DNA of 64,000 nt from Candidatus Wildermuthbacteria bacterium (GTDB lineage Bacteria > Patescibacteriota > Minisyncoccia > Minisyncoccales > UBA10102), in the NCBI GenBank assembly GCA_016181405.1, contig JACOZJ010000002.1:74608-138607 (forward strand), read 5' to 3'. The position numbers and the translations under genes were made by a program. Under the pieces are notes generated by a model. It was not told where the DNA came from, did not search any database, and was given only the letters and a program-made list of their open reading frames with translations. Positions 1 to 64,000 of the stretch are shown piece by piece (position 1 is the stretch's first letter; every line of letters begins with the position of its first letter).

Positions 1-928
1 CGATGCCTTCATCAAGCGAAATCTTGGGTGCCCAACCCAGCTCTTCTTTTGCTCTGGAGCAATCAAGAAACAAACTTGTTTTGATGCTTGGTTTTGACGT
101 GTCGTATGAAATAGTGAGATTTTTGCCCGAATGCTCAATCATCTTTTTCACTAAGTCTGCTACGGAAATCGCCTCGCCCAACCCAACAGCATACAGCTTA
201 AACTTGGATTCCTGTTTGGCGATTGCCGCCTCCACAAAATCTACTAAATCTGCAACGTGCAGGAGATCCCTGGCTTCAGTTCCCTCTCCCCAAACAACAA
301 TTTGACCATTTGGAGGCGCCGTCATCACCTTAGTAAGCGTCGCACCAAATACGTGCGATTTTTCCAAGTCGTATTTGTCATGGGGCCCGTAAATGTTTGA
401 ATGCCTTATAACCGTATATTTGGTATTGCCTATTCTTGAATAAAATTCACACATCTTTTCAATGTACACTTTGGTCCAGCCCACACCGAAGTATTTGGGA
501 AGCAGTTCCTGGTTTGCGTCGAAATCCTGTTCAGAAAGCGCAGTATCTGAAGGCTGATACATTACCGTGCAGCTAAAAAAGATAAAGTGAGCAACATTAT
601 GCTCAAAAGCCGCGCGCAACAGCAAAGAGTTCATGAGGGCATTATCTGTCACGTGATAATAGGGCTTTTCTACAATATCTTTGGCGCCCGAGGTGGTGGC
701 GGCAGCTTGTATAATAATGTCTTTACCCTCCACTACTCTTGCTACATCATCTTTATTGGTTAAGTCGGCTTCTACCATACGGATGTTAGGATTTTCCAAT
801 GGTTCTGCCTGCCAGTAGGTTCCGTATACTTCAAAGTCAGAAAGCGTAGCAAAATGCTCAACTATGTTCCTTCCGATAAACCCCGTAGCTCCGCAAATAA
901 GAACTTTTTTCTTGGTGTTTTGAGTCAT
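1..928 (-). CDS. NAD-dependent epimerase/dehydratase (extended SDR, GDP-fucose-synthase-like); C-terminus cut by window edge
   Basis: Not in the ORF track. Hand translation from ATG at 928..926 stays open to position 1: MTQNTKKKVLICGATGFIGRNIVEHF...NIYGPHDKYD...RAKEELGWAPKISLDEGI. Rossmann GxxGxxG motif is present. The ATGA overlaps the stop of the upstream gene (925-927). Confidence 0.85.
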   Translation of the reverse strand, partial: MTQNTKKKVLICGATGFIGRNIVEHFATLSDFEVYGTYWQAEPLENPNIRMVEADLTNKDDVARVVEGKDIIIQAAATTSGAKDIVEKPYYHVTDNALMNSLLLRAAFEHNVAHFIFFSCTVMYQPSDTALSEQDFDANQELLPKYFGVGWTKVYIEKMCEFYSRIGNTKYTVIRHSNIYGPHDKYDLEKSHVFGATLTKVMTAPPNGQIVVWGEGTEARDLLHVADLVDFVEAAIAKQESKFKLYAVGLGEAISVADLVKKMIEHSGKNLTISYDTSKPSIKTSLFLDCSRAKEELGWAPKISLDEGI

Positions 929-1686
929 AATGTTGCAAACTCCCTTATTATTTCTTCTGAACTTTTTTTGAAGGCAGGGATCAAAGAAGCCACTTTTGCG
1001 TTATCGATGTTCCCCACGCGATACCGAAATTCTCCAAATGTAACTTTTTTGCCAAACATATCTGCAGCTTGCGAAAGTGTAATGTTTTTTGAAGCCGCGA
1101 GATTGCATATTCCCTTCAAATCCTTTTCCATGGCAACTTGAAGAAACTTGAGTACATCTTGATACAGCACGTAATTAAATTCGGAGTCGGGCGTCAGCGT
1201 AACCGTCGGATTTTCATCTTCCTTGATTTTCAGCAAACTGTTTTTCCTTGCGTATGGTCCAAGAAAGGCAGAACATCTCATAATCAAATAGTTTAGGGAA
1301 TATTCCCTAACAATTGATTCTGAAGCGAGTTTGCAAATCGCATATATTCCTTCTACAGCGTTCACATCAATAACGTCATCTTCTGCATGTACTTCACTGT
1401 TTCTCGGATATACATCGACAGAAGAAATAAATATAAATTTCTTGTGCGGGATTGCCGCTAACTCTTTCGCTAAACATATATTGTCTTGAATATAGGAAAA
1501 CAGTGATTCAGACGTAACCTCGCGGGCAGGATTAGAGGCGCAATGAATAAGTACATCTACTCCTTCTTTCCTTATCTTCTCTTTCTCGTCCTCCGTCGTA
1601 TCTCTATCCCAGCCCATTGCGTTAGGAAAATTCTCATGCAAATATTTTCCCAAACCGCTTTTATTTCCAGTCACCAATACCTTCAT
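925..1686 (-). CDS. Rossmann-fold NAD(P)-binding protein, short epimerase/reductase-like
   Basis: 253-aa ORF. N-terminus MKVLVTGNKSGLGKYL carries a TGxxxGxG motif. It is translationally coupled on both sides (overlaps at 925-928 and 1683-1686) within the sugar operon. Confidence 0.75.
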   Translation of the reverse strand: MKVLVTGNKSGLGKYLHENFPNAMGWDRDTTEDEKEKIRKEGVDVLIHCASNPAREVTSESLFSYIQDNICLAKELAAIPHKKFIFISSVDVYPRNSEVHAEDDVIDVNAVEGIYAICKLASESIVREYSLNYLIMRCSAFLGPYARKNSLLKIKEDENPTVTLTPDSEFNYVLYQDVLKFLQVAMEKDLKGICNLAASKNITLSQAADMFGKKVTFGEFRYRVGNIDNAKVASLIPAFKKSSEEIIREFATL

Positions 1687-2663
1687 TTGAATACGTTATA
1701 GCGTTTCTCAACAATATCCTTGTTTTCTTTGTACCATTGCATTACTTCTTTTATGCCCTCTTCAATGAAAATTGCAGGCTGCCAACCTAAAGCCTTCGCC
1801 CTCGAAATATCCATCAATCGTTTTTTGTCGCCCGCGGGCTTTGTTGTATCCCACACCACTTCTGGTTTCTTCTCCATGTTGTTCACAATAACTTCCACGA
1901 TTTCTTTTATGGAGTACCCCACCCCACTGCCGAGGTTAATGGGATGCCCGGGGCACTTCTCTAACGCTACGAGCATACCCTTAGCCACATCTTTTGCATA
2001 GATAAAGTCTCTCACCGGAGAACCGTCTCCCCAAACAACCAAAGGATTTTCTCCATCCATTGCCCTCTTTACCAGAGAAGGAATAACCATGGCGTTTGCA
2101 GGATCAAAATTATCATACGGACCATACACATTTGCAGGGCGCACGATAGCAATCTTGTCCCAGCCATATTCAATCGCGTAGGCCTCTGCCTGCAGCTCTC
2201 CCATACGCTTTGCCCAGCCAGCAAACTTATCGTTTTCGGAAGGAAACGTTTTCCATACATCGTCTTCATAAAATACTTCAGCTGGCCCATAGACTCCAAC
2301 CGTACTGGTAAACAAATACCGCTCCGCACCGCTTCTTCGCGCGGCTTCCATCATATTGGTATTAAACAGAATCGTGGGAACGAAAAAACTCGCGGGTTTT
2401 TCCCTCGTCATCTTGGGGGATCCTTTAATGCCAGCTAAATGGAATACCATATCCATGCCCTCACATGCCTTTAGACAATTATTCATATCGGTTAAATCTA
2501 CGCGCATAAATTCTGCTTGAGGATGGGCGCGAGAAGGATCATCCAATGAAGCAATCCTGACTTTTGCTCCCGCAGCGATAAGCATTTCTACCAACGGCCT
2601 ACCGATAAGCCCAGTTCCCCCCGTAACCAATATAGTTTTGTCTTTATAAAAATCCATATGCAT
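1683..2663 (-). CDS. NAD-dependent NDP-sugar epimerase/dehydratase family protein
   Basis: 326 aa. ILVTGGTGLIGRPLV Rossmann motif. RPANVYGPYDNF and SRAKALGWQP are typical of extended SDR sugar epimerases/reductases. Confidence 0.9.
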   Translation of the reverse strand: MHMDFYKDKTILVTGGTGLIGRPLVEMLIAAGAKVRIASLDDPSRAHPQAEFMRVDLTDMNNCLKACEGMDMVFHLAGIKGSPKMTREKPASFFVPTILFNTNMMEAARRSGAERYLFTSTVGVYGPAEVFYEDDVWKTFPSENDKFAGWAKRMGELQAEAYAIEYGWDKIAIVRPANVYGPYDNFDPANAMVIPSLVKRAMDGENPLVVWGDGSPVRDFIYAKDVAKGMLVALEKCPGHPINLGSGVGYSIKEIVEVIVNNMEKKPEVVWDTTKPAGDKKRLMDISRAKALGWQPAIFIEEGIKEVMQWYKENKDIVEKRYNVFK

Positions 2664-2666
2664 GTA

Positions 2667-3716
2667 TTAGAACGGTCCTTTAAACCTATTTTCCCAACTG
2701 TAAAATTCTTCGCCCGATAAATCAGTTGGTTTTAATTGTAATTTTTTCTCGACGGCGCGAATAATACTCACGGCGTTTGGATAAAACGCGTTTTCCAAAG
2801 GCCTGGTTGTTGCGCAATGAGTGTGCGGAAACGCGATTCTTGTTACTGGGGACTTCAATCGCCCAAAACACTTTTCCGAAACTAAGGCTGCCACTTCCGC
2901 TGAAAATCCACAGAACTCCCAATCGTAATCTGCCACTACGCAATGGCCGGTTTTGTTTACCGAGCGCACCAGAGCAGCTTTGTCTAAAGGATATATTGTT
3001 CTTGGGTCTATTATTTCAACCTCTACGCCTTGCTTTCTAGCCAGTATTTCTGCGGCTTTATATGCCTCCACATTCATCCACGAAGTTGCGACTATAGTGA
3101 TGTCTTTCCCTCTGCGGACAAGACGCGCCTTACCCAGAGGAATTGTATACGGTTCCGCAGGCACCTTACCTTCCATCCAATACAGCCAACGATGTTCCAA
3201 AAACATAGTGGGACTGTCATCACGAATAGCAGAGATCAAAAGCCCCTTAGCGTCGTAAGCGTTAGAAGGCATAACAACCTTAATCCCTGGGATATGGGCA
3301 AACATTGACTGCAACGATTTGGAATGCTGGAACGCCTGCCCCCAGCCTCTGCCAATAACAGCTCGAATCACCAGTGGGGCTTTTAATACACCACCACTTC
3401 CAAACCGCGCTGTCGCTACCATATTTACAAGCTGATTCATTGCCAGCAACAAAAAATCTACCCTGATATGCACGTGTACGGGACGCAGACCGTTTATGGC
3501 TGCTCCCAAACCCACGCCCATCATTGCGTCTTCAGACAAAGGCGTTCCAAAAAAACGTTTGGGGGCAAACTTTTCCAACCCTTTCGTTGAGCCAAATATC
3601 TTTTTATGATCTGTCACATCAAGCCCATACACAAATACCGAAGCATCTCTCTCCATTTCCTGTCTCAGTGCTTCCGCAATGGCTTGTTCGTACGTAAGCG
3701 ATCTAAGCATAGACAT
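2667..3716 (-). CDS. ThDP-dependent dehydrogenase E1 beta-like subunit (transketolase pyrimidine-binding plus C-terminal domains)
   Basis: 349 aa. N-terminus LTYEQAIAEALRQEMERDASVFVYGLDV and FGTPLSEDAMMGVGLGAAINGLRPV match the E1-beta architecture. Overlaps the alpha gene by 14 nt. Confidence 0.9.
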   Translation of the reverse strand: MSMLRSLTYEQAIAEALRQEMERDASVFVYGLDVTDHKKIFGSTKGLEKFAPKRFFGTPLSEDAMMGVGLGAAINGLRPVHVHIRVDFLLLAMNQLVNMVATARFGSGGVLKAPLVIRAVIGRGWGQAFQHSKSLQSMFAHIPGIKVVMPSNAYDAKGLLISAIRDDSPTMFLEHRWLYWMEGKVPAEPYTIPLGKARLVRRGKDITIVATSWMNVEAYKAAEILARKQGVEVEIIDPRTIYPLDKAALVRSVNKTGHCVVADYDWEFCGFSAEVAALVSEKCFGRLKSPVTRIAFPHTHCATTRPLENAFYPNAVSIIRAVEKKLQLKPTDLSGEEFYSWENRFKGPF

Positions 3717-4659
3717 CTTGCATAAGTTCTTCTTTTTTGAGGAAAGGCGCTTTTTGAGCTTCGCGAATACTTTTTTCCAGCTGCTGGTCGATCTTCTTCT
3801 CTACAGCAAGCACGACGCTTTCTTTCATGCCTTCACGGATAAGCCTATCTCGCTGCACTTTTACCGGATCTTTTTCCAGCCAGGGCAAAAGCTCTTTTCT
3901 TGCGCGATAGCCAGCATCAAAATCTTCGTTTACCCCAACGTGCTCCAAGTAGCGATAGTATTTCAAATGCAGAAAGCCCGGCATCCCTGACTTTTTCATC
4001 TTGGCCAACATATTTCTCGTTATCTCGTAAATCTCATACACATCGGTGGTAGAGGCTTCATCGGTATGGCAATAAAATTGCGAAACTACTTTCGTGATTG
4101 GTTTATGCCCCAACCTATCCTTTAATCGGGAGTGTATAGCAAAATCATTATCTTCGCATACAAATAAGATGGGGAGCTTTTTTAAACAAGCGAAATTCAA
4201 ACTCTCCCAAAAAACACCTTCGTTTATGGCGCCATCGCCGAAAAAGGAAACTACGATATTCCCATTTTTCTTGTAGGCGTTTGCCAGCGCCGCCCCTACC
4301 GCGACAGGTATGGTAGTAGAAACCACGGCAGAAGTCATTACTACGCCAGCGTCAGGCAAAGCCAAATGCATGGATCCTCCCTTCCCCTTTGCGGGTCCTG
4401 TTGCCTTGCCATACATTTCGGCAAAAAACATATCGCTCTCCCCGGTTTTTGCCAAATACAAAGCATGAGAACGATACGTTCCAAAAGCTTGAGCTTGCTT
4501 TCCCACAGCCTCAAGAACTCCCACCACAATTGCTTCCTCGCCCATAGACATGTGCATGGGTGTCTTCATCTCATCTTCCGAATAGTGCTCACGGATTTTC
4601 TCTTCGGCTTTCCTGATGAGATACAACTTTTTGTAAAACTCCAGATGCAATTTAAGCAT
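3703..4659 (-). CDS. ThDP-dependent dehydrogenase E1 alpha-like subunit
   Basis: 318 aa. ThDP-binding motif GDGAINEGVFWESLNFACLKKLPILFVCEDNDFA (GDG...N). An E1-alpha-like N-terminal helix is present. Confidence 0.9.
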   Translation of the reverse strand: MLKLHLEFYKKLYLIRKAEEKIREHYSEDEMKTPMHMSMGEEAIVVGVLEAVGKQAQAFGTYRSHALYLAKTGESDMFFAEMYGKATGPAKGKGGSMHLALPDAGVVMTSAVVSTTIPVAVGAALANAYKKNGNIVVSFFGDGAINEGVFWESLNFACLKKLPILFVCEDNDFAIHSRLKDRLGHKPITKVVSQFYCHTDEASTTDVYEIYEITRNMLAKMKKSGMPGFLHLKYYRYLEHVGVNEDFDAGYRARKELLPWLEKDPVKVQRDRLIREGMKESVVLAVEKKIDQQLEKSIREAQKAPFLKKEELMQDVYA

Positions 4660-5662
4660 TTTTTTTGTAATACTCTCTCCAATAATTCAAAAGGTCCTGC
4701 AGTGTCTGATCAAAGGGAATTTCTGGCTTCCACCCGGTCGCCTCTCTGAATTTATCGGCCGAGGGAATCTGCAAGGTTACATCGGAAGGCCGCAAACGGG
4801 CTGGATCAACTTTTACTTCGATATTCTTCACGGTAGAAAGATTCAGTAATTTTTGCAGCATCTCCCCAACCGTCATAGTCTCTACCCCACCGATGTTGTA
4901 CACTTCTCCGGGAGCACATTTGGTTACCAACAACCAATATGCCCTTACTGCGTCCTTAATATCCAAAAAAGTGCGCACACTGTCTAAATTGCCTACTTTT
5001 ATTACTGGCTCTTGCAACCCTGTTTCAATAGCTGCAATTTGTTTGGCAAAACTGGATTCCGCAAAAACCTCTCCTCTCCTGGGGCCTGTGTGAGTAAACA
5101 TTCTTGTCCTTATGGTTTTTATCTTCCAAGAAAGCCAATACTGAAAAGCCAGCATATCTTCGGCAACCTTGCTCACGGCATAGGGGGAGGCCGGGCGGAA
5201 GGAATTAGTTTCCTTAATGGGCACCTCATCCTTCTTCACCTGGCCATAACATTCAGAAGAACTTGCAATATGAATAATAGGATCGTATCCTGAAGCCCCC
5301 TTGAGTTTCCGAATAGCCTCCAACAAATTTGCTGTTCCTATGACATTCGTATCAAGAGTAGTAATGGGGGCTAAAAAGCTAAAATCCACATACGACTGCG
5401 CGGCCATATGGAAAATGATTTCTGGCTTGTGTTCTGCCAAAATGGTTTCTAAAGAAGGCAAGTCCACTAAGTCGCCATAACACAATGTTATCTTCCCCAA
5501 AATCTGCTTGATATTGTCTTTGGGCTCCCACCAACGTAAAAGCCCCAGCACTTGAGCATTGGGGAACTTCTCTAGAATATATTCAGCCAAATGGCTTCCC
5601 ACGAAACCGGTTATACCGGTAATCAGCACTCTTTGCGGTTCTTGCATAGTATCGTCTACCAC
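4652..5662 (-). CDS. NDP-hexose 4,6-dehydratase family protein (GDP-mannose 4,6-dehydratase/Rmd-like)
   Basis: 336 aa. Motifs VLITGITGFVGSHLAEY, SSSECYG, SPYAVSK (YxxxK) and FTHTGPRRGEVF resemble the Gmd signatures. Confidence 0.85.
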   Translation of the reverse strand: MVDDTMQEPQRVLITGITGFVGSHLAEYILEKFPNAQVLGLLRWWEPKDNIKQILGKITLCYGDLVDLPSLETILAEHKPEIIFHMAAQSYVDFSFLAPITTLDTNVIGTANLLEAIRKLKGASGYDPIIHIASSSECYGQVKKDEVPIKETNSFRPASPYAVSKVAEDMLAFQYWLSWKIKTIRTRMFTHTGPRRGEVFAESSFAKQIAAIETGLQEPVIKVGNLDSVRTFLDIKDAVRAYWLLVTKCAPGEVYNIGGVETMTVGEMLQKLLNLSTVKNIEVKVDPARLRPSDVTLQIPSADKFREATGWKPEIPFDQTLQDLLNYWREYYKKNA

Positions 5663-5901
5663 TTTTCGATAGCCTTTTTAGTTTTATCTTTTAACTCTTT
5701 GTATTTCCAATACACCTTCTCCTCCAGCTTGGGGGAAACCAGCATCAAAATATCGTCGCCCCAAATACGCCAAGTCCCACCTACCCGGTGGGCCTTAATA
5801 ATGCCGTTTTTGATCATTCTTTTCATGGTAGAAGAGCTCACTTTCAAAAAATCTTGGGCTTCTTTGGTTGTGTAAATCTCTTTTGGATGAATCTCTGGCA
5901 T
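5656..5901 (-). CDS. helix-turn-helix DNA-binding protein, excisionase/MerR-like (HTH_17) family
   Basis: 81 aa. YTTKEAQDFLKVSSSTMKRMIKNGIIKAHRVGGTWRI is the classic excisionase-family HTH. Its 3' end overlaps the dehydratase start by 7 nt. Confidence 0.8.
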   Translation of the reverse strand: MPEIHPKEIYTTKEAQDFLKVSSSTMKRMIKNGIIKAHRVGGTWRIWGDDILMLVSPKLEEKVYWKYKELKDKTKKAIEKW

Positions 5902-5938
5902 ACCTTGTAAGAACTTCGCCAGTTTCGTTATTATAGCT

Positions 5939-5970
5939 GCCCCGTAGTGGGCAAAGCTTCACTACGGGGC
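5939..5970 (-). promoter_or_regulatory. perfect 11-bp stem-loop in the predicted 5' UTR of the HTH/sugar operon
   Basis: GCCCCGTAGTG (5939-5949) and CACTACGGGGC (5960-5970) are exact reverse complements around a 10-nt loop. There is no 3' U-tract on either strand, so it is not a canonical terminator. Confidence 0.6.
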
Positions 5971-6012
5971 ATACACTAAAAAAGAAAAAATGAGTAAGTC
6001 AGCAATACACTC

Positions 6013-6041
6013 ATAATAAACCACCAATCAAATAGTGTCAA
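6013..6041 (-). promoter_or_regulatory. sigma70-type promoter for the HTH/sugar operon
   Basis: On the minus strand: TTGACA (6041..6036), 17-nt spacer, TATTAT (6018..6013). It lies about 110 nt upstream of the ATG at 5901. Confidence 0.65.
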
Positions 6042-6060
6042 GAGGTATCAAATAGTGTCA
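6027..6060. repeat. two exact 14-bp direct repeats (ATCAAATAGTGTCA), 20-bp period; candidate operator
   Basis: Copies at 6027-6040 and 6047-6060 are identical. The proximal copy covers the -35 box and spacer of the promoter. Confidence 0.8.
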
Positions 6061-6081
6061 TTTAAAGCAAAAATAAGGCAA

Positions 6082-6113
6082 CCAAAAAGCCCCTGGGGAA
6101 AACCCGAGGGGCT
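6082..6113 (-). terminator. Rho-independent terminator downstream of the cupin gene
   Basis: Minus strand reads AGCCCCTCGGGTTTTCCCCAGGGGCT followed by TTTTTGG. The stem is 7 bp plus 3 bp. Confidence 0.8.
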
Positions 6114-6138
6114 TGAACTCTTGAAGGTAGGGGGTTAG

Positions 6139-6492
6139 TTACGGTTGGTGTGCGACCTTCCCTTCTGCGGCAGGAATCTTGAACACCATCATTCGCACGG
6201 GACCTGTCGTGCCCCACTGATGCCACACGCCGGCCGGGATATGGATTGCATCTCCTTCTTTGAGGAGATGCGTCTCTCCACCCGCGATTGCCGACGAGAT
6301 CAAAGTGGGGTCTGCTGGATTGCTGCCTTCCCTCACCTGACCATTGGCCTTGCCGCCGATGACGAACTCCACCTCGCCCTCGAGCACATGGAAGAAATCG
6401 TCATTCGCCAGATGAAACTCTGCGGACCTTCCCGTGACCGCTGCAGGGGAATCAATGCGCTGCTCATGTAAAATGCGTGGTACTCTTGGCAT
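6139..6492 (-). CDS. cupin domain protein
   Basis: 117 aa. FHVLEGEVEF...GDAIHIPAGVWHQW matches the two-motif cupin pattern. Confidence 0.8.
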   Translation of the reverse strand: MPRVPRILHEQRIDSPAAVTGRSAEFHLANDDFFHVLEGEVEFVIGGKANGQVREGSNPADPTLISSAIAGGETHLLKEGDAIHIPAGVWHQWGTTGPVRMMVFKIPAAEGKVAHQP

Positions 6493-6515
6493 AGTTGCTC
6501 CTTTTTGTGGTACTT

Positions 6516-7124
6516 CTATTGAGGAGGAAGCGCTGTAGGATCAATGCCTCGCGCCTCAAGAACAAAGTTGGCAAAGTCCCGGATTGCCCCCTTCCCTCCA
6601 GCGCGCTCGGCAACAAAATGGCAGAGATCCCTCACCACTTTTTCTGCTTGAGCCGGAGCGGCTCGAAGCGCCACGCGGCGCAGCAGAGGGACATCAACCA
6701 AATCATCCCCCATCATTGCGCAACGTTCAAACGAACCCCCGAACTCCTGAAGGAACAATTCGGCGGCAACCACCTTTTTGTCCCCTCCCATTCCGGTATA
6801 GAGAGAAACCTTTGGCCATCCGCCGTCCCCAATGGTTTTTTCAGAGGACGGCAGAGTATTCCACTTCTCCACCACGCCGGCAACTGCTCTGGCATGATCA
6901 TCTTTCTCATTCGTAACGAAAGCGACCCGAATACCGATAGCCCGTAAAAGCGAAACTCCTTGGCCGTCGGTGTAGCTCCGGGTCTTGATACGAACGGGGT
7001 TCCCGGCAGCATCGTAAAATCCTTCCGTCACTTCAGTCGGGAACAACACCCCATCGACATCAAACACCACAGCGTCAATCTCACACGCCAAACGTCTTAC
7101 TTCTTCTATTGAGTGCATTTCCAT
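6516..7124 (-). CDS. HAD-IIIA phosphatase, KdsC (3-deoxy-sugar-phosphate phosphatase) family
   Basis: 202 aa. DVDGVL nucleophile motif. The C-terminal GDDLVDVPLLRRVALRAAPAQAE...GGKGAIRDFANFVLEARG parallels the E. coli KdsC C-terminus. AGGAGG SD lies 7 nt upstream. Confidence 0.85.
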   Translation of the reverse strand: MEMHSIEEVRRLACEIDAVVFDVDGVLFPTEVTEGFYDAAGNPVRIKTRSYTDGQGVSLLRAIGIRVAFVTNEKDDHARAVAGVVEKWNTLPSSEKTIGDGGWPKVSLYTGMGGDKKVVAAELFLQEFGGSFERCAMMGDDLVDVPLLRRVALRAAPAQAEKVVRDLCHFVAERAGGKGAIRDFANFVLEARGIDPTALPPQ

Positions 7125-7159
7125 AACGAACCTCCTTTCCCCCCGTTTTATCCGAATGC

Positions 7160-7189
7160 AGTATAGCTTGAATGAATTGTTAAAGTCAA
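7160..7189 (-). promoter_or_regulatory. sigma70-type promoter for the HAD/cupin unit
   Basis: On the minus strand: TTGACT (7189..7184), 18-nt spacer, TATACT (7165..7160). Confidence 0.6.
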
Positions 7190-7190
7190 T

Positions 7191-7222
7191 GAAAAGAAAG
7201 TCCCTTCATTGTTTGAAGGGAC
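7191..7222 (-). terminator. Rho-independent terminator after the P-loop kinase gene
   Basis: Minus strand reads GTCCCTTCA-AACAA-TGAAGGGAC (9-bp perfect stem) followed by TTTCTTTTC. Confidence 0.8.
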
Positions 7223-7266
7223 ATCAACCGAATCTACAGGCGCGCGGCTACGAGTAGCAGAGTTGT

Positions 7267-7995
7267 TTACGGTTGTGGCCTAAAATCTCCAACCATCTCC
7301 ACTGCTTCTTCGGCCCGCCTTCTCAACTCTTCTTCGCTGATCGGCATCTCACCCCTCAGAAAAGCGAGCACTTCTGCGCGCTGGCGAGCCAAAGCTTTTG
7401 GCGATTCGTCCGCTGTATTAACATACAAAGGAGTGTAGCCAAAGGGCGGAATCTCGACTTGCCGCGCGCTCCGGAGAAAACCCTCGAGATCAAAGACGCT
7501 CGCATTGGTTGGGTTCCCAACCTCCTGGAGGCGGTACTGGATCCTCCGCCTTACCGCGGCCAGATCACAGTAAAAGTAAAAACATCTGAAATCTACCGCA
7601 ATCGGCATATCGGGTACCAGCACTCCGTCGCGCTCCGCCTCTTCTCTCTCGATGGCTTGCAGATACCGCTTTGCATCGTGAATCATCTCCACGAAGGGTC
7701 GCTGGTGGCTGTCCCGAGTCAACATCATCATCTCGAGGAAAAGGACTTGCGGTCTCTCCACTATGAGTTTTGCCTTCACCACAAACCGAGTCGCCTCATT
7801 CTTAAAGACGTGCTCGGTTCTGGTGATATGGGCATCGCTCCTGCCCGGCCACAGAAACTCACGGGTATCATCCATAGACACAAGGACAGCATCCTTGTAC
7901 TCGGGCAAGCTCATTACCCAGTTTCGAAAGAACGACTTGCCGCTGTACACCAACCCGGAAAAAACCACTACCAGAATCCGCTTTCGGTTCTCCAT
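7267..7995 (-). CDS. P-loop kinase-like protein (AAA_33/zeta-toxin-like fold), function unknown
   Basis: 242 aa. Walker A motif GLVYSGKS, followed by VSMDDTR. AGGAGAAG SD is upstream. Confidence 0.7.
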   Translation of the reverse strand: MENRKRILVVVFSGLVYSGKSFFRNWVMSLPEYKDAVLVSMDDTREFLWPGRSDAHITRTEHVFKNEATRFVVKAKLIVERPQVLFLEMMMLTRDSHQRPFVEMIHDAKRYLQAIEREEAERDGVLVPDMPIAVDFRCFYFYCDLAAVRRRIQYRLQEVGNPTNASVFDLEGFLRSARQVEIPPFGYTPLYVNTADESPKALARQRAEVLAFLRGEMPISEEELRRRAEEAVEMVGDFRPQP

Positions 7996-8037
7996 CGCAC
8001 TCTTCTCCTACAATATTCAAGCTTAGGGTGTGCAAAA

Positions 8038-8066
8038 ATTTTACATCTAATTCACTTACTTGTCAA
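8038..8066 (-). promoter_or_regulatory. sigma70-type promoter for the P-loop kinase gene
   Basis: On the minus strand: TTGACA (8066..8061), 17-nt spacer, TAAAAT (8043..8038). Confidence 0.7.
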
Positions 8067-8083
8067 CTCTCTACGAGAAACAG

Positions 8084-8145
8084 AAAACCGCCCCTTTGCC
8101 TCGCCGAATCCGCCGGATGGCGGAGAAGGCGGGTGGGGCGGTTTT
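8084..8145 (-). terminator. long imperfect hairpin terminator after the Ig-like surface protein gene
   Basis: AAAACCGCCCC (8084-8094) pairs with GGGGCGGTTTT (8135-8145). An inner CCGCC/GGCGG hairpin is present. Both flanks are T-rich, so it may act bidirectionally. Confidence 0.7.
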
Positions 8146-8179
8146 CTCTTCTTTTTATCCGACGAGATTTTTAAACGCG

Positions 8180-9190
8180 TTACATCTGTCCCGTGAGAAG
8201 CTGGAGCAACTGCTGCAAGAGAGCAACAACCTGCTGCTGGAGCGAAACAACCTGAAGCTGCAATGACTGAATTGTTGTTCCACCAACTGACGTTGTTGGA
8301 GTCTCACTCGATGATGGCGTTGATTCAACAACGGGCGCAACTACTGTCACAGCAACTCCTGCGGAAGGGGTTTCTCTGTTACTTTTGGTGTCGGTAGCCC
8401 GAACTTTAATCGTATGTTCGCCTGCGGTCGGATTTGCCCAGACGTATTTCCATGCATAAGATCCAGTAGAGCCATAGTCTCCCTCACGCACTGCCAAAGC
8501 CCACGTTGTGCCGCCGTCCACACTTACCTCTACTTTCTGAACAGAGGAACCACCAGAGTCATTGGATACCCCTTTGATAACATATTCCGATCCCGCTGAA
8601 ATAGTTGTTGCTGCGCTCGGCGTTGTGAAAAGCGAGCTTGGCGAGGTCTTATCGACAGATACTTCAAGGTTAGCTGGCGGAGAAGCAAAAATAGTAAACG
8701 CGGTGCTGCTCCCGCCGTCTATGTTCCCCCCTGCCCTGGTTTTCGTTTGCACATCCACAACAACAGAAGTATTTCCCGCATACGGATTTTGAATATCGGA
8801 AACAGTAATCTCTATTGTGTCTGAAGCTGGAGTCACAGCTCCATCTGCCAACCACGCAACAATCCCCTGGCCAGAAACGGTCGAACTCGCAAATATGGAG
8901 CTTCCAGTAGAGGAAGGCGCCGTTACCGAACTCGTTGCAGTAGATCCATAGGCTACTGAAGAAGCACGCGAAACGTCAAATCCTGCAGGGAATGTAATCC
9001 GTATCTGGCTTTGTATTTCCGTAGAAGAACCGACCTGAAAGCTTATGCGGTAGTCGCTAAGACGTCCTCCATAGCTGCTGTCAACTGCAGTAACTGTTAC
9101 AAAAGATAGAGGTATCGCCTGCGCGACAGAAACCATCGCAACGCTCAAAACCACCACCAGACCAATTATAATATAAATCTCCTTCTTCAT
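8180..9190 (-). CDS. secreted/membrane-anchored protein with Ig-like domain and C-terminal Q/L-rich coiled coil
   Basis: 336 aa. N-terminal hydrophobic signal IIIGLVVVLSVAMVSVAQA. VQKVEVSVDGGTTWALA...HTIKVRATD resembles a bacterial Ig-like fold. The C-terminus is SLQLQVVSLQQQVVALLQQLLQLL. Confidence 0.8.
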   Translation of the reverse strand: MKKEIYIIIGLVVVLSVAMVSVAQAIPLSFVTVTAVDSSYGGRLSDYRISFQVGSSTEIQSQIRITFPAGFDVSRASSVAYGSTATSSVTAPSSTGSSIFASSTVSGQGIVAWLADGAVTPASDTIEITVSDIQNPYAGNTSVVVDVQTKTRAGGNIDGGSSTAFTIFASPPANLEVSVDKTSPSSLFTTPSAATTISAGSEYVIKGVSNDSGGSSVQKVEVSVDGGTTWALAVREGDYGSTGSYAWKYVWANPTAGEHTIKVRATDTKSNRETPSAGVAVTVVAPVVESTPSSSETPTTSVGGTTIQSLQLQVVSLQQQVVALLQQLLQLLTGQM

Positions 9191-9238
9191 TAGTATATAA
9201 TTATTTGTATTTTAGCTGAACATTTTTGACCTTTATTT

Positions 9239-9266
9239 ATTATAACCTCTTACCAAACATATGCAA
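9239..9266 (-). promoter_or_regulatory. candidate sigma70 promoter for 8180..9190
   Basis: On the minus strand: TTGCAT (9266..9261), 16-nt spacer, TATAAT (9244..9239). Confidence 0.5.
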
Positions 9267-9286
9267 CAAGAAAGTTTTCCACACCC

Positions 9287-11023
9287 CTAAATAGCGACTA
9301 AAGACCCGATCATCTGATTCATCTTATTCCGTGTCGTTTGGCCAACATATCCTGTCCCGCTATTTAAACTAAGAGGCGCTAAAATTTCAGGGGCGTATAT
9401 TTCCTGGAAGCGGATAACAGCTTGTTTCGTTAAGGAAAGAAAATTACCCGTTACAAGACCTTCCGGATACACCTCCGGACCCTGTGACGCAAGAAATTCC
9501 TGCAAACATCGCACCTCTTCACCTTGTACTCCAAAAGAAAGATTGCGGTTGAAGCTCGTACACGAGACAGCTTGCGGAGGATTCCGTTGCCCTTGGAGCG
9601 CGGCGATCCGAGAACGCAGTTGGCGAATTTGCGCTTGCAATTCTGCCACACGGGCCAAAAGCTGATTTCTTAGCTGCACCTCTTCTTGCGCTTTTGCTTC
9701 CGCTTCTCTCTGCACCTTCACCTCCCATGAAAACAAAAACGTATTTTCTCTTCCGCTAAACCCAGAAGTTTTGCCTTTGAGAAAAGGAATAATCGTTAAG
9801 GAACTATATGTTTTGTCAAACTGAGAAAAAGTAATTATGCCTTTTTGTTCTTCATCCAAAGAGAAAAATCCAACAGAACATTCGTAGTGCAAATCGCAAA
9901 GCAGATACGGAACTTCAAAATCTACCACACTGGTTCCCTCAAATTCCAAAGTAAAGTTCTGCCCGCCGCCAACGAAACGATGCCAGTTTGCGCTCCAAGC
10001 AGGAGCTGTATGATTTGTAGAAACAACCGTTTCTCCTCCCGGAATATAGTAGGAAACGGGGGCAACGCGAAGTGACGCCAAATTCGGATTTGCATAACAA
10101 TACTTACTTCCCACCTCACAGTTGTTAACCAATACCGTTATTGCCCAATCTTGGAATATCTGGGCAAAATCTTCCTTAAAACCGTTTCTTTGCAGAGCTT
10201 CATCCAAAGAAGCAATGCCTACTTGAGAGGATTTTAAAGAATCAATCAATACATCTTTTCCGTAATGGTCAACAAGATATTGGACAAACATATTAATTAC
10301 CCCATAATCTTCTTTTGTGTTGAGCCATTCAGTGAGAGAATTAGTTGGATTTTCCAAAAAATTCCGCACTCTTCTCTGAAGATTACTTCCTTCGTACACA
10401 TCGTCATACCCTAACAAGGTTGACGCGTACTCTGCTCTGGCTTCATTTAACCATGTTTCTTCTGCTACTCTTCTCAAGAGATCCTTTTGATTAATCGTAA
10501 TCAAATGAGTGAATTCGTGCGCCAAAAAACTCTTCGCCTCTATTTCCCCGATATACTCGCTATTTAAGTACACCATTTCCCGTGCGTTTGACGTGGGGCT
10601 TACTGCCTTTTCGTACACATCGTTCGAACGGAAGTAACCCCCCGCCTCGCCCGCCATTTGATGAATCAAAATCGTAAGCTTTGCATCTTTGTCAACCCCG
10701 GGATTTGGTTCCGATCCAAATGTTGAGGTTAACACAGGGTAGATGTGGTTTTGGAATTCCTGCCCAAGCTCAAAAAGAGCTATCCTTAAGTCATTTTGCT
10801 CTCGGGGAGAACGACCGCCCCACCAGTTTTTTTCAATATAGAAATAGATGCGATTATCGGCTCGCACAAGTTGCGCTTCTATTTCCTTTCTGCCAGAAAT
10901 ATCGTAAGAACTCTCAACAAAAAAAGTACGAGTTTCCGTCTGTGCGTTTGCATCCAGCGCAAAAACGCTCCCAAGGGAAACTAAGGCACCGAAAAATGTA
11001 AAAAGAAAAATGATTTTTGACAT
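9287..11023 (-). CDS. secreted zinc metallopeptidase (HEXXH, gluzincin-like) with C-terminal coiled coil and peptidoglycan-binding domain
   Basis: 578 aa with a signal peptide. AHEFTHL (HEXXH) with downstream NEARAEY. Coiled coil VAELQAQIRQLRSRIAALQ. The PG_binding_1-like tail is RCLQEFLASQG...AVIRFQEIYAPEILAPLSLNSGTGYVG. Confidence 0.85.
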   Translation of the reverse strand: MSKIIFLFTFFGALVSLGSVFALDANAQTETRTFFVESSYDISGRKEIEAQLVRADNRIYFYIEKNWWGGRSPREQNDLRIALFELGQEFQNHIYPVLTSTFGSEPNPGVDKDAKLTILIHQMAGEAGGYFRSNDVYEKAVSPTSNAREMVYLNSEYIGEIEAKSFLAHEFTHLITINQKDLLRRVAEETWLNEARAEYASTLLGYDDVYEGSNLQRRVRNFLENPTNSLTEWLNTKEDYGVINMFVQYLVDHYGKDVLIDSLKSSQVGIASLDEALQRNGFKEDFAQIFQDWAITVLVNNCEVGSKYCYANPNLASLRVAPVSYYIPGGETVVSTNHTAPAWSANWHRFVGGGQNFTLEFEGTSVVDFEVPYLLCDLHYECSVGFFSLDEEQKGIITFSQFDKTYSSLTIIPFLKGKTSGFSGRENTFLFSWEVKVQREAEAKAQEEVQLRNQLLARVAELQAQIRQLRSRIAALQGQRNPPQAVSCTSFNRNLSFGVQGEEVRCLQEFLASQGPEVYPEGLVTGNFLSLTKQAVIRFQEIYAPEILAPLSLNSGTGYVGQTTRNKMNQMIGSLVAI

Positions 11024-11068
11024 TTTCTTCTTTATGCTACCAAACTCTCAGTTCCTTCTCAAGAAAGA

Positions 11069-13462
11069 TTAACCACCCTCAAGAAAAAGCGGTTTGAACT
11101 CGTGTTCACTGTACCTTTCTGGATCAGCCTCAATTGCTTTCAAGAAAAATCCTTTTGCCTGCTCCTTGTCCCCCAGGTAAAAATATCCCACCGCAATGTT
11201 AAAATAGCTGTCGGCGTCATTACCCCATCTGGCGATAAACGCTTTTGCCATATCAATAATCTCTTCGTATGCTTTAACTTCTTGCGCAACGAACATATAG
11301 CGATTGTATTCGAGCCCGCGTTCAAAAAACTCATACCCGACGTCTCTTGCTTTCTCATACTGCTCAAAAGCCTTCTCATACTGTCCTGATACGAAGTAAA
11401 AATGACCCAAGGTAACGTATGGGAACGCTTCTCCAAAATAAACCGCCCGTTGGGCATACTCTTTTACAACCCTTTCCGCTTCTTCTGCTTTTCCCTGCGC
11501 AAGCAAAGTCTGAGCAAATTCGTTGTAGTATTCCACCCGCCGGTCAGAATACTGGAAACCCTTTTTTAGCACAGACTCTGCTTTATCCAAATCATCAAAC
11601 CCAAGTTTGTTTGACCCCAAACGGTACATCCTTGACAATATATAGTACATCTGAGGATCATAAGGTTTAGCTTCACTAAACCTTTCGAGTTCTGGCGCCA
11701 TGAGTTCATAGAGTCTTTTTATCTCTTCGATTTTCCCTGGATCCGTATCTTCGTTCACTCCGTAATCCATAACGCTCGCGAGTTGCCATCCCGCCCTTTT
11801 TCTTACTTCCCAATACGTATAGGGGGAATTGATACGAAATGCCTCCTCCAAGAATGGCTCTGATTCTTTGTAAAAACCATTCTCCGTATAAGCGAAAAAT
11901 TGAAGTCCCGCAGCGTTTGCCTTATAGGGCACTACTGCCGTGAAATAAATAATCGCAAAAGAAATAAGAGCAGCAGGAACCAACGCCAAGTATCTTGTGT
12001 TCGCTATCTTTCCGCCCGAGGCGGACCAGCCTTGGGCTGGGTAGTTGGTATTTTGCTTGCCCGCCGTATCCGCCCCGCTGGTGGAAGAGGCATAAATCAG
12101 GAATGCCAAAAATGGGAACAATCCTAGATACACTGCCATTAAATCAAATAGGAAAAGACTTTGCAGAAAATACGCAAAGAGTAAGGAGGCAAGCAAAAAA
12201 CCAAGGACGCGCTGCTGTTTTGCTATCTTGAAGATAAACAGAGCCGCGATGAGCAGCCAGAAAAGGTATGCGGAGAAAACAACAATTCCCCCAGTGGCGA
12301 GCGTATCGAAGAACTGATTGTGTGCCCGATCAAACCAGGGCTCTTCAACTCCTATCCGGTAATCATAGTACTTGTTTGCTGCCGCGCCATAATTTTCCAG
12401 TCCATAGCCAAAAATGGGCCGCTCTTTGAACGCCTTTAAGGCAATGCTCCAGTTGAGCAATCGTTCCCTTGTGGACCCTTTCTCCCAAATTTCTGTAACT
12501 TCTGTTATGCGATACAGCAAGCGTTCCTTTTGGACAAATTCCGTTTCTTTTGCTGCAAAAAGTATGCCTAGAGAAACAAGGCCAAACAATAATATACCGC
12601 CGCATGCAAGCACCAACTTTTTATTTTGCTGTCGTAAAAAAAGGGCTGCCAAAAGAGAAAAGAGAAGAAAACCTCCTGCAAACCCCACATATACTCCCCG
12701 TACTTGCGTGAATATGAGCGTAAGAATAAAAAAGCCGGCCGCTCCAGCAAATGCGTAGTGAACAGGCCCGGGATAAAAAAACTTTCTCTCGAACACTAGT
12801 AGGGAAAATCCAATGGCGAAGAGCAAAAACGCTGCGAAATAAGCCGGATTACCAAACACGCCGTAGAGCTGAAACTGGCTTTCGTGGTTAAACCAGGAAT
12901 ATCCAGAGAGCGCGACGGCAACAACTGTAAAAACAGAAAAAAACATTTTCCAGTCTCGCTTTTCTCTGAACACGGAAACAAACATCAAGAAATAGAGCAC
13001 CCAGAACCCATACTGCAACACTCCATCTGCCCGTTCAATACTCGAAAACAAGGAATACACAGGATCCACTCCGAAAAACGCAGCTACGAATTGAGCGAGG
13101 AAAAATAGAATAATAGCCACCACGAGAATGTTCCTAAAGCTCTGTTTTACGCCGCGCAAAATCGAGGAGTCCCTTATCAAAAGCAGAGTCCAAAAGAAAA
13201 AAGCAATCGCCACAAGCGAGCGAAAAACATATGCTTTGCCCGAGATATATGGGAAATACAGCTTCCCTATGAGAATAAACGGCACAACTGCAATAACTGC
13301 GAGCAAAAAGAACTGGACGATATAGTGCATATGCCCTCTCAAAAGCTGGATTGCAAATCTTATGTATCTCCCGAGAAATTTCATAGGGCTATTGTACACT
13401 ATCTGCCTTTTTCTCTCAACCCTTTGTTCCTGCGCAAACCAAAACCCCCACGACTTATCCAT
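11069..13462 (-). CDS. O-antigen ligase/polymerase (Wzy_C)-like polytopic membrane protein with C-terminal TPR repeats
   Basis: 797 aa with many TM helices. RERLLNWSIALKAFKERPIFGYGLENYG is the Wzy_C loop signature. The C-terminal roughly 250 aa are TPR-like. The true start may be M27 (13384) or M45 (13330). Confidence 0.85.
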   Translation of the reverse strand: MDKSWGFWFAQEQRVERKRQIVYNSPMKFLGRYIRFAIQLLRGHMHYIVQFFLLAVIAVVPFILIGKLYFPYISGKAYVFRSLVAIAFFFWTLLLIRDSSILRGVKQSFRNILVVAIILFFLAQFVAAFFGVDPVYSLFSSIERADGVLQYGFWVLYFLMFVSVFREKRDWKMFFSVFTVVAVALSGYSWFNHESQFQLYGVFGNPAYFAAFLLFAIGFSLLVFERKFFYPGPVHYAFAGAAGFFILTLIFTQVRGVYVGFAGGFLLFSLLAALFLRQQNKKLVLACGGILLFGLVSLGILFAAKETEFVQKERLLYRITEVTEIWEKGSTRERLLNWSIALKAFKERPIFGYGLENYGAAANKYYDYRIGVEEPWFDRAHNQFFDTLATGGIVVFSAYLFWLLIAALFIFKIAKQQRVLGFLLASLLFAYFLQSLFLFDLMAVYLGLFPFLAFLIYASSTSGADTAGKQNTNYPAQGWSASGGKIANTRYLALVPAALISFAIIYFTAVVPYKANAAGLQFFAYTENGFYKESEPFLEEAFRINSPYTYWEVRKRAGWQLASVMDYGVNEDTDPGKIEEIKRLYELMAPELERFSEAKPYDPQMYYILSRMYRLGSNKLGFDDLDKAESVLKKGFQYSDRRVEYYNEFAQTLLAQGKAEEAERVVKEYAQRAVYFGEAFPYVTLGHFYFVSGQYEKAFEQYEKARDVGYEFFERGLEYNRYMFVAQEVKAYEEIIDMAKAFIARWGNDADSYFNIAVGYFYLGDKEQAKGFFLKAIEADPERYSEHEFKPLFLEGG

Positions 13463-13520
13463 AAGTGTGGGGGTGATCGGTTCTTGTTTTACGCTCTACA
13501 AGAAAACGTGCAACCAATCT

Positions 13521-15530
13521 TTACTGGCAAGGCAGGAGCTCAAGTTGAGGCGTAATAAATGAGGTAAGACCCCATGTCCAGGTTCTGGACGGCTGTTGCG
13601 CAGTCGCCACACTGGTTCCCCACCTAACCGTATTGAGGTTAATCCCATTGAAGATCTTCGCATCAGGACTTGCTGCTCCACAACCGGTTATGCTCCCGTT
13701 AAGCGTAAACGTTTTGGTCGTGCCGCTTCGGACTACGTACGTGTCGTTGGCAGTACTTCCATAATCTGCATCCGAACTGAATGTCTGGGTTACGGTGATG
13801 CTCGCCTCATGGCGAAGTGCCGATGATGCCTGCAACCCGGTGGAAGCCGCCGTAGCGCTGTACACCGGAATGTAGATGTCGCCCCCTTGAGCTGTAATCG
13901 CGAACTTGATTTCGCCATTAAGCGTTTGAGGGCCAGTGCTACCCGATGGAAGCCCACCAGCAGCCGCAATCGTAGGAGTAGAGGCCAACACGATCTTCGG
14001 CGCCTTTATGTAGAAGTACGATGTCCCCGGCTGTATCCCGGACCCTGATACCGTTGCCGCAGCAAAGGACGTCCCGTCTTCAGCATTGATGCTTTGAGCA
14101 TGCGCGCCAATAATAACGGTAGACGTTGCTCCTTCTGCAAAGTTTCCGCTTGCCTTTCTCAAATCTGCTTTCAGCGTTAAGGTTTTGGTCGTATCTTTCG
14201 GAATCGTCAAGTTAATGTTCGTAAGCGTACCGCTTGCTCCGCTGTACGTACTCGTGGAAGACAACAGCGTGCTGCCATCGTACAAGTACACAACGCTCGG
14301 AGCGTTACTCGCCGAAGTTGCAATACCGTCGGTATCCCTGTATTCAAGTGTTCTCAAGATAGCATCGTTGTTCTTTGCCTTCAGGTTGAACACCGCGAGC
14401 GTAACGCCTGTTGTTTCTGCTGTTTGGTTCACGAGCACTGCGCGCGCCACTGGATTGTCAGCGTGAGCAGTAAGCTCAAGATCTGCGGTACTGGGTTCCT
14501 GCACTGTGATTGTCCTTGTTGACAAGCTTGCAGTAGGACCAGTCTGCGTAAGGCCTGCCCCATCTGTTCCACGAACAGAATCAGCAATATGGGTTAAGAT
14601 GATGTCCTGCGTTGTATCTCCTACCGGCATCCCAGTAACTGCCTTTACTGTTACCGTAATCTTCTTGGTTGCGTCTTTCGGAACAAGTATGCTCAAATCA
14701 CCCACACGGACATAGTAGGTTGTACCTACCGTAACTTCTACGCTGTTTGATTCGGTTACTGCAACAGTTTTTGAATTGGTTCCGTCACTTACGGTCATTT
14801 CCTGAACATAAAGCCAAGGTCGTGCGTTGAACTGCAAATCAAGACGGCTTACCAACACATCAGAACCGGTTGCTTTCACGTCAACAGCTGTTACAGCTTC
14901 TGTCTCTCCGGTATTCAGGATTGCTCCGCTCGCTGGGCTGGAATTAATCGTCACAACAAGGGATCCTTCAACTCCCGGCGTTGTAATTCCACTCGGTGTT
15001 GGGGTTGCTGTCGCTCCAGATGTTGGAGTCGGCGTTGGAACTGCACCAGAAGCAACCAACATATTTGCTTTTGCTCTGGAAGAAGCTCCAAAGAACCCTG
15101 TCCCGCTTGTCAATCCAAGAGGAGCCAACACTTCACTGGCGTAGGTGGTCTGGAATCGAGAAACCGCGTTCGCGGTCAAAGGACCAAAGAATTGGGTTTC
15201 TTGTCCCGGAGAACCAACTCCAGTTGTCGCAACACGCGTTGCGGCATTGGCATTCAATAGAACCTGCAGATACATCACATCACTCCCCGAGGAACCCTGT
15301 GAAAGATTTCTCGTGAAGGTAAATCCTGCTGGGATTCCTGTCACTCCTCCTGTCGTTCCTCCTGACAACGAAGATATCTGCGCTTGCAATTGCGCGATAG
15401 TGTTCAGCAACGCTTGAATCTGCGCCTGCAACTCTGCTGCTGTTTGAGCCTGAGCTGTAGGTACTGCAACCGTTGCAACCATTGCCGCGACAACTGCGCT
15501 TACTACAATCTTTTTAACTAACTTACTCAT
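13521..15530 (-). CDS. large secreted cell-surface protein: signal peptide, coiled coil, PG-binding domain, repeated beta-rich T/S/A-rich domains
   Basis: 669 aa. AAELQAQIQALLNTIAQLQAQI is followed by VMYLQVLLNA...AVSRFQTTYASEVLAPLGLTSGTGFFG. The body contains a recurring L.(V/I)PKD.TK..T(V/L) module. Confidence 0.85.
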   Translation of the reverse strand: MSKLVKKIVVSAVVAAMVATVAVPTAQAQTAAELQAQIQALLNTIAQLQAQISSLSGGTTGGVTGIPAGFTFTRNLSQGSSGSDVMYLQVLLNANAATRVATTGVGSPGQETQFFGPLTANAVSRFQTTYASEVLAPLGLTSGTGFFGASSRAKANMLVASGAVPTPTPTSGATATPTPSGITTPGVEGSLVVTINSSPASGAILNTGETEAVTAVDVKATGSDVLVSRLDLQFNARPWLYVQEMTVSDGTNSKTVAVTESNSVEVTVGTTYYVRVGDLSILVPKDATKKITVTVKAVTGMPVGDTTQDIILTHIADSVRGTDGAGLTQTGPTASLSTRTITVQEPSTADLELTAHADNPVARAVLVNQTAETTGVTLAVFNLKAKNNDAILRTLEYRDTDGIATSASNAPSVVYLYDGSTLLSSTSTYSGASGTLTNINLTIPKDTTKTLTLKADLRKASGNFAEGATSTVIIGAHAQSINAEDGTSFAAATVSGSGIQPGTSYFYIKAPKIVLASTPTIAAAGGLPSGSTGPQTLNGEIKFAITAQGGDIYIPVYSATAASTGLQASSALRHEASITVTQTFSSDADYGSTANDTYVVRSGTTKTFTLNGSITGCGAASPDAKIFNGINLNTVRWGTSVATAQQPSRTWTWGLTSFITPQLELLPCQ

Positions 15531-15630
15531 TTTGTCTTTTGTTTTCTTAATTGAACTAATTGCTTATAATCGACTACTACTCTAGTGTTTCGACCTTTAC
15601 TGTTTCTAATCCCACTACGATATGGTGGGT

Positions 15631-16422
15631 TCAGCTTTCTTCGTTAATTTGTGAAAGGGTCCAGATATGCTCCAACGCTCCCGCGTAATCTCCCTGCTCT
15701 ACCGATATTCTCGCTTCTTCAAACAACTCTTTTTGCTCTTCGGTAAGTGAACGCGTTTCCAAATACGCCAGCTCATACTCCACAAGGCGCCTTGTGGCGT
15801 CTTGTATCTCCTCTTCCTGCCCCTCACCTATCTTCGTTCCCAAGATCTTTTCTATTTCCGATTTTTCTTTTTGTAATTGTACTATCTGCCTGCTTGCCTG
15901 TAAAGCCCTTGAGGGCTCGTTTTCCACAATCTGCACAAATCCCTCTGAAATCTTAGAGGCGTTTGCCTCAAACTCCTGAATTGCCAGCGGAAGATTCTTT
16001 ACCTTATTCTGTTCTGCCACCATCCGTAAGTCCGACAATCGCTGCTGGGCTAAGGCAAATTCTCGCGCAGGCCGCTGTTCTTCTCCGGCAAGACGCAAAT
16101 GTACCTGTTCTGCGGCCACCTTTAAGGGATACAGCGTATCTCCCGGTAAACTTTCAAAGACAGTTCTTCCCACTGCCCCACCCGCAACCAAAAATGTCAA
16201 CACCGGGATAACGAAGGCAGGTCTCTGCGCGGACCGTACCATGAATTCCATAAATCTTCCGATCCCCCCTACCATACCCCAGAAGTGCTTATTTTGCAAG
16301 GGGAAAAGCTCTCTTTGGGTTTCGTTTCCAAGAAGTCGTTGACGAGTCAAAACAACCCATTCTCCCCTAGGCTGTATCTGCTTTAAATAAGAGAGTTTTA
16401 CAATAAGATCTTTATCTTCCAT
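15631..16422 (-). CDS. single-pass membrane protein, anti-sigma-like (DUF5667-type helical ectodomain)
   Basis: 263 aa with one TM segment (PAFVIPVLTFLVAGGAVG). It lies directly downstream of the ECF sigma gene. It has no ZAS HxxxCxxC motif. Confidence 0.7.
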   Translation of the reverse strand: MEDKDLIVKLSYLKQIQPRGEWVVLTRQRLLGNETQRELFPLQNKHFWGMVGGIGRFMEFMVRSAQRPAFVIPVLTFLVAGGAVGRTVFESLPGDTLYPLKVAAEQVHLRLAGEEQRPAREFALAQQRLSDLRMVAEQNKVKNLPLAIQEFEANASKISEGFVQIVENEPSRALQASRQIVQLQKEKSEIEKILGTKIGEGQEEEIQDATRRLVEYELAYLETRSLTEEQKELFEEARISVEQGDYAGALEHIWTLSQINEES

Positions 16423-16486
16423 TGCCGTGTTATATTATGTCGGAAAATCGATAGGACATGTTACACTTCCCCTACTTGGCTTATTG

Positions 16487-16996
16487 CTACGTAGATGGGA
16501 CATGCTCTCTTTCTCTCATCCCTTCCCGAAGCGCGCCAAGGGCGCGATGAATCCCCACCCGTACGTTCCCCTCTGTTTTCCCCGCAATTTGAGCTATTTC
16601 CGAGATAGAAAGCTCATCTAAATAACGCCAAATAATGAGGTTTTGGTATTCATCGCGCAGGAGGGCGAGCGCTTTCGCTACTTCTTCAATTTCTGCGCTT
16701 AGAATCACTTCTTCAAGCAAGGAAGCGTTCTCTTCGGCGAGCTCGCCGACATCCTCAATCGGCACAATTTTCCTACTCGCCTTTTCGCGGTAGTAATCGG
16801 CTATGATATAGCGCGCCACCTGGTACAAGTACGCCTGCACGCTCTCAATGGACTTCTTTTGAAACTCCTCGAAACAGCGCACAAAAACTTCAGAGCAAAG
16901 ATCTTCTGCTATCTCTTGCGATTCAACCTTAAGAAAAATAAACCGGTAAATCTTTCCCACATATTGGTCGTAGATTGCACCAAATTGTTCGGACAT
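16487..16996 (-). CDS. RNA polymerase sigma factor, ECF (sigma-70 group 4) family
   Basis: 169 aa. Region 2 is IYRFIFLKVESQEIAEDLCSEVFVR. Region 4 is LSISEIAQIAGKTEGNVRVGIHRALGALR. Confidence 0.9.
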   Translation of the reverse strand: MSEQFGAIYDQYVGKIYRFIFLKVESQEIAEDLCSEVFVRCFEEFQKKSIESVQAYLYQVARYIIADYYREKASRKIVPIEDVGELAEENASLLEEVILSAEIEEVAKALALLRDEYQNLIIWRYLDELSISEIAQIAGKTEGNVRVGIHRALGALREGMREREHVPST

Positions 16997-17053
16997 ATTA
17001 CTTTTTTTTGGTTTGTCCTATCTGTCCTAGTTTTTTCCCCAAGTTTTCCACAG

Positions 17054-17785
17054 TTATGATTTAAGCTCATACGACACCGCGTTCCAAGCTCCCTTCCGCT
17101 CTACGAGGTTCTTCTGGAGAAGCTCGTCCAAATCCCGTCGTAGCGTTCGTTTTGTAACCTCCGGCAGCACCTTTTGAAGTTCCCATACCTGAGCATTCTC
17201 TTTCGCCCGGAGAAACTCTATAATTTTCCGCTGCCGTTGAGAAAGCAGTGGGAGGCCAGATTCTACCCTAGGTGGAGTCATCAACTGCTCTGTTGCCTGC
17301 TCGCTCACCGCGCTAGCGGAGAAAGAGGGTTTTTCGTCTTTCCTTTCGATTTTTGGAGCCTCTTCTCTAATCTGCTTTTCTCTTTCTCTCTCTTCCCCTT
17401 CTATTTTTACGCCCAGCTCCTGCTCACGAGGAGTCTCAATCCTCTGAAGAGGAATACCATCAAATAACTCAAGAAGTTCCCGTATTTTACCATACTCGGT
17501 CTCCAGCAGAGAAAAGTTCCCTGGATGTATCCAGTTCTGTTTTTCTGCTCTATCCAAATATACAAGGAGAATATCAATCTGCCTCTCAAGCTGCGAAAGA
17601 AGATCTTGCTTCTTTTCTGGCCTAGTCACCTCTTTATCCACAAGCAGCAGAAGACCCGTCAAAATCTCATTTGCCGACTCCCTGATTTCCTTGACAATCT
17701 GCTCCCCTTGTGGGAGGGCATCGGCTACCCTATGAGCAGCGAATGCAAGTTGAATGAAGAAATTTCTGTTCATCTCATCCTTCAA
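17054..17785 (-). CDS. transcriptional regulator with C-terminal DeoR-type winged HTH and N-terminal helical-bundle domain
   Basis: 243 aa. The C-terminus SQRQRKIIEFLRAKENAQVWELQKVLPEVTKRTLRRDLDELLQKNLVERKG is DeoR-like. An E/R/K-rich linker joins the two domains. Confidence 0.75.
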   Translation of the reverse strand: MKDEMNRNFFIQLAFAAHRVADALPQGEQIVKEIRESANEILTGLLLLVDKEVTRPEKKQDLLSQLERQIDILLVYLDRAEKQNWIHPGNFSLLETEYGKIRELLELFDGIPLQRIETPREQELGVKIEGEEREREKQIREEAPKIERKDEKPSFSASAVSEQATEQLMTPPRVESGLPLLSQRQRKIIEFLRAKENAQVWELQKVLPEVTKRTLRRDLDELLQKNLVERKGAWNAVSYELKS

Positions 17786-17849
17786 GAGTCTTTCTTATCA
17801 CTCAATATAGCAAACTCAAAACCCTCGGTCAACGAATGTCCTAGAGAGC

Positions 17850-18707
17850 TTAAACCTCTATTTCAGCTTTCATCTTCTCGAACGTCACCTCTCCAATCCC
17901 GCTTACCAGTTTAATATCCTCAATGCCCTGGAAAGGTCCATGTTCTTCCCGATAGTCAATAATACGTTGGGCAAGCACAGGCCCCACGCCGGTAATCTCC
18001 TGCAATTCTTCATATTCTGCCATATTGATATTTATCTTCCCTTGGCTCGCCGGAGTCTCTGAAGAAGGCGGCTGGGTTGGGCTCGGGCTTAACACAACAA
18101 CATCCCCTACGGTAATCTGATTTTTCATCTTTTCGAAGGTGATGTCTCCAATCCCGCTTACCAGCTTAATATCCTCAATTCTTTGGAAAAGCCCATTGGA
18201 ATTTCGATAATCTATGATACGTTGAGCAAGCACCGGACCAATGCCCGTAATCTCCTGAAGCTCTACACTGCTCGCAGTGTTGATGTTAATCGGGAAAGAA
18301 ACCGAAGGAGAGGGTGAAGGCAAGGGTGTGGGTGGTAACGAAGGTTTGGCTGATTCTTCTGTTTCTGAAACAGCAGGCTCGGGGGTAGGTTTCGGAGACG
18401 ACTTCTGCGGCTGGACTGCTGAAGACGGAGAAGGCCGCAGCCCAGTTGCGCTGGGCTGCGGCTGAAATGCCTGTTCAGAAGATACAATCTGTTTCGGAAA
18501 CTTTTGCTCTTCAGAATCCTCTTCACGTTCTGCTTCTGCCAGTGGTATCTTTTCGCCTGTTTCCACATTCACTCCCGCAAGCAAAGATGAAGATTCGCTT
18601 TCTGCCCATCGGGGATCTTCACCACTCTGATTCACCAAAATAAAAACCCCTCCCGAGGCTATGAGCAATAAACCGAGCAAGATTCCTAGCAGTCTTGCGT
18701 GTTTCAT
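17850..18707 (-). CDS. comEA: ComEA-family DNA-binding competence protein with duplicated helix-hairpin-helix module
   Basis: 285 aa with an N-terminal TM segment and a P/S-rich linker. It carries two copies of ININ..ELQEITG(I/V)GPVLAQRIIDYR...IEDIKLVSGIG..TFEKMK. Confidence 0.9.
   Translation of the reverse strand: MKHARLLGILLGLLLIASGGVFILVNQSGEDPRWAESESSSLLAGVNVETGEKIPLAEAEREEDSEEQKFPKQIVSSEQAFQPQPSATGLRPSPSSAVQPQKSSPKPTPEPAVSETEESAKPSLPPTPLPSPSPSVSFPININTASSVELQEITGIGPVLAQRIIDYRNSNGLFQRIEDIKLVSGIGDITFEKMKNQITVGDVVVLSPSPTQPPSSETPASQGKININMAEYEELQEITGVGPVLAQRIIDYREEHGPFQGIEDIKLVSGIGEVTFEKMKAEIEV
17853..18293 (-). repeat. intragenic tandem duplication (two ~186-nt HhH-module copies)
   Basis: aa 139-200 (nt 18108-18293) match aa 224-285 (nt 17853-18038). 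The similarity is visible at DNA level, for example ttaatatcctcaat...gtaatctcctg in both copies. Confidence 0.85.
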
Positions 18708-18739
18708 AATACATTATTGTATCACGAAAACTGGTACCC

Positions 18740-19480
18740 CTAAAAGCCAGAGAACGTACGCAACGCAAAAGATGGAATCGCGACAAGGCGGCCATCTGGC
18801 TCAAAAGCGCTCAAGCCAACAATGCGCCCCTCAAGGTCAAAAAGAGGACTTCCACCAACGGTACTTTTGTCAAATATATTCGTCCGCAAACTCGTCTCGT
18901 CTTTTGCTCTCACGCTCCCCTGGTTAACAATAGATATTAACTGTCCTACCTCCAAACTTTTTGCTACCAGAACAACCGGCTCTCCAAGCTGCAAAGAATC
19001 ATAATTTGAGAATCCCGCAGTCTGCAGATTTTTGGCCTCAATCTTGATGATCGCCAAATTCTGCCGCAGGTCACGCTTAAGAACCTCCGCCCGAGCAAAC
19101 TCTTCTGCGTTTTTAAGATATACCCGCGTCTCATACCCTTGCGGTACCAGACTCGCCAGTGTGAAGATAAATCCGTCTGAAGTTGCCGCAAAGCCAGACC
19201 CTGTAATCACGCGCCCCGCACTTTTGCTCTCTACTGCTACCACCATGCCTTCGGCTCCGGAGGCAACCCGCTGTGCCGCATCGTCCAGCCGAATCACCAC
19301 TTCCCGCACTTCCCTGACTACTGTCGTTCTTTCTGACCAATCCTGCACAAATTCCCATTGCTGAAACCAAGCATGAGAAGCCAAATAGGGCATCAAAAAG
19401 GCCTGAGCCCATAGGCCGCCCAGAGCGCCCAAAGCAAAAACAACGAGAAGAAGAAACGCTATCAGAATGCGAGCTTTCAT
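18740..19480 (-). CDS. trypsin-fold (S1C/HtrA-like) protein lacking the catalytic triad and PDZ domain; probable pseudoprotease
   Basis: 246 aa with an N-terminal TM segment. GSGFAATSDGFIFTLASLVP replaces the TNxHV motif, and the domain contains no His. NLAIIKI replaces DLAxxKI. TVGGSPL replaces GNSGGPL. Confidence 0.8.
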   Translation of the reverse strand: MKARILIAFLLLVVFALGALGGLWAQAFLMPYLASHAWFQQWEFVQDWSERTTVVREVREVVIRLDDAAQRVASGAEGMVVAVESKSAGRVITGSGFAATSDGFIFTLASLVPQGYETRVYLKNAEEFARAEVLKRDLRQNLAIIKIEAKNLQTAGFSNYDSLQLGEPVVLVAKSLEVGQLISIVNQGSVRAKDETSLRTNIFDKSTVGGSPLFDLEGRIVGLSAFEPDGRLVAIPSFALRTFSGF

Positions 19481-22204
19481 TTATCTGCTTTCTGTCTTGA
19501 CTGCGCGATCTTTTTTCAATCTTGGCATAGCGTATGCCGTTTGGATATCAATTTCCCCCTTTACCACACCAACGATAACTTTACTTTCGCCGCCAACTTC
19601 CCCAGATACTATTTTCAGAGCCAAAGGATCAAGCAATGTTTTTTGAATAACTCTCTTAAGCGGCCTAGCGCCCAAGTTTTGATCAAAACCTCGTTCAGCA
19701 AGCAATTCTTTTGCCTTCGATGTTACCTCAAGCTCAGCGCCTTGAGTAATAAGCCGTTTTGCTACTTTCGCCAGCTCAAGATCCACAATCTTGGCAACCT
19801 CCTCCCTTCCGAGGTAGTCGAAAATAACAATTTCATCTACACGGTTTAAGAACTCTGGCCGAAACTGCTCCCGCAGGGCGACCATTACTTTTTCCCGCGC
19901 CCCTTCCTTGCGATTTTCATCTTTTGCCTGCTCGCCCACGAAACCAAGTGGCCCCATTTCCGCGATAAACTGCGATCCGACGTTCGAAGTCATTATGATA
20001 ATAGCATTCTTGAAAGAAGCAACTCTTCCTTTGGCATCGGTCAAGCGGCCGTCTTCCAAAATCTGAAGAAGCATATGAAATACTTCAGGGTGCGCCTTTT
20101 CGATTTCGTCAAGAAGTACCACGCTGTAAGGCCTTCTGCGAATTTTCTCGGTAAGCTGGCCTCCTTCGTCATAACCCACGTACCCAGGGGGAGAACCCAC
20201 CATGCGGGATACGGAGTGCCGTTCCATATATTCAGACATGTCTAAACGAACCAGGGCGTTCTCGTCGTTGAACAAAAACTCTGCTAAAGCCTTGGCGGTT
20301 TCGGTTTTCCCGACTCCCGTGGGCCCAAGAAACATAAAAGAACCCAGCGGCCGGTTTTCTTCCGCGATGCCAGCTCTACTCCTCCGAATGGCGTTTGAGA
20401 TCGCCCTAATCGCCTCCTCTTGTCCTACGATACGCTTCTTAAGTGCCTCTTCCATTTTCTCCAACTTCCGGGCTTCTTCTTCGATAAGCCGGGTAACGGG
20501 AATACCAGTCCACCTGGAAACCACACGCGCCACATCTTCTTCTCCTACTTCTTCTTTCAGAATAGGATGAGATTTTTGATAACGCGAAAGCTTGCGCTCT
20601 TCTGCCCGGAGTTTCTTTAACAAATCGGGGAGCTGCCCATACTTAAGCTCTGCCACGCGCTGCAAATTTCCAGAACTCTGTTCACGCTCAATCTCAAAAC
20701 GGGTCTCGTCCACGGACTTTTTAAGTTCCTTAATGCTGTTGATTACTTCCTTCTCGGCAAGCCATTTCGTCTCAATCGTCTTTGCTTTTTCCTTCAAATC
20801 GGCGAGCGAGCGATTCAGCACCTTCAACTGCTTCTCTTTGTCTTTCTCATTTTTGACAGCTTCTTTTTCGATCTCAAGCTTCTGGATGTCACGCTTCAAA
20901 GCCTCAAGAGCATCGGGTTCTGACTCCATGTCCAACCGCAGAGAACTCATTGCTTCATCAATAAGATCCACCGCCTTATCAGGCAAGAAACGATCTGAAA
21001 CATAACGGGCGGCCAGATTCGCGGCTGCTGCCAGAGCAGAATCCTTAATCTTCACTCCGTGATGAAGCTCGTATTTTTCCTTAATTCCCCGCAAAATAAG
21101 AATCGTATCTTCGATGCTGGGCTCTGCCACGTAGATTGGCTGGAATCTGCGCTCCAAGGCCGGATCTTTCTCAATATACTTCTGGTATTCCTTGAGGGTT
21201 GTAGCGCCAATCGCGCGCAGTTCTCCCCTTGCTAAGGCTGGCTTCAACAAATTCGACGCGTCTATAGCACCCTCGGCTGCGCCAGCCCCTACTAACGTGT
21301 GCAGTTCATCAATAAACAAAAGGTATTTGCCGCCAGCGCGATGCAGTTCCTTGAGCAGTGCCTTGATGCGATCTTCAAACTCGCCGCGGTATTTTGTGCC
21401 CGCAACCAACCCTCCCAAATCCAAAGCGATCATCTCCTTATCTTTCAAACTCTCTGGTACATCGCCCTTCACTATTTTTTGCGCCAATCCTTCTACAACC
21501 GCCGTTTTCCCCACTCCGGCTTCTCCAATAAGTACCGGATTGTTCTTGGTGCGGCGGGAAATTACCTGCATTAAACGTCGGATTTCGTTTTCTCGCCCAA
21601 TCACGGGATCAAGCTTGCCTTGCTGGGCCAAACGCGTTAAATTGCGCGCGTACTTTTCCACCACCTGATACTTTGATTCAGGAGAAGGGTCGGTAATTCT
21701 TGTACCTCCCCGGATCTGCGCCAAAATTTTTAGGGCCGTTTCGTAATCCAATCTGCCGAACTCAAGCGTAGGAATTGTTCCTTCGCCGCCCGGCAAAATC
21801 GCGGTCCGTTCCAAAATCTCTTTTGCTTTGGAATCAGTATCCAAAAGCGCAAGAAAAAGGTGTTCTACGGAAATGTATTCGTCCCCCATTTTTCCGGACT
21901 CCTGCCGTGCCCGCTCCAATACTTTGCCTAAGTCTTGTGTAAGGTAAAATTGGCCGAAGGGAGTCGGCGCCGCAGATATAGGAAGGCGATCAAGAGCGAT
22001 TTGCGCCTTGCGTTTCAAGCCGTCAACATCCGCTCCGATTTTTTGGAGCAAGGTTAAAATCACACTCTCCTCTTGAGTGATAAGCGCAAAGAGCAGATGA
22101 AGAGCGTCAACCTGCTGCTGACCGCGTTCTTGCGCCACATTCTGCGCCTGCAGAATCGCCTCTTGTGCTTTATGAGTAAAATTACCCGGATTGTTTGTCA
22201 TCAT
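19481..22204 (-). CDS. clpB: ATP-dependent chaperone ClpB
   Basis: Two AAA+ modules ([16 protein letters not shown]), a long middle coiled coil and a Clp_N domain. The ORF-track start is 22240. M13 at 22204 ([18 protein letters not shown]) fits the ClpB N-terminus better. Confidence 0.95.
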
Positions 22205-22260
22205 AAATATATCAAACCACAAGTTATGGGTTTTTGTCAAATACTTTTGCGCCGAACACG

Positions 22261-23460
22261 TTATTCTTCGCGTTCTCCAAGTACGACGGTCAGGACGAGT
22301 TCCTGATCGTTACGTAAAACCTTCAGCGTTACGGTATCTCCCGGACTATACGCCGGCCGGGAAGAAACTTCGTTGTACTGCTGCAAAATTTTAGCAAGAG
22401 AATTCTGCGGCGTAATCTTTTTAGCGTCAAACTCCAAAATAATATCATCTGTCTTCAAGCCGGCTTTCGCTGCTGCGAATCCATCAGGCACAGTCCTCAC
22501 CAAAGCGCCGTAGTCCACCTGCAGGTTTTCTTCCTTCTGGACCTGGTCCGTTACTAGCACATACTCAACCCCCAAGAATGGATAAACGATTTTCCCGAGT
22601 TGCTGAACCTGGTACAGCCCTCTCTTTGCTCTGTCTGAAGGTATGGCAAAACCAATACTCTGGGCCTGTAGAACAGTCGCAGTATTTACCCCGACTACCT
22701 CGCCCGCTAAATTCAGGAGCGGCCCGCCCGAGTTTCCCCTATTGATGGCAGCGTCCGTCTGCACAACGTCCTCGATGGTTTCCACAAATCCTCCATCGTC
22801 TGAAGCAGTAATGGTGCGGCCAAGCCCGGAGATGACGCCCACCGAAACTGTGTTGCGAAATTCACCCAATGCGTTTCCGATTGTAATCACGGTCTGCCCG
22901 ATTTTCAAATCGTCTGAACTCCCGAGTTTCGCAAAAGGAAAGGGTGAGGATCTTTCAATCTTGAGCACTGCCAAATCCTGCACTGGATCCCTTGCCAACA
23001 CCCTTGCGGCATAAGACTTTCCATCGTTGGTATACACGGTATAGTCAACATCGTCGCGCGCAACCACGTGTTTATTGGTAATAATTAAGCCGTCTGCTGA
23101 CACTAAAAATCCAGAACCTCCTCCAATCTCCCGCCGTTCTGTCCCTCTCTGCTCAAGTTCAGGAACACGAAATGGCGATGGCTCACCGAAAAAATCTTCG
23201 AAGGGATCACGCAGCACCTGCTCAAATACCGGCTCATCCTTTGTGAGGATAACGCTCACCACTGCGGGAGAAACTTCGCTTACCACATCGATAACGCGCT
23301 CTCCTTGTTCCGCCCAAACCTGTTGGCTTGTAGGAAAATCCTCTCTCAACGCAGCCAAATCCTGGTTGACTTTCCAATATACTGCTCCCCCCGCCGCCCC
23401 AGCAGCGAAAATACTCAAAATAGAAGAAAGCGCAAGAATACGAATAGTTGAAGATGTCAT
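22261..23460 (-). CDS. htrA: HtrA/DegP-family serine protease with PDZ domain
   Basis: 399 aa with an intact triad context: [23 protein letters not shown]. The C-terminal domain is PDZ-like. Confidence 0.92.
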
Positions 23461-23471
23461 AGTAAACTATA

Positions 23472-24689
23472 TTATACTACAGCTTTTCGAAGTTGGGCAA
23501 CTGTCTGCGCGATCACCCTTACGGCTTTTTCAATATCTTCCGCCTTGGTATACTTGCCAAGCGTAAGGCGCAATGCAGAAAGCGATTCTTTCTCCTCTAG
23601 TCCGAGTGCCACAAGCACGTGCGAAGGCTCCTGCGTTTTTTCAGAACAAGCAGAACCTGTAGATGCGGCAATACCCTTTTGATCAAGCGCTATTACTACA
23701 TCGCGGCCCTCCACTCCGCGAAATCTGAAATGTACGTTATTGGGAAGCCGATTTTGCGCAGAACCCGTAAGCTCACAATCCGGAACTTTTCGCAACACTG
23801 TCTTGATCAGTTTGTCGCGCAGCTGACGGATTTTGATATTGGTAATCGCCATGCGGGGATCCCCCAGCGCTTCTAAAGCTTGACCCATACCCACTATGGC
23901 TGCCACGTTTTCTGTGCCGGAGCGCAATCCCGTTTCCTGGCCACCTCCTTGGACTACAGGAGCCACACGAACCCCCTCTCTTACATATAATACACCTACG
24001 CCCTTGGGCCCATAGATTTTGTGGCCGCTCAAGGTAAGCAAATCAACTCCGAGTTTCTGAACATCGCAATCCAGAAAATTAGCCGCCTGCACGGCATCCG
24101 TATGAACAAGCGGCAGAGCCGCTTGTAATTTCGAATTTCGAATTTCGAATTTCGAACTTTTGAAACTGCGAATTGCTTTCGCAATTTCTGCTATTGGTTG
24201 TATAGTTCCGATTTCGCTATTCGCGTACATTATCGAAACCAGCACAGTGTTTGGCTGAATCGCCTTCTCGACATCCTCCGCCCGGACAATTCCGTCTTTC
24301 TGCGGCTTTACGTATGTAACTTCCGCAATCCCCTCGCGCTCCAGCGTCCGGCACGGCTCCAGCACCGACTCATGCTCTATGGCGGTCATAACTATGTGTG
24401 GTTTAGAATTTTGTCCGCCAGCTGGCGGATTGGATTTTATTACGCCTTGAATCGCGAGATTGTTTGCCTCCGTTGCTCCTCCGGTAAACACCACTTCTGC
24501 CGCCTTGCAACCCAAAAACCCGGTCGCCCGCTCTCTGGCTTGTTCAATTGCTGCCCGTGCTTTCTGCCCAAAGCTATGCGCGGAAGACGGATTGCCATAA
24601 TATCGCTTTAAATACGGCATCATAGCTTCCAACACCTTTTTATCTATAGGTGTGGAAGCGGCGTAGTCTAAATAAATCGCTTTCGTCAT
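23472..24689 (-). CDS. nifS: cysteine desulfurase (NifS/IscS class)
   Basis: 405 aa. Motifs YLDYAASTP, HTDAVQA, SGHKIYGPKGVG (PLP Lys) and SSGSACS-like STGSACS. Confidence 0.92.
   Translation of the reverse strand: MTKAIYLDYAASTPIDKKVLEAMMPYLKRYYGNPSSAHSFGQKARAAIEQARERATGFLGCKAAEVVFTGGATEANNLAIQGVIKSNPPAGGQNSKPHIVMTAIEHESVLEPCRTLEREGIAEVTYVKPQKDGIVRAEDVEKAIQPNTVLVSIMYANSEIGTIQPIAEIAKAIRSFKSSKFEIRNSKLQAALPLVHTDAVQAANFLDCDVQKLGVDLLTLSGHKIYGPKGVGVLYVREGVRVAPVVQGGGQETGLRSGTENVAAIVGMGQALEALGDPRMAITNIKIRQLRDKLIKTVLRKVPDCELTGSAQNRLPNNVHFRFRGVEGRDVVIALDQKGIAASTGSACSEKTQEPSHVLVALGLEEKESLSALRLTLGKYTKAEDIEKAVRVIAQTVAQLRKAVV
24127..24154. repeat. heptanucleotide microsatellite (AATTTCG x4) inside nifS
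   Basis: Four perfect 7-nt units at 24127-24154. They encode part of SSKFEIRNSKL, in a loop that looks longer than in NifS sequences I recall. Confidence 0.9.
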
Positions 24690-24777
24690 ACTCTTGTTCT
24701 ACCAAAAAATTTCCAGCACATAAAGGTGTATTGTCATGAAGAGTTACATAGATGAAGACTACGCTTTCTCGCCCCCC

Positions 24778-24806
24778 TTGACTCATAGCCCCTAGATGCT
24801 TAGAAT
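24778..24806 (+). promoter_or_regulatory. sigma70-type promoter for the small ORF
   Basis: TTGACT (24778-24783), 17-nt spacer, TAGAAT (24801-24806). Confidence 0.7.
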
Positions 24807-24850
24807 TTTATATGGTAAGGCTTGTTTAGCGGACAAGAAGGGAGGGAAGG

Positions 24851-24982
24851 ATGATCTGCGCCTTGTGCAAGAAGCACATCAAATGGGGGCAGCAGAAGAA
24901 AACGCTGCCCGACAAAACGACCGTACATACAGAATGTCTCTTCCCGCCCCGGGGCGCCCTCAAAGAGTGCTGCCCAGAGTAG
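24851..24982 (+). CDS. unannotated 43-aa Cys/His-rich small protein (CxxC...HxxC, zinc-ribbon-like)
   Basis: Hand-translated as MICALCKKHIKWGQQKKTLPDKTTVHTECLFPPRGALKECCPE*. A GGAGGGAAGG SD ends immediately before the ATG. It has its own promoter upstream and terminator downstream. It is below the 60-aa track cutoff. Confidence 0.6.
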   Translation: MICALCKKHIKWGQQKKTLPDKTTVHTECLFPPRGALKECCPE

Positions 24983-24988
24983 CAGGTC

Positions 24989-25036
24989 AAACGCGGAAAA
25001 AGGAGTTAGTCCTCTCCTCTCCCGCGTTTCTTTTTT
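24989..25036 (+). terminator. Rho-independent terminator of the small-ORF transcript
   Basis: AAACGCGG (24989-24996) pairs with CCGCGTTT (25022-25029). An inner AGGAG/CTCCT stem is present, followed by CTTTTTT. Confidence 0.65.
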
Positions 25037-25344
25037 AATATACTTTGGAAGCGCAGCAAAAACAAAACCGCCGCAATGGCGATTATAAAAATGGAAGAGG
25101 GACGCCATATAGGTGTCCCTTGAAGTGCTATGTGGGGAGGAGGCCCCTGGTTCCCGCGGGCGGGGGAGGTATTGCCGGTCATCGCACCAGCACGCCGCCG
25201 GGGAGGGAGGGGTGATTGAGACGAAGGGGCCTCCTCCCCAAAACCTACATACGTATATATAAGCTCATGGGGAAGATACCTTTCCACTTCAATACCCTTT
25301 CCTCTGTAACCATACTCCGCCTCTATGTATTTTGTCAATGTCAA
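25006..25344 (-). CDS. hypothetical small protein with Pro-rich linker and C-terminal TM helix plus basic tail (uncertain; may be non-coding)
   Basis: The 112-aa ORF starts with TTG and has no SD. An alternative 58-aa ORF starts at ATG 25182 (MTGNTSP...IFIIAIAAVLFLLRFQSILKKKRGRGED). The ORF runs through a 15-bp inverted repeat and into the convergent terminator. Confidence 0.3.
   Translation of the reverse strand: MTLTKYIEAEYGYRGKGIEVERYLPHELIYTYVGFGEEAPSSQSPLPPRRRAGAMTGNTSPARGNQGPPPHIALQGTPIWRPSSIFIIAIAAVLFLLRFQSILKKKRGRGED
25133..25240. repeat. 15-bp perfect inverted repeat flanking a 78-nt GC-rich core (candidate structured RNA)
   Basis: TGGGGAGGAGGCCCC (25133-25147) and GGGGCCTCCTCCCCA (25226-25240) are exact reverse complements. 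The core contains the CCCGCGGG palindrome. Confidence 0.85.
25309..25344 (-). promoter_or_regulatory. candidate promoter with tandem TTGACA boxes
   Basis: On the minus strand: TTGACATTGACA (25344..25333), 18-nt spacer, TATGGT (25314..25309). It sits just after the stop of the glycoside hydrolase gene. Confidence 0.35.
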
Positions 25345-25356
25345 TCGTTGCCTGCA

Positions 25357-26355
25357 TCATTCTCTCAGTAGCGCTCGAGCCTCTTCCCAAAATGTGGGGT
25401 CGGAGGCTTTTTCCTTGCGCCAAAACCACCACTCTGATCCCCAGAGATAGAATTCTTTGAGGCCGGTGCGCTTTGCGTACGCGATGTTTTTGCGGAACTG
25501 CGCAAGATTGAACGCCCTATCTTGTTCTTCCAGCGAGGTGTCGTACAAAAGTTTGCCCGGCCCCCATGGTTCTGCCTGCAACTCGCCCACCATAACTTCT
25601 TTGCCAAAAAGCCCTCGTACATACGCTGCTTTTCTCGCGTAAAATACCGGCGGCAAAGGATACTCCACATACCTGCTGATTTCGTGGAACCATACTTTCC
25701 GGTACATTGTGGTACTTACTTTATCCCCTATTCTGCCTGCCTGAATCCAAAACGACAGCTCGCCACTGTCTGAGATCACTACAGGATGATTAGGGTCCAG
25801 CGCCTTCACGAGGGCCACTTCTTTTTTCAAAAACCGCAGGTCACGCCATGGGCAGTCGCCAAAAGGAAACAAAGGCTCGTTTTCCACCTGCCACGCGTAG
25901 AGAGCGGGTGAATCTTTGTAGCGCTGCACCACTGCCTCCAACAGTTTCAAAACTTCTTCTTGCTGTTCACGTTTAAGCAATCCTTGCGCCCACTCTGGTA
26001 TGTGGCACTCGGGCCAGCGCATCGTTTTCATGCCCACAACTAACAAAAGCTGGGCATTTCTCTTTTCAGATTCCGCGACCTGCCAGTCCGCATCTGCAAA
26101 AGAGAATTCTCCCTTTTCTGGCGCAAGCTCATCCCAATCAAGAGAAACTTTTAGGCGCTTCACTCCCAAATCATCCAAAAGCGCAGAATATGTTGCCCGC
26201 CAATCCAAACCCAAAGCCACAGCGTGCTTCTTTGAAAAATTTGCGCCCCACGTGATTTCTTTCGCCTGAGGAACTGAACCAGCGAAAAGATAGACCGAAA
26301 ATATCCCTAGCGCAGCTGCCACACCAAACAAAAGAAAACGGAAAACTTTTTTCAT
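25357..26355 (-). CDS. secreted/anchored glycoside hydrolase, clan GH-A (GH5/GH42-like TIM barrel)
   Basis: 332 aa with an N-terminal signal anchor. WQVENEP is the acid/base NEP motif. The sequence periodicity is TIM-barrel-like. Confidence 0.75.
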   Translation of the reverse strand: MKKVFRFLLFGVAAALGIFSVYLFAGSVPQAKEITWGANFSKKHAVALGLDWRATYSALLDDLGVKRLKVSLDWDELAPEKGEFSFADADWQVAESEKRNAQLLLVVGMKTMRWPECHIPEWAQGLLKREQQEEVLKLLEAVVQRYKDSPALYAWQVENEPLFPFGDCPWRDLRFLKKEVALVKALDPNHPVVISDSGELSFWIQAGRIGDKVSTTMYRKVWFHEISRYVEYPLPPVFYARKAAYVRGLFGKEVMVGELQAEPWGPGKLLYDTSLEEQDRAFNLAQFRKNIAYAKRTGLKEFYLWGSEWWFWRKEKASDPTFWEEARALLRE

Positions 26356-27272
26356 AGGGCAAGAAGAAGCAATCCTATCCCAATAAAAGCTATAGCGACC
26401 AGTTTTTGAATAATTGCAGCTCTACCAATTTCTTCTTTCAGCACACGCGGGAACTTAAGCGTAATTGCGCTTGCTAAGAGAAGCACAAACACATACTTGA
26501 CGCCTTCCAGGGCATTCACGAAAGCAATATAGGCAAAGGGAACCAGCGCCACTGCCCAGTTCTGCAGCACAAAGCCGGCTGTTGCCAGTATCTGATTTCC
26601 CGCAAACAAAGAGAGCACGTGCACAGAAAGCATTTGCTTCTCAGCCCCGCGCCTTTGCATCATATTCCAGAGCGCCCCCCGTAACTCTCCAGAAACTAAA
26701 AGCAACAACGCTCCTCCAAAAGTCCCTGCTATTATCAAAAGGAAGGCAGATAAAAATGACCCCACTCCCTCATACACAAATTTTGAAAGCACCACAAAAA
26801 GAGAGAACAGCAAAGATGCCACAAACGCATAAAGGAAACCTGCAAAGGAAAGGAGCTTGCCTTTCTCAAGCGTTATTACCACACTGCCTCCCACCAGCAG
26901 CACGAACGCAAGCATGTCTATTCCATTCAATTGAGCCCGGCCGAGCGAAATTGTAAAGAGAAGGGTGAAAACCGGAAGCAGCCCACCTATAGCAGGAACA
27001 ATTCTTGAGGCCTCGATTTTTTTGAGTCCGGTGAAAAGCGCAACCAGCGCAAAAATTTGGATGATCCCTGCCATCATTGCAAAGAGAATAATCGGCCATG
27101 CAGGAACTACGAGAAACCCAAATGGTATAAGGAGAAACGCAAGCCCTCCAGATATCCCAATGACAAAAGCATATAACTTGGGGTTTGGAAGCGGGCCTGC
27201 CAAAAGATACTTATCTATAACCGCCACGAGCGCAAGCAGGAAATATGCAGCGATTGCAGCTAAAATCCACAT
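26352..27272 (-). CDS. DMT-superfamily (EamA-like) membrane transporter
   Basis: 306 aa with about 10 TM helices in a duplicated 5+5 pattern. Overlaps both neighbours. Confidence 0.75.
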   Translation of the reverse strand: MWILAAIAAYFLLALVAVIDKYLLAGPLPNPKLYAFVIGISGGLAFLLIPFGFLVVPAWPIILFAMMAGIIQIFALVALFTGLKKIEASRIVPAIGGLLPVFTLLFTISLGRAQLNGIDMLAFVLLVGGSVVITLEKGKLLSFAGFLYAFVASLLFSLFVVLSKFVYEGVGSFLSAFLLIIAGTFGGALLLLVSGELRGALWNMMQRRGAEKQMLSVHVLSLFAGNQILATAGFVLQNWAVALVPFAYIAFVNALEGVKYVFVLLLASAITLKFPRVLKEEIGRAAIIQKLVAIAFIGIGLLLLAL

Positions 27273-28534
27273 ACGAGTTTCTTTATGTTCTCTGCGCCGT
27301 CTTTGGGAATTTCCACAAATCCTTGCATCGCGGCTTCGGCCAGCGCCCCCTGTCGTATAAGATCAGGCAGCCACTGGTACAGAAGTTCGGGTTTCTTTTG
27401 GTCAATCCCGGCGCCGATGTCCAGAAGCCACCTGCGGTTAGACACTTCCTGGGATCCAATCGGAGGCGCGATGATAATAGGGATTCCCAGACTTGCATAA
27501 AACACGAGTTCTGACGGTTTGGTCCACAGAATGTCAGTTTTGCTCAAGATTTTTGAAAAATTCTTGAAATATTTCTTTTTGCTGGGCGAAGAATGCAGAA
27601 ACACGTTTTTACCCGATCGTTTTCTAAGATTTGTGGCAACCTCTCTGTGGGTGCCGGCGATCACATGAAGCTCAAGCTTTTTTCCTTCCAGCAACGATTT
27701 CGCTCCCTCCATAATGTCTTTCGCAAGCTCGGCCTGCGCGCCAGCTCCCCCAATGGCAAACGTGAGAACTACGCGTTTTTGAGAAACCCCCCTTACCTTA
27801 CCTACATACTGTTCAACTGTTTTGCCATACTGCTTGAGATACCTGTGTTCAGAATCGAGCGCTTCCAAGCGTCTGCGTACATCTTTTTTTGCCTTTGCAA
27901 AATTCCTCTTCGTAAACTCTTTTGGCAGAGGGAAACCAGTAACCCTAATTTGCTCTTTTTTTACTCCGTAGCGGCGCAATCGTGCTGCCGCTCTTTCGGT
28001 AGAGGCGCAATAGAGAATTTTACTTTCTTTGGGCTTGAGCGGAGCCCATGCCCTCGAAATATCTGCATCTGGAATAATTAAATATATAGGCCCTTTATAT
28101 TTCCAAAACTCTGCCATGTGGGCCGGAATAAAAAATGTGGTGACGAGAGGCAGAGGGTTTTTATTAAGACGCGAAATAAAATCTTCGCCCCAGCGCTTCT
28201 TTTCAAAAAGCCGGTATACCTGCTTTACCTGCAGAGTTGGAGCGTCGATGCTTTCGTTGTTCGGGTAAAACTCTTTAATTTCCTGAAACTTATCAAAAAA
28301 CGCAAACACGAAATCTCCAAGCACCGGGAATTTCTTGAATCGGGAAATGGTTTCGTAAAAGCGGCGGGAGTCTTCCCAGATTTTTTTGTCTTGTCCCGGA
28401 ATTCCGGGGTAGTCATTTGCCGCAATAATCTTGCCATTCTGCGCAATATCTTGAAATGGCAATGCTGCCCGCAAGTGGCCATACCCCATATCTGCGGCCA
28501 CGACCCACACCTTTTTCTTTTTTCTTCCGAACAT
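27260..28534 (-). CDS. GT-B glycosyltransferase, MGDG-synthase/MurG-like (GT28-type)
   Basis: 424 aa. N-terminus VWVVAADMGYGHLRAA. The C-terminus WTKPSELVFYASLGIPIIIAPPIGSQEVSNRRWL resembles the GT28 C-terminal motif. Confidence 0.7.
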   Translation of the reverse strand: MFGRKKKKVWVVAADMGYGHLRAALPFQDIAQNGKIIAANDYPGIPGQDKKIWEDSRRFYETISRFKKFPVLGDFVFAFFDKFQEIKEFYPNNESIDAPTLQVKQVYRLFEKKRWGEDFISRLNKNPLPLVTTFFIPAHMAEFWKYKGPIYLIIPDADISRAWAPLKPKESKILYCASTERAAARLRRYGVKKEQIRVTGFPLPKEFTKRNFAKAKKDVRRRLEALDSEHRYLKQYGKTVEQYVGKVRGVSQKRVVLTFAIGGAGAQAELAKDIMEGAKSLLEGKKLELHVIAGTHREVATNLRKRSGKNVFLHSSPSKKKYFKNFSKILSKTDILWTKPSELVFYASLGIPIIIAPPIGSQEVSNRRWLLDIGAGIDQKKPELLYQWLPDLIRQGALAEAAMQGFVEIPKDGAENIKKLVCGF

Positions 28535-28563
28535 ATTTCACTATTGTATCCCTTCAACGCTAT

Positions 28564-30024
28564 TCAGGGCAAGACAAAACCTTCACGCTTCTTTCGAAAT
28601 CTCCACCAGAAGAAGGCGACAAACGCGTAAAACGGCAAAAGCCAAAAGGCCGAGAAATTTTCTGTTTTTACAGCCGCGAAAGGAAGGTCGGCAAAAAAAT
28701 CAACGATCCAGAGGATATACTGCACGAGAATACCAACAGGGAACGCAAGGAGAAATCCCACCGGTCCAAGCAATCCTCCAATCATGAGAAGAAACCCCAA
28801 ACCCATAAGCAATGGAATAACCGGCACTATGAGAATATTGGTAATAACCGAAACCAGAGAAACCTGACCAAAATTCCAGATGAGAATTGGGAGCGTAAAT
28901 ATTTGGGCCGCGAGCGTCATGGCAAGAAGCTCGCGTGCTGGAATTTTTTTGGGCAGAAAGGAAAGAACCGTGGGGAGCAATACGATCATCCCAAATACCG
29001 CCAAAAAAGAAAGCTGAAATCCCACATCTCTCGCAAGAAGAAAAGGATTGAGCAAAAGCATCGCAGTTGCCGCAAAAATGAGAGCGCGCAAAGCTACATA
29101 CTGCCTTCCTACATGTTGGCCGAGCAAAAACATTCCTCCCATAAGCCCCGAGCGCACAGCAGAGGGCTGCAACCCCGTAAGCACCACGTAGAAAATCACC
29201 AGCGCCAACGTAACGTAAAAAGCTTGCTGACGCCACAAGCCCAACCATATGAGCAACGGCATCATATACATCGTAAGGATTGCAATGTGCGCGCCCGAAA
29301 TAGCAATAATGTGGCGAAGACCGGTAGCATTCAGATCTTGCGCAAGCCCTTCCGACATTACGTATTTATCTCCTAAAAGCATTTCCACCATCACAGAGCT
29401 GAAACGAGGAGAAAGATGTTTCTCTAAAACCTCCCGAAACTCCGCCTTAAGATTGAAAATCACGGCCATAGCTCTTTCGCCCACGTACTCATACACTCCT
29501 CTTTCTTTAATCTCAACCTTTGGTTCTTTCATAAGAGCGTACACGCCATCTTTTGCTAAAAACGCAGCATAATCAAAATCGTCGAATGATTCAGGCTCCC
29601 GCAGTGTCCCCGTAATGACGACTCGGTCGCCATACGAGAGCTTCTCTCCTGCATCAAACGTAATGAGAACATTCCCGCTTGAAACAAAATCCGGCTTCAC
29701 CGTGACCTGCGTACCACTCGCTCTTACTATAGGCTGCTTGATAACTTTTGCTTGGAAGACAACATCCTCGCCGTAAAATTTCTGCAGTTCGTTGTCTATA
29801 TGTGTTCGCTCGGAGGCCTCGTAAATCCACAATCCGAAAGCAGCGCATAAAAACAGCGCTCCCGCCGCTGCAATCTGTTTACGCCTCCAAAATACCGACA
29901 CCAAAAAAATTCCGCAAATAAAAACAGTCAGAATACCAATCTGACCAATTCTCCAGGAGGAAGCGAAAGCGACGCCTGTTATGAAAGAAAGACAGCCAAA
30001 GAAGAACGTTTGCGAAACCGTCAT
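28564..30024 (-). CDS. comEC: ComEC/Rec2-family DNA internalisation channel (no metallo-beta-lactamase domain)
   Basis: 486 aa. It has an OB-like N-terminal region and a competence domain (GLRHIIAISGAHIAIL, LTGLQPSAVRSGLMG). Confidence 0.9.
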   Translation of the reverse strand: MTVSQTFFFGCLSFITGVAFASSWRIGQIGILTVFICGIFLVSVFWRRKQIAAAGALFLCAAFGLWIYEASERTHIDNELQKFYGEDVVFQAKVIKQPIVRASGTQVTVKPDFVSSGNVLITFDAGEKLSYGDRVVITGTLREPESFDDFDYAAFLAKDGVYALMKEPKVEIKERGVYEYVGERAMAVIFNLKAEFREVLEKHLSPRFSSVMVEMLLGDKYVMSEGLAQDLNATGLRHIIAISGAHIAILTMYMMPLLIWLGLWRQQAFYVTLALVIFYVVLTGLQPSAVRSGLMGGMFLLGQHVGRQYVALRALIFAATAMLLLNPFLLARDVGFQLSFLAVFGMIVLLPTVLSFLPKKIPARELLAMTLAAQIFTLPILIWNFGQVSLVSVITNILIVPVIPLLMGLGFLLMIGGLLGPVGFLLAFPVGILVQYILWIVDFFADLPFAAVKTENFSAFWLLPFYAFVAFFWWRFRKKREGFVLP

Positions 30025-30956
30025 TCTGCAAAGCCGGTTGCAATAAGAGTAAGGCGCACTTCACCCTGCTTTAAGCTTTTGTCTTGCACTGCCCCGAAAA
30101 TGATTTTTGCTTGGGGAGAAATGTCCTCTTTTATTTGTTGGGCGGCTTGTTGAATTTCTTGCAAGCTTACGTCATCGACTCCCGCGACCTGAAACAGAAT
30201 ACCCTTCGCTCCCTTTATCGACATATTCAGAAGCGGAGAATGCAGCGCGGCTTGGAGCGCCTGCTCCATGCGTTTCTCACCCTTTGCCCGCCCCATACCA
30301 AATACCGCCTTCCCCGAACTCTTCATAATGCTTTTCAAATCCGCAAAGTCCACATTGATAATGCCGGGCAGCACAATTAAATCGGAAATCCCCTGCACCG
30401 CCTGACGCAGAATTTCATCCGCTTTCCAAAAGGCCCCGAGTACCGACATATCCTGATCGGCAAGCTTTAAAATTTGGTCGTTGGGGATCACCAGTAGGGT
30501 ATCCACTTTCCCCTTAAGTTCATCGAGTGCCCGCTCTGCGAGCTTTGTTCTCCATGATCCTTCAAAGGAAAAGGGCCGCGTGACTACAGCAATCGTCAAT
30601 GCCTCTTGAGAACGCGCAATCTGGGCAAGCACAGGAATGGCTCCTCCGCCCGTGCCTCCGCCAAGCCCGGCAGTCAGAAAAACCATATCTGCGCCCTTCA
30701 AAGCTTCAGCCAACTCTGATTTGCTTTCGAGAGCGGCGCGCCTGCCAAGTTCTGGATTCATGCCGGCCCCCAATCCGGCCGTTGACTCTTGACCAATTCT
30801 GATTTTCTGAAGAGCACGGATTTTCTTTAGATCCTGTACATCGGTATTTACCGCAATGAGGTCAATGCCTTTAATCTTGCACTGCATCATGCGGTCGATG
30901 GCATTTCCTCCGGCTCCTCCTATCCCAACTACTTTGATGATTGTTTTTTTCTCCAT
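30021..30956 (-). CDS. ftsZ: cell division GTPase FtsZ (core only, no C-terminal linker/tail)
   Basis: 311 aa. GGGTGGG tubulin signature, VGIGGAGGNAI and NTDVQ. It ends at ...LIATGFAE. Its stop overlaps the comEC start (ATGA). Confidence 0.95.
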   Translation of the reverse strand: MEKKTIIKVVGIGGAGGNAIDRMMQCKIKGIDLIAVNTDVQDLKKIRALQKIRIGQESTAGLGAGMNPELGRRAALESKSELAEALKGADMVFLTAGLGGGTGGGAIPVLAQIARSQEALTIAVVTRPFSFEGSWRTKLAERALDELKGKVDTLLVIPNDQILKLADQDMSVLGAFWKADEILRQAVQGISDLIVLPGIINVDFADLKSIMKSSGKAVFGMGRAKGEKRMEQALQAALHSPLLNMSIKGAKGILFQVAGVDDVSLQEIQQAAQQIKEDISPQAKIIFGAVQDKSLKQGEVRLTLIATGFAE

Positions 30957-30971
30957 ACCGATAAACTCGAA

Positions 30972-32171
30972 CTACGGGATAAAGGGTCTTAACATTCGTC
31001 GTACATTCTGCATCAAACCTGTCCCCACATGAATTCCCCCTTCATGGTGACCATCTGCTGTCGCCCCGACAAGAAGGCCTATCACGCCGAGAAAAGCGGG
31101 GTCTGACTGGAGGCTCACCACTCCCTGCGGTTTCCCAAGCTTTACAGTAACCTTCAGCTCTCTCTTTGCTTCTTCAACGATCTTGGGAAGTTTTGCCCCT
31201 CCTCCCACTAACACCACACCACCCGGCAACATCCCCTGCCTTGAAATTTGTTTTAGCTCTTTGTTTACAAGCTGAAAAATTTCTTTGACGCGCGCTTCAA
31301 TAATCCTGCGAAGAAGCTTTTGGGAAACTGCCAGGAATTTTCCCTCGGCAATCTCTACTCTTTCTCCCCTCTTCCCCCGTTGCGAGGATCCAAATCCCAC
31401 TTTTATGCGTTCTGCAATATCCGGCTCACACCTCAAACCAATAGCAATGTCGTTAGTAATATTTTCAGATCCCACGGGAAATACTGCCGTGTGAATTAAA
31501 TCTCCTTGTTCATATACCGCAAGGCCGGTTGTTCCCGCGCCAAGATCGAGCGTTGCAACTCCAACTTCTTTTTGCTGAGGGGTAAGCACCGCGGGCGACG
31601 ACATTAAAGAAGTAGGAACAGTTGCTCTAATATCCAGATCGGCGCCAAGCACCGCTTCGTGAAGATTTCGGATATAGGGCGTGAATCCACACACTGCCAG
31701 TACATCCGCCTCCAAACGCACCCCCTTCATCCCCACCACTTCTTTTACCTGCTCTTCTTCGTCTACCATGAACTGCTGGGGAAATACATCCAGAATATCC
31801 TTGTTTGAAGGAAGCGAAAACGCCTGGGCCGCCTGCAATACTCTATCTACATCCTCTGAAGAAATCTGTCCATCCGCTCTGGATACTGCCACAATTCCGT
31901 GCGAAGGCACACAAAATATATGGCTCCCGCCTACACTCACAACCACCTCTCGTATTTTCTGCCCGCTGATGGCGGAGAGGCGATCTTTGAGCGTTTGGAT
32001 TTTCTTGGTTACCTCTTCTATCTTTACCACTGCTCCCTTGCGCACCCCGGAAGAAATTTCTTCACCAAACCCTAAAATCTCCGGGTCGCCCCCTTCTCCT
32101 CTTTGCTGAAGCACCGCCATCTTAATGCTATGGGTGCCAACATCCAACCCCGCAATGATCTCTGGCCTCAT
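30972..32171 (-). CDS. ftsA: cell division protein FtsA
   Basis: 399 aa with an actin-like ATPase fold (GLDVGTHSIKM, DLGAGTTGLAVY, GGGAKLP). Confidence 0.93.
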   Translation of the reverse strand: MRPEIIAGLDVGTHSIKMAVLQQRGEGGDPEILGFGEEISSGVRKGAVVKIEEVTKKIQTLKDRLSAISGQKIREVVVSVGGSHIFCVPSHGIVAVSRADGQISSEDVDRVLQAAQAFSLPSNKDILDVFPQQFMVDEEEQVKEVVGMKGVRLEADVLAVCGFTPYIRNLHEAVLGADLDIRATVPTSLMSSPAVLTPQQKEVGVATLDLGAGTTGLAVYEQGDLIHTAVFPVGSENITNDIAIGLRCEPDIAERIKVGFGSSQRGKRGERVEIAEGKFLAVSQKLLRRIIEARVKEIFQLVNKELKQISRQGMLPGGVVLVGGGAKLPKIVEEAKRELKVTVKLGKPQGVVSLQSDPAFLGVIGLLVGATADGHHEGGIHVGTGLMQNVRRMLRPFIP

Positions 32172-32612
32172 TTACCTTAAATTAAGATTCTTTACGCGCG
32201 AAAGATACCAATGTTCTTTCTGCTCCATTTGTTTAGCTTCTTGCGCTTGCTCATGGTCATAACCTAAAAGATGCAACAAACCATGAATAAACATCCAGGC
32301 AAGCGCCTCTTTGAATATCATACCATATTTTCCAGCTTCTTTCTGCACCTGCTGGGGACAAAGTACGATTTCTCCCAAATATTCTTTACCTTCGCTCGGG
32401 ATTCTCTCGTTTCCCGCAGGAAACGAGAGAACATTCGCTACAGTATCCTTTTTTCGATATTTCTTGTTTAAAGCTGCTGCCCTCTTTGATCCTACAAGAG
32501 CAACGGAAACTTCAGCGGCTTCTTTCCCTTCCTTTTTTAATACACCTAGAGCCACTTTTCTCAAAAAGGCTTTATCAATAAAACGCCGTGTGAGATTGTT
32601 GACCTCAATCAT
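32172..32612 (-). CDS. ybeY: rRNA maturation endoribonuclease YbeY
   Basis: 146 aa. HGLLHLLGYDH zinc motif. Confidence 0.93.
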   Translation of the reverse strand: MIEVNNLTRRFIDKAFLRKVALGVLKKEGKEAAEVSVALVGSKRAAALNKKYRKKDTVANVLSFPAGNERIPSEGKEYLGEIVLCPQQVQKEAGKYGMIFKEALAWMFIHGLLHLLGYDHEQAQEAKQMEQKEHWYLSRVKNLNLR

Positions 32613-32630
32613 TTGTAATCCTCTATTGTA

Positions 32631-33431
32631 CTAATCTTGAAGTAGGCGCGCAATGAGACCCTTCTTGCGAGCCACATGAACCATCCACAAGAAAAACGCA
32701 AGCCCAAACGCAAAATAAAGAGCATTGAGTCCTGTTGCCCATAGAACGTCCGAGAGCGGAAACACTTCCTGCGTGAGGACCTGCCGCATTCCCTCAAACA
32801 AATGCATGGTGGGAAGAAAGAATGCTACTTGCTGAATGAACTCGGGAAACACAGATACCGGATAATAGACCGCAGAAAACGGAAGAAACATCATAGGGAT
32901 AAAGAACGCCAAAATCTCAAATGCGGGGCCGAAACGCAACAGCAGGCCTATGGCGATTAAGCCAAGCGCCCAGCCGAACACGAAAACATTCACGAAAAAC
33001 GGAATCATGTAAAATCCGAGGGCCCAGATATCAAGCGCGTATAATAAAACAGCAAGGCCACCAATATATATAAAAGTAAGAAATCCCTGCACAAGAGAAA
33101 TAAGCGCCAGACCGGCGATAAATTCTTTCATTGCAACCGGAGTGGCGAAAAAATTCATAATGTTGCGCGACCACACGTCTTCCAAAAACGATATGCTGAA
33201 AGATTGCTGCGCCCGTATAAACAAATCCCAAAAGAGAAGTCCCGTGAGCAAGAGAAACACGAAATCAATGCGCGCGTCTTTTGGCGCAAGATCGCGCAGC
33301 CAAATCGTTATAAACCCCCATAGGAAAAGCTCAAACGTAGCAAAAAAGAACAGTCCAAACATTCTGCCAATGCTCCTGCGTATTAAAATGATATTGCGGA
33401 GAAAAATTCCGTATACGTGAAGAAAATTCAT
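32631..33431 (-). CDS. ABC-2 type transporter permease
   Basis: 266 aa with 6 TM helices. Overlaps the upstream ATPase gene by 4 nt. Confidence 0.85.
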   Translation of the reverse strand: MNFLHVYGIFLRNIILIRRSIGRMFGLFFFATFELFLWGFITIWLRDLAPKDARIDFVFLLLTGLLFWDLFIRAQQSFSISFLEDVWSRNIMNFFATPVAMKEFIAGLALISLVQGFLTFIYIGGLAVLLYALDIWALGFYMIPFFVNVFVFGWALGLIAIGLLLRFGPAFEILAFFIPMMFLPFSAVYYPVSVFPEFIQQVAFFLPTMHLFEGMRQVLTQEVFPLSDVLWATGLNALYFAFGLAFFLWMVHVARKKGLIARLLQD

Positions 33432-34165
33432 GTCTTTGGCGAAGGTTGCCCTGCGATAGCTATAAAAATATCCTCCAGATCGCCGCTCTGAAAGGTTTTC
33501 TTGAGATTTTCCGGAGTGTCATCCGCCACAATTTTTCCGTGAGCCATAAAAATCACACGGTCGCACATCGCTTCAATCTCACGCATATTGTGAGAAGTCC
33601 AAAGAATAGTGCCATTATTCTCCTGCATTTTATAGTAGATTTTCTGGCGCAAATCCCTTGCCACCGCGGGATCCAAAGAAGCGGTCGGCTCGTCGAGCAG
33701 AAGGAGTTTCGGATTATTCAAAAATGCTTTCGCCAAGACAAGCCGCATTTGTTCCCCAGTAGACAAACTTCCTGTCCTGACGTTACGAAACTCTGCAAGA
33801 TTAAATTCCTCTAAAAGAGATTCCGCTGCCGTTCTCCATTGTTGTACCCCGTACAAAAGAGCGAATATCTTGAGATTCTCATAGGGAGTGAGGTTATGAG
33901 GAAGCATTGAGTATGCAGTAGCAAAGTTTATGTGCTGCAAAATTTCCTCTCGATGCGTCTTCAGATCCTTTCCAAATATTTCAATAGACCCTTCTGTTGG
34001 TTCCAGTAAAGAAAGAAGCATATGAATTGTTGTACTTTTGCCCGCGCCATTGGGCCCTAGCAATCCCACAACCTCGCCCTCCTTTGCCTCAAAAGAAATG
34101 CCATCCACCGCTGTGGTTTGCCCGTAGGTTTTTACAAGATTTTCTACTTTCAAAAGCGTAGACAT
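33428..34165 (-). CDS. ABC transporter ATP-binding protein
   Basis: Walker A GPNGAGKST, signature LSTGEQ, Walker B LLLLDEP. The start is probably MSTLLKVENL at 34165; the track start is 34189. Confidence 0.92.
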   Translation of the reverse strand: MSTLLKVENLVKTYGQTTAVDGISFEAKEGEVVGLLGPNGAGKSTTIHMLLSLLEPTEGSIEIFGKDLKTHREEILQHINFATAYSMLPHNLTPYENLKIFALLYGVQQWRTAAESLLEEFNLAEFRNVRTGSLSTGEQMRLVLAKAFLNNPKLLLLDEPTASLDPAVARDLRQKIYYKMQENNGTILWTSHNMREIEAMCDRVIFMAHGKIVADDTPENLKKTFQSGDLEDIFIAIAGQPSPKT

Positions 34166-34218
34166 ATAAAAACATCGTATCTCTTTCACATTCTTATGTA
34201 AACTTATAGAATGAAGTC

Positions 34219-35262
34219 ATGAAAGCTGTTTTTGCTTTTGCCATTTGTTGCCTTGCGCTTGTGCTGTTGGTTGGCGTGTTCGGATTGTTTTCTACGATGC
34301 CGGGCGAAGCGAGTCAGTTCTTTTCTGCTGCCCTACGCCTTTCTCCGCAGCAAGAACCCAAAACTGTCACCCTTCTTTTTGTGGGCGATATTATGTTGGA
34401 TCGCGGAGTGGAATGGCAAATCCAGAAGAACAACGGCGATTGGACTTGGCCATTCCAACACATCGCAGATCTTCTTGGAGCAGCCGATCTTGTGTTTGGT
34501 AATCTCGAAAGCCAAATTTCAAATACAGGAAACAATGTAGGAAGCGACTATTCTTTCCGCGCAGACCCCGCTTCCATAGAAAGTCTTGTGTATGCCGGGT
34601 TCGATGTGCTTTCGGTAGCGAACAACCACAGTTTTGACTACACGAGAGAGGCGCTTGAAGATTCACTGGTACGCCTGAAAAAGGCTGGCATTGCTCCTGT
34701 AGGTGGCGGACTCTCTAAACAAGAAGCATACGGGTTAGTTGTAAAAGAAGTACAAAACACAAGAATTGGCTTTCTCGCCTATACCAATTCCGGCGCTCCT
34801 GCCTGGGCCGCCCGCGAGAACCAAAGCGGCATTGCGTGGGTAGATTGGGATAATCTAGAAGAGGTTATCGAAACTATAACGGCGGCAAGCACGCAGGTTG
34901 ATATTCTTATAATTTCCCTGCACGCGGGGGAAGAATACCAAACAGAACCAAACCAATTTCAAAAAGCATTCTCGCAGGCCGCAATTGAAGCGGGAGCGGA
35001 TGTTCTTATCGGCCACCATCCCCACGTCGTGCAGTCACTCGTACCACATCCTAAGGGAAACTCCGCACGGTCTCCATCCGACCAAGCCGAACTCGGCTGG
35101 ATTGCCTACAGCTTGGGAAATTTCTTATTTGACCAAGATTTTTCTCAAGAAACCATGAAAGGAGCAATTCTCAAGCTTATTGTTGAGGACAAAAAAATAA
35201 AGGAGATCTCTCTCCTCCAAACCCGTCTCACTCCTTCCTATCAAGTCGAACTCATAGAATAG
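34219..35262 (+). CDS. CapA/PGA_cap-family metallophosphatase-like protein
   Basis: 347 aa with a signal anchor. Motifs FVGDIMLDRG, GNLE, ANNHSFDY and SLHAGEEY are CapA family motifs. Confidence 0.85.
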   Translation: MKAVFAFAICCLALVLLVGVFGLFSTMPGEASQFFSAALRLSPQQEPKTVTLLFVGDIMLDRGVEWQIQKNNGDWTWPFQHIADLLGAADLVFGNLESQISNTGNNVGSDYSFRADPASIESLVYAGFDVLSVANNHSFDYTREALEDSLVRLKKAGIAPVGGGLSKQEAYGLVVKEVQNTRIGFLAYTNSGAPAWAARENQSGIAWVDWDNLEEVIETITAASTQVDILIISLHAGEEYQTEPNQFQKAFSQAAIEAGADVLIGHHPHVVQSLVPHPKGNSARSPSDQAELGWIAYSLGNFLFDQDFSQETMKGAILKLIVEDKKIKEISLLQTRLTPSYQVELIE

Positions 35263-35730
35263 TTACCCTGCCAGCTGCACGGAGTTCACGTAATAGTTTT
35301 CGCCGATTTTACGCACTTCAATAATCTCTATTTGTGCCAAGCGCTCTCTCACAATTTCCACCCGAAAACGGAAGGTTCCTTCTCCTAGATTCTCTCTTTC
35401 CTGAACTTCATATTTTTCCACGCCTCCTAATACAAAAAGTCCCTGCGTAAGCTGAAGCATTGTCTCTTCGGTCACGTACCGCGCAGCTTTGCTTTCGTCT
35501 CCTGTAACGCGAGCTTCGAGAAAAGCCCAAAGTGTTTCTCGCGCAGCCCGCTCTTCCATCGCCTGCTGTTGTTGCTCAACTCTTTGTTCCAATCCCTCAA
35601 TACGCCGGCTCTCCAGTCTTTGATACTGCCAAACCAAAACCCACTGTCCCGCAACCAACACGATAATCGCAAGCAGCAACGTTCTCCACACGCTATCTTT
35701 TAAAATTTGGTCGCGCAACTTTTCTGCCAT
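35263..35730 (-). CDS. hypothetical membrane-anchored protein
   Basis: 155 aa with one N-terminal TM segment (TLLLAIIVLVAGQWVLVW), then a Q/E-rich helix and a small beta domain. No recognised family. Confidence 0.65.
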   Translation of the reverse strand: MAEKLRDQILKDSVWRTLLLAIIVLVAGQWVLVWQYQRLESRRIEGLEQRVEQQQQAMEERAARETLWAFLEARVTGDESKAARYVTEETMLQLTQGLFVLGGVEKYEVQERENLGEGTFRFRVEIVRERLAQIEIIEVRKIGENYYVNSVQLAG

Positions 35731-35734
35731 ACGA

Positions 35735-36178
35735 TTACGCCAAGAGTTCTTTTACAAGAGCGCTTACCAAAGCACCATCGGCCTTGCCCTTTACACTCGG
35801 CATGAGAACAGCCATAACTTTCCCCATATCTTGCGGAGTCTTAGCGCCCGTTTGTCCGATTGCTTCCTTTACCAGTTTACGAATTTCTTCTTCTGAAAGC
35901 TGCTCGGGCAAATATTGTTGGAGTATTGCCATTTCCTTGCGTTCCTTTTCCGCCATTTCTCCTCTCCCTCCTTTTGCAAAGGCCTCTGCTGCTTCCTTGC
36001 GCTTTTTCACCTCGGTCAAAAGAATGTTTTGCGCTTCTCCATCCGTTATTTCCAGTCCCCGCTCTTTTTCTTTGTTTATCAAAGCAGCCAGAAGCATGCG
36101 TAACACACTAACCTCCAACTCATTTCTTGCTCGAAGAGCATTTTTTAAGTCGTTCTGTATTTGTTCTTTTAACTGCAT
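35735..36178 (-). CDS. GatB/YqeY domain protein
   Basis: 147 aa. LKNALRARNELEVSVLRMLLAAL and QYLPEQLSEEEI are typical of YqeY. Confidence 0.88.
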   Translation of the reverse strand: MQLKEQIQNDLKNALRARNELEVSVLRMLLAALINKEKERGLEITDGEAQNILLTEVKKRKEAAEAFAKGGRGEMAEKERKEMAILQQYLPEQLSEEEIRKLVKEAIGQTGAKTPQDMGKVMAVLMPSVKGKADGALVSALVKELLA

Positions 36179-36414
36179 TATCTGCGGCCCTCGTGCGGCT
36201 TAGTTTGGCCTAATTTTAAGGCGCGTTGATACTCGACTCGCTTCTCCAGCCTTCGCAATGCGCCTCGGCGCTGTATCTGTTTGCTCTTTTCTCGAGTGCG
36301 AAAACTGGCCTTTTTCACTCCCACCAAAATCCCGCTCTCGCGCAACCTTTTGGTAAAACGCCGGATCAAGGATTGATTGGTTTCTCTCTCCTGTTTGTTG
36401 ATTTCAAATGCCAT
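36178..36414 (-). CDS. rpsU: 30S ribosomal protein bS21
   Basis: 78 aa. ETNQSLIRRFTKRLRESGIL...REKSKQIQRRGALRRLEKR. Confidence 0.9.
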   Translation of the reverse strand: MAFEINKQERETNQSLIRRFTKRLRESGILVGVKKASFRTREKSKQIQRRGALRRLEKRVEYQRALKLGQTKPHEGRR

Positions 36415-36441
36415 AATTCAATACACTCACTACAGATATAA

Positions 36442-36756
36442 TTAACCTGCAAGTAGATGAAGGTGGAGGTGGTCAACTTCCTGGCCCCCTTCTTTGCCCA
36501 CATGCATTGCCAGCTTATATCCCTTTAAATGGTTTTCCTGCGCGACCTTTTGAGCCGTCAACAACAATCTCCCCATCAACTCCATATCATCTTCTCCCAC
36601 TTCCCTCAAGCTCGGTATATGTTTTTTGGGAATAAGCAGCACATGAAAAGGCGCCTTAGGGTTACTATCGGGGAACACAATAAACTGTTCGTCCTCGTAC
36701 ACGATTTCAGCTTGGGTTTCTTTTACTGCGATTTTACAGAAAATACAATCTTCCAT
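36442..36756 (-). CDS. HIT-family (histidine triad) nucleotide hydrolase
   Basis: 104 aa. CIFCKI and the HLHLHLL triad. Confidence 0.92.
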   Translation of the reverse strand: MEDCIFCKIAVKETQAEIVYEDEQFIVFPDSNPKAPFHVLLIPKKHIPSLREVGEDDMELMGRLLLTAQKVAQENHLKGYKLAMHVGKEGGQEVDHLHLHLLAG

Positions 36757-36761
36757 GCCGC

Positions 36762-38069
36762 TTATTTCTTTATTCTCTTTTTCACTTCCTCAACCACATT
36801 CGCGAGCTTTACTGTATCTTGTTCCCCCGTATCCATTTTCCGAATCACAATGGTCCCGTCGAGCACTTCTTTCTGCCCCAAAATTAGCGTATACGCAACC
36901 TTCAACTTATCTGCGCGGGCTAACTGCGTGCGAAGCGAGTCGCGGCCAAGGGACTCTGCAACCTGAATTTTTGCTTTTCGAAAATCTTCCAGGAGTTTCA
37001 AACTCTTTTTCTTCGATAGATCTCCAAGCTGCGCAAGAAATATCTCCGCGGTGGGCTCTGACTTAGGGACAAGTTGCATTTCCCTTAACAAACCCACAAT
37101 GCGCTCTACCCCAGCCGCGGCTCCGGAAGCCGGCACATCTTTCCCTCCTAGCAAACGCACCAACCCATCGTACCTCCCTCCTCCCACAAGTGCATTCCGC
37201 TGGAGAACCTCTCCTTTTTCTTTTGTTTGTTCCATCGTCTTTTCTGAAAAAATCTCGAACACGGTTTTGGTATAATAATCAAGCCCACGGACCAGATAGG
37301 GATCAAGATGATAAGGAAGATCGGTCTCATCTAGAAACTCCAGCAGGGCCTTAAAATGATTTTTGCATTCTTCGCACAGATGGTCGATAAACTGAGGAGC
37401 TTGTGAGCGAATCCGCTGGCACTTCTCTTCTTTACAGTCTAAAGTACGAAGCGGATTTTCACGGAATCTCCTTCTGCAATCGGCGCACAAAGAAGTCTGC
37501 CGCGGCCGCAAATAATTGGAAAGCATTTTCTTGTAATAGGGACGGCATTGATTGTCTCCAATACTGTTTACCTCAATAATGAGGTGGGAAAATTTGAGCT
37601 CCTTGAGAATAATATAGAAAATTTGGATGATTTGGGCGTCGAGCGCAGCTGATTGTTCGCCAAACACTTCAAAATCCACCTGATGAAACTGCCGGAATCG
37701 CCCCGCCTGCGGATGCTCATAACGGAACAAGGGGCCATAGGTATACAGTTTTATCGGCTGGGGCAAAGCAATCATCCCATGCTGGATGTAGGAACGCACG
37801 ATCCCCGGCGTAAACTCGGGCCGAAGCGCGAGCACGTCGTCTCCCTTGGTCTTCAACGTATACATTTGCTTTTCCACGATGTCCGTGGTCCCTCCTGTTC
37901 CTCTTTCGTATAACGCGGCGTCTTCCACAATCGGAGTCATAATCTTGCCGAACCCATAGAATTTTGCCACATCATCCACGAGAGCCCAAATCTTTTCATA
38001 CAAAAACTGATCTTCGGGCAAGATGTCATGCATTCCGGTAGGCGTTTGAAATTTCACTTTTTTGTTCAT
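36762..38069 (-). CDS. hisS: histidine--tRNA ligase
   Basis: 435 aa with class II motifs (ALRPEFTPGIVR, YGPLFRYEHPQAGRFRQFHQ, GGGRYDGL). Confidence 0.95.
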   Translation of the reverse strand: MNKKVKFQTPTGMHDILPEDQFLYEKIWALVDDVAKFYGFGKIMTPIVEDAALYERGTGGTTDIVEKQMYTLKTKGDDVLALRPEFTPGIVRSYIQHGMIALPQPIKLYTYGPLFRYEHPQAGRFRQFHQVDFEVFGEQSAALDAQIIQIFYIILKELKFSHLIIEVNSIGDNQCRPYYKKMLSNYLRPRQTSLCADCRRRFRENPLRTLDCKEEKCQRIRSQAPQFIDHLCEECKNHFKALLEFLDETDLPYHLDPYLVRGLDYYTKTVFEIFSEKTMEQTKEKGEVLQRNALVGGGRYDGLVRLLGGKDVPASGAAAGVERIVGLLREMQLVPKSEPTAEIFLAQLGDLSKKKSLKLLEDFRKAKIQVAESLGRDSLRTQLARADKLKVAYTLILGQKEVLDGTIVIRKMDTGEQDTVKLANVVEEVKKRIKK

Positions 38070-38614
38070 AATGGTTCGTAAGCGGGCTGTTCGACTTTCG
38101 CGAATGCGCTTAAGGGAAATACACGAATTAAAACGCGGCCGATAATCAAATCCCCAGGAAGTGTGCCCCAGCTCCTCGAATCGGAAGAATAACGCCGATT
38201 ATCCCCCATCACAAAATATTCATTTTCACCAAGCGCAACCTTTAGCGATCCTAAGGTCTCAGAAGTAATATACTTCTTCTCATCCAGTTGTACTACTTCT
38301 TTCCCCCGGGAAATAGTTACCTGCCCATCTTGCACTTCCACGGTTTCGCCGGGTAGGCCGACAATTCTCTTGATATATCGCTGTGAAGGATCGTTGGGAA
38401 ATTTAAACACGATAACTTCCCCCCGCTCCGGACTCCGAAAATGATAAGAAATTTCGTCCACAATCAAATAATCCCAATTGTGAAAATTCGGTTCCATGGA
38501 AGCGCCACGCACCAAAAATGGCTGGAATACAAACCAACGCAGGACCAGCACCAACACGAAAGCAACCAATGCGATCTTTCCAATCTCCCAAAAAAAGGAG
38601 AAAACATTTCTCAT
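38066..38614 (-). CDS. lepB: signal peptidase I
   Basis: GASMEPNF (Ser box), YIKRIVGLPGE (Lys box) and GDNRRYSSDSR. The start is moved to M82 (ATG 38614) because the track's longer ORF runs antisense into pth. Confidence 0.9.
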   Translation of the reverse strand: MRNVFSFFWEIGKIALVAFVLVLVLRWFVFQPFLVRGASMEPNFHNWDYLIVDEISYHFRSPERGEVIVFKFPNDPSQRYIKRIVGLPGETVEVQDGQVTISRGKEVVQLDEKKYITSETLGSLKVALGENEYFVMGDNRRYSSDSRSWGTLPGDLIIGRVLIRVFPLSAFAKVEQPAYEPL

Positions 38615-38672
38615 AACCCTCTTATTATACCAATATTTCTCATTTTTACAAGCCCCATGATATACTGATTTT

Positions 38673-39386
38673 ATGATTCTTATTGTTGGACTTGGCAACC
38701 CGGAAGAACGATACCGCTTCACCCGCCACAACATCGGTTTTGTGGTAGTGGACGCTTTCGCGAAAAAAAACAATTTCCTCGCCTTTATATACGACAAAAA
38801 ATCCAATACTCTTATTACAGAACAATCTATTGAGCAGCAGAACATTATCCTCGCCAAACCCCAAACCTTTATGAACCAATCGGGCAGGGCGGTCGCCTCA
38901 CTCTATCAAAGGTATCAGATTCGTGATTTCATTCTTGGCACTGCGGGCAAAACAGAAATACAGGGCCGGCATTTCCAGGACCAGATAGGACTTCTCGTCG
39001 ACCCGGTAAAACTTCTGCGAAAATCAAAATCGATTCTCAAACCATTTGGTCTAAGACAACGCGTGGCTGGATTTAGGTATATGATAGTGATCCATGATGA
39101 CATCGACCTGCCTCTTGGGCGAATAAAAATTTCTGTCGGAAGCGGATCCGCGGGCCATAAAGGCGTAGAGTCGATTATCCGCTCTATCGGCACGCAAGAC
39201 TTCGTGAGGATTCGAGTGGGGATTCAACCCATAGAAGGAAAGCCGCCCGAAGTAGAACAGTTTGTTCTTAAGAAATTTTCAGAAGCAGAGGCGCATACTC
39301 TTGAAGAGGTAATACAAAACTCATCCGCCGCCATCGAAACCATTATTTCCTCAAGCGTCGAGCAAGCAATGCAAGATTGGAATTAA
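38673..39386 (+). CDS. pth: peptidyl-tRNA hydrolase with ~50-aa internal insertion
   Basis: ILIVGLGNPEERYRFTRHNIGF, MNQSGRAV, VIHDDIDLPLGR and GHKGVESI. An extra segment occupies aa 84-136. Confidence 0.9.
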   Translation: MILIVGLGNPEERYRFTRHNIGFVVVDAFAKKNNFLAFIYDKKSNTLITEQSIEQQNIILAKPQTFMNQSGRAVASLYQRYQIRDFILGTAGKTEIQGRHFQDQIGLLVDPVKLLRKSKSILKPFGLRQRVAGFRYMIVIHDDIDLPLGRIKISVGSGSAGHKGVESIIRSIGTQDFVRIRVGIQPIEGKPPEVEQFVLKKFSEAEAHTLEEVIQNSSAAIETIISSSVEQAMQDWN

Positions 39387-39435
39387 TCATTTATACTCTG
39401 CCTCTTTCAAAATACGAAGTTTTCTGTTATGTAAG

Positions 39436-41460
39436 ATGGGGATGCAGGAAATCCGCCCATCTGTAACAACCGCAAGAATTTTAATAGTATCAATAACCCC
39501 CTATTTTTTGGAAAAGGGGAATGTTTGGTTTCAGGAGAATTTCGAAAAGATTTTAAGGGCGCAAAAAACGCAGGCGTTTTTCCAGGACAACGCACTCTTG
39601 CTTGAAAAAGACCAGCAGTATTCTGTTTCTGAATTTCTGCGCAAGCTCGACGAACTTGGGTACGAAAAAGTTCTCCAAATAGAAACTTTGGGCGAATTCA
39701 GCCATCGGGGCGGCACCATTGAAGTATTCCCCATTAATGACCTCCACGCGTTCCGGATTGAGTTCCTTGGGAACCGCATAGAAAATATTGAAGTACTCCC
39801 CCTTGCTATAGCAGATGCACAAGGAGCAAAGAACATTCTCAAGAAACGGCTCAAATCGCAAAAGTTATTCTCCGATCTCCATGGGCTGAAATTCGGAGAT
39901 TACATTGTCCATTTAGACCATGGGGTTGCCCTATTCGGAGGAATCGAAACTATCCAATCACAGCAGTACTACGCGCTTGAGTACGCGGCGGGAGATAAAC
40001 TATTCGTACCAATAGGGCTGGAACGAAAGCTCTCCCGATACGTAGGATTTTCAGAGCCGCACATTCCTCGCCTGGGATCTCTTACTTGGCAGAAAACAAA
40101 AAAGAGAGCAAAAGAAGAAATTGAGAAATTAGCGAAGGAACTCTTGGAGTTGTATGCAAAACGAGAAATAAGTTTGAGGCCTCCGTATGAGGTAGAAGAG
40201 GATATTGAGCAGAAGCTCAAAGAAACGTTCCCCTACGAAGAAACGCCAGATCAAATGCAGGCACTGGAAGATATTTATAAAGACTTAACCGCACCAGAGC
40301 CAATGGACCGTATTGTGTGCGGAGACGTGGGGTTCGGCAAAACAGAAGTGGCTTTACGCTCAATGGTACGCGCCGCGCACAATGGGTATCAAGCAGCGCT
40401 TTTGGCTCCCACTACTATTTTGGTGGATCAACATTACAAAAACTTTGAATCTCGTCTCAAGAACTTGCCCATACGCCTGGCGGCGCTTTCCCGGCTGCAG
40501 TCAAAAAAAGAACAAGCAAAAATCCTGCGCGATCTCAAGGAAGGCCAGATCGACATTATCGTTGGAACGCATCGCCTTTTATCAAGCGACGTAAATTTCA
40601 AAAACTTAGGGTTGCTCGTAATAGACGACGAGCAGCGTTTTGGTGTGAAGCAAAAAGAAAAATTCAAGGAAATGCGCAGCTCGCTAGACGTGCTCTCGCT
40701 TTCCGCGACCCCAATCCCCCGTACGCTATACATGGCGCTTTCCTCGCTCAAAAAAATCAGCTCCATTCAAACGCCGCCCGAAGGCCGCTTGCCCGTGCAA
40801 ACCACGATCATCAAACGAAATGAAAATACCGTAAAAGAAGCGATCCAAAAAGAATTGGCTAGGGGCGGACAGGTGTATTATTTGCACAATCGTATCGGAA
40901 CCATAGAACAGGTAAAAAAGCATTTAGAAAAGTTAGCCTCCGAGGTTTACCCTGAGCGCAGTCGAAGGGCCAGTTTTGTCATAGCTCATGGGAGAATGCG
41001 CGAAAGTCAACTCATAAAAGTTATTGAGGATTTCCGAAACAAAACCTTTGACGTGCTTCTCGCCACCACAATTATCGAGAACGGCCTCGACATGGCAAAC
41101 GTCAGCACTATTATCGTGGATGACGCGCCAAAACTGGGACTCTCGCAGGCTTATCAGATAAAAGGCAGAGTGGGCCGCTCAAATGTTCAGTCATACGCAT
41201 ATTTCCTCTACGGCGGGCGCCTCGGCGAAAAAGCAAAGCTCCGCTTGCGCGCACTCAAAGAAGCAGAAGAGTTAGGGTCGGGCTACAAAATAGCCCTTCG
41301 TGACTTGGAAATCCGTGGCGCCGGCAACATCTTAGGCAAAGAGCAAGCCGGCACCGTAAACACCGTTGGATTAAATTTATACTGTCAAATGTTATCGGAA
41401 GCGGTGGAGAAGATAAAAAGTTTCGACGCTGTGGAAAAATTGAAAACAGTGGTACAGTAG
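39436..41460 (+). CDS. mfd: transcription-repair coupling factor, minimal form (RNAP-interaction domain plus SF2 translocase only)
   Basis: 674 aa. CarD/TRCF RID (FGDYIVHLDHGVALFGG), DEAD-box core (GDVGFGKTEVA, VIDDEQRFG, SATPIPRT) and RGRVGRS. Full-length Mfd is about 1150 aa. Confidence 0.9.
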   Translation: MGMQEIRPSVTTARILIVSITPYFLEKGNVWFQENFEKILRAQKTQAFFQDNALLLEKDQQYSVSEFLRKLDELGYEKVLQIETLGEFSHRGGTIEVFPINDLHAFRIEFLGNRIENIEVLPLAIADAQGAKNILKKRLKSQKLFSDLHGLKFGDYIVHLDHGVALFGGIETIQSQQYYALEYAAGDKLFVPIGLERKLSRYVGFSEPHIPRLGSLTWQKTKKRAKEEIEKLAKELLELYAKREISLRPPYEVEEDIEQKLKETFPYEETPDQMQALEDIYKDLTAPEPMDRIVCGDVGFGKTEVALRSMVRAAHNGYQAALLAPTTILVDQHYKNFESRLKNLPIRLAALSRLQSKKEQAKILRDLKEGQIDIIVGTHRLLSSDVNFKNLGLLVIDDEQRFGVKQKEKFKEMRSSLDVLSLSATPIPRTLYMALSSLKKISSIQTPPEGRLPVQTTIIKRNENTVKEAIQKELARGGQVYYLHNRIGTIEQVKKHLEKLASEVYPERSRRASFVIAHGRMRESQLIKVIEDFRNKTFDVLLATTIIENGLDMANVSTIIVDDAPKLGLSQAYQIKGRVGRSNVQSYAYFLYGGRLGEKAKLRLRALKEAEELGSGYKIALRDLEIRGAGNILGKEQAGTVNTVGLNLYCQMLSEAVEKIKSFDAVEKLKTVVQ

Positions 41461-41479
41461 AAAAACTTGCGATTTTCAT

Positions 41480-43501
41480 ATGAAAAAATTAGTTATTGTT
41501 GAAAGCCCCACCAAGGCGCGAACTATCCAACAATTTATCGGTAAAGAATACAATGTCTTATCGTCGTTTGGACATGTTCGCGATTTGCCCAAGAGCAAAT
41601 TAGGGGTTGATACCGAAAAAAACTTTGAACCAAGCTATGTGATTCCCACCAAGGCAAAGAAAACCGTATCACTGCTCAAAAAAGAATCTGCAAAGACAGA
41701 CCAAGTCATTCTCGCAACTGATGAAGACCGTGAAGGAGAAAGCATTGCCTGGCATCTTGCCCAAACCTTGGGCTTGAAAAGCCCAGAGCGTATCGTATTT
41801 CATGAAATTACCAAGCAAGCTATACAAGAAGCTCTGCAAAATCCCCGGAAAATCGACCAGAACTTAGTCGAAGCCCAGCAAGGCAGAAGAATACTAGACA
41901 GATTAGTAGGATACAAACTCTCCCCTTTTCTCTGGAGGAAAGTTGCGCGCAGGCTGTCTGCGGGAAGAGTGCAATCGGTTGCCGTACGCCTCGTTGTTGA
42001 CAGGGAACGCGAAATAGAAAAATTTAAGGCAGAGGAATATTGGAGCGTTGAAGCTCTTTTCGAGAAAGAGAACAAAGAGTTTGGCGCGCAACTTTCGCAA
42101 AAAGACGGAAAACCTCTTGGAAAACTCGATATTCACAGCAAGCAAGAAGCAGATCAAATTCTCAAAGAATTGGGAGGAGCGATATATACGGTAGCCTCCA
42201 TCGAAAAGAAAGAGACGAGAAAAAATCCTTTGCCGCCCTTTACCACCTCTACGCTCCAGCAAACGGCAGCATCCCGGCTTGGATTTCCCGCCAGACTGAC
42301 CATGAGTGTCGCCCAGCAGCTCTATGAGCAAGGAAGAATTACGTACCACAGAACAGACTCTTTAAACCTTGCTCAGTCGGCTCTTGCGGGCGCAAAAGAA
42401 CTTATTTCGAAAGAATACGGACAAGCGTATTGGGCAGGGAGCTTTCGCCAATTCAAAACAAAATCAAAAGGAGCCCAGGAAGCGCATGAAGCGATCCGCC
42501 CCACAGACCCCGATCGCAAGCCGGGTACTTTGCGATTAACTCCCCAACAAACAAAACTCTATCAGCTCATTTGGCAACGCTTTATAGCTTCCCAAATGGC
42601 GCAGGCGGTGTTCGACGCAACCAGCATTGATATTCAGGCCAACCAATATACCTTTCGCGCAACAGGCCAAATGCTCAAGTTTCCCGGATTTTTAAAGGCG
42701 TATTCCATGAAGTTTGAAGAAATGGACTTGCCCGCCATAGAAAAGGGAGAAACGCTCAAGTTGCAAAAACTGCTTGAGCAACAGCATTTTACCCAGCCTC
42801 CGCCTCGGTACAATGAAGCGAGCTTAATAAAAATGTTGGAACAACACGGCATTGGGAGACCATCAACTTACGCGCCCATTCTCTCCACGATTCAGGATCG
42901 TAATTACGTAGAAAAAGATGACCAGCGTCGCCTTCGACCCACGGAGATTGGCATTGCGGTAAACGACTTGCTGGTGGAACATTTTCCGGAAATTGTGGAT
43001 ATAGACTTTACCGCGGAGATGGAAGAAGACTTGGACAAAATCGCGGAAGGGAAAAAAGAATGGCAACCTATGATAAAAGAATTTTATGGACCGTTTGCCA
43101 AGAACTTGGAAAAAAAAGAGGCAGAAGTATCAAGACGGACAATAGCAGTGGAAAAAACAGACAAGATATGCCCAGAGTGCGGCAAAGCACTTCTTATCCG
43201 CTTTGGCAGATATGGAAAATTCTTCGCTTGTTCCGGCTTTCCTGAATGCAAATATACTGCTTCGCTCGGGGAGAACACCATTGATGTCCCCTGTCCGAAA
43301 TGCAAGAAAGGACAGCTTGAAGCAAAACGCACAAAACGGAAAAAGATTTTTTACGGATGCAATCAATATCCTGCATGCGACTTTGCGCTGTGGGACAAAC
43401 CCACTGGAGAAAAATGCAAAACATGCAACGCTCTCCTCGTGGAGACTGCCCGCAAGAAAGTGAAGTGCTCAAACTCCACTTGTCCTACCAACCAAAAATA
43501 G
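41480..43501 (+). CDS. topA: DNA topoisomerase I
   Basis: 673 aa. Toprim domain (LVIVESPTKA, ATDEDREGE), active-site region ITYHRTDS and C-terminal Cys4 zinc ribbons. Confidence 0.95.
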   Translation: MKKLVIVESPTKARTIQQFIGKEYNVLSSFGHVRDLPKSKLGVDTEKNFEPSYVIPTKAKKTVSLLKKESAKTDQVILATDEDREGESIAWHLAQTLGLKSPERIVFHEITKQAIQEALQNPRKIDQNLVEAQQGRRILDRLVGYKLSPFLWRKVARRLSAGRVQSVAVRLVVDREREIEKFKAEEYWSVEALFEKENKEFGAQLSQKDGKPLGKLDIHSKQEADQILKELGGAIYTVASIEKKETRKNPLPPFTTSTLQQTAASRLGFPARLTMSVAQQLYEQGRITYHRTDSLNLAQSALAGAKELISKEYGQAYWAGSFRQFKTKSKGAQEAHEAIRPTDPDRKPGTLRLTPQQTKLYQLIWQRFIASQMAQAVFDATSIDIQANQYTFRATGQMLKFPGFLKAYSMKFEEMDLPAIEKGETLKLQKLLEQQHFTQPPPRYNEASLIKMLEQHGIGRPSTYAPILSTIQDRNYVEKDDQRRLRPTEIGIAVNDLLVEHFPEIVDIDFTAEMEEDLDKIAEGKKEWQPMIKEFYGPFAKNLEKKEAEVSRRTIAVEKTDKICPECGKALLIRFGRYGKFFACSGFPECKYTASLGENTIDVPCPKCKKGQLEAKRTKRKKIFYGCNQYPACDFALWDKPTGEKCKTCNALLVETARKKVKCSNSTCPTNQK

Positions 43502-43542
43502 GGGTTTACAAAGTTCTCTTTTTTCAGTACACTATACTCTAT

Positions 43543-43626
43543 GCCTGGGTGGCGGAACTGGCAGACGCAATGGACTCAAAATCCATTGAGAGCAATCTCA
43601 TGTGGGTTCGACTCCCACCTCAGGCA
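43543..43626 (+). tRNA. tRNA-Leu (anticodon CAA), class II long variable arm, no encoded CCA
   Basis: Hand-folded. Acceptor GCCTGGG/CTCAGGC with discriminator A. D-arm GGCGGAACTGGCAGACGC. Anticodon stem ATGGA/TCCAT with loop CTCAAAA. Variable arm TGAGAGCAATCTCAT. T-arm GTGGGTTCGACTCCCAC. Confidence 0.95.
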
Positions 43627-43631
43627 CATTG

Positions 43632-45116
43632 TCACCTCTTGACGGGAATCGTAAAGTACACAGTAGTCCCTTTGCCTTCTTCCGATTCAATCCAGATTTT
43701 GCCCCCGTGTTTTTCAATGATGTTCTTGGCGATAAACAATCCTAAACCGCTTCCGGTAGGCTGCATTCGTATAGCGTTCTCCGCGCGGAAAAACTTGGTA
43801 AATAAACGATCTACCTGAGCCTTTGACATTCCTATTCCTGTATCTTTTACCAATACAAGAATTTCATCATCGTGGAGAGTAAGCTCAACGTCTACCCGTC
43901 CCTTTGCATTCGTATATCGCACTGCGTTTACAATAATGTTTGATAAAGCCAACCGAAATTTACTCTCGTCAAGCGCAATCATGGGAAGCCTATGTGATGA
44001 CTTGTGAAACAAAAGTTGCACTCCTCTTTGATCGGCAATAATTTTTGTTTCTCGCACGATATCTTCAATGAGCGTCGCAGCCGAGCCCTCTGTAAATTTA
44101 TAGTCGAAACGCCCCTCCTCTATGCGCACAACGTCCAAAAGATCGTTTACCAAAGCGATCATTCGCTCGTTTGACTTGTACCCCTTTTCCAAAAGTTCTT
44201 TTTGCGCTTTTTTCAGCGGTCCCGTGTCCCCCTCCAACACCATGTACAACACCCACTTTAAAGCAGATAAGGGAGTCCTCAACTGATGAGCCGTGATTGA
44301 GAGGAACTCGGATTTAAGACGAGAAACAGCTAATTCTCGCTCATGCCCCTCTTTAAGAGTTTCCAGCATCCGGTTGAAGGCACGAATAGCTCGATTCAGT
44401 TCGGCTTCCGAACGCACCGGAATTTTATGCTCATAGTCGCCTCGTTCAATCCACCGCACTCCTTCGAGAAGATCCAAAATGCCTTGCGATACTTTCTTGG
44501 TAAGATGAAATGCGAAAAAAGCTCCTAGAGCTAAGACACCCAATGCCATCGCGAGATACCAAATCAAAATTTCTCGGCGTTCACGCGTAATCCGATCGAG
44601 CGACATGCCCACACGGCTAAACCCAACCGCTTTTTCGATCTCGCTCTCGCGCGCATGATCTCTCCCCTCTCCGTGCGCTTCAATAGGCGCAAAAAATTCG
44701 TAGTATGCCTTCCCATCAATTTCCACCTGGCGACGTATGGGGCCTTTTGATTCTTGAAATATTTGTTCAAAAAACGCCGAACTCAAATCGCCTTCTGCAT
44801 TTGGAATATTGCTTTTGAAAACAAGAGGGCGCCCTTCGCGATCGTAAATCCCCAGAAACACAACATCTTTTTCACCCAGATGCCCTCTGACGGCCACATC
44901 AACAAATGCAGCATCAGCGTTGAAACCTATTTCAGCTGAAAGAGCGTCCACAAGAGACTGTCCTTGATGCACAAGTCCTTCTTCAAGAATAATTGTTGAG
45001 CGCTGGATAAAAAACAAAAAGAAAATTGAAAGGGCGCTGAAAAGAATTACTCCGATCCCAAGGGTAAAGTGCCACCCATAACTCTTTCGGATAGAATATA
45101 AAAAAGGAAAAGACAT
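43632..45116 (-). CDS. sensor histidine kinase (TM, HAMP-like, HisKA, HATPase_c); no cognate response regulator adjacent
   Basis: 494 aa. H-box SEFLSITAHQLRTPL, N-box NAVRYT, and G-boxes DTGIGM and GSGLGL. Confidence 0.92.
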   Translation of the reverse strand: MSFPFLYSIRKSYGWHFTLGIGVILFSALSIFFLFFIQRSTIILEEGLVHQGQSLVDALSAEIGFNADAAFVDVAVRGHLGEKDVVFLGIYDREGRPLVFKSNIPNAEGDLSSAFFEQIFQESKGPIRRQVEIDGKAYYEFFAPIEAHGEGRDHARESEIEKAVGFSRVGMSLDRITRERREILIWYLAMALGVLALGAFFAFHLTKKVSQGILDLLEGVRWIERGDYEHKIPVRSEAELNRAIRAFNRMLETLKEGHERELAVSRLKSEFLSITAHQLRTPLSALKWVLYMVLEGDTGPLKKAQKELLEKGYKSNERMIALVNDLLDVVRIEEGRFDYKFTEGSAATLIEDIVRETKIIADQRGVQLLFHKSSHRLPMIALDESKFRLALSNIIVNAVRYTNAKGRVDVELTLHDDEILVLVKDTGIGMSKAQVDRLFTKFFRAENAIRMQPTGSGLGLFIAKNIIEKHGGKIWIESEEGKGTTVYFTIPVKR

Positions 45117-45192
45117 CCCTATTCTTCAAAAATACGTAAAACGATTTTTTTTGATTGTACTATGACCAGAAAGAAAAGTATATACAAAGAGA

Positions 45193-45223
45193 GAGGACGA
45201 CGGAAGACTATTCCGCCGTCCTC
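45193..45223 (-). terminator. hairpin terminator after 45251..46750
   Basis: GAGGACGACGGAA and TTCCGCCGTCCTC form a 13-bp stem with one mismatch and a 5-nt loop. Both flanks are T-rich. Confidence 0.65.
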
Positions 45224-45250
45224 TTGTTTTTCACTCACGAATACGCGCCG

Positions 45251-46750
45251 CTATCGTTTCCGCTTTAAGGATTTAGTCCAACCCTCCAAATGTCTTGCTG
45301 CTACATCGCGCCCTCCCAACCCAAACGCCAAAGCGACCGCAACCGCAAGGGAACCTAAAGTAAGACCAAAGGCAATACTAATAATCTCGTTTGCCAAGCC
45401 CATCTGCCGCAATGCCATAGCTCCCGTGAACACAAGAATTGCTATTTTCGCTGCCAAGGCAAGCATATGCGTTTTGCCTTTTCTCCCTGTCGCTATTGCG
45501 TGCGAAGCTACATTCGCCAGGTAAAGACCTATGGCGAAAATCACGAGACCCAGAAGAACATGTCCGGAAAACACGATGAATTCAGCTACAAGCCCTGCCA
45601 CCACTTCAAAGCCCAAAAGCCGCATTGCTTCGATAAAAGAAAACAGAAGGATGCCCACCAAAGTAAGGTATCCGACGATCTCAGATGGTTTTTGCGTTCC
45701 ATGCATTTCCTTTCCCAACCCCAAAAGCTCCAGCACGTTATCGAATCCTACGGAATCCAGCAAATTGGCGACAAGCCTGCTCACCAACCGCCCCACGATA
45801 TAGGCAAACACCATAACTATACCCGCGGCAAACACAGACGGAATAGCGGCAAGAATAATGCCAAGCATATTGCTCGCGGGATCCGTGACCGCGTCCAGCC
45901 CGAGCGCGTTCAAACCTGCTATAAGTACGGGAATCAACACCAACACGTACGCCACAACCCCAAGCATTCCCGATAAAGTCTGACTTCCCAATATATGCGC
46001 AATGCCAACTCTATCTGCCAACTGGTCTGCTCCCGAGGCACCCAAGAGATTGGTCACGATACGCTGCACAATGCGCGCCACAAACCATCCCACGAGCAGC
46101 AAAAGTCCTGCGGCCAACAGATTGGGAAGAAACGTTACCACCTTATCAATCATCCCTTGTATCGGCTCTAAAAGCCCATGAAGCGCTAAAGCGTCCAAAA
46201 GCGCAGGGAGAAACAGAAGAAAGATAAACCAGTACACGGCGTCAGAAAGAGTTTGCGCCAGAGGCGCTGCCTTTTCGCGCCGCACCCCCGCCTGCACTTC
46301 CAACTGTTTGTCAATCTTTGCCAGACTCAACACGCGCCTTGTCACAAGGCGCGAGGCGCTTGCCAAAACCCAAGCAATCACCAGCACAAAACCAGCTTCG
46401 ATCAATCGTGGGATATACGAGGAGATTTGACCCAAAAAGTTATCGAGCGAAGAGGCGACCAGCGAAAGCCCGAGTGTCTCAAAAAACGCGACCAGCGCGA
46501 ACAGCAGAATAAAGTAGAAGACGATCTTTGCGATCCACCGTTCTACCATAATGCCCTCTGCTTTGCTTCCCATAAGCCAAGAGGCAATGCGTTCATCCAA
46601 AGTAGTCCTTCGGAGAGCTCCACGCACGATTCCAGCCACAAGCAATGCGACAATCCATCCTAAAAGCAAAATCGCCAGGGCGCCCACTAAGGTTGGCAAG
46701 TAGAATCCAAAACCTAATGCGAGTTCATTCAAAAAATCCAAAGCATTCAT
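45251..46750 (-). CDS. polytopic membrane protein with repeated 'conserved TM helix' modules (mechanosensitive-channel-related family)
   Basis: 499 aa with at least 4 repeats of the pattern LLxGWxVAxxVxRxVxxLL...(G/D)xDxxL. The C-terminus is basic. Confidence 0.8.
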   Translation of the reverse strand: MNALDFLNELALGFGFYLPTLVGALAILLLGWIVALLVAGIVRGALRRTTLDERIASWLMGSKAEGIMVERWIAKIVFYFILLFALVAFFETLGLSLVASSLDNFLGQISSYIPRLIEAGFVLVIAWVLASASRLVTRRVLSLAKIDKQLEVQAGVRREKAAPLAQTLSDAVYWFIFLLFLPALLDALALHGLLEPIQGMIDKVVTFLPNLLAAGLLLLVGWFVARIVQRIVTNLLGASGADQLADRVGIAHILGSQTLSGMLGVVAYVLVLIPVLIAGLNALGLDAVTDPASNMLGIILAAIPSVFAAGIVMVFAYIVGRLVSRLVANLLDSVGFDNVLELLGLGKEMHGTQKPSEIVGYLTLVGILLFSFIEAMRLLGFEVVAGLVAEFIVFSGHVLLGLVIFAIGLYLANVASHAIATGRKGKTHMLALAAKIAILVFTGAMALRQMGLANEIISIAFGLTLGSLAVAVALAFGLGGRDVAARHLEGWTKSLKRKR

Positions 46751-46767
46751 TGATATATTACATTGTT

Positions 46768-46802
46768 AAATAAAAATTTCTTTCGTGCGACCATTCACGA
46801 AA
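46768..46802 (-). terminator. weak hairpin terminator after folD
   Basis: TTTCGTG (46781-46787) pairs with CACGAAA (46796-46802). The minus-strand tail is GAAATTTTTATTT. Confidence 0.45.
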
Positions 46803-46833
46803 TGATTATTTCATTATACTAGAAGCAAAAGAA

Positions 46834-47661
46834 TTACAGAAGCGTTTTTTCCACAGAGCAGAGATTAGAGAGCAAACATGCAATGGTAAGAGGCCCAATG
46901 CCGCCCGGCACCGGCGTAATCGCCCTCACTTTTTCAACCACCGAGTTAAAATCCACGTCGCCCGTGGTAGTCCCGCGATCTAACGAAGTACCAGCGTCAA
47001 CCACCACAACCTCCTTTTTAAGCATTGAGGGTTTAATGAGTTTTGGTTTCCCCACGCCGGAAATAAGAATATCCGCCTGCCGGGTAAAAGCGGCGAGTGA
47101 TTTTGTTTTCTCGTTCACGGAAGTAAACGTTGCCTTGTTCATTACGAGAGAAAGTATCGCGGGAAGGCCCACTAATCTTCCGGCTCCTACAACTACAATA
47201 TGTTTTCCTTGCCACGCGATATTGTAATACTCGAGCAGAAGCATGATCGCATGCGCCGTAGGAGGAAGGATGGGCAACTTTCCAAGCGCAAAAAGACCAA
47301 ACGCGCGCGAGGAAAGCACGTCTACGTCTTTTTCCACCGGGATGGCATCCAAAATTTCCTGCGTATTGAACTTTGCAGGAAGGGGCAGCTGGACAACGAT
47401 GCCGGAAACCCGCGAGGACTTACCCGCCTCCTGGACCGCTTCCCTCACTTTCTTCTGCGACGTACCCTTGGGGAAAGAAACCAATTCAAATTGAACGCCG
47501 ACACGTTCTGCGGCCTTTCCCTTCTCGGCGATGTATTGCGCAGAAATTGCGTTCTCTCCTACCCGAAATACCATCAACTTCAACTTTCCTTTCCGCTTTT
47601 GCTTAGCTAGCTTCTCAATCATTTCCTCTGCGATTTTGTCTCCATAAAGCAACCGTGCCAT
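46834..47661 (-). CDS. folD: bifunctional methylenetetrahydrofolate dehydrogenase/cyclohydrolase
   Basis: 275 aa. GIVVQLPLP, VVVGAGRLVGLP and ITPVPGGIGPLT. Confidence 0.93.
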   Translation of the reverse strand: MARLLYGDKIAEEMIEKLAKQKRKGKLKLMVFRVGENAISAQYIAEKGKAAERVGVQFELVSFPKGTSQKKVREAVQEAGKSSRVSGIVVQLPLPAKFNTQEILDAIPVEKDVDVLSSRAFGLFALGKLPILPPTAHAIMLLLEYYNIAWQGKHIVVVGAGRLVGLPAILSLVMNKATFTSVNEKTKSLAAFTRQADILISGVGKPKLIKPSMLKKEVVVVDAGTSLDRGTTTGDVDFNSVVEKVRAITPVPGGIGPLTIACLLSNLCSVEKTLL

Positions 47662-47663
47662 AT

Positions 47664-48896
47664 TTAAGGAATGGGAAACTTTTTACAAAACAAGGCGACC
47701 TCTTTTTTCACGCGGGGAGCGGATTCCGGAGCGGAGATTACTTCTGCAATCCACGAGGCTATCTGCTTCATCTCCCGTTCTTTCATTCCGCGCGTTGTCA
47801 CTGCCGGAGTTCCGAAACGCACACCCGAAGGGTTGAATGGCGTATTAGGATCAAACGGAATGGTGTTGCGGTTTGTCACGATGCCGGCGGATTCCAACAA
47901 CTCCTGTGCCTGCTTCCCCCGAATCTCTTTATTGCGAAGATCCACCAGCATCACATGGTTATCGGTTCCGCCAGAAACAATTTCAAAATCGTGCGCCTGC
48001 AAATGCTTTGCCAGCGCCTGCGCGTTTTTCACGACTTGTGAAGCATATCTGCAAAACGCAGGCGTTGCAGCTTCTTTCAGGGCAACACCTAACGCAGCGA
48101 TCGTATGATTATGCGGCCCGCCTTGCAATCCCGGGAACACCTTTGGAAAAATCTTATCACGCAACCCCTCCCTGCAAATAATCATAGCTCCTCTGGGTCC
48201 GCGCAAGGTTTTGTGCGTGGTTGTGGTAACAACATCCGCGTGCGGAAACGGACTCGGGTGCGCTTTCCCCACTATAAGCCCTGCGATGTGCGCGATATCG
48301 CACATCAAATACGCGCCGACTTTCTGCGCAATTTTTCCGAATGCCTCAAAATCGATAATTCTTGAGTAGGCGCTATACCCGGCAATAATCAGCTTTGGCC
48401 TTGCCTCAATGGCAAGTTCTCCAATTGCTCCGTAATCTAATCTCTGGGTTCTTTGGTCAACCATATAGTGAACAATATGAAAATCAATTCCACTCAAACT
48501 TACAGGCGAGCCGTGCGTCAGGTGTCCGCCGTGGCTAAGGTCGAGAGACAAAATCGTATCTCCTCGGTCGAGCAGCCCACGATATACCGCATAGTTTGCG
48601 GGGCTTCCGGAATATGGCTGCACGTTTACGGCCCAATCTTCTCCGAGCCCGAACGCCTTTTTTGCCCGCTCTTCAACAAGCGTCTCCAAGACATCCACAT
48701 TCTCCATACCGCCATAATATCTTTTGTAGGGCCTTCCCTCCGAATACTTTGCTATATAGAGGGAGGAAAGAGCTGCTCTTACTGCCCGAGATGGATAATT
48801 TTCAGAAGCAATCAAATCAATGGTTTGGGCCTGTCTCTTTTCTTCTCTTTTGATGAGATCGAAGATTTCTTTGTCTTGCGTTTGAATAGTTTTCAT
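47664..48896 (-). CDS. glyA: serine hydroxymethyltransferase
   Basis: 410 aa. ELIASENY, VTTTTHKTLRGPRG (PLP Lys) and GGPHNH. Confidence 0.95.
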   Translation of the reverse strand: MKTIQTQDKEIFDLIKREEKRQAQTIDLIASENYPSRAVRAALSSLYIAKYSEGRPYKRYYGGMENVDVLETLVEERAKKAFGLGEDWAVNVQPYSGSPANYAVYRGLLDRGDTILSLDLSHGGHLTHGSPVSLSGIDFHIVHYMVDQRTQRLDYGAIGELAIEARPKLIIAGYSAYSRIIDFEAFGKIAQKVGAYLMCDIAHIAGLIVGKAHPSPFPHADVVTTTTHKTLRGPRGAMIICREGLRDKIFPKVFPGLQGGPHNHTIAALGVALKEAATPAFCRYASQVVKNAQALAKHLQAHDFEIVSGGTDNHVMLVDLRNKEIRGKQAQELLESAGIVTNRNTIPFDPNTPFNPSGVRFGTPAVTTRGMKEREMKQIASWIAEVISAPESAPRVKKEVALFCKKFPIP

Positions 48897-48902
48897 AGAA
48901 AA

Positions 48903-49493
48903 TTATTTTCGCAATATTTCGGGAGGGTTTTTTGTTATATCAATAACCGTAGAGGGGCGCGCTTCTGGCAGTTTTCCTGCGTCCAGCAACACATCGGGCT
49001 GGAATTCTCGCTCCTGGAGTTGAGCCAAAACTTCTTTGCTGTCCAAACACGGGGGCTGACCGGAAACATTCGCTGAAGTACCGGTCAATGGCTTCCCAAA
49101 TTTTTCTAAAATTTCGTCCAGCAGAGGGTATCGGGGAATACGAATTCCAACTTTTCCTTCTTTTTGGAAAAATTCAGGAAGTCTATGCCTGCTTTCTAGA
49201 AGTACAGTCACATTTCCGGGCCAGACATCGCGCAGATACAATTCTTGTTCGGGTGAAATCTCCGCCAACTCTTTTGCTGCAGCAATGTCTTTCACAAACA
49301 CCGACAACGGTTTCCCCTCTTCCCTTCCTTTTATCTGGAAAATTCTCGCAACAGCATCTCCGTTCATTGCATCTGCTAATAGCCCATACACCGTATCGGT
49401 CGGGCACGCCACCACTTTCCCTGCTTTCAACAAAACCTGTATCTCCCTCATCACTTCCTCAATAGTGTCTTTCGCAATGTGGACAATTTTCAT
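48903..49493 (-). CDS. tsaC: L-threonylcarbamoyladenylate synthase (TsaC/YwlC, Sua5 N-domain type)
   Basis: 196 aa. CPTDTVYGLLADA, KGREEGKPLSV, TSANVSGQPP and PSTVIDIT. Confidence 0.9.
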   Translation of the reverse strand: MKIVHIAKDTIEEVMREIQVLLKAGKVVACPTDTVYGLLADAMNGDAVARIFQIKGREEGKPLSVFVKDIAAAKELAEISPEQELYLRDVWPGNVTVLLESRHRLPEFFQKEGKVGIRIPRYPLLDEILEKFGKPLTGTSANVSGQPPCLDSKEVLAQLQEREFQPDVLLDAGKLPEARPSTVIDITKNPPEILRK

Positions 49494-50720
49494 TTATTTT
49501 ACAACATTTTCTGGCTTCATATAGCATGTTGTATGATCCTGCAGATCTTTAAACACATGTGTAGCAGGTCCCACCACGCAATTGGCTCCGATGAGCGCAC
49601 CGGGCATCGTGCCCGAATGAATACCAAACGCAGAATTATCGCCCACAGTTACCCCAAGCTTGGGAAGACCGTATATCGGTTTTTTGTCGAGACGAAGATT
49701 TCCCGTAATAAATCCTGCCCCAAACCTGCAATTTTTCCCGATGATGGAATCACCCAAATATCCTGAGTGGAATGTTGTTCCCTCTTGCACAATAGAATGC
49801 TTCATTTCCATGAAAGCTCCTGTCTTACAATTCGCTTCCAAATTCACCGGCCCGCGCAGTACATTATGATGTCCAATCAAGCAGTTTTCTCCAATATATA
49901 TCGGACCCTCAAGTATGGCACCATCCCTCACCTCTGTATTCTCCCCTATAGAGACAGAACCTTTTATGACTACGCCCCTCGCGATTTTTGCGCTTGGAGC
50001 GATATATGTCTTGAAATAGTTAGAGGCAAAGAGATACTCCATAATACCGAACGAATCCCACGGATACTTCAAGGTTAATCCTTTATTTTCAACAACAAGG
50101 ACAAAAGCATTTTTGTCCTTCACGTATTCATTGGTCGCATCCACAATATCCACCTCATGATAATCAGCAAGCTTCTCGTAATACGCGAAAAAGTCCGGAG
50201 TAAGGAGTCTGGCGCCAGAAACCGCAATATTCGAAGGCTCTTCCCCCAACGAGGGCTTTTCAACAATCCCCAAAACTTTTTCGCCTGCCAGGCGGAATAT
50301 CCCATAGTCTGAAGGATTCGCCACTTTTGACCCCACAAACACAGCATCCACTCCCCCTTTCTGCTTGGCAACCATTTGCGCAACCAACTCTTTTGCCCCT
50401 ACCTTATTGCCCCACAACACAATAAACGGCTCTTTAATAAAATCTTTTGCTTGCCACAAGGCGTTTCCCGTACCTAGCGGCTCTTCTTGCACGATATAGG
50501 TAGTCTTTACTCCCAAATCATTTTCTTTATCGAGCATTTCCTGCATCGAAGAGTTTTTGCCCACCACAATTGCTACGTCTCGAATATCGTTTTCTGCAAG
50601 TCCCTTCAAAGCCCAGTAAACCAAAGGCTTCCCCAGAAGTTTAAATTGGGATTTGTGAATGCCGTTATTCAACGGCCAAAATCGCTTGGATTCGCCCGCA
50701 GCAATAATGACAGCCTGCAT
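49494..50720 (-). CDS. sugar-1-phosphate nucleotidyltransferase with C-terminal left-handed beta-helix (GlmU-like, archaeal-type bifunctional)
   Basis: MQAVIIAAGESKRFWPL NTP-transferase motif plus C-terminal hexapeptide repeats. The start is probably M10 at 50720; the track start is 50747. Confidence 0.85.
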   Translation of the reverse strand: MQAVIIAAGESKRFWPLNNGIHKSQFKLLGKPLVYWALKGLAENDIRDVAIVVGKNSSMQEMLDKENDLGVKTTYIVQEEPLGTGNALWQAKDFIKEPFIVLWGNKVGAKELVAQMVAKQKGGVDAVFVGSKVANPSDYGIFRLAGEKVLGIVEKPSLGEEPSNIAVSGARLLTPDFFAYYEKLADYHEVDIVDATNEYVKDKNAFVLVVENKGLTLKYPWDSFGIMEYLFASNYFKTYIAPSAKIARGVVIKGSVSIGENTEVRDGAILEGPIYIGENCLIGHHNVLRGPVNLEANCKTGAFMEMKHSIVQEGTTFHSGYLGDSIIGKNCRFGAGFITGNLRLDKKPIYGLPKLGVTVGDNSAFGIHSGTMPGALIGANCVVGPATHVFKDLQDHTTCYMKPENVVK

Positions 50721-50755
50721 GATTTGATAATAGCCGAACCACTCCAAAAAGCAAG

Positions 50756-51901
50756 CTAGAGATAGGTGTATATTGACTGGCGCAGTTTGTCTTGCGGCAC
50801 CTTGTATGGAATGTAGTCTAAAACGTACACAGAAGCTCCCAAATGCGGAGCTGTTTTGATGGTTTCTTCCGAAATGCCAGCAGCGAGAAATTTCTTTTTC
50901 ACTACTGTATCTGAAGGGTACAATTCTGTGAAAGGGTATGCAGCTGCTCCTTTTGCAATCTCCCGTATCATTAAGTTTTCTTTGGTGAAAAAGTTTTGAA
51001 GCGCAAGAAAGCGATGCCCGACTGCTTCGTCTCCCACAGTCAAAATAACAAATCCTCCGTCTTTGGCGAAGTTCTTGACTCCATATTTCACGAATGTTTT
51101 CACGCCCTTGTAGGTGTAAGGAGGATTACAAAGAAACCCGACAATGGGCTCGCGCACAACGTTTTTCCCGCTGGCATCTGCCCTTTTCACTCGGATATTC
51201 AACGCATATTTTGCAGCTATATTTTTGATGCTAGCCAGCAACTCTTCGTCAGCATCAATAACTAAAGAAGAAATGTTTGGATCCGCGAAAGACAGCAACA
51301 CGGAAATAAAATCGTCATCGCCCACAAAAAGAAATGTTTCAGGGAGAGGGAGATTCTCCAATATTTTCTTCACTTCAAATATTGCTGTTGCTTGAGATAT
51401 TGGCAGCTGATCAAATTTGGATTTCGTCCTGAACACCTTGATATTCTTCAGCAAATCTGTCACCGAGGCATTCGCCTTTATTTTTACCCCCAGCTTGCGC
51501 TCTATAGTACTCTTAATTTCTTCCTCACTTTGAACACGCGGCAACATGCTCAAAAGATCTTTCTTAAGGACGATAACCTTACCATTCTTATCTAATTTTG
51601 CGAGTTTTGTTTTCTCAAAGAACTCTACAAATCCTGCACCGTATTCAGAATCTCTCGCGATAATTTTCACAAAGTCAAAAATACTTGCAGAATAAATCGC
51701 CGTTTTCAGATCTCTTAAGAACACAAAAAAAGAAGGCCTATAATAGGCATCGTAAATCTTCTCGATTGCCTGATCGTTAAGGTTATCCGTTCCATCGGCA
51801 CCTTTAGCTTTCCTCACATATGCAACGAGAATATCCCTTTGGATCTCGAGAAACTGGCGATAAAACCTCCGCAACTCCTGTATGTCTTGTATTCTACTCA
51901 T
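50756..51901 (-). CDS. DUF43-family aminopropyltransferase-like protein (BpsA / N4-bis(aminopropyl)spermidine synthase-like)
   Basis: 381 aa. FVGDDDFISVLLSFA...VIDADEELL and FLCNPPYT match the DUF43 GDDDL/DPPxT motifs. Overlaps speH by 4 nt. Confidence 0.75.
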   Translation of the reverse strand: MSRIQDIQELRRFYRQFLEIQRDILVAYVRKAKGADGTDNLNDQAIEKIYDAYYRPSFFVFLRDLKTAIYSASIFDFVKIIARDSEYGAGFVEFFEKTKLAKLDKNGKVIVLKKDLLSMLPRVQSEEEIKSTIERKLGVKIKANASVTDLLKNIKVFRTKSKFDQLPISQATAIFEVKKILENLPLPETFLFVGDDDFISVLLSFADPNISSLVIDADEELLASIKNIAAKYALNIRVKRADASGKNVVREPIVGFLCNPPYTYKGVKTFVKYGVKNFAKDGGFVILTVGDEAVGHRFLALQNFFTKENLMIREIAKGAAAYPFTELYPSDTVVKKKFLAAGISEETIKTAPHLGASVYVLDYIPYKVPQDKLRQSIYTYL

Positions 51902-52290
51902 AAAACATCTTCCCTATTCCCGCGCTCTATCCTGCGTGTGTTCACCTTTTGTGCCGCAAATTTTTCTACCAGATACTGTACTGCTTTTTCAGTATCCATT
52001 AACCCGCAAGTAAAAACATCGACTGCGGCGTAGCCGCATTCTGGCCACGTATGAATAGAAATATGAGATTCAGCAAGCAAAATATAACCGGTAATACCGT
52101 GAGGGGAAAATCGGTGAAATTTTGTGTGAAGAATGCTGGCACCGCAGATGCGGGCAGCTTCCTTCAGCGACTGGGCAACAAACTTGAGATCGTCGAGCTT
52201 TTTGCACCCAAAAAGCTCTGCAATAATATGTGTTCCAAGATGTGTTTGTTTACTAATCCTCTTTGGGGCTGCCATATTCTTAACCCACAA
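51898..52290 (-). CDS. speH: S-adenosylmethionine decarboxylase proenzyme (class 1, SpeH type)
   Basis: 130 aa. AELFGC and the self-processing site region LLAESHISIHTWPE. Confidence 0.9.
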   Translation of the reverse strand: MWVKNMAAPKRISKQTHLGTHIIAELFGCKKLDDLKFVAQSLKEAARICGASILHTKFHRFSPHGITGYILLAESHISIHTWPECGYAAVDVFTCGLMDTEKAVQYLVEKFAAQKVNTRRIERGNREDVL

Positions 52291-52380
52291 GCAAAGAGGC
52301 TCAACCGTGAGCTCTTTTCAATGCGTTTGTTATCTTCGTCGCTGTTCATAAAGCGATTCGTTCAAGAATAACACAAACTC

Positions 52381-53328
52381 TTAGAGCTTGCAAATAATCC
52401 GAGCCAAAACATCTGAATTGTGGCGAATAAGACCCACCGGCCGCAGCACATCCTCTTCAATCACCTTCAATCCATTCTCTTTCAGCTTCTTTTTATCGTA
52501 TTCCACGAAATGCGCGTGCGCCTCCTCATATTTTTGAACTCGTTCGGGCGCCGGCCTTTTCGTATTTACAATAATATGGGTAAGCACTCTTTCCCCAAGA
52601 TATTTCTCAAGCGCATCTACAAAGTTTTCCGCGGAAAAACCGTTGGTTTCGCCAAACTTGGTCATCAAATTACACACAAACGCTTTCTTTGCCTTGCTCT
52701 CGCGCACTGCCTTTGCAACGCCTTCTACTAAAAAATTCGGCATAATGCTTGTGTACAAATCCCCGGGCCCAATCACAACAACATCTGCCTCCTTAATAGC
52801 TTCGATAGCTTTGGGATTTGCCTTACACCTAAGATCGAGCCGTACTTTTCTAATCTTTAAATTTCCATCGTGCTTAGGGATATCGATATTTGTTTCTCCC
52901 CGGATAACTTGACCATTTTCAAGCTCTGCAAGCAGTGTGCAGTTATCAAGCGTGGATGGAATCACTCTGCCCTGAATGTTCAAAATACGGCCTGCCTCCT
53001 CGATTGCTTTTTCAAAACTTCCAAGCTGTTTGGCAAGCGCCGTTAAAAACAGATTGCCGAAGCTGTGTCCACTCAGCCCACCCTCTGCAAAACGAAACTG
53101 AAACAAATTGGATATCGCTTGCGGCGCGTGGGAGAGAGCGACTAACGCGGGGCGCACTGAACCTGGCGGCAACACACCAAATTCTTCCCGGAGAACCTTG
53201 GTAGATCCGCCGTCGTCTGCCATGGAAACAATCGCGGTTAAGTTCACCGGATATTTTTTCAAACCCACAAGCGCCGTGTACGTTCCCGTCCCCCCTCCAA
53301 TAACGACAATATTTTTCGTTTGGCTCAT
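52381..53328 (-). CDS. YvcK/CofD-family (UPF0052) gluconeogenesis/cell-shape factor
   Basis: 315 aa. VVIGGGTG, VSMADDGGSTKVLR and IGPGDLYTSI. Confidence 0.9.
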   Translation of the reverse strand: MSQTKNIVVIGGGTGTYTALVGLKKYPVNLTAIVSMADDGGSTKVLREEFGVLPPGSVRPALVALSHAPQAISNLFQFRFAEGGLSGHSFGNLFLTALAKQLGSFEKAIEEAGRILNIQGRVIPSTLDNCTLLAELENGQVIRGETNIDIPKHDGNLKIRKVRLDLRCKANPKAIEAIKEADVVVIGPGDLYTSIMPNFLVEGVAKAVRESKAKKAFVCNLMTKFGETNGFSAENFVDALEKYLGERVLTHIIVNTKRPAPERVQKYEEAHAHFVEYDKKKLKENGLKVIEEDVLRPVGLIRHNSDVLARIICKL

Positions 53329-53330
53329 AC

Positions 53331-55154
53331 CTATTCAACCGTGACGGATTTGGCGAGATTGCGGGGTTTATCTGGATCATGACCGCGCAGAACTGCCATA
53401 TAATAGGCAAATAATTGCAAAGGAATCACGGAGAGCAATGGTGTCAATGCCTCTGGCGCGCGCGGGATATACAGCACATCATCTGCGATTTTCGCGATCT
53501 CCTTATCCCCTTCTGTTGCTACTGCGATAATTGGTCCCTTACGCGCTTTCACTTCCTGAATGTTGGAAATCATTTTTTCATAGACGCTATCTCGCAGACA
53601 AAGTGCAAGGGTCGGTACGTGCTCGTCTATAAGCGCTATGGGGCCATGCTTTAGCTCGCCGCCAGAAAATCCTTCCGCGTGCACATATGAAATTTCCTTG
53701 AGCTTGAGAGCCCCTTCCAAAGCAATGGGATACTGATACTTCCTTCCTATATATAGCATGCTATCTACTTTCGCGTATTTTTCAGCAAGCTGCTGCACGG
53801 ACTTCGTATCTTGCAGGAAACGTTCTGCAGTTTCCGGAATTTTCTTCAGCTCCTCGGTAAGTTCAGGTAGCAGGGTTCCTTTTTGATTTGCAAAAAATAC
53901 GGCCAAAAGCGCAAGAAGCGTCAGCTGCGACGTGAATACTTTCGTAGAGGCAACGCCGATTTCAGGCCCTACATGATTATACAATCCGGCATCAACTTCG
54001 CGCGCGACCGAAGAACCAACCACATTGATGATGCCGAGAGTCAATCCTTTTTGCCGCTTCACTTCCTTGAGCGCACCCAACGTGTCTGCAGTCTCTCCTG
54101 ACTGGGAAAGAAAAATATACGCCGTTTTGTCATCAATAATTGGGCTGCGGTAGCGAAATTCCGAAGCCGTATCCGTATCCGCCGGCACTTTAGCATACCC
54201 GGAAATCAAATACTCGCCCACGAGCCCCGCGAGATACGCCGTTCCCATACCAATGATGTGTACGCGCTCAATCGCATTGAGACGCTCTGCAACCTGTTCT
54301 ACCCCCCCCAATTTTACCTCCCCAACTCTCTCTCCGAAGCGGCCGCGCAGCGTATCAGCAATGCCTTCCGGCTGTTCCATAATTTCTTTGAGCATGAAGT
54401 ACTCGTATCCTCCTTTTTGCGCGTCTTCAATTTTCCAATCAATAACATCTATGGGCTTTTCCACGCAATTGCCGTCGATATCCTGCACGGCATAGCCGTC
54501 TTTTTTGAGCACTGCCATTTCACCATCGGACAAATATACCACTTCTTTGGTTATACCCACTACGGCCGAAGGATCAGAGGCTACAATATATTCCCCTTTT
54601 CCTACCCCAATAAGGAGAGGAGCAGAATTTCGAACAGCTATCAATTGTCCAGGGTCATCTTTTGCGATAATAACCAGTGCAAAAGCACCCTTCAATAAAG
54701 GAATAACTTTCCGCACGGCCTTTGCGAGATCGCCCTCGAAGACATACTCGATTAAATGAGGGATAACCTCAGTGTCTGTCTCTGAAACAAATGTATGCCC
54801 TTCCTCAACAAGTTTCTCTTTGAGCTGCTGGTAATTCTCAATGATGCCGTTGTGCGCTACCCAGATATTCCCCTTGCAATCAGCGTGCGGATGGCAGTTT
54901 TGTTCGGTTACACCTCCGTGTGTCGCCCAGCGGGTATAGAAAAGAGAGGGCGAAGCTTTTATATGCATACCTTTCACTCTTTTCTCAAGATTCTCAATCT
55001 TGCCTACTGCTTTTACGCAAAGTATCTCCTTCTCTTGAGGATCGTACGCGGCCATGCCCGCAGAATCATATCCGCGATACTCGAGTCGCTTTAGCGCTTC
55101 AAGCCCCTCTTGTATATCCTTTGGTTCCCCAATATATCCAACAATTCCGCACAT
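53331..55154 (-). CDS. glmS: glutamine--fructose-6-phosphate aminotransferase
   Basis: 607 aa. MCGIVGYIG Ntn start, two SIS domains and a C-terminal KSVTVE. Confidence 0.96.
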   Translation of the reverse strand: MCGIVGYIGEPKDIQEGLEALKRLEYRGYDSAGMAAYDPQEKEILCVKAVGKIENLEKRVKGMHIKASPSLFYTRWATHGGVTEQNCHPHADCKGNIWVAHNGIIENYQQLKEKLVEEGHTFVSETDTEVIPHLIEYVFEGDLAKAVRKVIPLLKGAFALVIIAKDDPGQLIAVRNSAPLLIGVGKGEYIVASDPSAVVGITKEVVYLSDGEMAVLKKDGYAVQDIDGNCVEKPIDVIDWKIEDAQKGGYEYFMLKEIMEQPEGIADTLRGRFGERVGEVKLGGVEQVAERLNAIERVHIIGMGTAYLAGLVGEYLISGYAKVPADTDTASEFRYRSPIIDDKTAYIFLSQSGETADTLGALKEVKRQKGLTLGIINVVGSSVAREVDAGLYNHVGPEIGVASTKVFTSQLTLLALLAVFFANQKGTLLPELTEELKKIPETAERFLQDTKSVQQLAEKYAKVDSMLYIGRKYQYPIALEGALKLKEISYVHAEGFSGGELKHGPIALIDEHVPTLALCLRDSVYEKMISNIQEVKARKGPIIAVATEGDKEIAKIADDVLYIPRAPEALTPLLSVIPLQLFAYYMAVLRGHDPDKPRNLAKSVTVE

Positions 55155-55194
55155 ATAAACAGATTATACACGAAAAAACTACAAAAACCAGTCT

Positions 55195-56787
55195 TTAGGG
55201 CTTGTATACTACAACTTGTTTTATTGCGAGCGTCGCCCTCCCGACTTCCTCATCCCACATTTTGAACCCAACCCCCCCTCGCCCAAGAACCGGATCCAAG
55301 AATTGTGTCCGCACAACAATCTCATTATTCACCAAACATTCCACATTTCTTCCCTGCACTCGAGCCCCAACCTGAAACGCACCTTTAAAAATTGGGGAGA
55401 TTCCCCTAATGCCCTGGATAACGCGTTTTTCCCCATCTACAGTTTGCTCAATGTGAACGAAATCCTTCCCAAAATTGCACGCCGCGTTATTGTCCACATC
55501 CTGAAATCTCACCCAAATAAATACCCCTGTTTGAGATTCTGATTCCACAACAGCTTGAATTTCATAATCGGTCCACGCGCCACTTCCATCTAAAAGTGCA
55601 GAGGCGCCGGCCTCATCCTCATTTGCGCGAAGCACAAGACCTTCAACACCTCCAAGCTCAAAAGATCCCCATGTGGAAAGCCACCCCCTGTTTTCAGAAA
55701 GCGCATCGTAGTACGGCAACGTTTTCGCTCGTCCATTCTCTAGTACTGCAAGTAGCTCCTCACCGCTCCAATCAGCTTCAGGCTCAATGCGCTTGATCAG
55801 AAATGTTTCCGGGCTTGGGTGATTCTGCGTAAACCCTTCCCCCTCCCACCACTGGTAAAAACCATAGGAATATTGCTCTTTTGCTCCTTGCAACAGAATA
55901 TCTCGTATAGACTTTAAGCTAGGATCGAAGAAAAGATTTTGTCCGAAATCACCGAAGGGGAATGCAACCGTTACAGCTGATGTTCCAAGCGATTCCTCAA
56001 GTTCTTTTTTTGAACTTTCGAGGTCTGCGTAAATTCGCTTACGAAATTCTTCTATTGTTTCTTGCCGCTGTTTGTCTTCGAACCAAAGCAAGTTACTGTA
56101 AAAATGTCCTTCTTGCCCATTCGGACCCACAGGGTAAAGCTCATGCGCAAGTTTCCCATGAGACTCTAAATTCCACCTGCCAGTGCCCTGCATAAATTGC
56201 AATTCTTTTTCCGTAAGATAGAAGTGGCTTGCCTTTCCATTTTCACCGAGCGATTGACTCGTAATAACGAACATGACAGCCTCGTAGTCGAGCGCCCGCA
56301 GGATCGGATCCACAGGATAAAAGCTGTCTTTGCGGCCGTCGTCGAACGTCAAAAGGAAAGACTTTTCTGGCAAATCCTGTTCTCCTTTCATAAAAGCGCG
56401 AAATTCTTCGAGCGAAACCGTTTCCCACCCTGCTTTCTTAAGCACCGCCATATGGCTCCGAAAACGCCCCCCGGTTACATTAGAGCCGTCGGGCTCTGAA
56501 GTAATCCCGTGATATACTAACACCGGAATTGTCTGTGCTTTCTCGCCTTTCTCATCAATTGGTTCTTTGCCCGGTAGAGCAGAAAAAAGAGAGGCAAAGA
56601 AATTGCGGTTTCCATTTTCCGAAAGCATCAACTCATACCAAGGATATTTCATAAGCATTCCAAGATAAGAATCTGTCGCATATACGCTCTGACTCAGCAA
56701 AAAACTTCCGCTCGCAAGTCCAGCCACAATAAGGAGCATACTAAGCGAGAATATTATTTTTATTGTCAAAAAATTAAATACTCCCAT
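55195..56787 (-). CDS. secreted polysaccharide deacetylase (NodB homology) fused to a C-terminal ConA-like/LamG-type domain
   Basis: 530 aa with a signal anchor. LTFDDGRKDS (NodB motif 1). The C-terminal roughly 170 aa resemble the 59479/60389 paralogues (GVFIWVRFQDVDNN..., GGVGFKMWDEE...VVVYK). Confidence 0.85.
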   Translation of the reverse strand: MGVFNFLTIKIIFSLSMLLIVAGLASGSFLLSQSVYATDSYLGMLMKYPWYELMLSENGNRNFFASLFSALPGKEPIDEKGEKAQTIPVLVYHGITSEPDGSNVTGGRFRSHMAVLKKAGWETVSLEEFRAFMKGEQDLPEKSFLLTFDDGRKDSFYPVDPILRALDYEAVMFVITSQSLGENGKASHFYLTEKELQFMQGTGRWNLESHGKLAHELYPVGPNGQEGHFYSNLLWFEDKQRQETIEEFRKRIYADLESSKKELEESLGTSAVTVAFPFGDFGQNLFFDPSLKSIRDILLQGAKEQYSYGFYQWWEGEGFTQNHPSPETFLIKRIEPEADWSGEELLAVLENGRAKTLPYYDALSENRGWLSTWGSFELGGVEGLVLRANEDEAGASALLDGSGAWTDYEIQAVVESESQTGVFIWVRFQDVDNNAACNFGKDFVHIEQTVDGEKRVIQGIRGISPIFKGAFQVGARVQGRNVECLVNNEIVVRTQFLDPVLGRGGVGFKMWDEEVGRATLAIKQVVVYKP

Positions 56788-56802
56788 ATGTAAAGGGAAA
56801 GA

Positions 56803-58128
56803 TTATCGCGTCCCCCATCGCCGATCACGTAAACGGAAAATAGCGTAGAACAAAATGAATGAAAGCAGAATCATGTTAAGGCCAGCCCATGCAAATACGT
56901 AAGGCCAATACTTATTCTCTCGCTCGAAATATCGATAAGCGAGAGTAACAAGAAGAGCGATAAGAAACATGCCTAATACATAAAAAAGCGGGGAAACTCC
57001 ATGCACAATAGGGTTATAAACGAATGCGCGTATCGCGATAAAAGGCGTCATCAGGGTAATGAAAAACAATGGGAAAAAATAGGTGAACGCCACGAAAGCG
57101 TCTTTTTTCACAATAAATTTGCTCAAAAACAGCGAGTTAACAAACCACCCCTTTTTCCATCGTACTTGTTGGCGAATAAATTTGTATAAGGTATTTGGGA
57201 CAACCGTATACGCCCGCACCGAATCTGAATATATGGTATGGAAATTGAGCCGGAGAACCCAGTTGGTGAGTGCGCGATCGTCCCCCCATGTTACCGGAGC
57301 GCCAAGGAACCGTTCCTCCAGCCACTTATCAAGAATTGGCAGAACAATGCTTTTTCTGTACGCCGAGGCGCATCCGCTGCAGCAGAATACATGAAGAAAT
57401 GTTGATTCAGCTGCCTTTAAGATGCGGAAAGACACGAAATAATACGCTGTCTGCATTTTCGTTATAAAATTCTCACCTGCGTTTGCGGGCTCCGTATGCG
57501 CAGACACCGCCCCTACCCTTGGGTTGCGAAATGGCTCAATAATGTTTCGGAACGTATCTGGGCGAATGTAACTGTCGCTGTCAAGCTGAATCACAATTTC
57601 CCCTTTTGCCAAACGGAAACCTTCTGCCATTGCATGGCGTTTGCCTTGATTCTCCGCCCAATTCACAACGATTAATGAAGAAAATTGAGGCTTTAATGTT
57701 TCTAAAATCGCTCCGGTACCATCGGAACTCCCGTCATTAACCACAATCACCTCTAATTTCTCTGGCGGGTAATTTACAGCAAAACATTCAGAAACGGTTT
57801 TTCTGATAGCCTGCTCTTCATTTTTACATGGAATAACAAAACTCACTGACGGTTCGTATACACCTATCTCTCTTTGCGTGATCCGCGAGGTTGAATATCG
57901 AAACAGAAACGAAGCTAAAATTCTCGATAATTCGAAAGTCGTTACGAAAACAGTATAAAACAACAATAAAGGATCTGAAAAAAATTCTGCCGCTGTTTTT
58001 GATTTGACTAAAACAACGGAGAACAACGCGATACTGGCTAGCAGAAAAAGTATAAGATGAAAAGAAAGAGATCTCTTCTCCTTCTGTGATTTTATTGGCT
58101 GTTTTCGAAGAATAAGCCGGTTTGCCAT
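56803..58128 (-). CDS. processive family-2 glycosyltransferase, HasA/NodC/chitin-synthase-like polysaccharide synthase
   Basis: 441 aa with TM helices at both ends. Motifs VIPCKNEE, VVNDGSSD, LDSDS, CSGCASAYRK, GDDRALTN and QQVRWKKGW (QxxRW). Confidence 0.88.
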   Translation of the reverse strand: MANRLILRKQPIKSQKEKRSLSFHLILFLLASIALFSVVLVKSKTAAEFFSDPLLLFYTVFVTTFELSRILASFLFRYSTSRITQREIGVYEPSVSFVIPCKNEEQAIRKTVSECFAVNYPPEKLEVIVVNDGSSDGTGAILETLKPQFSSLIVVNWAENQGKRHAMAEGFRLAKGEIVIQLDSDSYIRPDTFRNIIEPFRNPRVGAVSAHTEPANAGENFITKMQTAYYFVSFRILKAAESTFLHVFCCSGCASAYRKSIVLPILDKWLEERFLGAPVTWGDDRALTNWVLRLNFHTIYSDSVRAYTVVPNTLYKFIRQQVRWKKGWFVNSLFLSKFIVKKDAFVAFTYFFPLFFITLMTPFIAIRAFVYNPIVHGVSPLFYVLGMFLIALLVTLAYRYFERENKYWPYVFAWAGLNMILLSFILFYAIFRLRDRRWGTR

Positions 58129-58130
58129 AC

Positions 58131-59390
58131 TTATCTTCCAATGCCTTTATAAATAATTCCTGCCTTTTCAAAAGCCTCCTTCTGGAAGAAATTCCGTCCG
58201 TCAACGAGAACTTGCGTTCCCGCCTTTTTGCAATATGCGGGGCTCAATGCGGCAAATTCACGATGCGGTGTCGCAAGAACAACTGCGTGAGCGCCCGCCA
58301 TCGCATCCTCCAAATTCTTTGCTATGGATTTTTGTTTAAGAAAAGGATCGAAAGAATAAACATTCGCCGCATACTCTTCTTTGAGCATTTTAATAATCTC
58401 ATACGAGGGGCTCTCCCGATCGTCATCAATCCCAGCCTTATATGCCAAACCCAAAACTGCGACTTTGGCATCGCGCGTAGACAATCCTGCCTCGTTCAAC
58501 CCCTGCACCACCAGATCAACCGTAAACTTAGGCATAGAACGGTTAATTTTCCGCGCCAGCGATAGGAAATCGTGGTCAAACCCGTTCTCTTTTGCGTAAT
58601 CGATCAAATAATAAGGATCCACAGGAATGCAATGACCCCCAACGCCGCATCCAGGATAATGAGCGAGAAATGAGAAAGGTTTCGTTGCGGCGCCCTCGAT
58701 GACATTAACCACATCAATGCCCATGCGGGCAAAGGACATTGCCAGCTCATTGGCGAATGCAATGTTAATGTCGCGAAAAGCATTCTCTACAATTTTTACC
58801 GCTTCTGCCTCCCGCAGAGATTTCATTGGCTTAACCTTGTCGCCTATCAGAGAACGATAAAACGCAGCCGCCTTCTCGAGACTGAGCTTATTTAATCCGC
58901 CCACTACTCTCGGGATATTCCCCACATTCCATTTTGTATCTCCGGGGTTGATACGTTCCGGACAATGTGCCACGAAAAAATCTTTGCCCGCGATAAGACC
59001 GGAACCCTGTTGAAGTATAGGAAGCAGTATTTCTTCGGTAACACCCGGATTTACTGTAGATTCCAAAATCACAAGCTGCCCCTTTTTCAAGAAAGGCGCA
59101 AAACTTGTTGCGGCTGCTTTCACTGGCTCAAGATCAGGTAATTGTTTTGAGGTAACTGGTGTAGGGACACAAAATACCACTCCTCCAGCGTCTCGAAGCC
59201 TTGCGAAATCTTTTCCTGCATGGATGCGCCTGTTTTTCTTTATCTCTTCCCTGAGTTTCTGAAGTTTTTGTTCATCGATATCGACTCCCTCTACCCTATA
59301 ACCTTTCTTCGCGGCCAAGAGACAAAGGGGCCAACCTACATACCCTAAACCAATGACCCCAACTGTTTTAAAAGGTGTTGGGGAATTCAT
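58131..59390 (-). CDS. nucleotide-sugar 6-dehydrogenase (UDP-N-acetylhexosamine dehydrogenase WecC/WbpA-like subfamily)
   Basis: 419 aa. VIGLGYVGWPL Rossmann motif. The catalytic-Cys context GGHCIPVDPYYL is typical of the WecC/Cap5O/WbpA branch rather than the Ugd motif GGSCFPKD. Confidence 0.88.
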   Translation of the reverse strand: MNSPTPFKTVGVIGLGYVGWPLCLLAAKKGYRVEGVDIDEQKLQKLREEIKKNRRIHAGKDFARLRDAGGVVFCVPTPVTSKQLPDLEPVKAAATSFAPFLKKGQLVILESTVNPGVTEEILLPILQQGSGLIAGKDFFVAHCPERINPGDTKWNVGNIPRVVGGLNKLSLEKAAAFYRSLIGDKVKPMKSLREAEAVKIVENAFRDINIAFANELAMSFARMGIDVVNVIEGAATKPFSFLAHYPGCGVGGHCIPVDPYYLIDYAKENGFDHDFLSLARKINRSMPKFTVDLVVQGLNEAGLSTRDAKVAVLGLAYKAGIDDDRESPSYEIIKMLKEEYAANVYSFDPFLKQKSIAKNLEDAMAGAHAVVLATPHREFAALSPAYCKKAGTQVLVDGRNFFQKEAFEKAGIIYKGIGR

Positions 59391-59428
59391 ATACTATCAC
59401 TGACGAGGGTTTGTTTTAAATATTACAA

Positions 59429-59453
59429 AACCTCCCATAGCAGTAGGGAGGTT
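59429..59453 (-). terminator. hairpin terminator after paralogue A
   Basis: AACCTCCC (59429-59436) pairs with GGGAGGTT (59446-59453). The minus-strand tail is TTGTAATATTT. Confidence 0.55.
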
Positions 59454-59478
59454 ATTCTATTATTCTCGACCTGTTGAA

Positions 59479-60342
59479 TTAAAGTTTCCGCACTTTGTAG
59501 TCGTCGAATTCTACATCCATAAAATCTGTCCGTACGCCAACATATCCTTCGCTAGTAATCGCCGATCCCCCATAGCTTTTCCCGTCATCAGTTACTTGGG
59601 CAGCTACTTCCCATACGCCAGTATTGTTTTTATCCACATATAATGTGATATCCACGCTTCCGTTTAATCCGTTCTGGACCACACTGCGGAGGCCGATCCA
59701 TTTCTTCCCAGGGATAAGGTTTGGATTTGTGTCGCGGTCATAAGGAGCATCCGCCCCATATACCCGTTCGGAAGCTAGCGTATAATAAACTCCATTTTTC
59801 TTTTTCTTGATCACTGAATATCCATCTTCCCGAATACCCGCATAATAGAGATTATCTCCATTCACGTATCGATTAAACAGTAGCACTCCACTCCATCCAT
59901 CCCGTTCCGGGCTTTCTGACATATTAATTCTTGTAATGCGAAATCTTACTTGCTGTTCAAAGTTTTGCCACGTACTTCTGCTTACAAGCCGAAAAATGTT
60001 TTGGGGATGATATCCATTGTCAGTATCGATAGGGTTAGCAGAAGCGTAGTAGAGGCGCCATTTTGAAAGGTCGGGTAATTCTCCTTGCGCTGTTTTCCCT
60101 ACCCCATCTTTTAAAAAAAATTGGCCGCCTGAGTTGAGCCACCAATAAGGACTCCAACTTTCTCCCATAGATCCTGCTTCGTCAAGCGTGCCATCAACGC
60201 TAAAACTATATTGGAAATAAGATCCAACAGAAGCGGAAACAGCGGCGAATACACTTGGAGAAGAATGAAGGAAGAACGGAACCCCAATAAAGAGTAATAT
60301 TCCAACCCCACCCGCAAATACAAATCGTTTCATTTGTCCCAT
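59479..60342 (-). CDS. secreted ConA-like/LamG-type jelly-roll protein, tandem paralogue A
   Basis: 287 aa with a signal anchor. Shares GYHPQNIFRLV, MSESPERDGWSGVLLF, DNLYYAGIREDG, NLIPG, WIGLRSV and DFMDVEFDDYKV with 60389..61243. Confidence 0.8.
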   Translation of the reverse strand: MGQMKRFVFAGGVGILLFIGVPFFLHSSPSVFAAVSASVGSYFQYSFSVDGTLDEAGSMGESWSPYWWLNSGGQFFLKDGVGKTAQGELPDLSKWRLYYASANPIDTDNGYHPQNIFRLVSRSTWQNFEQQVRFRITRINMSESPERDGWSGVLLFNRYVNGDNLYYAGIREDGYSVIKKKKNGVYYTLASERVYGADAPYDRDTNPNLIPGKKWIGLRSVVQNGLNGSVDITLYVDKNNTGVWEVAAQVTDDGKSYGGSAITSEGYVGVRTDFMDVEFDDYKVRKL

Positions 60343-60388
60343 TTATTATATTTGCAGCTTCGAGGAATGTCAACGAGACAGCTTCTGT

Positions 60389-61243
60389 TTAATCGCCGAA
60401 GTTTCCCAAAGTCTCGAGGGGTTTTACCATATAATCCCGAAATTCTACATCCATAAAATCAGAACGAATCCCCCCATATCCTTTTTCAAGAGCCGGCCCT
60501 CCATATGTTTTTCCGTCGTCAACTGCCTCGAGCGCCGTCTTCCAACCTTCTTTTTCTTCTTTTTGCACTAAAAGTCGAATGGACACTATCCCATTCTCTT
60601 CGGTCTTAGCGACAGTTCTCAAACCGATCCAGCGCATTCCGGGAATAAGGTTTGGAGTACTATCTCTGTTATAGGGAGTGATGCCCAGGTAGAAGAAAGG
60701 TGTGTACGCTAACGTATAGTATATTCCTCCTATTTTCTTTTTAATCACTGCTGCGCCATCCTGTCGCAGTCCTGCGTAATACAAATTATCCTGATCTTTA
60801 TATCTTAAAAATAAAAATACGCCGCTCCACGCATCACGTTCCGGACTTTCTGACATATGAAGCTTCACGATGCGCGCGTACACAGTCTGATCGCCATTTT
60901 CCCACATCGTTTTACGTACCAAGCGGAAAATATTTTGGGGGTGATATCCACTGTCGGTATCAACTGCATTTGAGAAAAAATATCGAACCCTCCACCGAGA
61001 AAAAGGCGAAAGCTCATCTTGAATAGTCTTGAATCCCGCTTCTGTCTTTATAATATATGCGCCAGAATTCACCCACCACTCCTCGTTGGAACTTTCTTCC
61101 ATACTTCCTGCCTCTTGTACTAACGATGTCTGTGGCAAAACTAATTTTTTTGCAGACGATCCTAACCAAACTAGAGACACCACTCCGGCAAAAAGAAGTA
61201 TCCCAAATAAAAAAATCTGCAACTTCTTATTGGATACCCGCAT
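60389..61243 (-). CDS. secreted ConA-like/LamG-type jelly-roll protein, tandem paralogue B
   Basis: 284 aa with a signal anchor. Roughly half of its residues are identical to paralogue A by eye, and the same motif set is present. Confidence 0.8.
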   Translation of the reverse strand: MRVSNKKLQIFLFGILLFAGVVSLVWLGSSAKKLVLPQTSLVQEAGSMEESSNEEWWVNSGAYIIKTEAGFKTIQDELSPFSRWRVRYFFSNAVDTDSGYHPQNIFRLVRKTMWENGDQTVYARIVKLHMSESPERDAWSGVFLFLRYKDQDNLYYAGLRQDGAAVIKKKIGGIYYTLAYTPFFYLGITPYNRDSTPNLIPGMRWIGLRTVAKTEENGIVSIRLLVQKEEKEGWKTALEAVDDGKTYGGPALEKGYGGIRSDFMDVEFRDYMVKPLETLGNFGD

Positions 61244-61274
61244 GCAAACAAAATAAAGGAGAATTTGCTATCCG

Positions 61275-63815
61275 TTACACTACTATGTTCACCAATCGTC
61301 CAGGCACGAAAATAATTTTCTTGGGCTCTTTTCCCGCAAGATACTTTTGCACTTTTTCGTTTTGTAGGATCAGCCGTTTGGCTTCTGACTCCCCAAGCGC
61401 AGCATCTACTTCAATAACGTCGCGAACCTTACCATTTACCTGTAAAACCAGCTTCATGCGCTCCTGCTGTATTTTCTTTGCATCATATTTCGGCCACGGC
61501 TGATCATGCACACTCCCCTTGTTGCCAAGCTGTTCCCACAATTCTTCTGTAATATACGGAGCAAAAGGAGCCAGTAGTATTAAAAACTTTTCAAAATCAG
61601 CCCTTTCTATAAGCTTCCCTCCTCCTAGCTCCCGACTACCATGTTGGTCAATTTCTGGTTCTTTAAGGAAAGAATTTAATAAAATCATAAGCTGACTAAT
61701 CGCTGTGTTGTATTTTAGGTTTTCCAGATCATCAGTTATCTTCTTAATTGATTGGCTCAATACGATTTTCGTTTCGGGTTCTGTCCGAAATGATACACCA
61801 GAATCATTTTTCCAATTTTCAAAACGTTTCTTATCATTAAGAAGTCTACTTCTTAGCTCTGGCAAATACTCCCATACTCTATTCAAAAACCGATACACGC
61901 CGATTATCCCTTTGTCGCTCCAGTCTCCTCCTTCTGTGAACGGCCCGAGAAACATTAAATACATCCGAACCGTATCAGCGCCATATTTTTCAATAAACTC
62001 GTCGGGATTTACCACGTTCCCCTTCGATTTTGACATTTTCGCCCCTTCTTTTGTAATCAATCCGTGGGCTCTGAATTTTTTGAAAGGCTCCTCGAACTCA
62101 AGCAATCCCAAATCATGGAGTACCATTGTAATAAATCTGGCATAGAGAAGATGGAGAACCGCGTGTTCTTGCCCGCCAATGTACATATCAACCGGAAGCC
62201 ATTTCTTGGTAAGCTCTTTTTCAAAGGGAGCCTTTCCTGAGCGAGCGGAGCGAGTGGAAGGATAGCGCAAGAAATACCATGCTGAATCCAAAAAAGTGTC
62301 AGACACATCTGTTTCTCTTTCAGCTGGCCCTTTGCACTTTGGGCACTTCGTGTGTACGAAACTTTTCACAGACGCCAAAGGAGATTTTCCTGTTCCCTCC
62401 GGTCTGAAATTTTTTACATAGGGAAGCTCTACGGGGAGATCTTTTTCCGGAACCGGAATAGCTTGTGGTGAGTCTGCCGAACCACATTTGGCGCAATAAA
62501 CAATGGGTATCGGCGGTCCCCAATACCGTTGTCTTGAAATCAACCAATCTCGAAGATGATACTTTGCCGTTTTCTTTCCTTTTACAAATTTCGTAATTGC
62601 CCACTTTGCTTTTTCGTTTGGCGTTCCATCAAACTGCCCAGAACCAACAAGATGCCCCAACCCTACATACGCTTCTTTAAGAACTGGGCATATCTTTTCT
62701 GGATAGTTTTGGCAAATGACTTGCACTGCTGGAAGATTATATTTTTTTGCAAATTCCCAGTCGCGTTGATCGTGCGCAGGCACAGCCATAATGGCTCCAG
62801 TCCCGTAACTCGCGAGCACATAATCTGCAACATACACAGGGATCTCTTCTTTGTTCGCTGGGTTTACCGCTTTTATCCCCTTCAGTTCAACTCCTGTTTT
62901 CTCTTTTGCAAGCTCCGTACGCTCCAATTCATTTTTCTTTTTTGCCGCTTTGCGATATTTCTCAACTTCATCCAAATTTTCAATTTGATCTTTTACCTGA
63001 TCAACTAAAGCATGCTCTGGTGCCAATACCATATACGTAGCTCCGAAAAGAGTGTCAGGACGAGTCGTGAAAACCTCTATTGTATATTTTGTATCTTGCA
63101 CCTTGAAATTAAGGAGTGCGCCTTCGCTTTTACCAATCCAATTTCTTTGCGCGATTTTGGTGCGTTCGGACCAATCAATCCAATCCAAGTTTTTCAAAAG
63201 CTTCCCTGCATATTTGGTAATTCTAAAAAACCACTGTTCAAGTTCTTTTTGGATAACTTCTGTTCCGCATCGCTCGCATTTCCCATTAATAACCTGTTCA
63301 TCTGCAAGAACTGTTTTACAGGATGGGCACCAATCCACTGAAGCCTTTGCTCGGTACGCAAGTCCTGCCTTGTACAGCTGAAGAAAAATCCACTGTGTCC
63401 ATTTATAATATTCTGGCTGTGTGGTATCCACTGCGTGATCCCAATCAAAAAGAGACCCCAAGAGCTTAAGCTGACGCTCAAAGTTTTTTGTGTTTCGCTT
63501 AATTAAAATACGAGGATGAATTCCCTTTTTGATGGCAAAGTTTTCTGAATGAATACCGAATGCATCATAGCCAATGGGCTCAAACACATCATTCCCCTGC
63601 ATTCTCCGAAATCTTCCATGAATGTCAGACCCGGTGAATGCGTACACATTCCCGACATGCAATCCTTCGGCAGAAGGATATGGAAACATCATTAGATTAT
63701 AGTAGGGTTTCCGCCGGCTGGCGGATGCGCGCTTCAAATTTACGTTCCAGCGCTTCTCTTTCTCCCACTTTTTGCGCCATTTTAACTCTATTTTTTGGGG
63801 GTTGTATTGCGCCAT
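61275..63815 (-). CDS. leuS: leucine--tRNA ligase
   Basis: Contains PYPSAEGLHVGN (HIGH-type), KMSKSKGN and a CP1 editing domain. The start is probably MAQYNPQKIELKWRKKW at 63815. The track start at 63896 lies upstream of the promoter and terminator. Confidence 0.95.
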   Translation of the reverse strand: MAQYNPQKIELKWRKKWEKEKRWNVNLKRASASRRKPYYNLMMFPYPSAEGLHVGNVYAFTGSDIHGRFRRMQGNDVFEPIGYDAFGIHSENFAIKKGIHPRILIKRNTKNFERQLKLLGSLFDWDHAVDTTQPEYYKWTQWIFLQLYKAGLAYRAKASVDWCPSCKTVLADEQVINGKCERCGTEVIQKELEQWFFRITKYAGKLLKNLDWIDWSERTKIAQRNWIGKSEGALLNFKVQDTKYTIEVFTTRPDTLFGATYMVLAPEHALVDQVKDQIENLDEVEKYRKAAKKKNELERTELAKEKTGVELKGIKAVNPANKEEIPVYVADYVLASYGTGAIMAVPAHDQRDWEFAKKYNLPAVQVICQNYPEKICPVLKEAYVGLGHLVGSGQFDGTPNEKAKWAITKFVKGKKTAKYHLRDWLISRQRYWGPPIPIVYCAKCGSADSPQAIPVPEKDLPVELPYVKNFRPEGTGKSPLASVKSFVHTKCPKCKGPAERETDVSDTFLDSAWYFLRYPSTRSARSGKAPFEKELTKKWLPVDMYIGGQEHAVLHLLYARFITMVLHDLGLLEFEEPFKKFRAHGLITKEGAKMSKSKGNVVNPDEFIEKYGADTVRMYLMFLGPFTEGGDWSDKGIIGVYRFLNRVWEYLPELRSRLLNDKKRFENWKNDSGVSFRTEPETKIVLSQSIKKITDDLENLKYNTAISQLMILLNSFLKEPEIDQHGSRELGGGKLIERADFEKFLILLAPFAPYITEELWEQLGNKGSVHDQPWPKYDAKKIQQERMKLVLQVNGKVRDVIEVDAALGESEAKRLILQNEKVQKYLAGKEPKKIIFVPGRLVNIVV

Positions 63816-63825
63816 ATTCAATTCG

Positions 63826-63854
63826 ATTCTAGCTTTCAAATCGCGTTCTGTCCA
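63826..63854 (-). promoter_or_regulatory. candidate sigma70 promoter for leuS (would give a near-leaderless mRNA)
   Basis: On the minus strand: TGGACA (63854..63849), 17-nt spacer, TAGAAT (63831..63826). Only 10 nt separate the -10 box from the ATG, and there is no SD. Confidence 0.45.
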
Positions 63855-63889
63855 TACAAAAAGCCCTTGGCACGAAAAGCGCCAAGGGT
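63855..63889 (-). terminator. Rho-independent terminator upstream of leuS (probably ends the preceding minus-strand gene)
   Basis: Minus strand reads CCCTTGGC-GCTTTTCGT-GCCAAGGG followed by CTTTTTGT. Two minus-strand frames remain open from the window edge, with stops at 63911 and 63900. Confidence 0.75.
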
Positions 63890-64000
63890 CTGCCATCCTC
63901 TAGCCTGAAGCTAGAACTTGGGGAGGACGTACCACTCGGTAGTACCCCCCCATATACCGCAACACGACGCCGCACCATATGCACTCGAGAACATTATGCT

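What the first reader, a model, noticed from the sequence alone, without database searches (positions are those of the whole stretch)
1..5901. NDP-deoxysugar operon carrying a stand-alone ThDP E1 alpha/beta pair: candidate C-branched sugar pathway
Seven translationally coupled minus-strand genes make up this operon: an HTH gene, a Gmd-like 4,6-dehydratase, E1 alpha, E1 beta and three SDR epimerase/reductases. The junction overlaps are 7, 8, 14, 4 and 4 nt. The E1 pair has an intact GDG...N ThDP motif, but no E2 lipoyl-acyltransferase or E3 gene is nearby. A 2-oxoacid dehydrogenase complex is therefore unlikely here. PDH-E1-like alpha/beta pairs embedded in deoxysugar clusters are known, from actinomycete antibiotic sugar pathways, to donate a two-carbon hydroxyethyl or acetyl unit to a keto-sugar. 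In a reduced-genome organism this would imply a branched-chain surface sugar. The function is inference; only the gene content and coupling are seen directly.
Basis: partly seen in the sequence, partly recalled or inferred. Interest (0 to 1): 0.6.

Follow-up and report, generated by a model that had tools for sequence, protein, structure and literature searches.

The report
Thiamine enzyme pair in heptose-sugar operon
A tiny-genome (candidate phyla radiation) bacterium carries a stand-alone thiamine-dependent E1 alpha/beta enzyme pair inside a surface-sugar operon built on GDP-heptose; this type of pair adds a two-carbon side branch to keto-sugars in antibiotic pathways, and the same cassette occurs in dozens of mostly uncultured phyla.

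Summary
Seven co-directional minus-strand genes (HTH, 4,6-dehydratase, E1 alpha, E1 beta, three SDRs) sit at 1-5901, with overlaps of 7, 8, 14, 4 and 4 nt plus one 3-nt gap. The ThDP motif is intact. No E2 or E3 gene lies in the 64 kb window.

Three refinements:
- The operon runs past the window edge into a heptose kinase, a His-type DegT-like 3-dehydrase, an RmlC-like epimerase, a nucleotidyltransferase/GmhB fusion and a flippase.
- The "Gmd-like" enzyme is 50% identical to the solved GDP-D-glycero-D-manno-heptose 4,6-dehydratase, so the substrate is probably GDP-heptose.
- The E1 beta has a 24-residue C-terminal tail ending F-x-G-P-F. The tail is shared with Pau12 (paulomycin sugar branching) and a kibdelomycin-type beta subunit. 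It is absent from six E2-coupled E1 betas.

E1 alpha relatives from 80 genomes across many phyla lie next to the heptose-type dehydratase in about 55 cases and never next to E2/E3.

Best reading (about 0.6): a lipoyl-independent carboligase adds a C2 unit from pyruvate to a GDP-4-keto-(3,)6-deoxyheptose, giving a branched nine-carbon surface sugar. This is a new variant of a known enzyme kind. The biochemistry is untested.

The parts
6013..6041 (-). Sigma-70-like promoter match (TTGACA-17-TATTAT, 11 of 12) about 110 nt upstream of the HTH start codon. This is the likely start of the transcription unit.
   Evidence: It is a consensus match only. The total number of such matches in the region is not above the shuffle expectation.
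6027..6060 (.). Two perfect 14-nt direct repeats (ATCAAATAGTGTCA on the + strand, spacing 20) overlapping the -35 region. Possible operator; function untested.
5656..5901 (-). HTH_17 / excisionase-family DNA-binding protein (81 aa). First gene of the unit; overlaps the dehydratase gene by 7 nt.
   Evidence: Pfam PF12728, 46.8 bits. TIGR01764, 38.6 bits. Homologues precede related clusters in 7 other, mostly Patescibacteria, loci.
4652..5662 (-). NDP-sugar 4,6-dehydratase of the GDP-D-glycero-alpha-D-manno-heptose type (DdahA/DmhA-like), 336 aa.
   Evidence: Best solved relative is 7US5, a GDP-D-glycero-D-manno-heptose 4,6-dehydratase: 307.9 bits, E 7e-91, 50% identity over 322 positions. The SSSE-YG and YxxxK motifs are conserved. 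True GDP-mannose dehydratases score at most 144 bits.
3703..4659 (-). ThDP-dependent E1 alpha subunit (318 aa). GDG-X27-ND motif at residues 141-172 (window 4144-4239); YRYLEH histidine retained.
   Evidence: PF00676, 149 bits. TIGR03182, 256 bits, below its 394-bit cutoff. Best PDB match is only 112 bits, human PDH E1 alpha. Motif coordinates.
2667..3716 (-). E1 beta subunit (349 aa): Pyr domain plus transketolase-C domain, with the catalytic Glu and QHS histidine retained.
   Evidence: PF02779 and PF02780. NF006667, 289.5 bits, below its 321-bit cutoff. PDB E1 betas align only to residues 6-325.
2670..2741 (-). C-terminal tail of E1 beta (residues 326-349, ...DLSGEEFYSWENRFKGPF-COOH). A clade signature shared with Pau12 and absent from E2-coupled E1 betas.
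1683..2663 (-). Extended SDR resembling GDP-L-fucose synthase (326 aa). Candidate epimerase/reductase acting on the GDP-keto-sugar or on the branch ketone.
   Evidence: NF047922, 152.7 bits (below cutoff). Best PDB matches are GDP-fucose synthases, 132 bits. Homologues are present in 49 of 80 related loci.
925..1686 (-). Short SDR (253 aa, TGxxxGxG and YxxxK present). Candidate branch ketoreductase; specificity unknown.
   Evidence: PF01370, 52 bits. A classical adh_short SDR occupies the same position in the closest CPR/DPANN loci L016 and L017.
1..928 (-). Third extended SDR (323 aa in full; the last 14 codons lie beyond the window edge), GDP-fucose-synthase/GalE-like.
   Evidence: Full length is seen in L001 13732-14703.

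Best explanation
The E1 alpha/beta pair is a lipoyl-independent ThDP carboligase of the 'alpha-keto acid dehydrogenase 2' type. Known examples are AviB1/B2, Pau11/12 and KbDH-alpha/beta. It works inside a GDP-heptose pathway for a surface glycan.

Proposed route:
1. A heptose phosphate is activated to GDP-D-glycero-alpha-D-manno-heptose by an HddA-like kinase and a fused nucleotidyltransferase/GmhB phosphatase. Both genes lie just beyond the window edge.
2. The window's dehydratase makes GDP-6-deoxy-4-keto-heptose.
3. A His-type DegT-like enzyme removes the 3-OH, and an RmlC-like cupin may epimerise.
4. The E1 pair decarboxylates pyruvate and adds the resulting hydroxyethylidene-ThDP to the C4 ketone, giving a 4-C-acetyl tertiary alcohol.
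5. One of the three SDRs reduces the branch ketone to 1-hydroxyethyl.

The product would be a heptose homologue of yersiniose, a branched nine-carbon sugar. It would then be flipped by the Wzx-like protein and attached at the cell surface.

Shown: gene content, order and coupling, family assignments, conserved synteny, the shared tail and clade, and the absence of E2/E3. Inferred: the donor, the acceptor position, the order of steps and the product.
For: The pair is not part of an oxo-acid dehydrogenase complex.
- No E2, E3 or lipoyl gene occurs in the window, in the 6 kb beyond it, or within 10 kb either side of the pair in 80 related genomes. The motif scan was validated on two real E2/E3 operons.
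- Both subunits fall below NCBI's PDH equivalog cutoffs.

The pair is tied to sugar chemistry.
- 74 of 80 loci carry recognisable NDP-sugar genes.
- 57 loci have a homologue of the window's dehydratase, almost always directly upstream of E1 alpha.
- 38 have an HddA-like kinase, 32 an RmlC-like cupin and 50 an extended SDR.

The sugar is a GDP-heptose.
- The dehydratase is 50% identical to 7US5, GDP-D-glycero-D-manno-heptose 4,6-dehydratase.
- The kinase's four best PDB matches are all heptose phosphate kinases.
- The nucleotidyltransferase is fused to a GmhB-like phosphatase: 150 bits against a cutoff of 178.
- The cupin matches GDP-4-keto-heptose epimerases as well as it matches RmlC.
- The SDRs are GDP-fucose-synthase-like.

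The pathway logic resembles yersiniose.
- The DegT-like protein has His in place of the PLP lysine (FSTYVAH, against VSFYPAH in the E1 dehydrase 3BCX). Its best NCBIfam match is RfbH.
- 17 of 19 DegT-like genes in related loci are also His-type. So are those of Azospirillum lipoferum 4B and Solidesulfovibrio magneticus RS-1.

The pair is linked to proven or proposed branching enzymes.
- The E1 beta tail F-x-G-P-[FY]-COOH is present in Pau12 (P0328). Its neighbours match the published pau6-pau18 order (PMC4425429).
- It is present in a Kibdelosporangium beta subunit in a kibdelomycin-like cluster, in 116 of 120 actinomycete homologues and in 70 of 77 betas of the heptose loci.
- It is absent from 6 of 6 E2/lipoyl-coupled betas.
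- Tail-bearing sequences group together on trees built without the tail columns.

Chemistry precedent: KbDH-alpha/beta couples pyruvate to ketones in vitro, and this group appears specialised for C2 branches (PMC12247030). Related loci place a classical SDR (28 loci) or an aldo-keto reductase (15 + 5 loci) after E1 beta. This mirrors the branch ketoreductases YerF and Pau7 (PMC4753412).
Against: No biochemical data exist for this pair or for any member of the heptose-linked clade.

Overall identity of the window E1 beta to Pau12 (44%) is no higher than to E2-coupled betas (45%). The exact tail-clade split has only 79 of 200 bootstrap support on a neighbour-joining tree.

The tail marks E2-independence rather than sugar specificity. 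A tail-bearing pair on Streptomyces griseofuscus pSGRIFU1 sits among PKS/NRPS genes. A sugar-context pair in S. magneticus lacks the tail.

No GmhA (SIS) gene was seen within reach in this organism. No E3-like reductase for an Fe-S type 3-dehydrase was found.

In paulomycin and avilamycin the branch is proposed to be installed after glycosyl transfer, not on the NDP-sugar (PMC4425429).

Donor identity (pyruvate against a longer 2-oxo acid) and branch position (C3 against C4) cannot be read from sequence. ThDP supply in a CPR cell is unverified.
Confidence: 0.6

Rival explanations
1. The pair is a ThDP enzyme of the same GDP-heptose pathway but performs different carbon-carbon chemistry. It might use a longer hydroxylated 2-oxo acid as donor (as ErwE and MygE do). 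It might branch at C3, extend the chain at an aldehyde, or cleave or rearrange a keto-sugar.
For: Related loci often add further ThDP enzymes: split transketolase (18-19 loci), an ALS/YerE-like enzyme (8 loci) and a second E1 pair (5 loci). They also add B12-radical-SAM enzymes (20 loci). This suggests varied carbon-skeleton editing. A KdsC-like phosphatase lies upstream (window 6516-7124) and a PseF-like cytidylyltransferase lies downstream, so ulosonic (2-oxo) acids are made nearby. YerE-like enzymes are known to accept C4-C8 hydroxy-2-oxo acids (PMC9306805). Known E1-type enzymes branch at C3 or C4 (PMC12247030).
Against: This operon has only one ThDP enzyme and no aldolase to make a longer donor. 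The characterised E1-type enzyme (KbDH) is limited to pyruvate, and the group is described as specialised for C2 branches (PMC12247030). The 4,6-dehydratase and 3-dehydrase provide exactly the 4-keto acceptor used by YerE.
Confidence: 0.25
2. The pair is a conventional pyruvate, acetoin or branched-chain 2-oxo acid dehydrogenase E1. Its E2 and E3 partners are encoded elsewhere, and it lies among sugar genes by accident.
For: Both subunits give their best family-model hits to PDH E1 and their best PDB hits to PDH/BCKDH E1. The catalytic histidines used for lipoamide acylation are retained. The rest of the genome could not be searched.
Against: Scores are below the equivalog cutoffs. Sugar-gene synteny is conserved, with no E2/E3, in 80 genomes from many phyla. 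The beta tail is absent from 6 of 6 E2-coupled betas. On trees the pair groups with E2-less betas. The genes are tightly packed between a dehydratase and SDRs. From general knowledge, not tested here: CPR genomes usually lack 2-oxo acid dehydrogenase complexes.
Confidence: 0.04
3. The pair is an E2-independent ThDP enzyme that makes a small non-sugar molecule, such as an acyloin, an aldehyde or an acyl unit for O/N-acylation of the glycan. It does not act on the NDP-sugar itself.
For: Tail-bearing pairs also occur in non-sugar contexts, for example the PKS/NRPS cluster on S. griseofuscus pSGRIFU1. The tail therefore does not specify a sugar acceptor.
Against: The pair lies immediately next to the heptose 4,6-dehydratase in about 55 genomes. 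It co-occurs with His-type 3-dehydrases that make a reactive 4-ketone. No acyltransferase or carrier-protein gene is present in this operon.
Confidence: 0.08

Closest known systems
E1-type (alpha-KADH2) sugar C-branching pairs of actinomycete antibiotic pathways: AviB1/AviB2 (avilamycin), Pau11/Pau12 (paulomycin), KbDH-alpha/beta (kibdelomycin), and the aldgamycin and kosinostatin homologues
   Same: Two adjacent genes encode the E1 alpha and E1 beta subunits. The GDG...N ThDP motif is intact. There is no E2/E3 partner. The pair is embedded among NDP-sugar dehydratase and reductase genes. The beta subunit is about 345-350 aa and ends in F-x-G-P-[FY] (Pau12 ...VGFQGPF; window ...NRFKGPF). The sequences group together on the E1 beta tree. 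A downstream ketoreductase step is plausible.
   Different: Identity to Pau12 is only 44% for the beta subunit. The nucleotide-sugar chemistry is GDP-heptose rather than TDP-hexose. The context is a surface-glycan operon (Wzx flippase, Wzy_C-like protein nearby) in a CPR bacterium, not an antibiotic cluster. The 2025 review assigns this enzyme group mainly to specialised metabolites (PMC12247030). The acceptor may be the free NDP-sugar rather than an already attached sugar.
Yersiniose pathway (DdhA/B, E1/E3 3-dehydrase, YerE, YerF) and its ErwE/MMAR_2332/MygE relatives
   Same: The order of chemistry is the same: 4,6-dehydration, PMP/PLP-dependent 3-deoxygenation by a His-type DegT-family enzyme, ThDP-dependent acyl addition to the C4 ketone, then NAD(P)H reduction. 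The destination, a cell-surface glycan, is also the same.
   Different: YerE is a single-chain ALS/decarboxylase-fold flavoprotein, not an E1 alpha/beta heteromer. Its sugar is CDP-hexose, not GDP-heptose. YerE-like genes occur in only 8 of the 80 related loci, and none is present in this operon.
GDP-6-deoxy-heptose pathways of Campylobacter jejuni, Yersinia pseudotuberculosis and Burkholderia pseudomallei (GmhA, HddA/WcbL, GmhB, HddC, DdahA/DmhA/WcbK, epimerases, C4 reductases)
   Same: Both have an HddA-like kinase, a GmhB-like phosphatase, a nucleotidyltransferase, a heptose-type 4,6-dehydratase (50% identical to 7US5), an RmlC-like epimerase and GDP-sugar SDR reductases.
   Different: Those pathways contain no ThDP enzyme and no 3-dehydrase. 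Here an E1 pair is inserted directly after the dehydratase. No GmhA gene was seen in the stretch available.
E1 components of pyruvate, acetoin and branched-chain 2-oxo acid dehydrogenase complexes
   Same: The fold and domain order are the same. So are the ThDP-binding residues, the catalytic Glu and the His residues. These are the best profile and PDB matches.
   Different: Scores are below the family cutoffs. There are no E2/E3/lipoyl neighbours. A 24-residue C-terminal tail is present that all six E2-coupled controls lack. The tree position is separate.

Membership tests
E1-type (alpha-KADH2) sugar C-branching carboligases (AviB1/B2, Pau11/12, KbDH-alpha/beta) | Heteromeric E1 encoded by adjacent alpha (PF00676) and beta (PF02779 + PF02780) genes, with an intact ThDP motif | tested here: met
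   the genes overlap by 14 nt; GDG-X27-ND lies at alpha residues 141-172.
E1-type (alpha-KADH2) sugar C-branching carboligases (AviB1/B2, Pau11/12, KbDH-alpha/beta) | No cognate E2 acyltransferase, E3 or lipoyl carrier; the pair is embedded among nucleotide-sugar modification genes | tested here: met
   Only the window, 6 kb beyond it and the related loci could be searched, not the whole genome.
E1-type (alpha-KADH2) sugar C-branching carboligases (AviB1/B2, Pau11/12, KbDH-alpha/beta) | Sequence relationship to a genetically or biochemically validated member, closer than to E2-coupled E1s | tested here: inconclusive
   The window beta shares the F-x-G-P-[FY]-COOH tail with Pau12 and groups with it on neighbour-joining trees. 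However, identity to Pau12 (44%) equals identity to E2-coupled betas (45%), and exact-split bootstrap support is 79/200. The tail is a criterion I derived here, not an established one.
E1-type (alpha-KADH2) sugar C-branching carboligases (AviB1/B2, Pau11/12, KbDH-alpha/beta) | Catalyses pyruvate decarboxylation and C2 transfer to a keto-sugar or ketone, forming a tertiary alcohol | not testable with these tools
   Needs enzyme assays. The only precedent comes from the literature (PMC12247030).
YerE-like ThDP lyases (yersiniose, erwiniose, caryophyllose) | Single polypeptide with TPP_enzyme_N/M/C domains (ALS/decarboxylase fold) | tested here: not met
   the window proteins have the E1_dh and transketolase-type domains. 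They work like YerE at most by analogy.
Pyruvate/acetoin/branched-chain 2-oxo acid dehydrogenase E1 | Scores above the curated equivalog cutoffs for PDH E1 alpha and beta | tested here: not met
   alpha scores 256.4 against 393.85 (TIGR03182); beta scores 289.5 against 321 (NF006667).
Pyruvate/acetoin/branched-chain 2-oxo acid dehydrogenase E1 | Operon or regulon partnership with E2 (lipoyl acyltransferase) and E3 | tested here: not met
   No E2/E3 lies nearby in the window or in 80 related loci. All six E2-coupled controls have E2 or a lipoyl protein directly downstream. Genome-wide absence was not tested.
GDP-heptose 4,6-dehydratase (DdahA/DmhA/WcbK type), for the 'Gmd-like' gene | Closer to characterised heptose dehydratase than to GDP-mannose dehydratase; catalytic S/T-E and YxxxK present | tested here: met
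   7US5 scores 308 bits at 50% identity, against at most 144 bits for GMDs. The SSSECYG and YAVSK motifs are present. Substrate specificity itself was not tested.
Sugar 3-dehydrases of the DegT family (RfbH/E1, ColD), for the DegT-like gene just outside the window | Histidine replaces the PLP-binding lysine | tested here: met
   the alignment shows FSTYVAH against E1 dehydrase VSFYPAH and aminotransferase FSFNGNK. The best NCBIfam match is RfbH, 271 bits (below its 423 cutoff).

The most novel reading that the evidence does not exclude
E1-type ThDP carboligases would not be confined to actinomycete antibiotic pathways. A phylum-spanning clade is wired to GDP-heptose genes and would build previously undescribed C-branched nine-carbon (and larger) sugars for cell surfaces. 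Carriers include CPR bacteria, DPANN archaea, Omnitrophota, Planctomycetota, Dehalococcoidia, Desulfobacterota and Azospirillum. The C-terminal F-x-G-P-[FY] tail of E1 beta would be the structural signature that separates lipoyl-independent carboligase E1s from dehydrogenase-complex E1s.
Probability: 0.45. Interest if true: 0.7.

Novelty: new variant of a known kind. Interest (0 to 1): 0.55.

Why it matters
Almost nothing is known about the surface glycans of CPR and DPANN cells, which live attached to host cells. A predicted branched nonose gives a concrete molecule to look for.

The cassette also occurs on plasmids of culturable bacteria: Azospirillum lipoferum 4B, A. ramasamyi and A. thermophilum. 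Relatives occur in A. oryzae and Solidesulfovibrio magneticus RS-1. The prediction can therefore be tested by knockout and sugar analysis.

The 2025 review of ThDP enzymes that form tertiary alcohols assigns E1-type enzymes mainly to antibiotic biosynthesis and reports no experimental structure for them. A large GDP-sugar-linked clade and a simple sequence marker of E2-independence would widen that toolbox. They would also improve annotation of the many genes now labelled 'pyruvate dehydrogenase E1' or 'acetoin:DCPIP oxidoreductase' in glycan loci.

Tried and rejected
- AlphaFold2 on a natural alpha-beta fusion of the same clade (P0124, alignment A1) gave an excellent core (pLDDT 94.8, pTM 0.95). 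The tail was left unplaced (pLDDT 45-57), so no mechanism for the tail could be derived.
- A lipoyl-motif regex was too strict: it missed the positive controls. Only the E2 catalytic and E3 redox motifs are used as evidence.
- The key bioinformatic paper on E1-type branching clusters (Krug et al., Angew. Chem. 2024, e202403535) is not in the library. I cannot say whether it already lists heptose-linked clusters.
- AviB1/B2 and KbDH sequences could not be retrieved. Pau12 and a Kibdelosporangium banguiense homologue were found instead.
- The gene at 39436-41460 is not on record in the contig index. It was annotated by Pfam instead.
- A literature search for a heptose-based hydroxyethyl-branched sugar, or for branched sugars in Azospirillum, found nothing relevant.
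- The bootstrap criterion 'some split unites window and Pau12 and excludes the controls' (200/200) is too permissive. I rely on the exact-split value (79/200).
- I considered phosphonopyruvate or sulfopyruvate decarboxylase roles and rejected them, because those enzymes have the decarboxylase fold, not the E1 fold. This fold distinction comes from general knowledge.

Full report
**1. What is in the sequence**

Window 1-5901 holds seven co-directional minus-strand genes:

| Coordinates | Product |
|---|---|
| 5656-5901 | HTH_17/excisionase-family protein |
| 4652-5662 | Extended-SDR 4,6-dehydratase |
| 3703-4659 | E1 alpha |
| 2667-3716 | E1 beta |
| 1683-2663 | Extended SDR |
| 925-1686 | Short SDR |
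| 1-928 | Third SDR, cut by the window edge |

- The junctions are overlaps of 7, 8 and 14 nt, then a 3-nt gap, then overlaps of 4 and 4 nt.
- Pfam and NCBIfam confirm every family assignment.
- E1 alpha carries GDG-X27-ND at residues 141-172.
- A strong sigma-70-like match (TTGACA-17-TATTAT) lies at 6041-6013. A hairpin after the preceding cupin gene suggests the unit starts upstream of the HTH gene.

**2. The operon does not end at the window edge**

Window 1-14000 is base-for-base identical to a 34-kb Logan contig, L001. That contig continues downstream of the third SDR with these genes:

- a GHMP kinase
- a DegT-family protein
- an RmlC-like cupin
- a nucleotidyltransferase fused to a HAD phosphatase
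- a Wzx-type flippase
- a PseF-like cytidylyltransferase
- a methyltransferase

The closest named relative of E1 alpha (91% identity) is from Candidatus Wildermuthbacteria, a CPR (Patescibacteria) lineage. The rest of the window encodes typical housekeeping genes of such an organism and has no E2 or E3.

**3. The sugar is most likely a GDP-heptose, not GDP-mannose**

- The "Gmd-like" protein's best solved relative is GDP-D-glycero-D-manno-heptose 4,6-dehydratase, 7US5. It scores 308 bits with 50% identity and conserved catalytic motifs, against at most 144 bits for true GMDs.
- The kinase's four best PDB matches are all heptose phosphate kinases. Its best NCBIfam model is HddA.
- The HAD half of the fusion protein is GmhB-like: 150 bits against a cutoff of 178.
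- The cupin matches GDP-4-keto-heptose epimerases as well as RmlC.
- The two long SDRs resemble GDP-fucose synthase.
- No GmhA gene was seen in the available stretch.

**4. A 3-dehydrase, not an aminotransferase**

- The DegT-family protein has histidine where aminotransferases have the PLP lysine (FSTYVAH). This aligns with the His of the CDP-sugar 3-dehydrase E1 (3BCX).
- Its best NCBIfam model is RfbH.
- It also has a CHCQVC...C cysteine cluster at the position of the Fe-S ligands of E1. That reading is inference.
- The same Lys-to-His change is found in 17 of 19 DegT-like genes linked to this E1 family. It is also found in the Azospirillum lipoferum and Solidesulfovibrio magneticus loci.
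- Dehydratase plus 3-dehydrase would yield a 3,6-dideoxy-4-keto sugar. That is the acceptor type used by YerE in yersiniose biosynthesis (PMC9306805, PMC4753412).

**5. The cassette is widespread and always sugar-linked**

A scan of one genome per species returned 80 loci with E1 alpha relatives of 44-88% identity. Carriers include:

- Patescibacteria and Nanoarchaeota
- Omnitrophota and Planctomycetota
- Dehalococcoidia and Desulfobacterota
- Gammaproteobacteria and Alphaproteobacteria
- Bacteroidota, Acidobacteriota, Verrucomicrobiota and Elusimicrobia, among others

My ORF and BLAST synteny analysis gave these neighbour counts:

| Neighbour | Loci (of 80) |
|---|---|
| Window-type dehydratase, nearly always directly upstream of E1 alpha | 57 |
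| Extended SDRs | 50 |
| HddA-like kinase | 38 |
| RmlC-like cupin | 32 |
| Weakly methyltransferase-like ~315-aa protein | 30 |
| Classical SDR directly after E1 beta | 28 |
| Aldo-keto reductases | 15 + 5 |
| Split transketolase | 18-19 |
| B12-radical-SAM enzymes | 20 |
| SIS (GmhA-like) | 10 |
| YerE/ALS-like ThDP enzyme | 8 |
| Second tandem E1 pair | 5 |

- 74 of 80 loci show at least one nucleotide-sugar gene. The other six are mostly short contigs or contig ends.
- None of the 1.37 Mb contains an E2 catalytic or E3 redox motif. The scan does detect both in real E2/E3 operons.

**6. Relation to known E1 enzymes**

- Both subunits fall below the curated PDH equivalog cutoffs.
- Solved E1 betas align only to residues 6-325.
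- The remaining 24 residues form a conserved tail...DLS-E-FY--E--F[KR]GPF-COOH. The final F, G, P and F are each 97-98% conserved.

The motif F-x-G-P-[FY] at the very C-terminus was found as follows:

| Set examined | Tail |
|---|---|
| E1 beta ORFs of the heptose loci (the rest truncated or near-variants) | 70 of 77 |
| Paralogous second pairs (39-42% identity) | present |
| 50%-cluster representatives, including natural alpha-beta fusions | 47 of 150 |
| A. lipoferum 4B and A. oryzae | present |
| Pau12, whose gene neighbourhood reproduces the published pau6-pau18 order (PMC4425429) | present |
| Kibdelosporangium banguiense beta subunit, flanked by PKS, glycosyltransferase, hexose 2,3-dehydratase and carbamoyltransferase genes (kibdelomycin-like) | present |
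| Actinomycete homologues | 116 of 120 |
| Controls with E2 or a lipoyl protein directly downstream (Acinetobacter, Priestia, Thermus, Neorhizobium, Skermanella, Rhodococcus) | 0 of 6 |

On neighbour-joining trees built from core columns only, tail-bearing sequences cluster:

- The tail character needs 10 parsimony steps for 108 tail-positive against 98 tail-negative sequences.
- The window lies in an 83-member clade that is 99% tail-positive.
- In the smaller bootstrapped set, the smallest split containing both the window and Pau12 holds every tail-positive sequence, plus four tail-negative ones.
- The controls lie outside.

Caveats:

- Support for the exact split is modest (79/200).
- Identity to Pau12 (44%) is no higher than to E2-coupled betas (45%).
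- A tail-bearing pair also occurs in a PKS/NRPS cluster.
- One sugar-context pair, in S. magneticus, lacks the tail.
- The tail therefore marks E2-independence, not sugar specificity. Its mechanism is unknown, because AlphaFold2 leaves it disordered in a single chain.

**7. Mechanism proposed**

From the literature:

- E1 alpha/beta pairs of the "alpha-KADH2" group install C2 (acetyl) branches at C3 or C4 of keto-sugars in aldgamycin, kosinostatin, kibdelomycin, paulomycin, avilamycin and trioxacarcin.
- KbDH-alpha/beta has been shown in vitro to couple pyruvate to ketones, including pyranone sugar mimics (PMC12247030).
- A pau11 knockout abolishes paulomycin production (PMC4425429).
- The branch ketone is then reduced by Pau7, an aldo-keto reductase (PMC4753412).

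By analogy, and from the gene order here, I propose this route:

1. GDP-heptose is dehydrated to GDP-6-deoxy-4-keto-heptose.
2. The 3-OH is removed, with possible epimerisation.
3. The E1 pair adds a hydroxyethylidene unit from pyruvate at C4.
4. An SDR reduces the acetyl branch.

The product would be a heptose homologue of yersiniose. The flippase, an upstream Wzy_C/TPR protein and Ser/Thr-rich secreted proteins suggest a surface destination.

Confidence by step:

| Claim | Confidence |
|---|---|
| Not a dehydrogenase complex | about 0.9 |
| Part of a GDP-heptose pathway | about 0.85 |
| C2 branch at C4 from pyruvate | about 0.55-0.6 |

**8. Comparison and novelty**

- The enzyme kind is known. 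The metabolic setting appears new: GDP-heptose chemistry, a surface-glycan operon, CPR/DPANN and many other uncultured phyla, with culturable carriers on Azospirillum plasmids.
- This is measured against the 2025 review, which assigns YerE-like enzymes to cell-surface sugars and E1-type and transketolase enzymes to specialised metabolites (PMC12247030).
- I could not read the 2024 bioinformatic survey behind that statement, so prior listing of such clusters cannot be excluded.
- I rate the finding a new variant of a known kind, of moderate interest. The prediction is clear and testable, but the evidence for function is purely comparative.

Noticed in passing
window 2670-2741 (minus strand); also P0328, P0327, L089, L099: The E1 beta C-terminus ends in a conserved F-x-G-P-[FY]-COOH tail. 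It is present in E2-independent E1 betas (the heptose loci, Pau12, a kibdelomycin-type beta, natural alpha-beta fusions). It is absent from six E2-coupled betas. Its function is unknown, and it is unplaced in an AlphaFold2 single-chain model.
   Followed up: partly
L001 15679-16851 (just beyond window position 1); L005-L084, L089, L094: DegT-family genes linked to this E1 family carry His in place of the PLP lysine in 17 of 19 loci, and also in two cultured carriers. They are therefore 3-dehydrase-like, not aminotransferases. This organism's copy also has a CHCQVC...C cysteine cluster resembling the Fe-S site of the E1 dehydrase, yet no E3-like reductase gene is nearby.
   Followed up: partly
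window 6027-6040 and 6047-6060; 5938-5971: Two perfect 14-nt direct repeats (spacing 20) overlap the -35 of the putative operon promoter. A perfect 12-bp hairpin lies in the 5' leader of the HTH gene. These may be an operator and a leader structure.
   Followed up: no
window 6139-7995 (minus strand): Upstream of the operon lie a small cupin (6139-6492), a KdsC/KDN-9-P-phosphatase-like HAD protein (6516-7124) and an unknown P-loop-like 242-aa protein (7267-7995). This stretch has higher G+C (0.53 against about 0.44). Together with the PseF-like cytidylyltransferase downstream in L001, this hints at a second, ulosonic-acid sugar pathway in the same region.
   Followed up: partly
window 8180-13462 (minus strand): This stretch holds three genes. 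The first encodes a secreted Ser/Thr-rich 336-aa protein with a glutamine-rich C-terminal coiled coil. The second encodes a 578-aa secreted protein. The third encodes a 797-aa Wzy_C (O-antigen-ligase-like) plus TPR membrane protein. Together they could be the acceptor proteins and the transferase for the glycan.
   Followed up: no
L049, L068, L074, L075, L079; L020, L025, L028 and others: Some related loci carry two tandem E1 alpha/beta pairs (about 40% identical to each other). Others carry a split transketolase, a YerE/ALS-like ThDP enzyme, aldo-keto reductases or B12-binding radical-SAM enzymes beside the heptose genes. This points to a varied carbon-skeleton-editing toolbox that may build larger branched or extended sugars.
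   Followed up: partly
L099 (Azospirillum oryzae plasmid, NZ_CP054615.1 206696-219658): A tail-bearing E1 pair sits with a SIS protein, a PfkB-family sugar kinase, SDRs, two Lys-type DegT aminotransferases and a radical-SAM protein. This is a second, different heptose-like context for an E2-less E1 pair in a cultured bacterium.
   Followed up: no
L090 (Streptomyces griseofuscus pSGRIFU1, 137096-139142): A tail-bearing E1 alpha/beta pair, 73% identical to Pau12 in the beta subunit, lies among condensation-domain, ACP, ketosynthase and gamma-butyrolactone regulator genes, with no sugar genes nearby. E2-independent E1 pairs of this clade therefore also serve non-sugar natural-product chemistry.
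   Followed up: no
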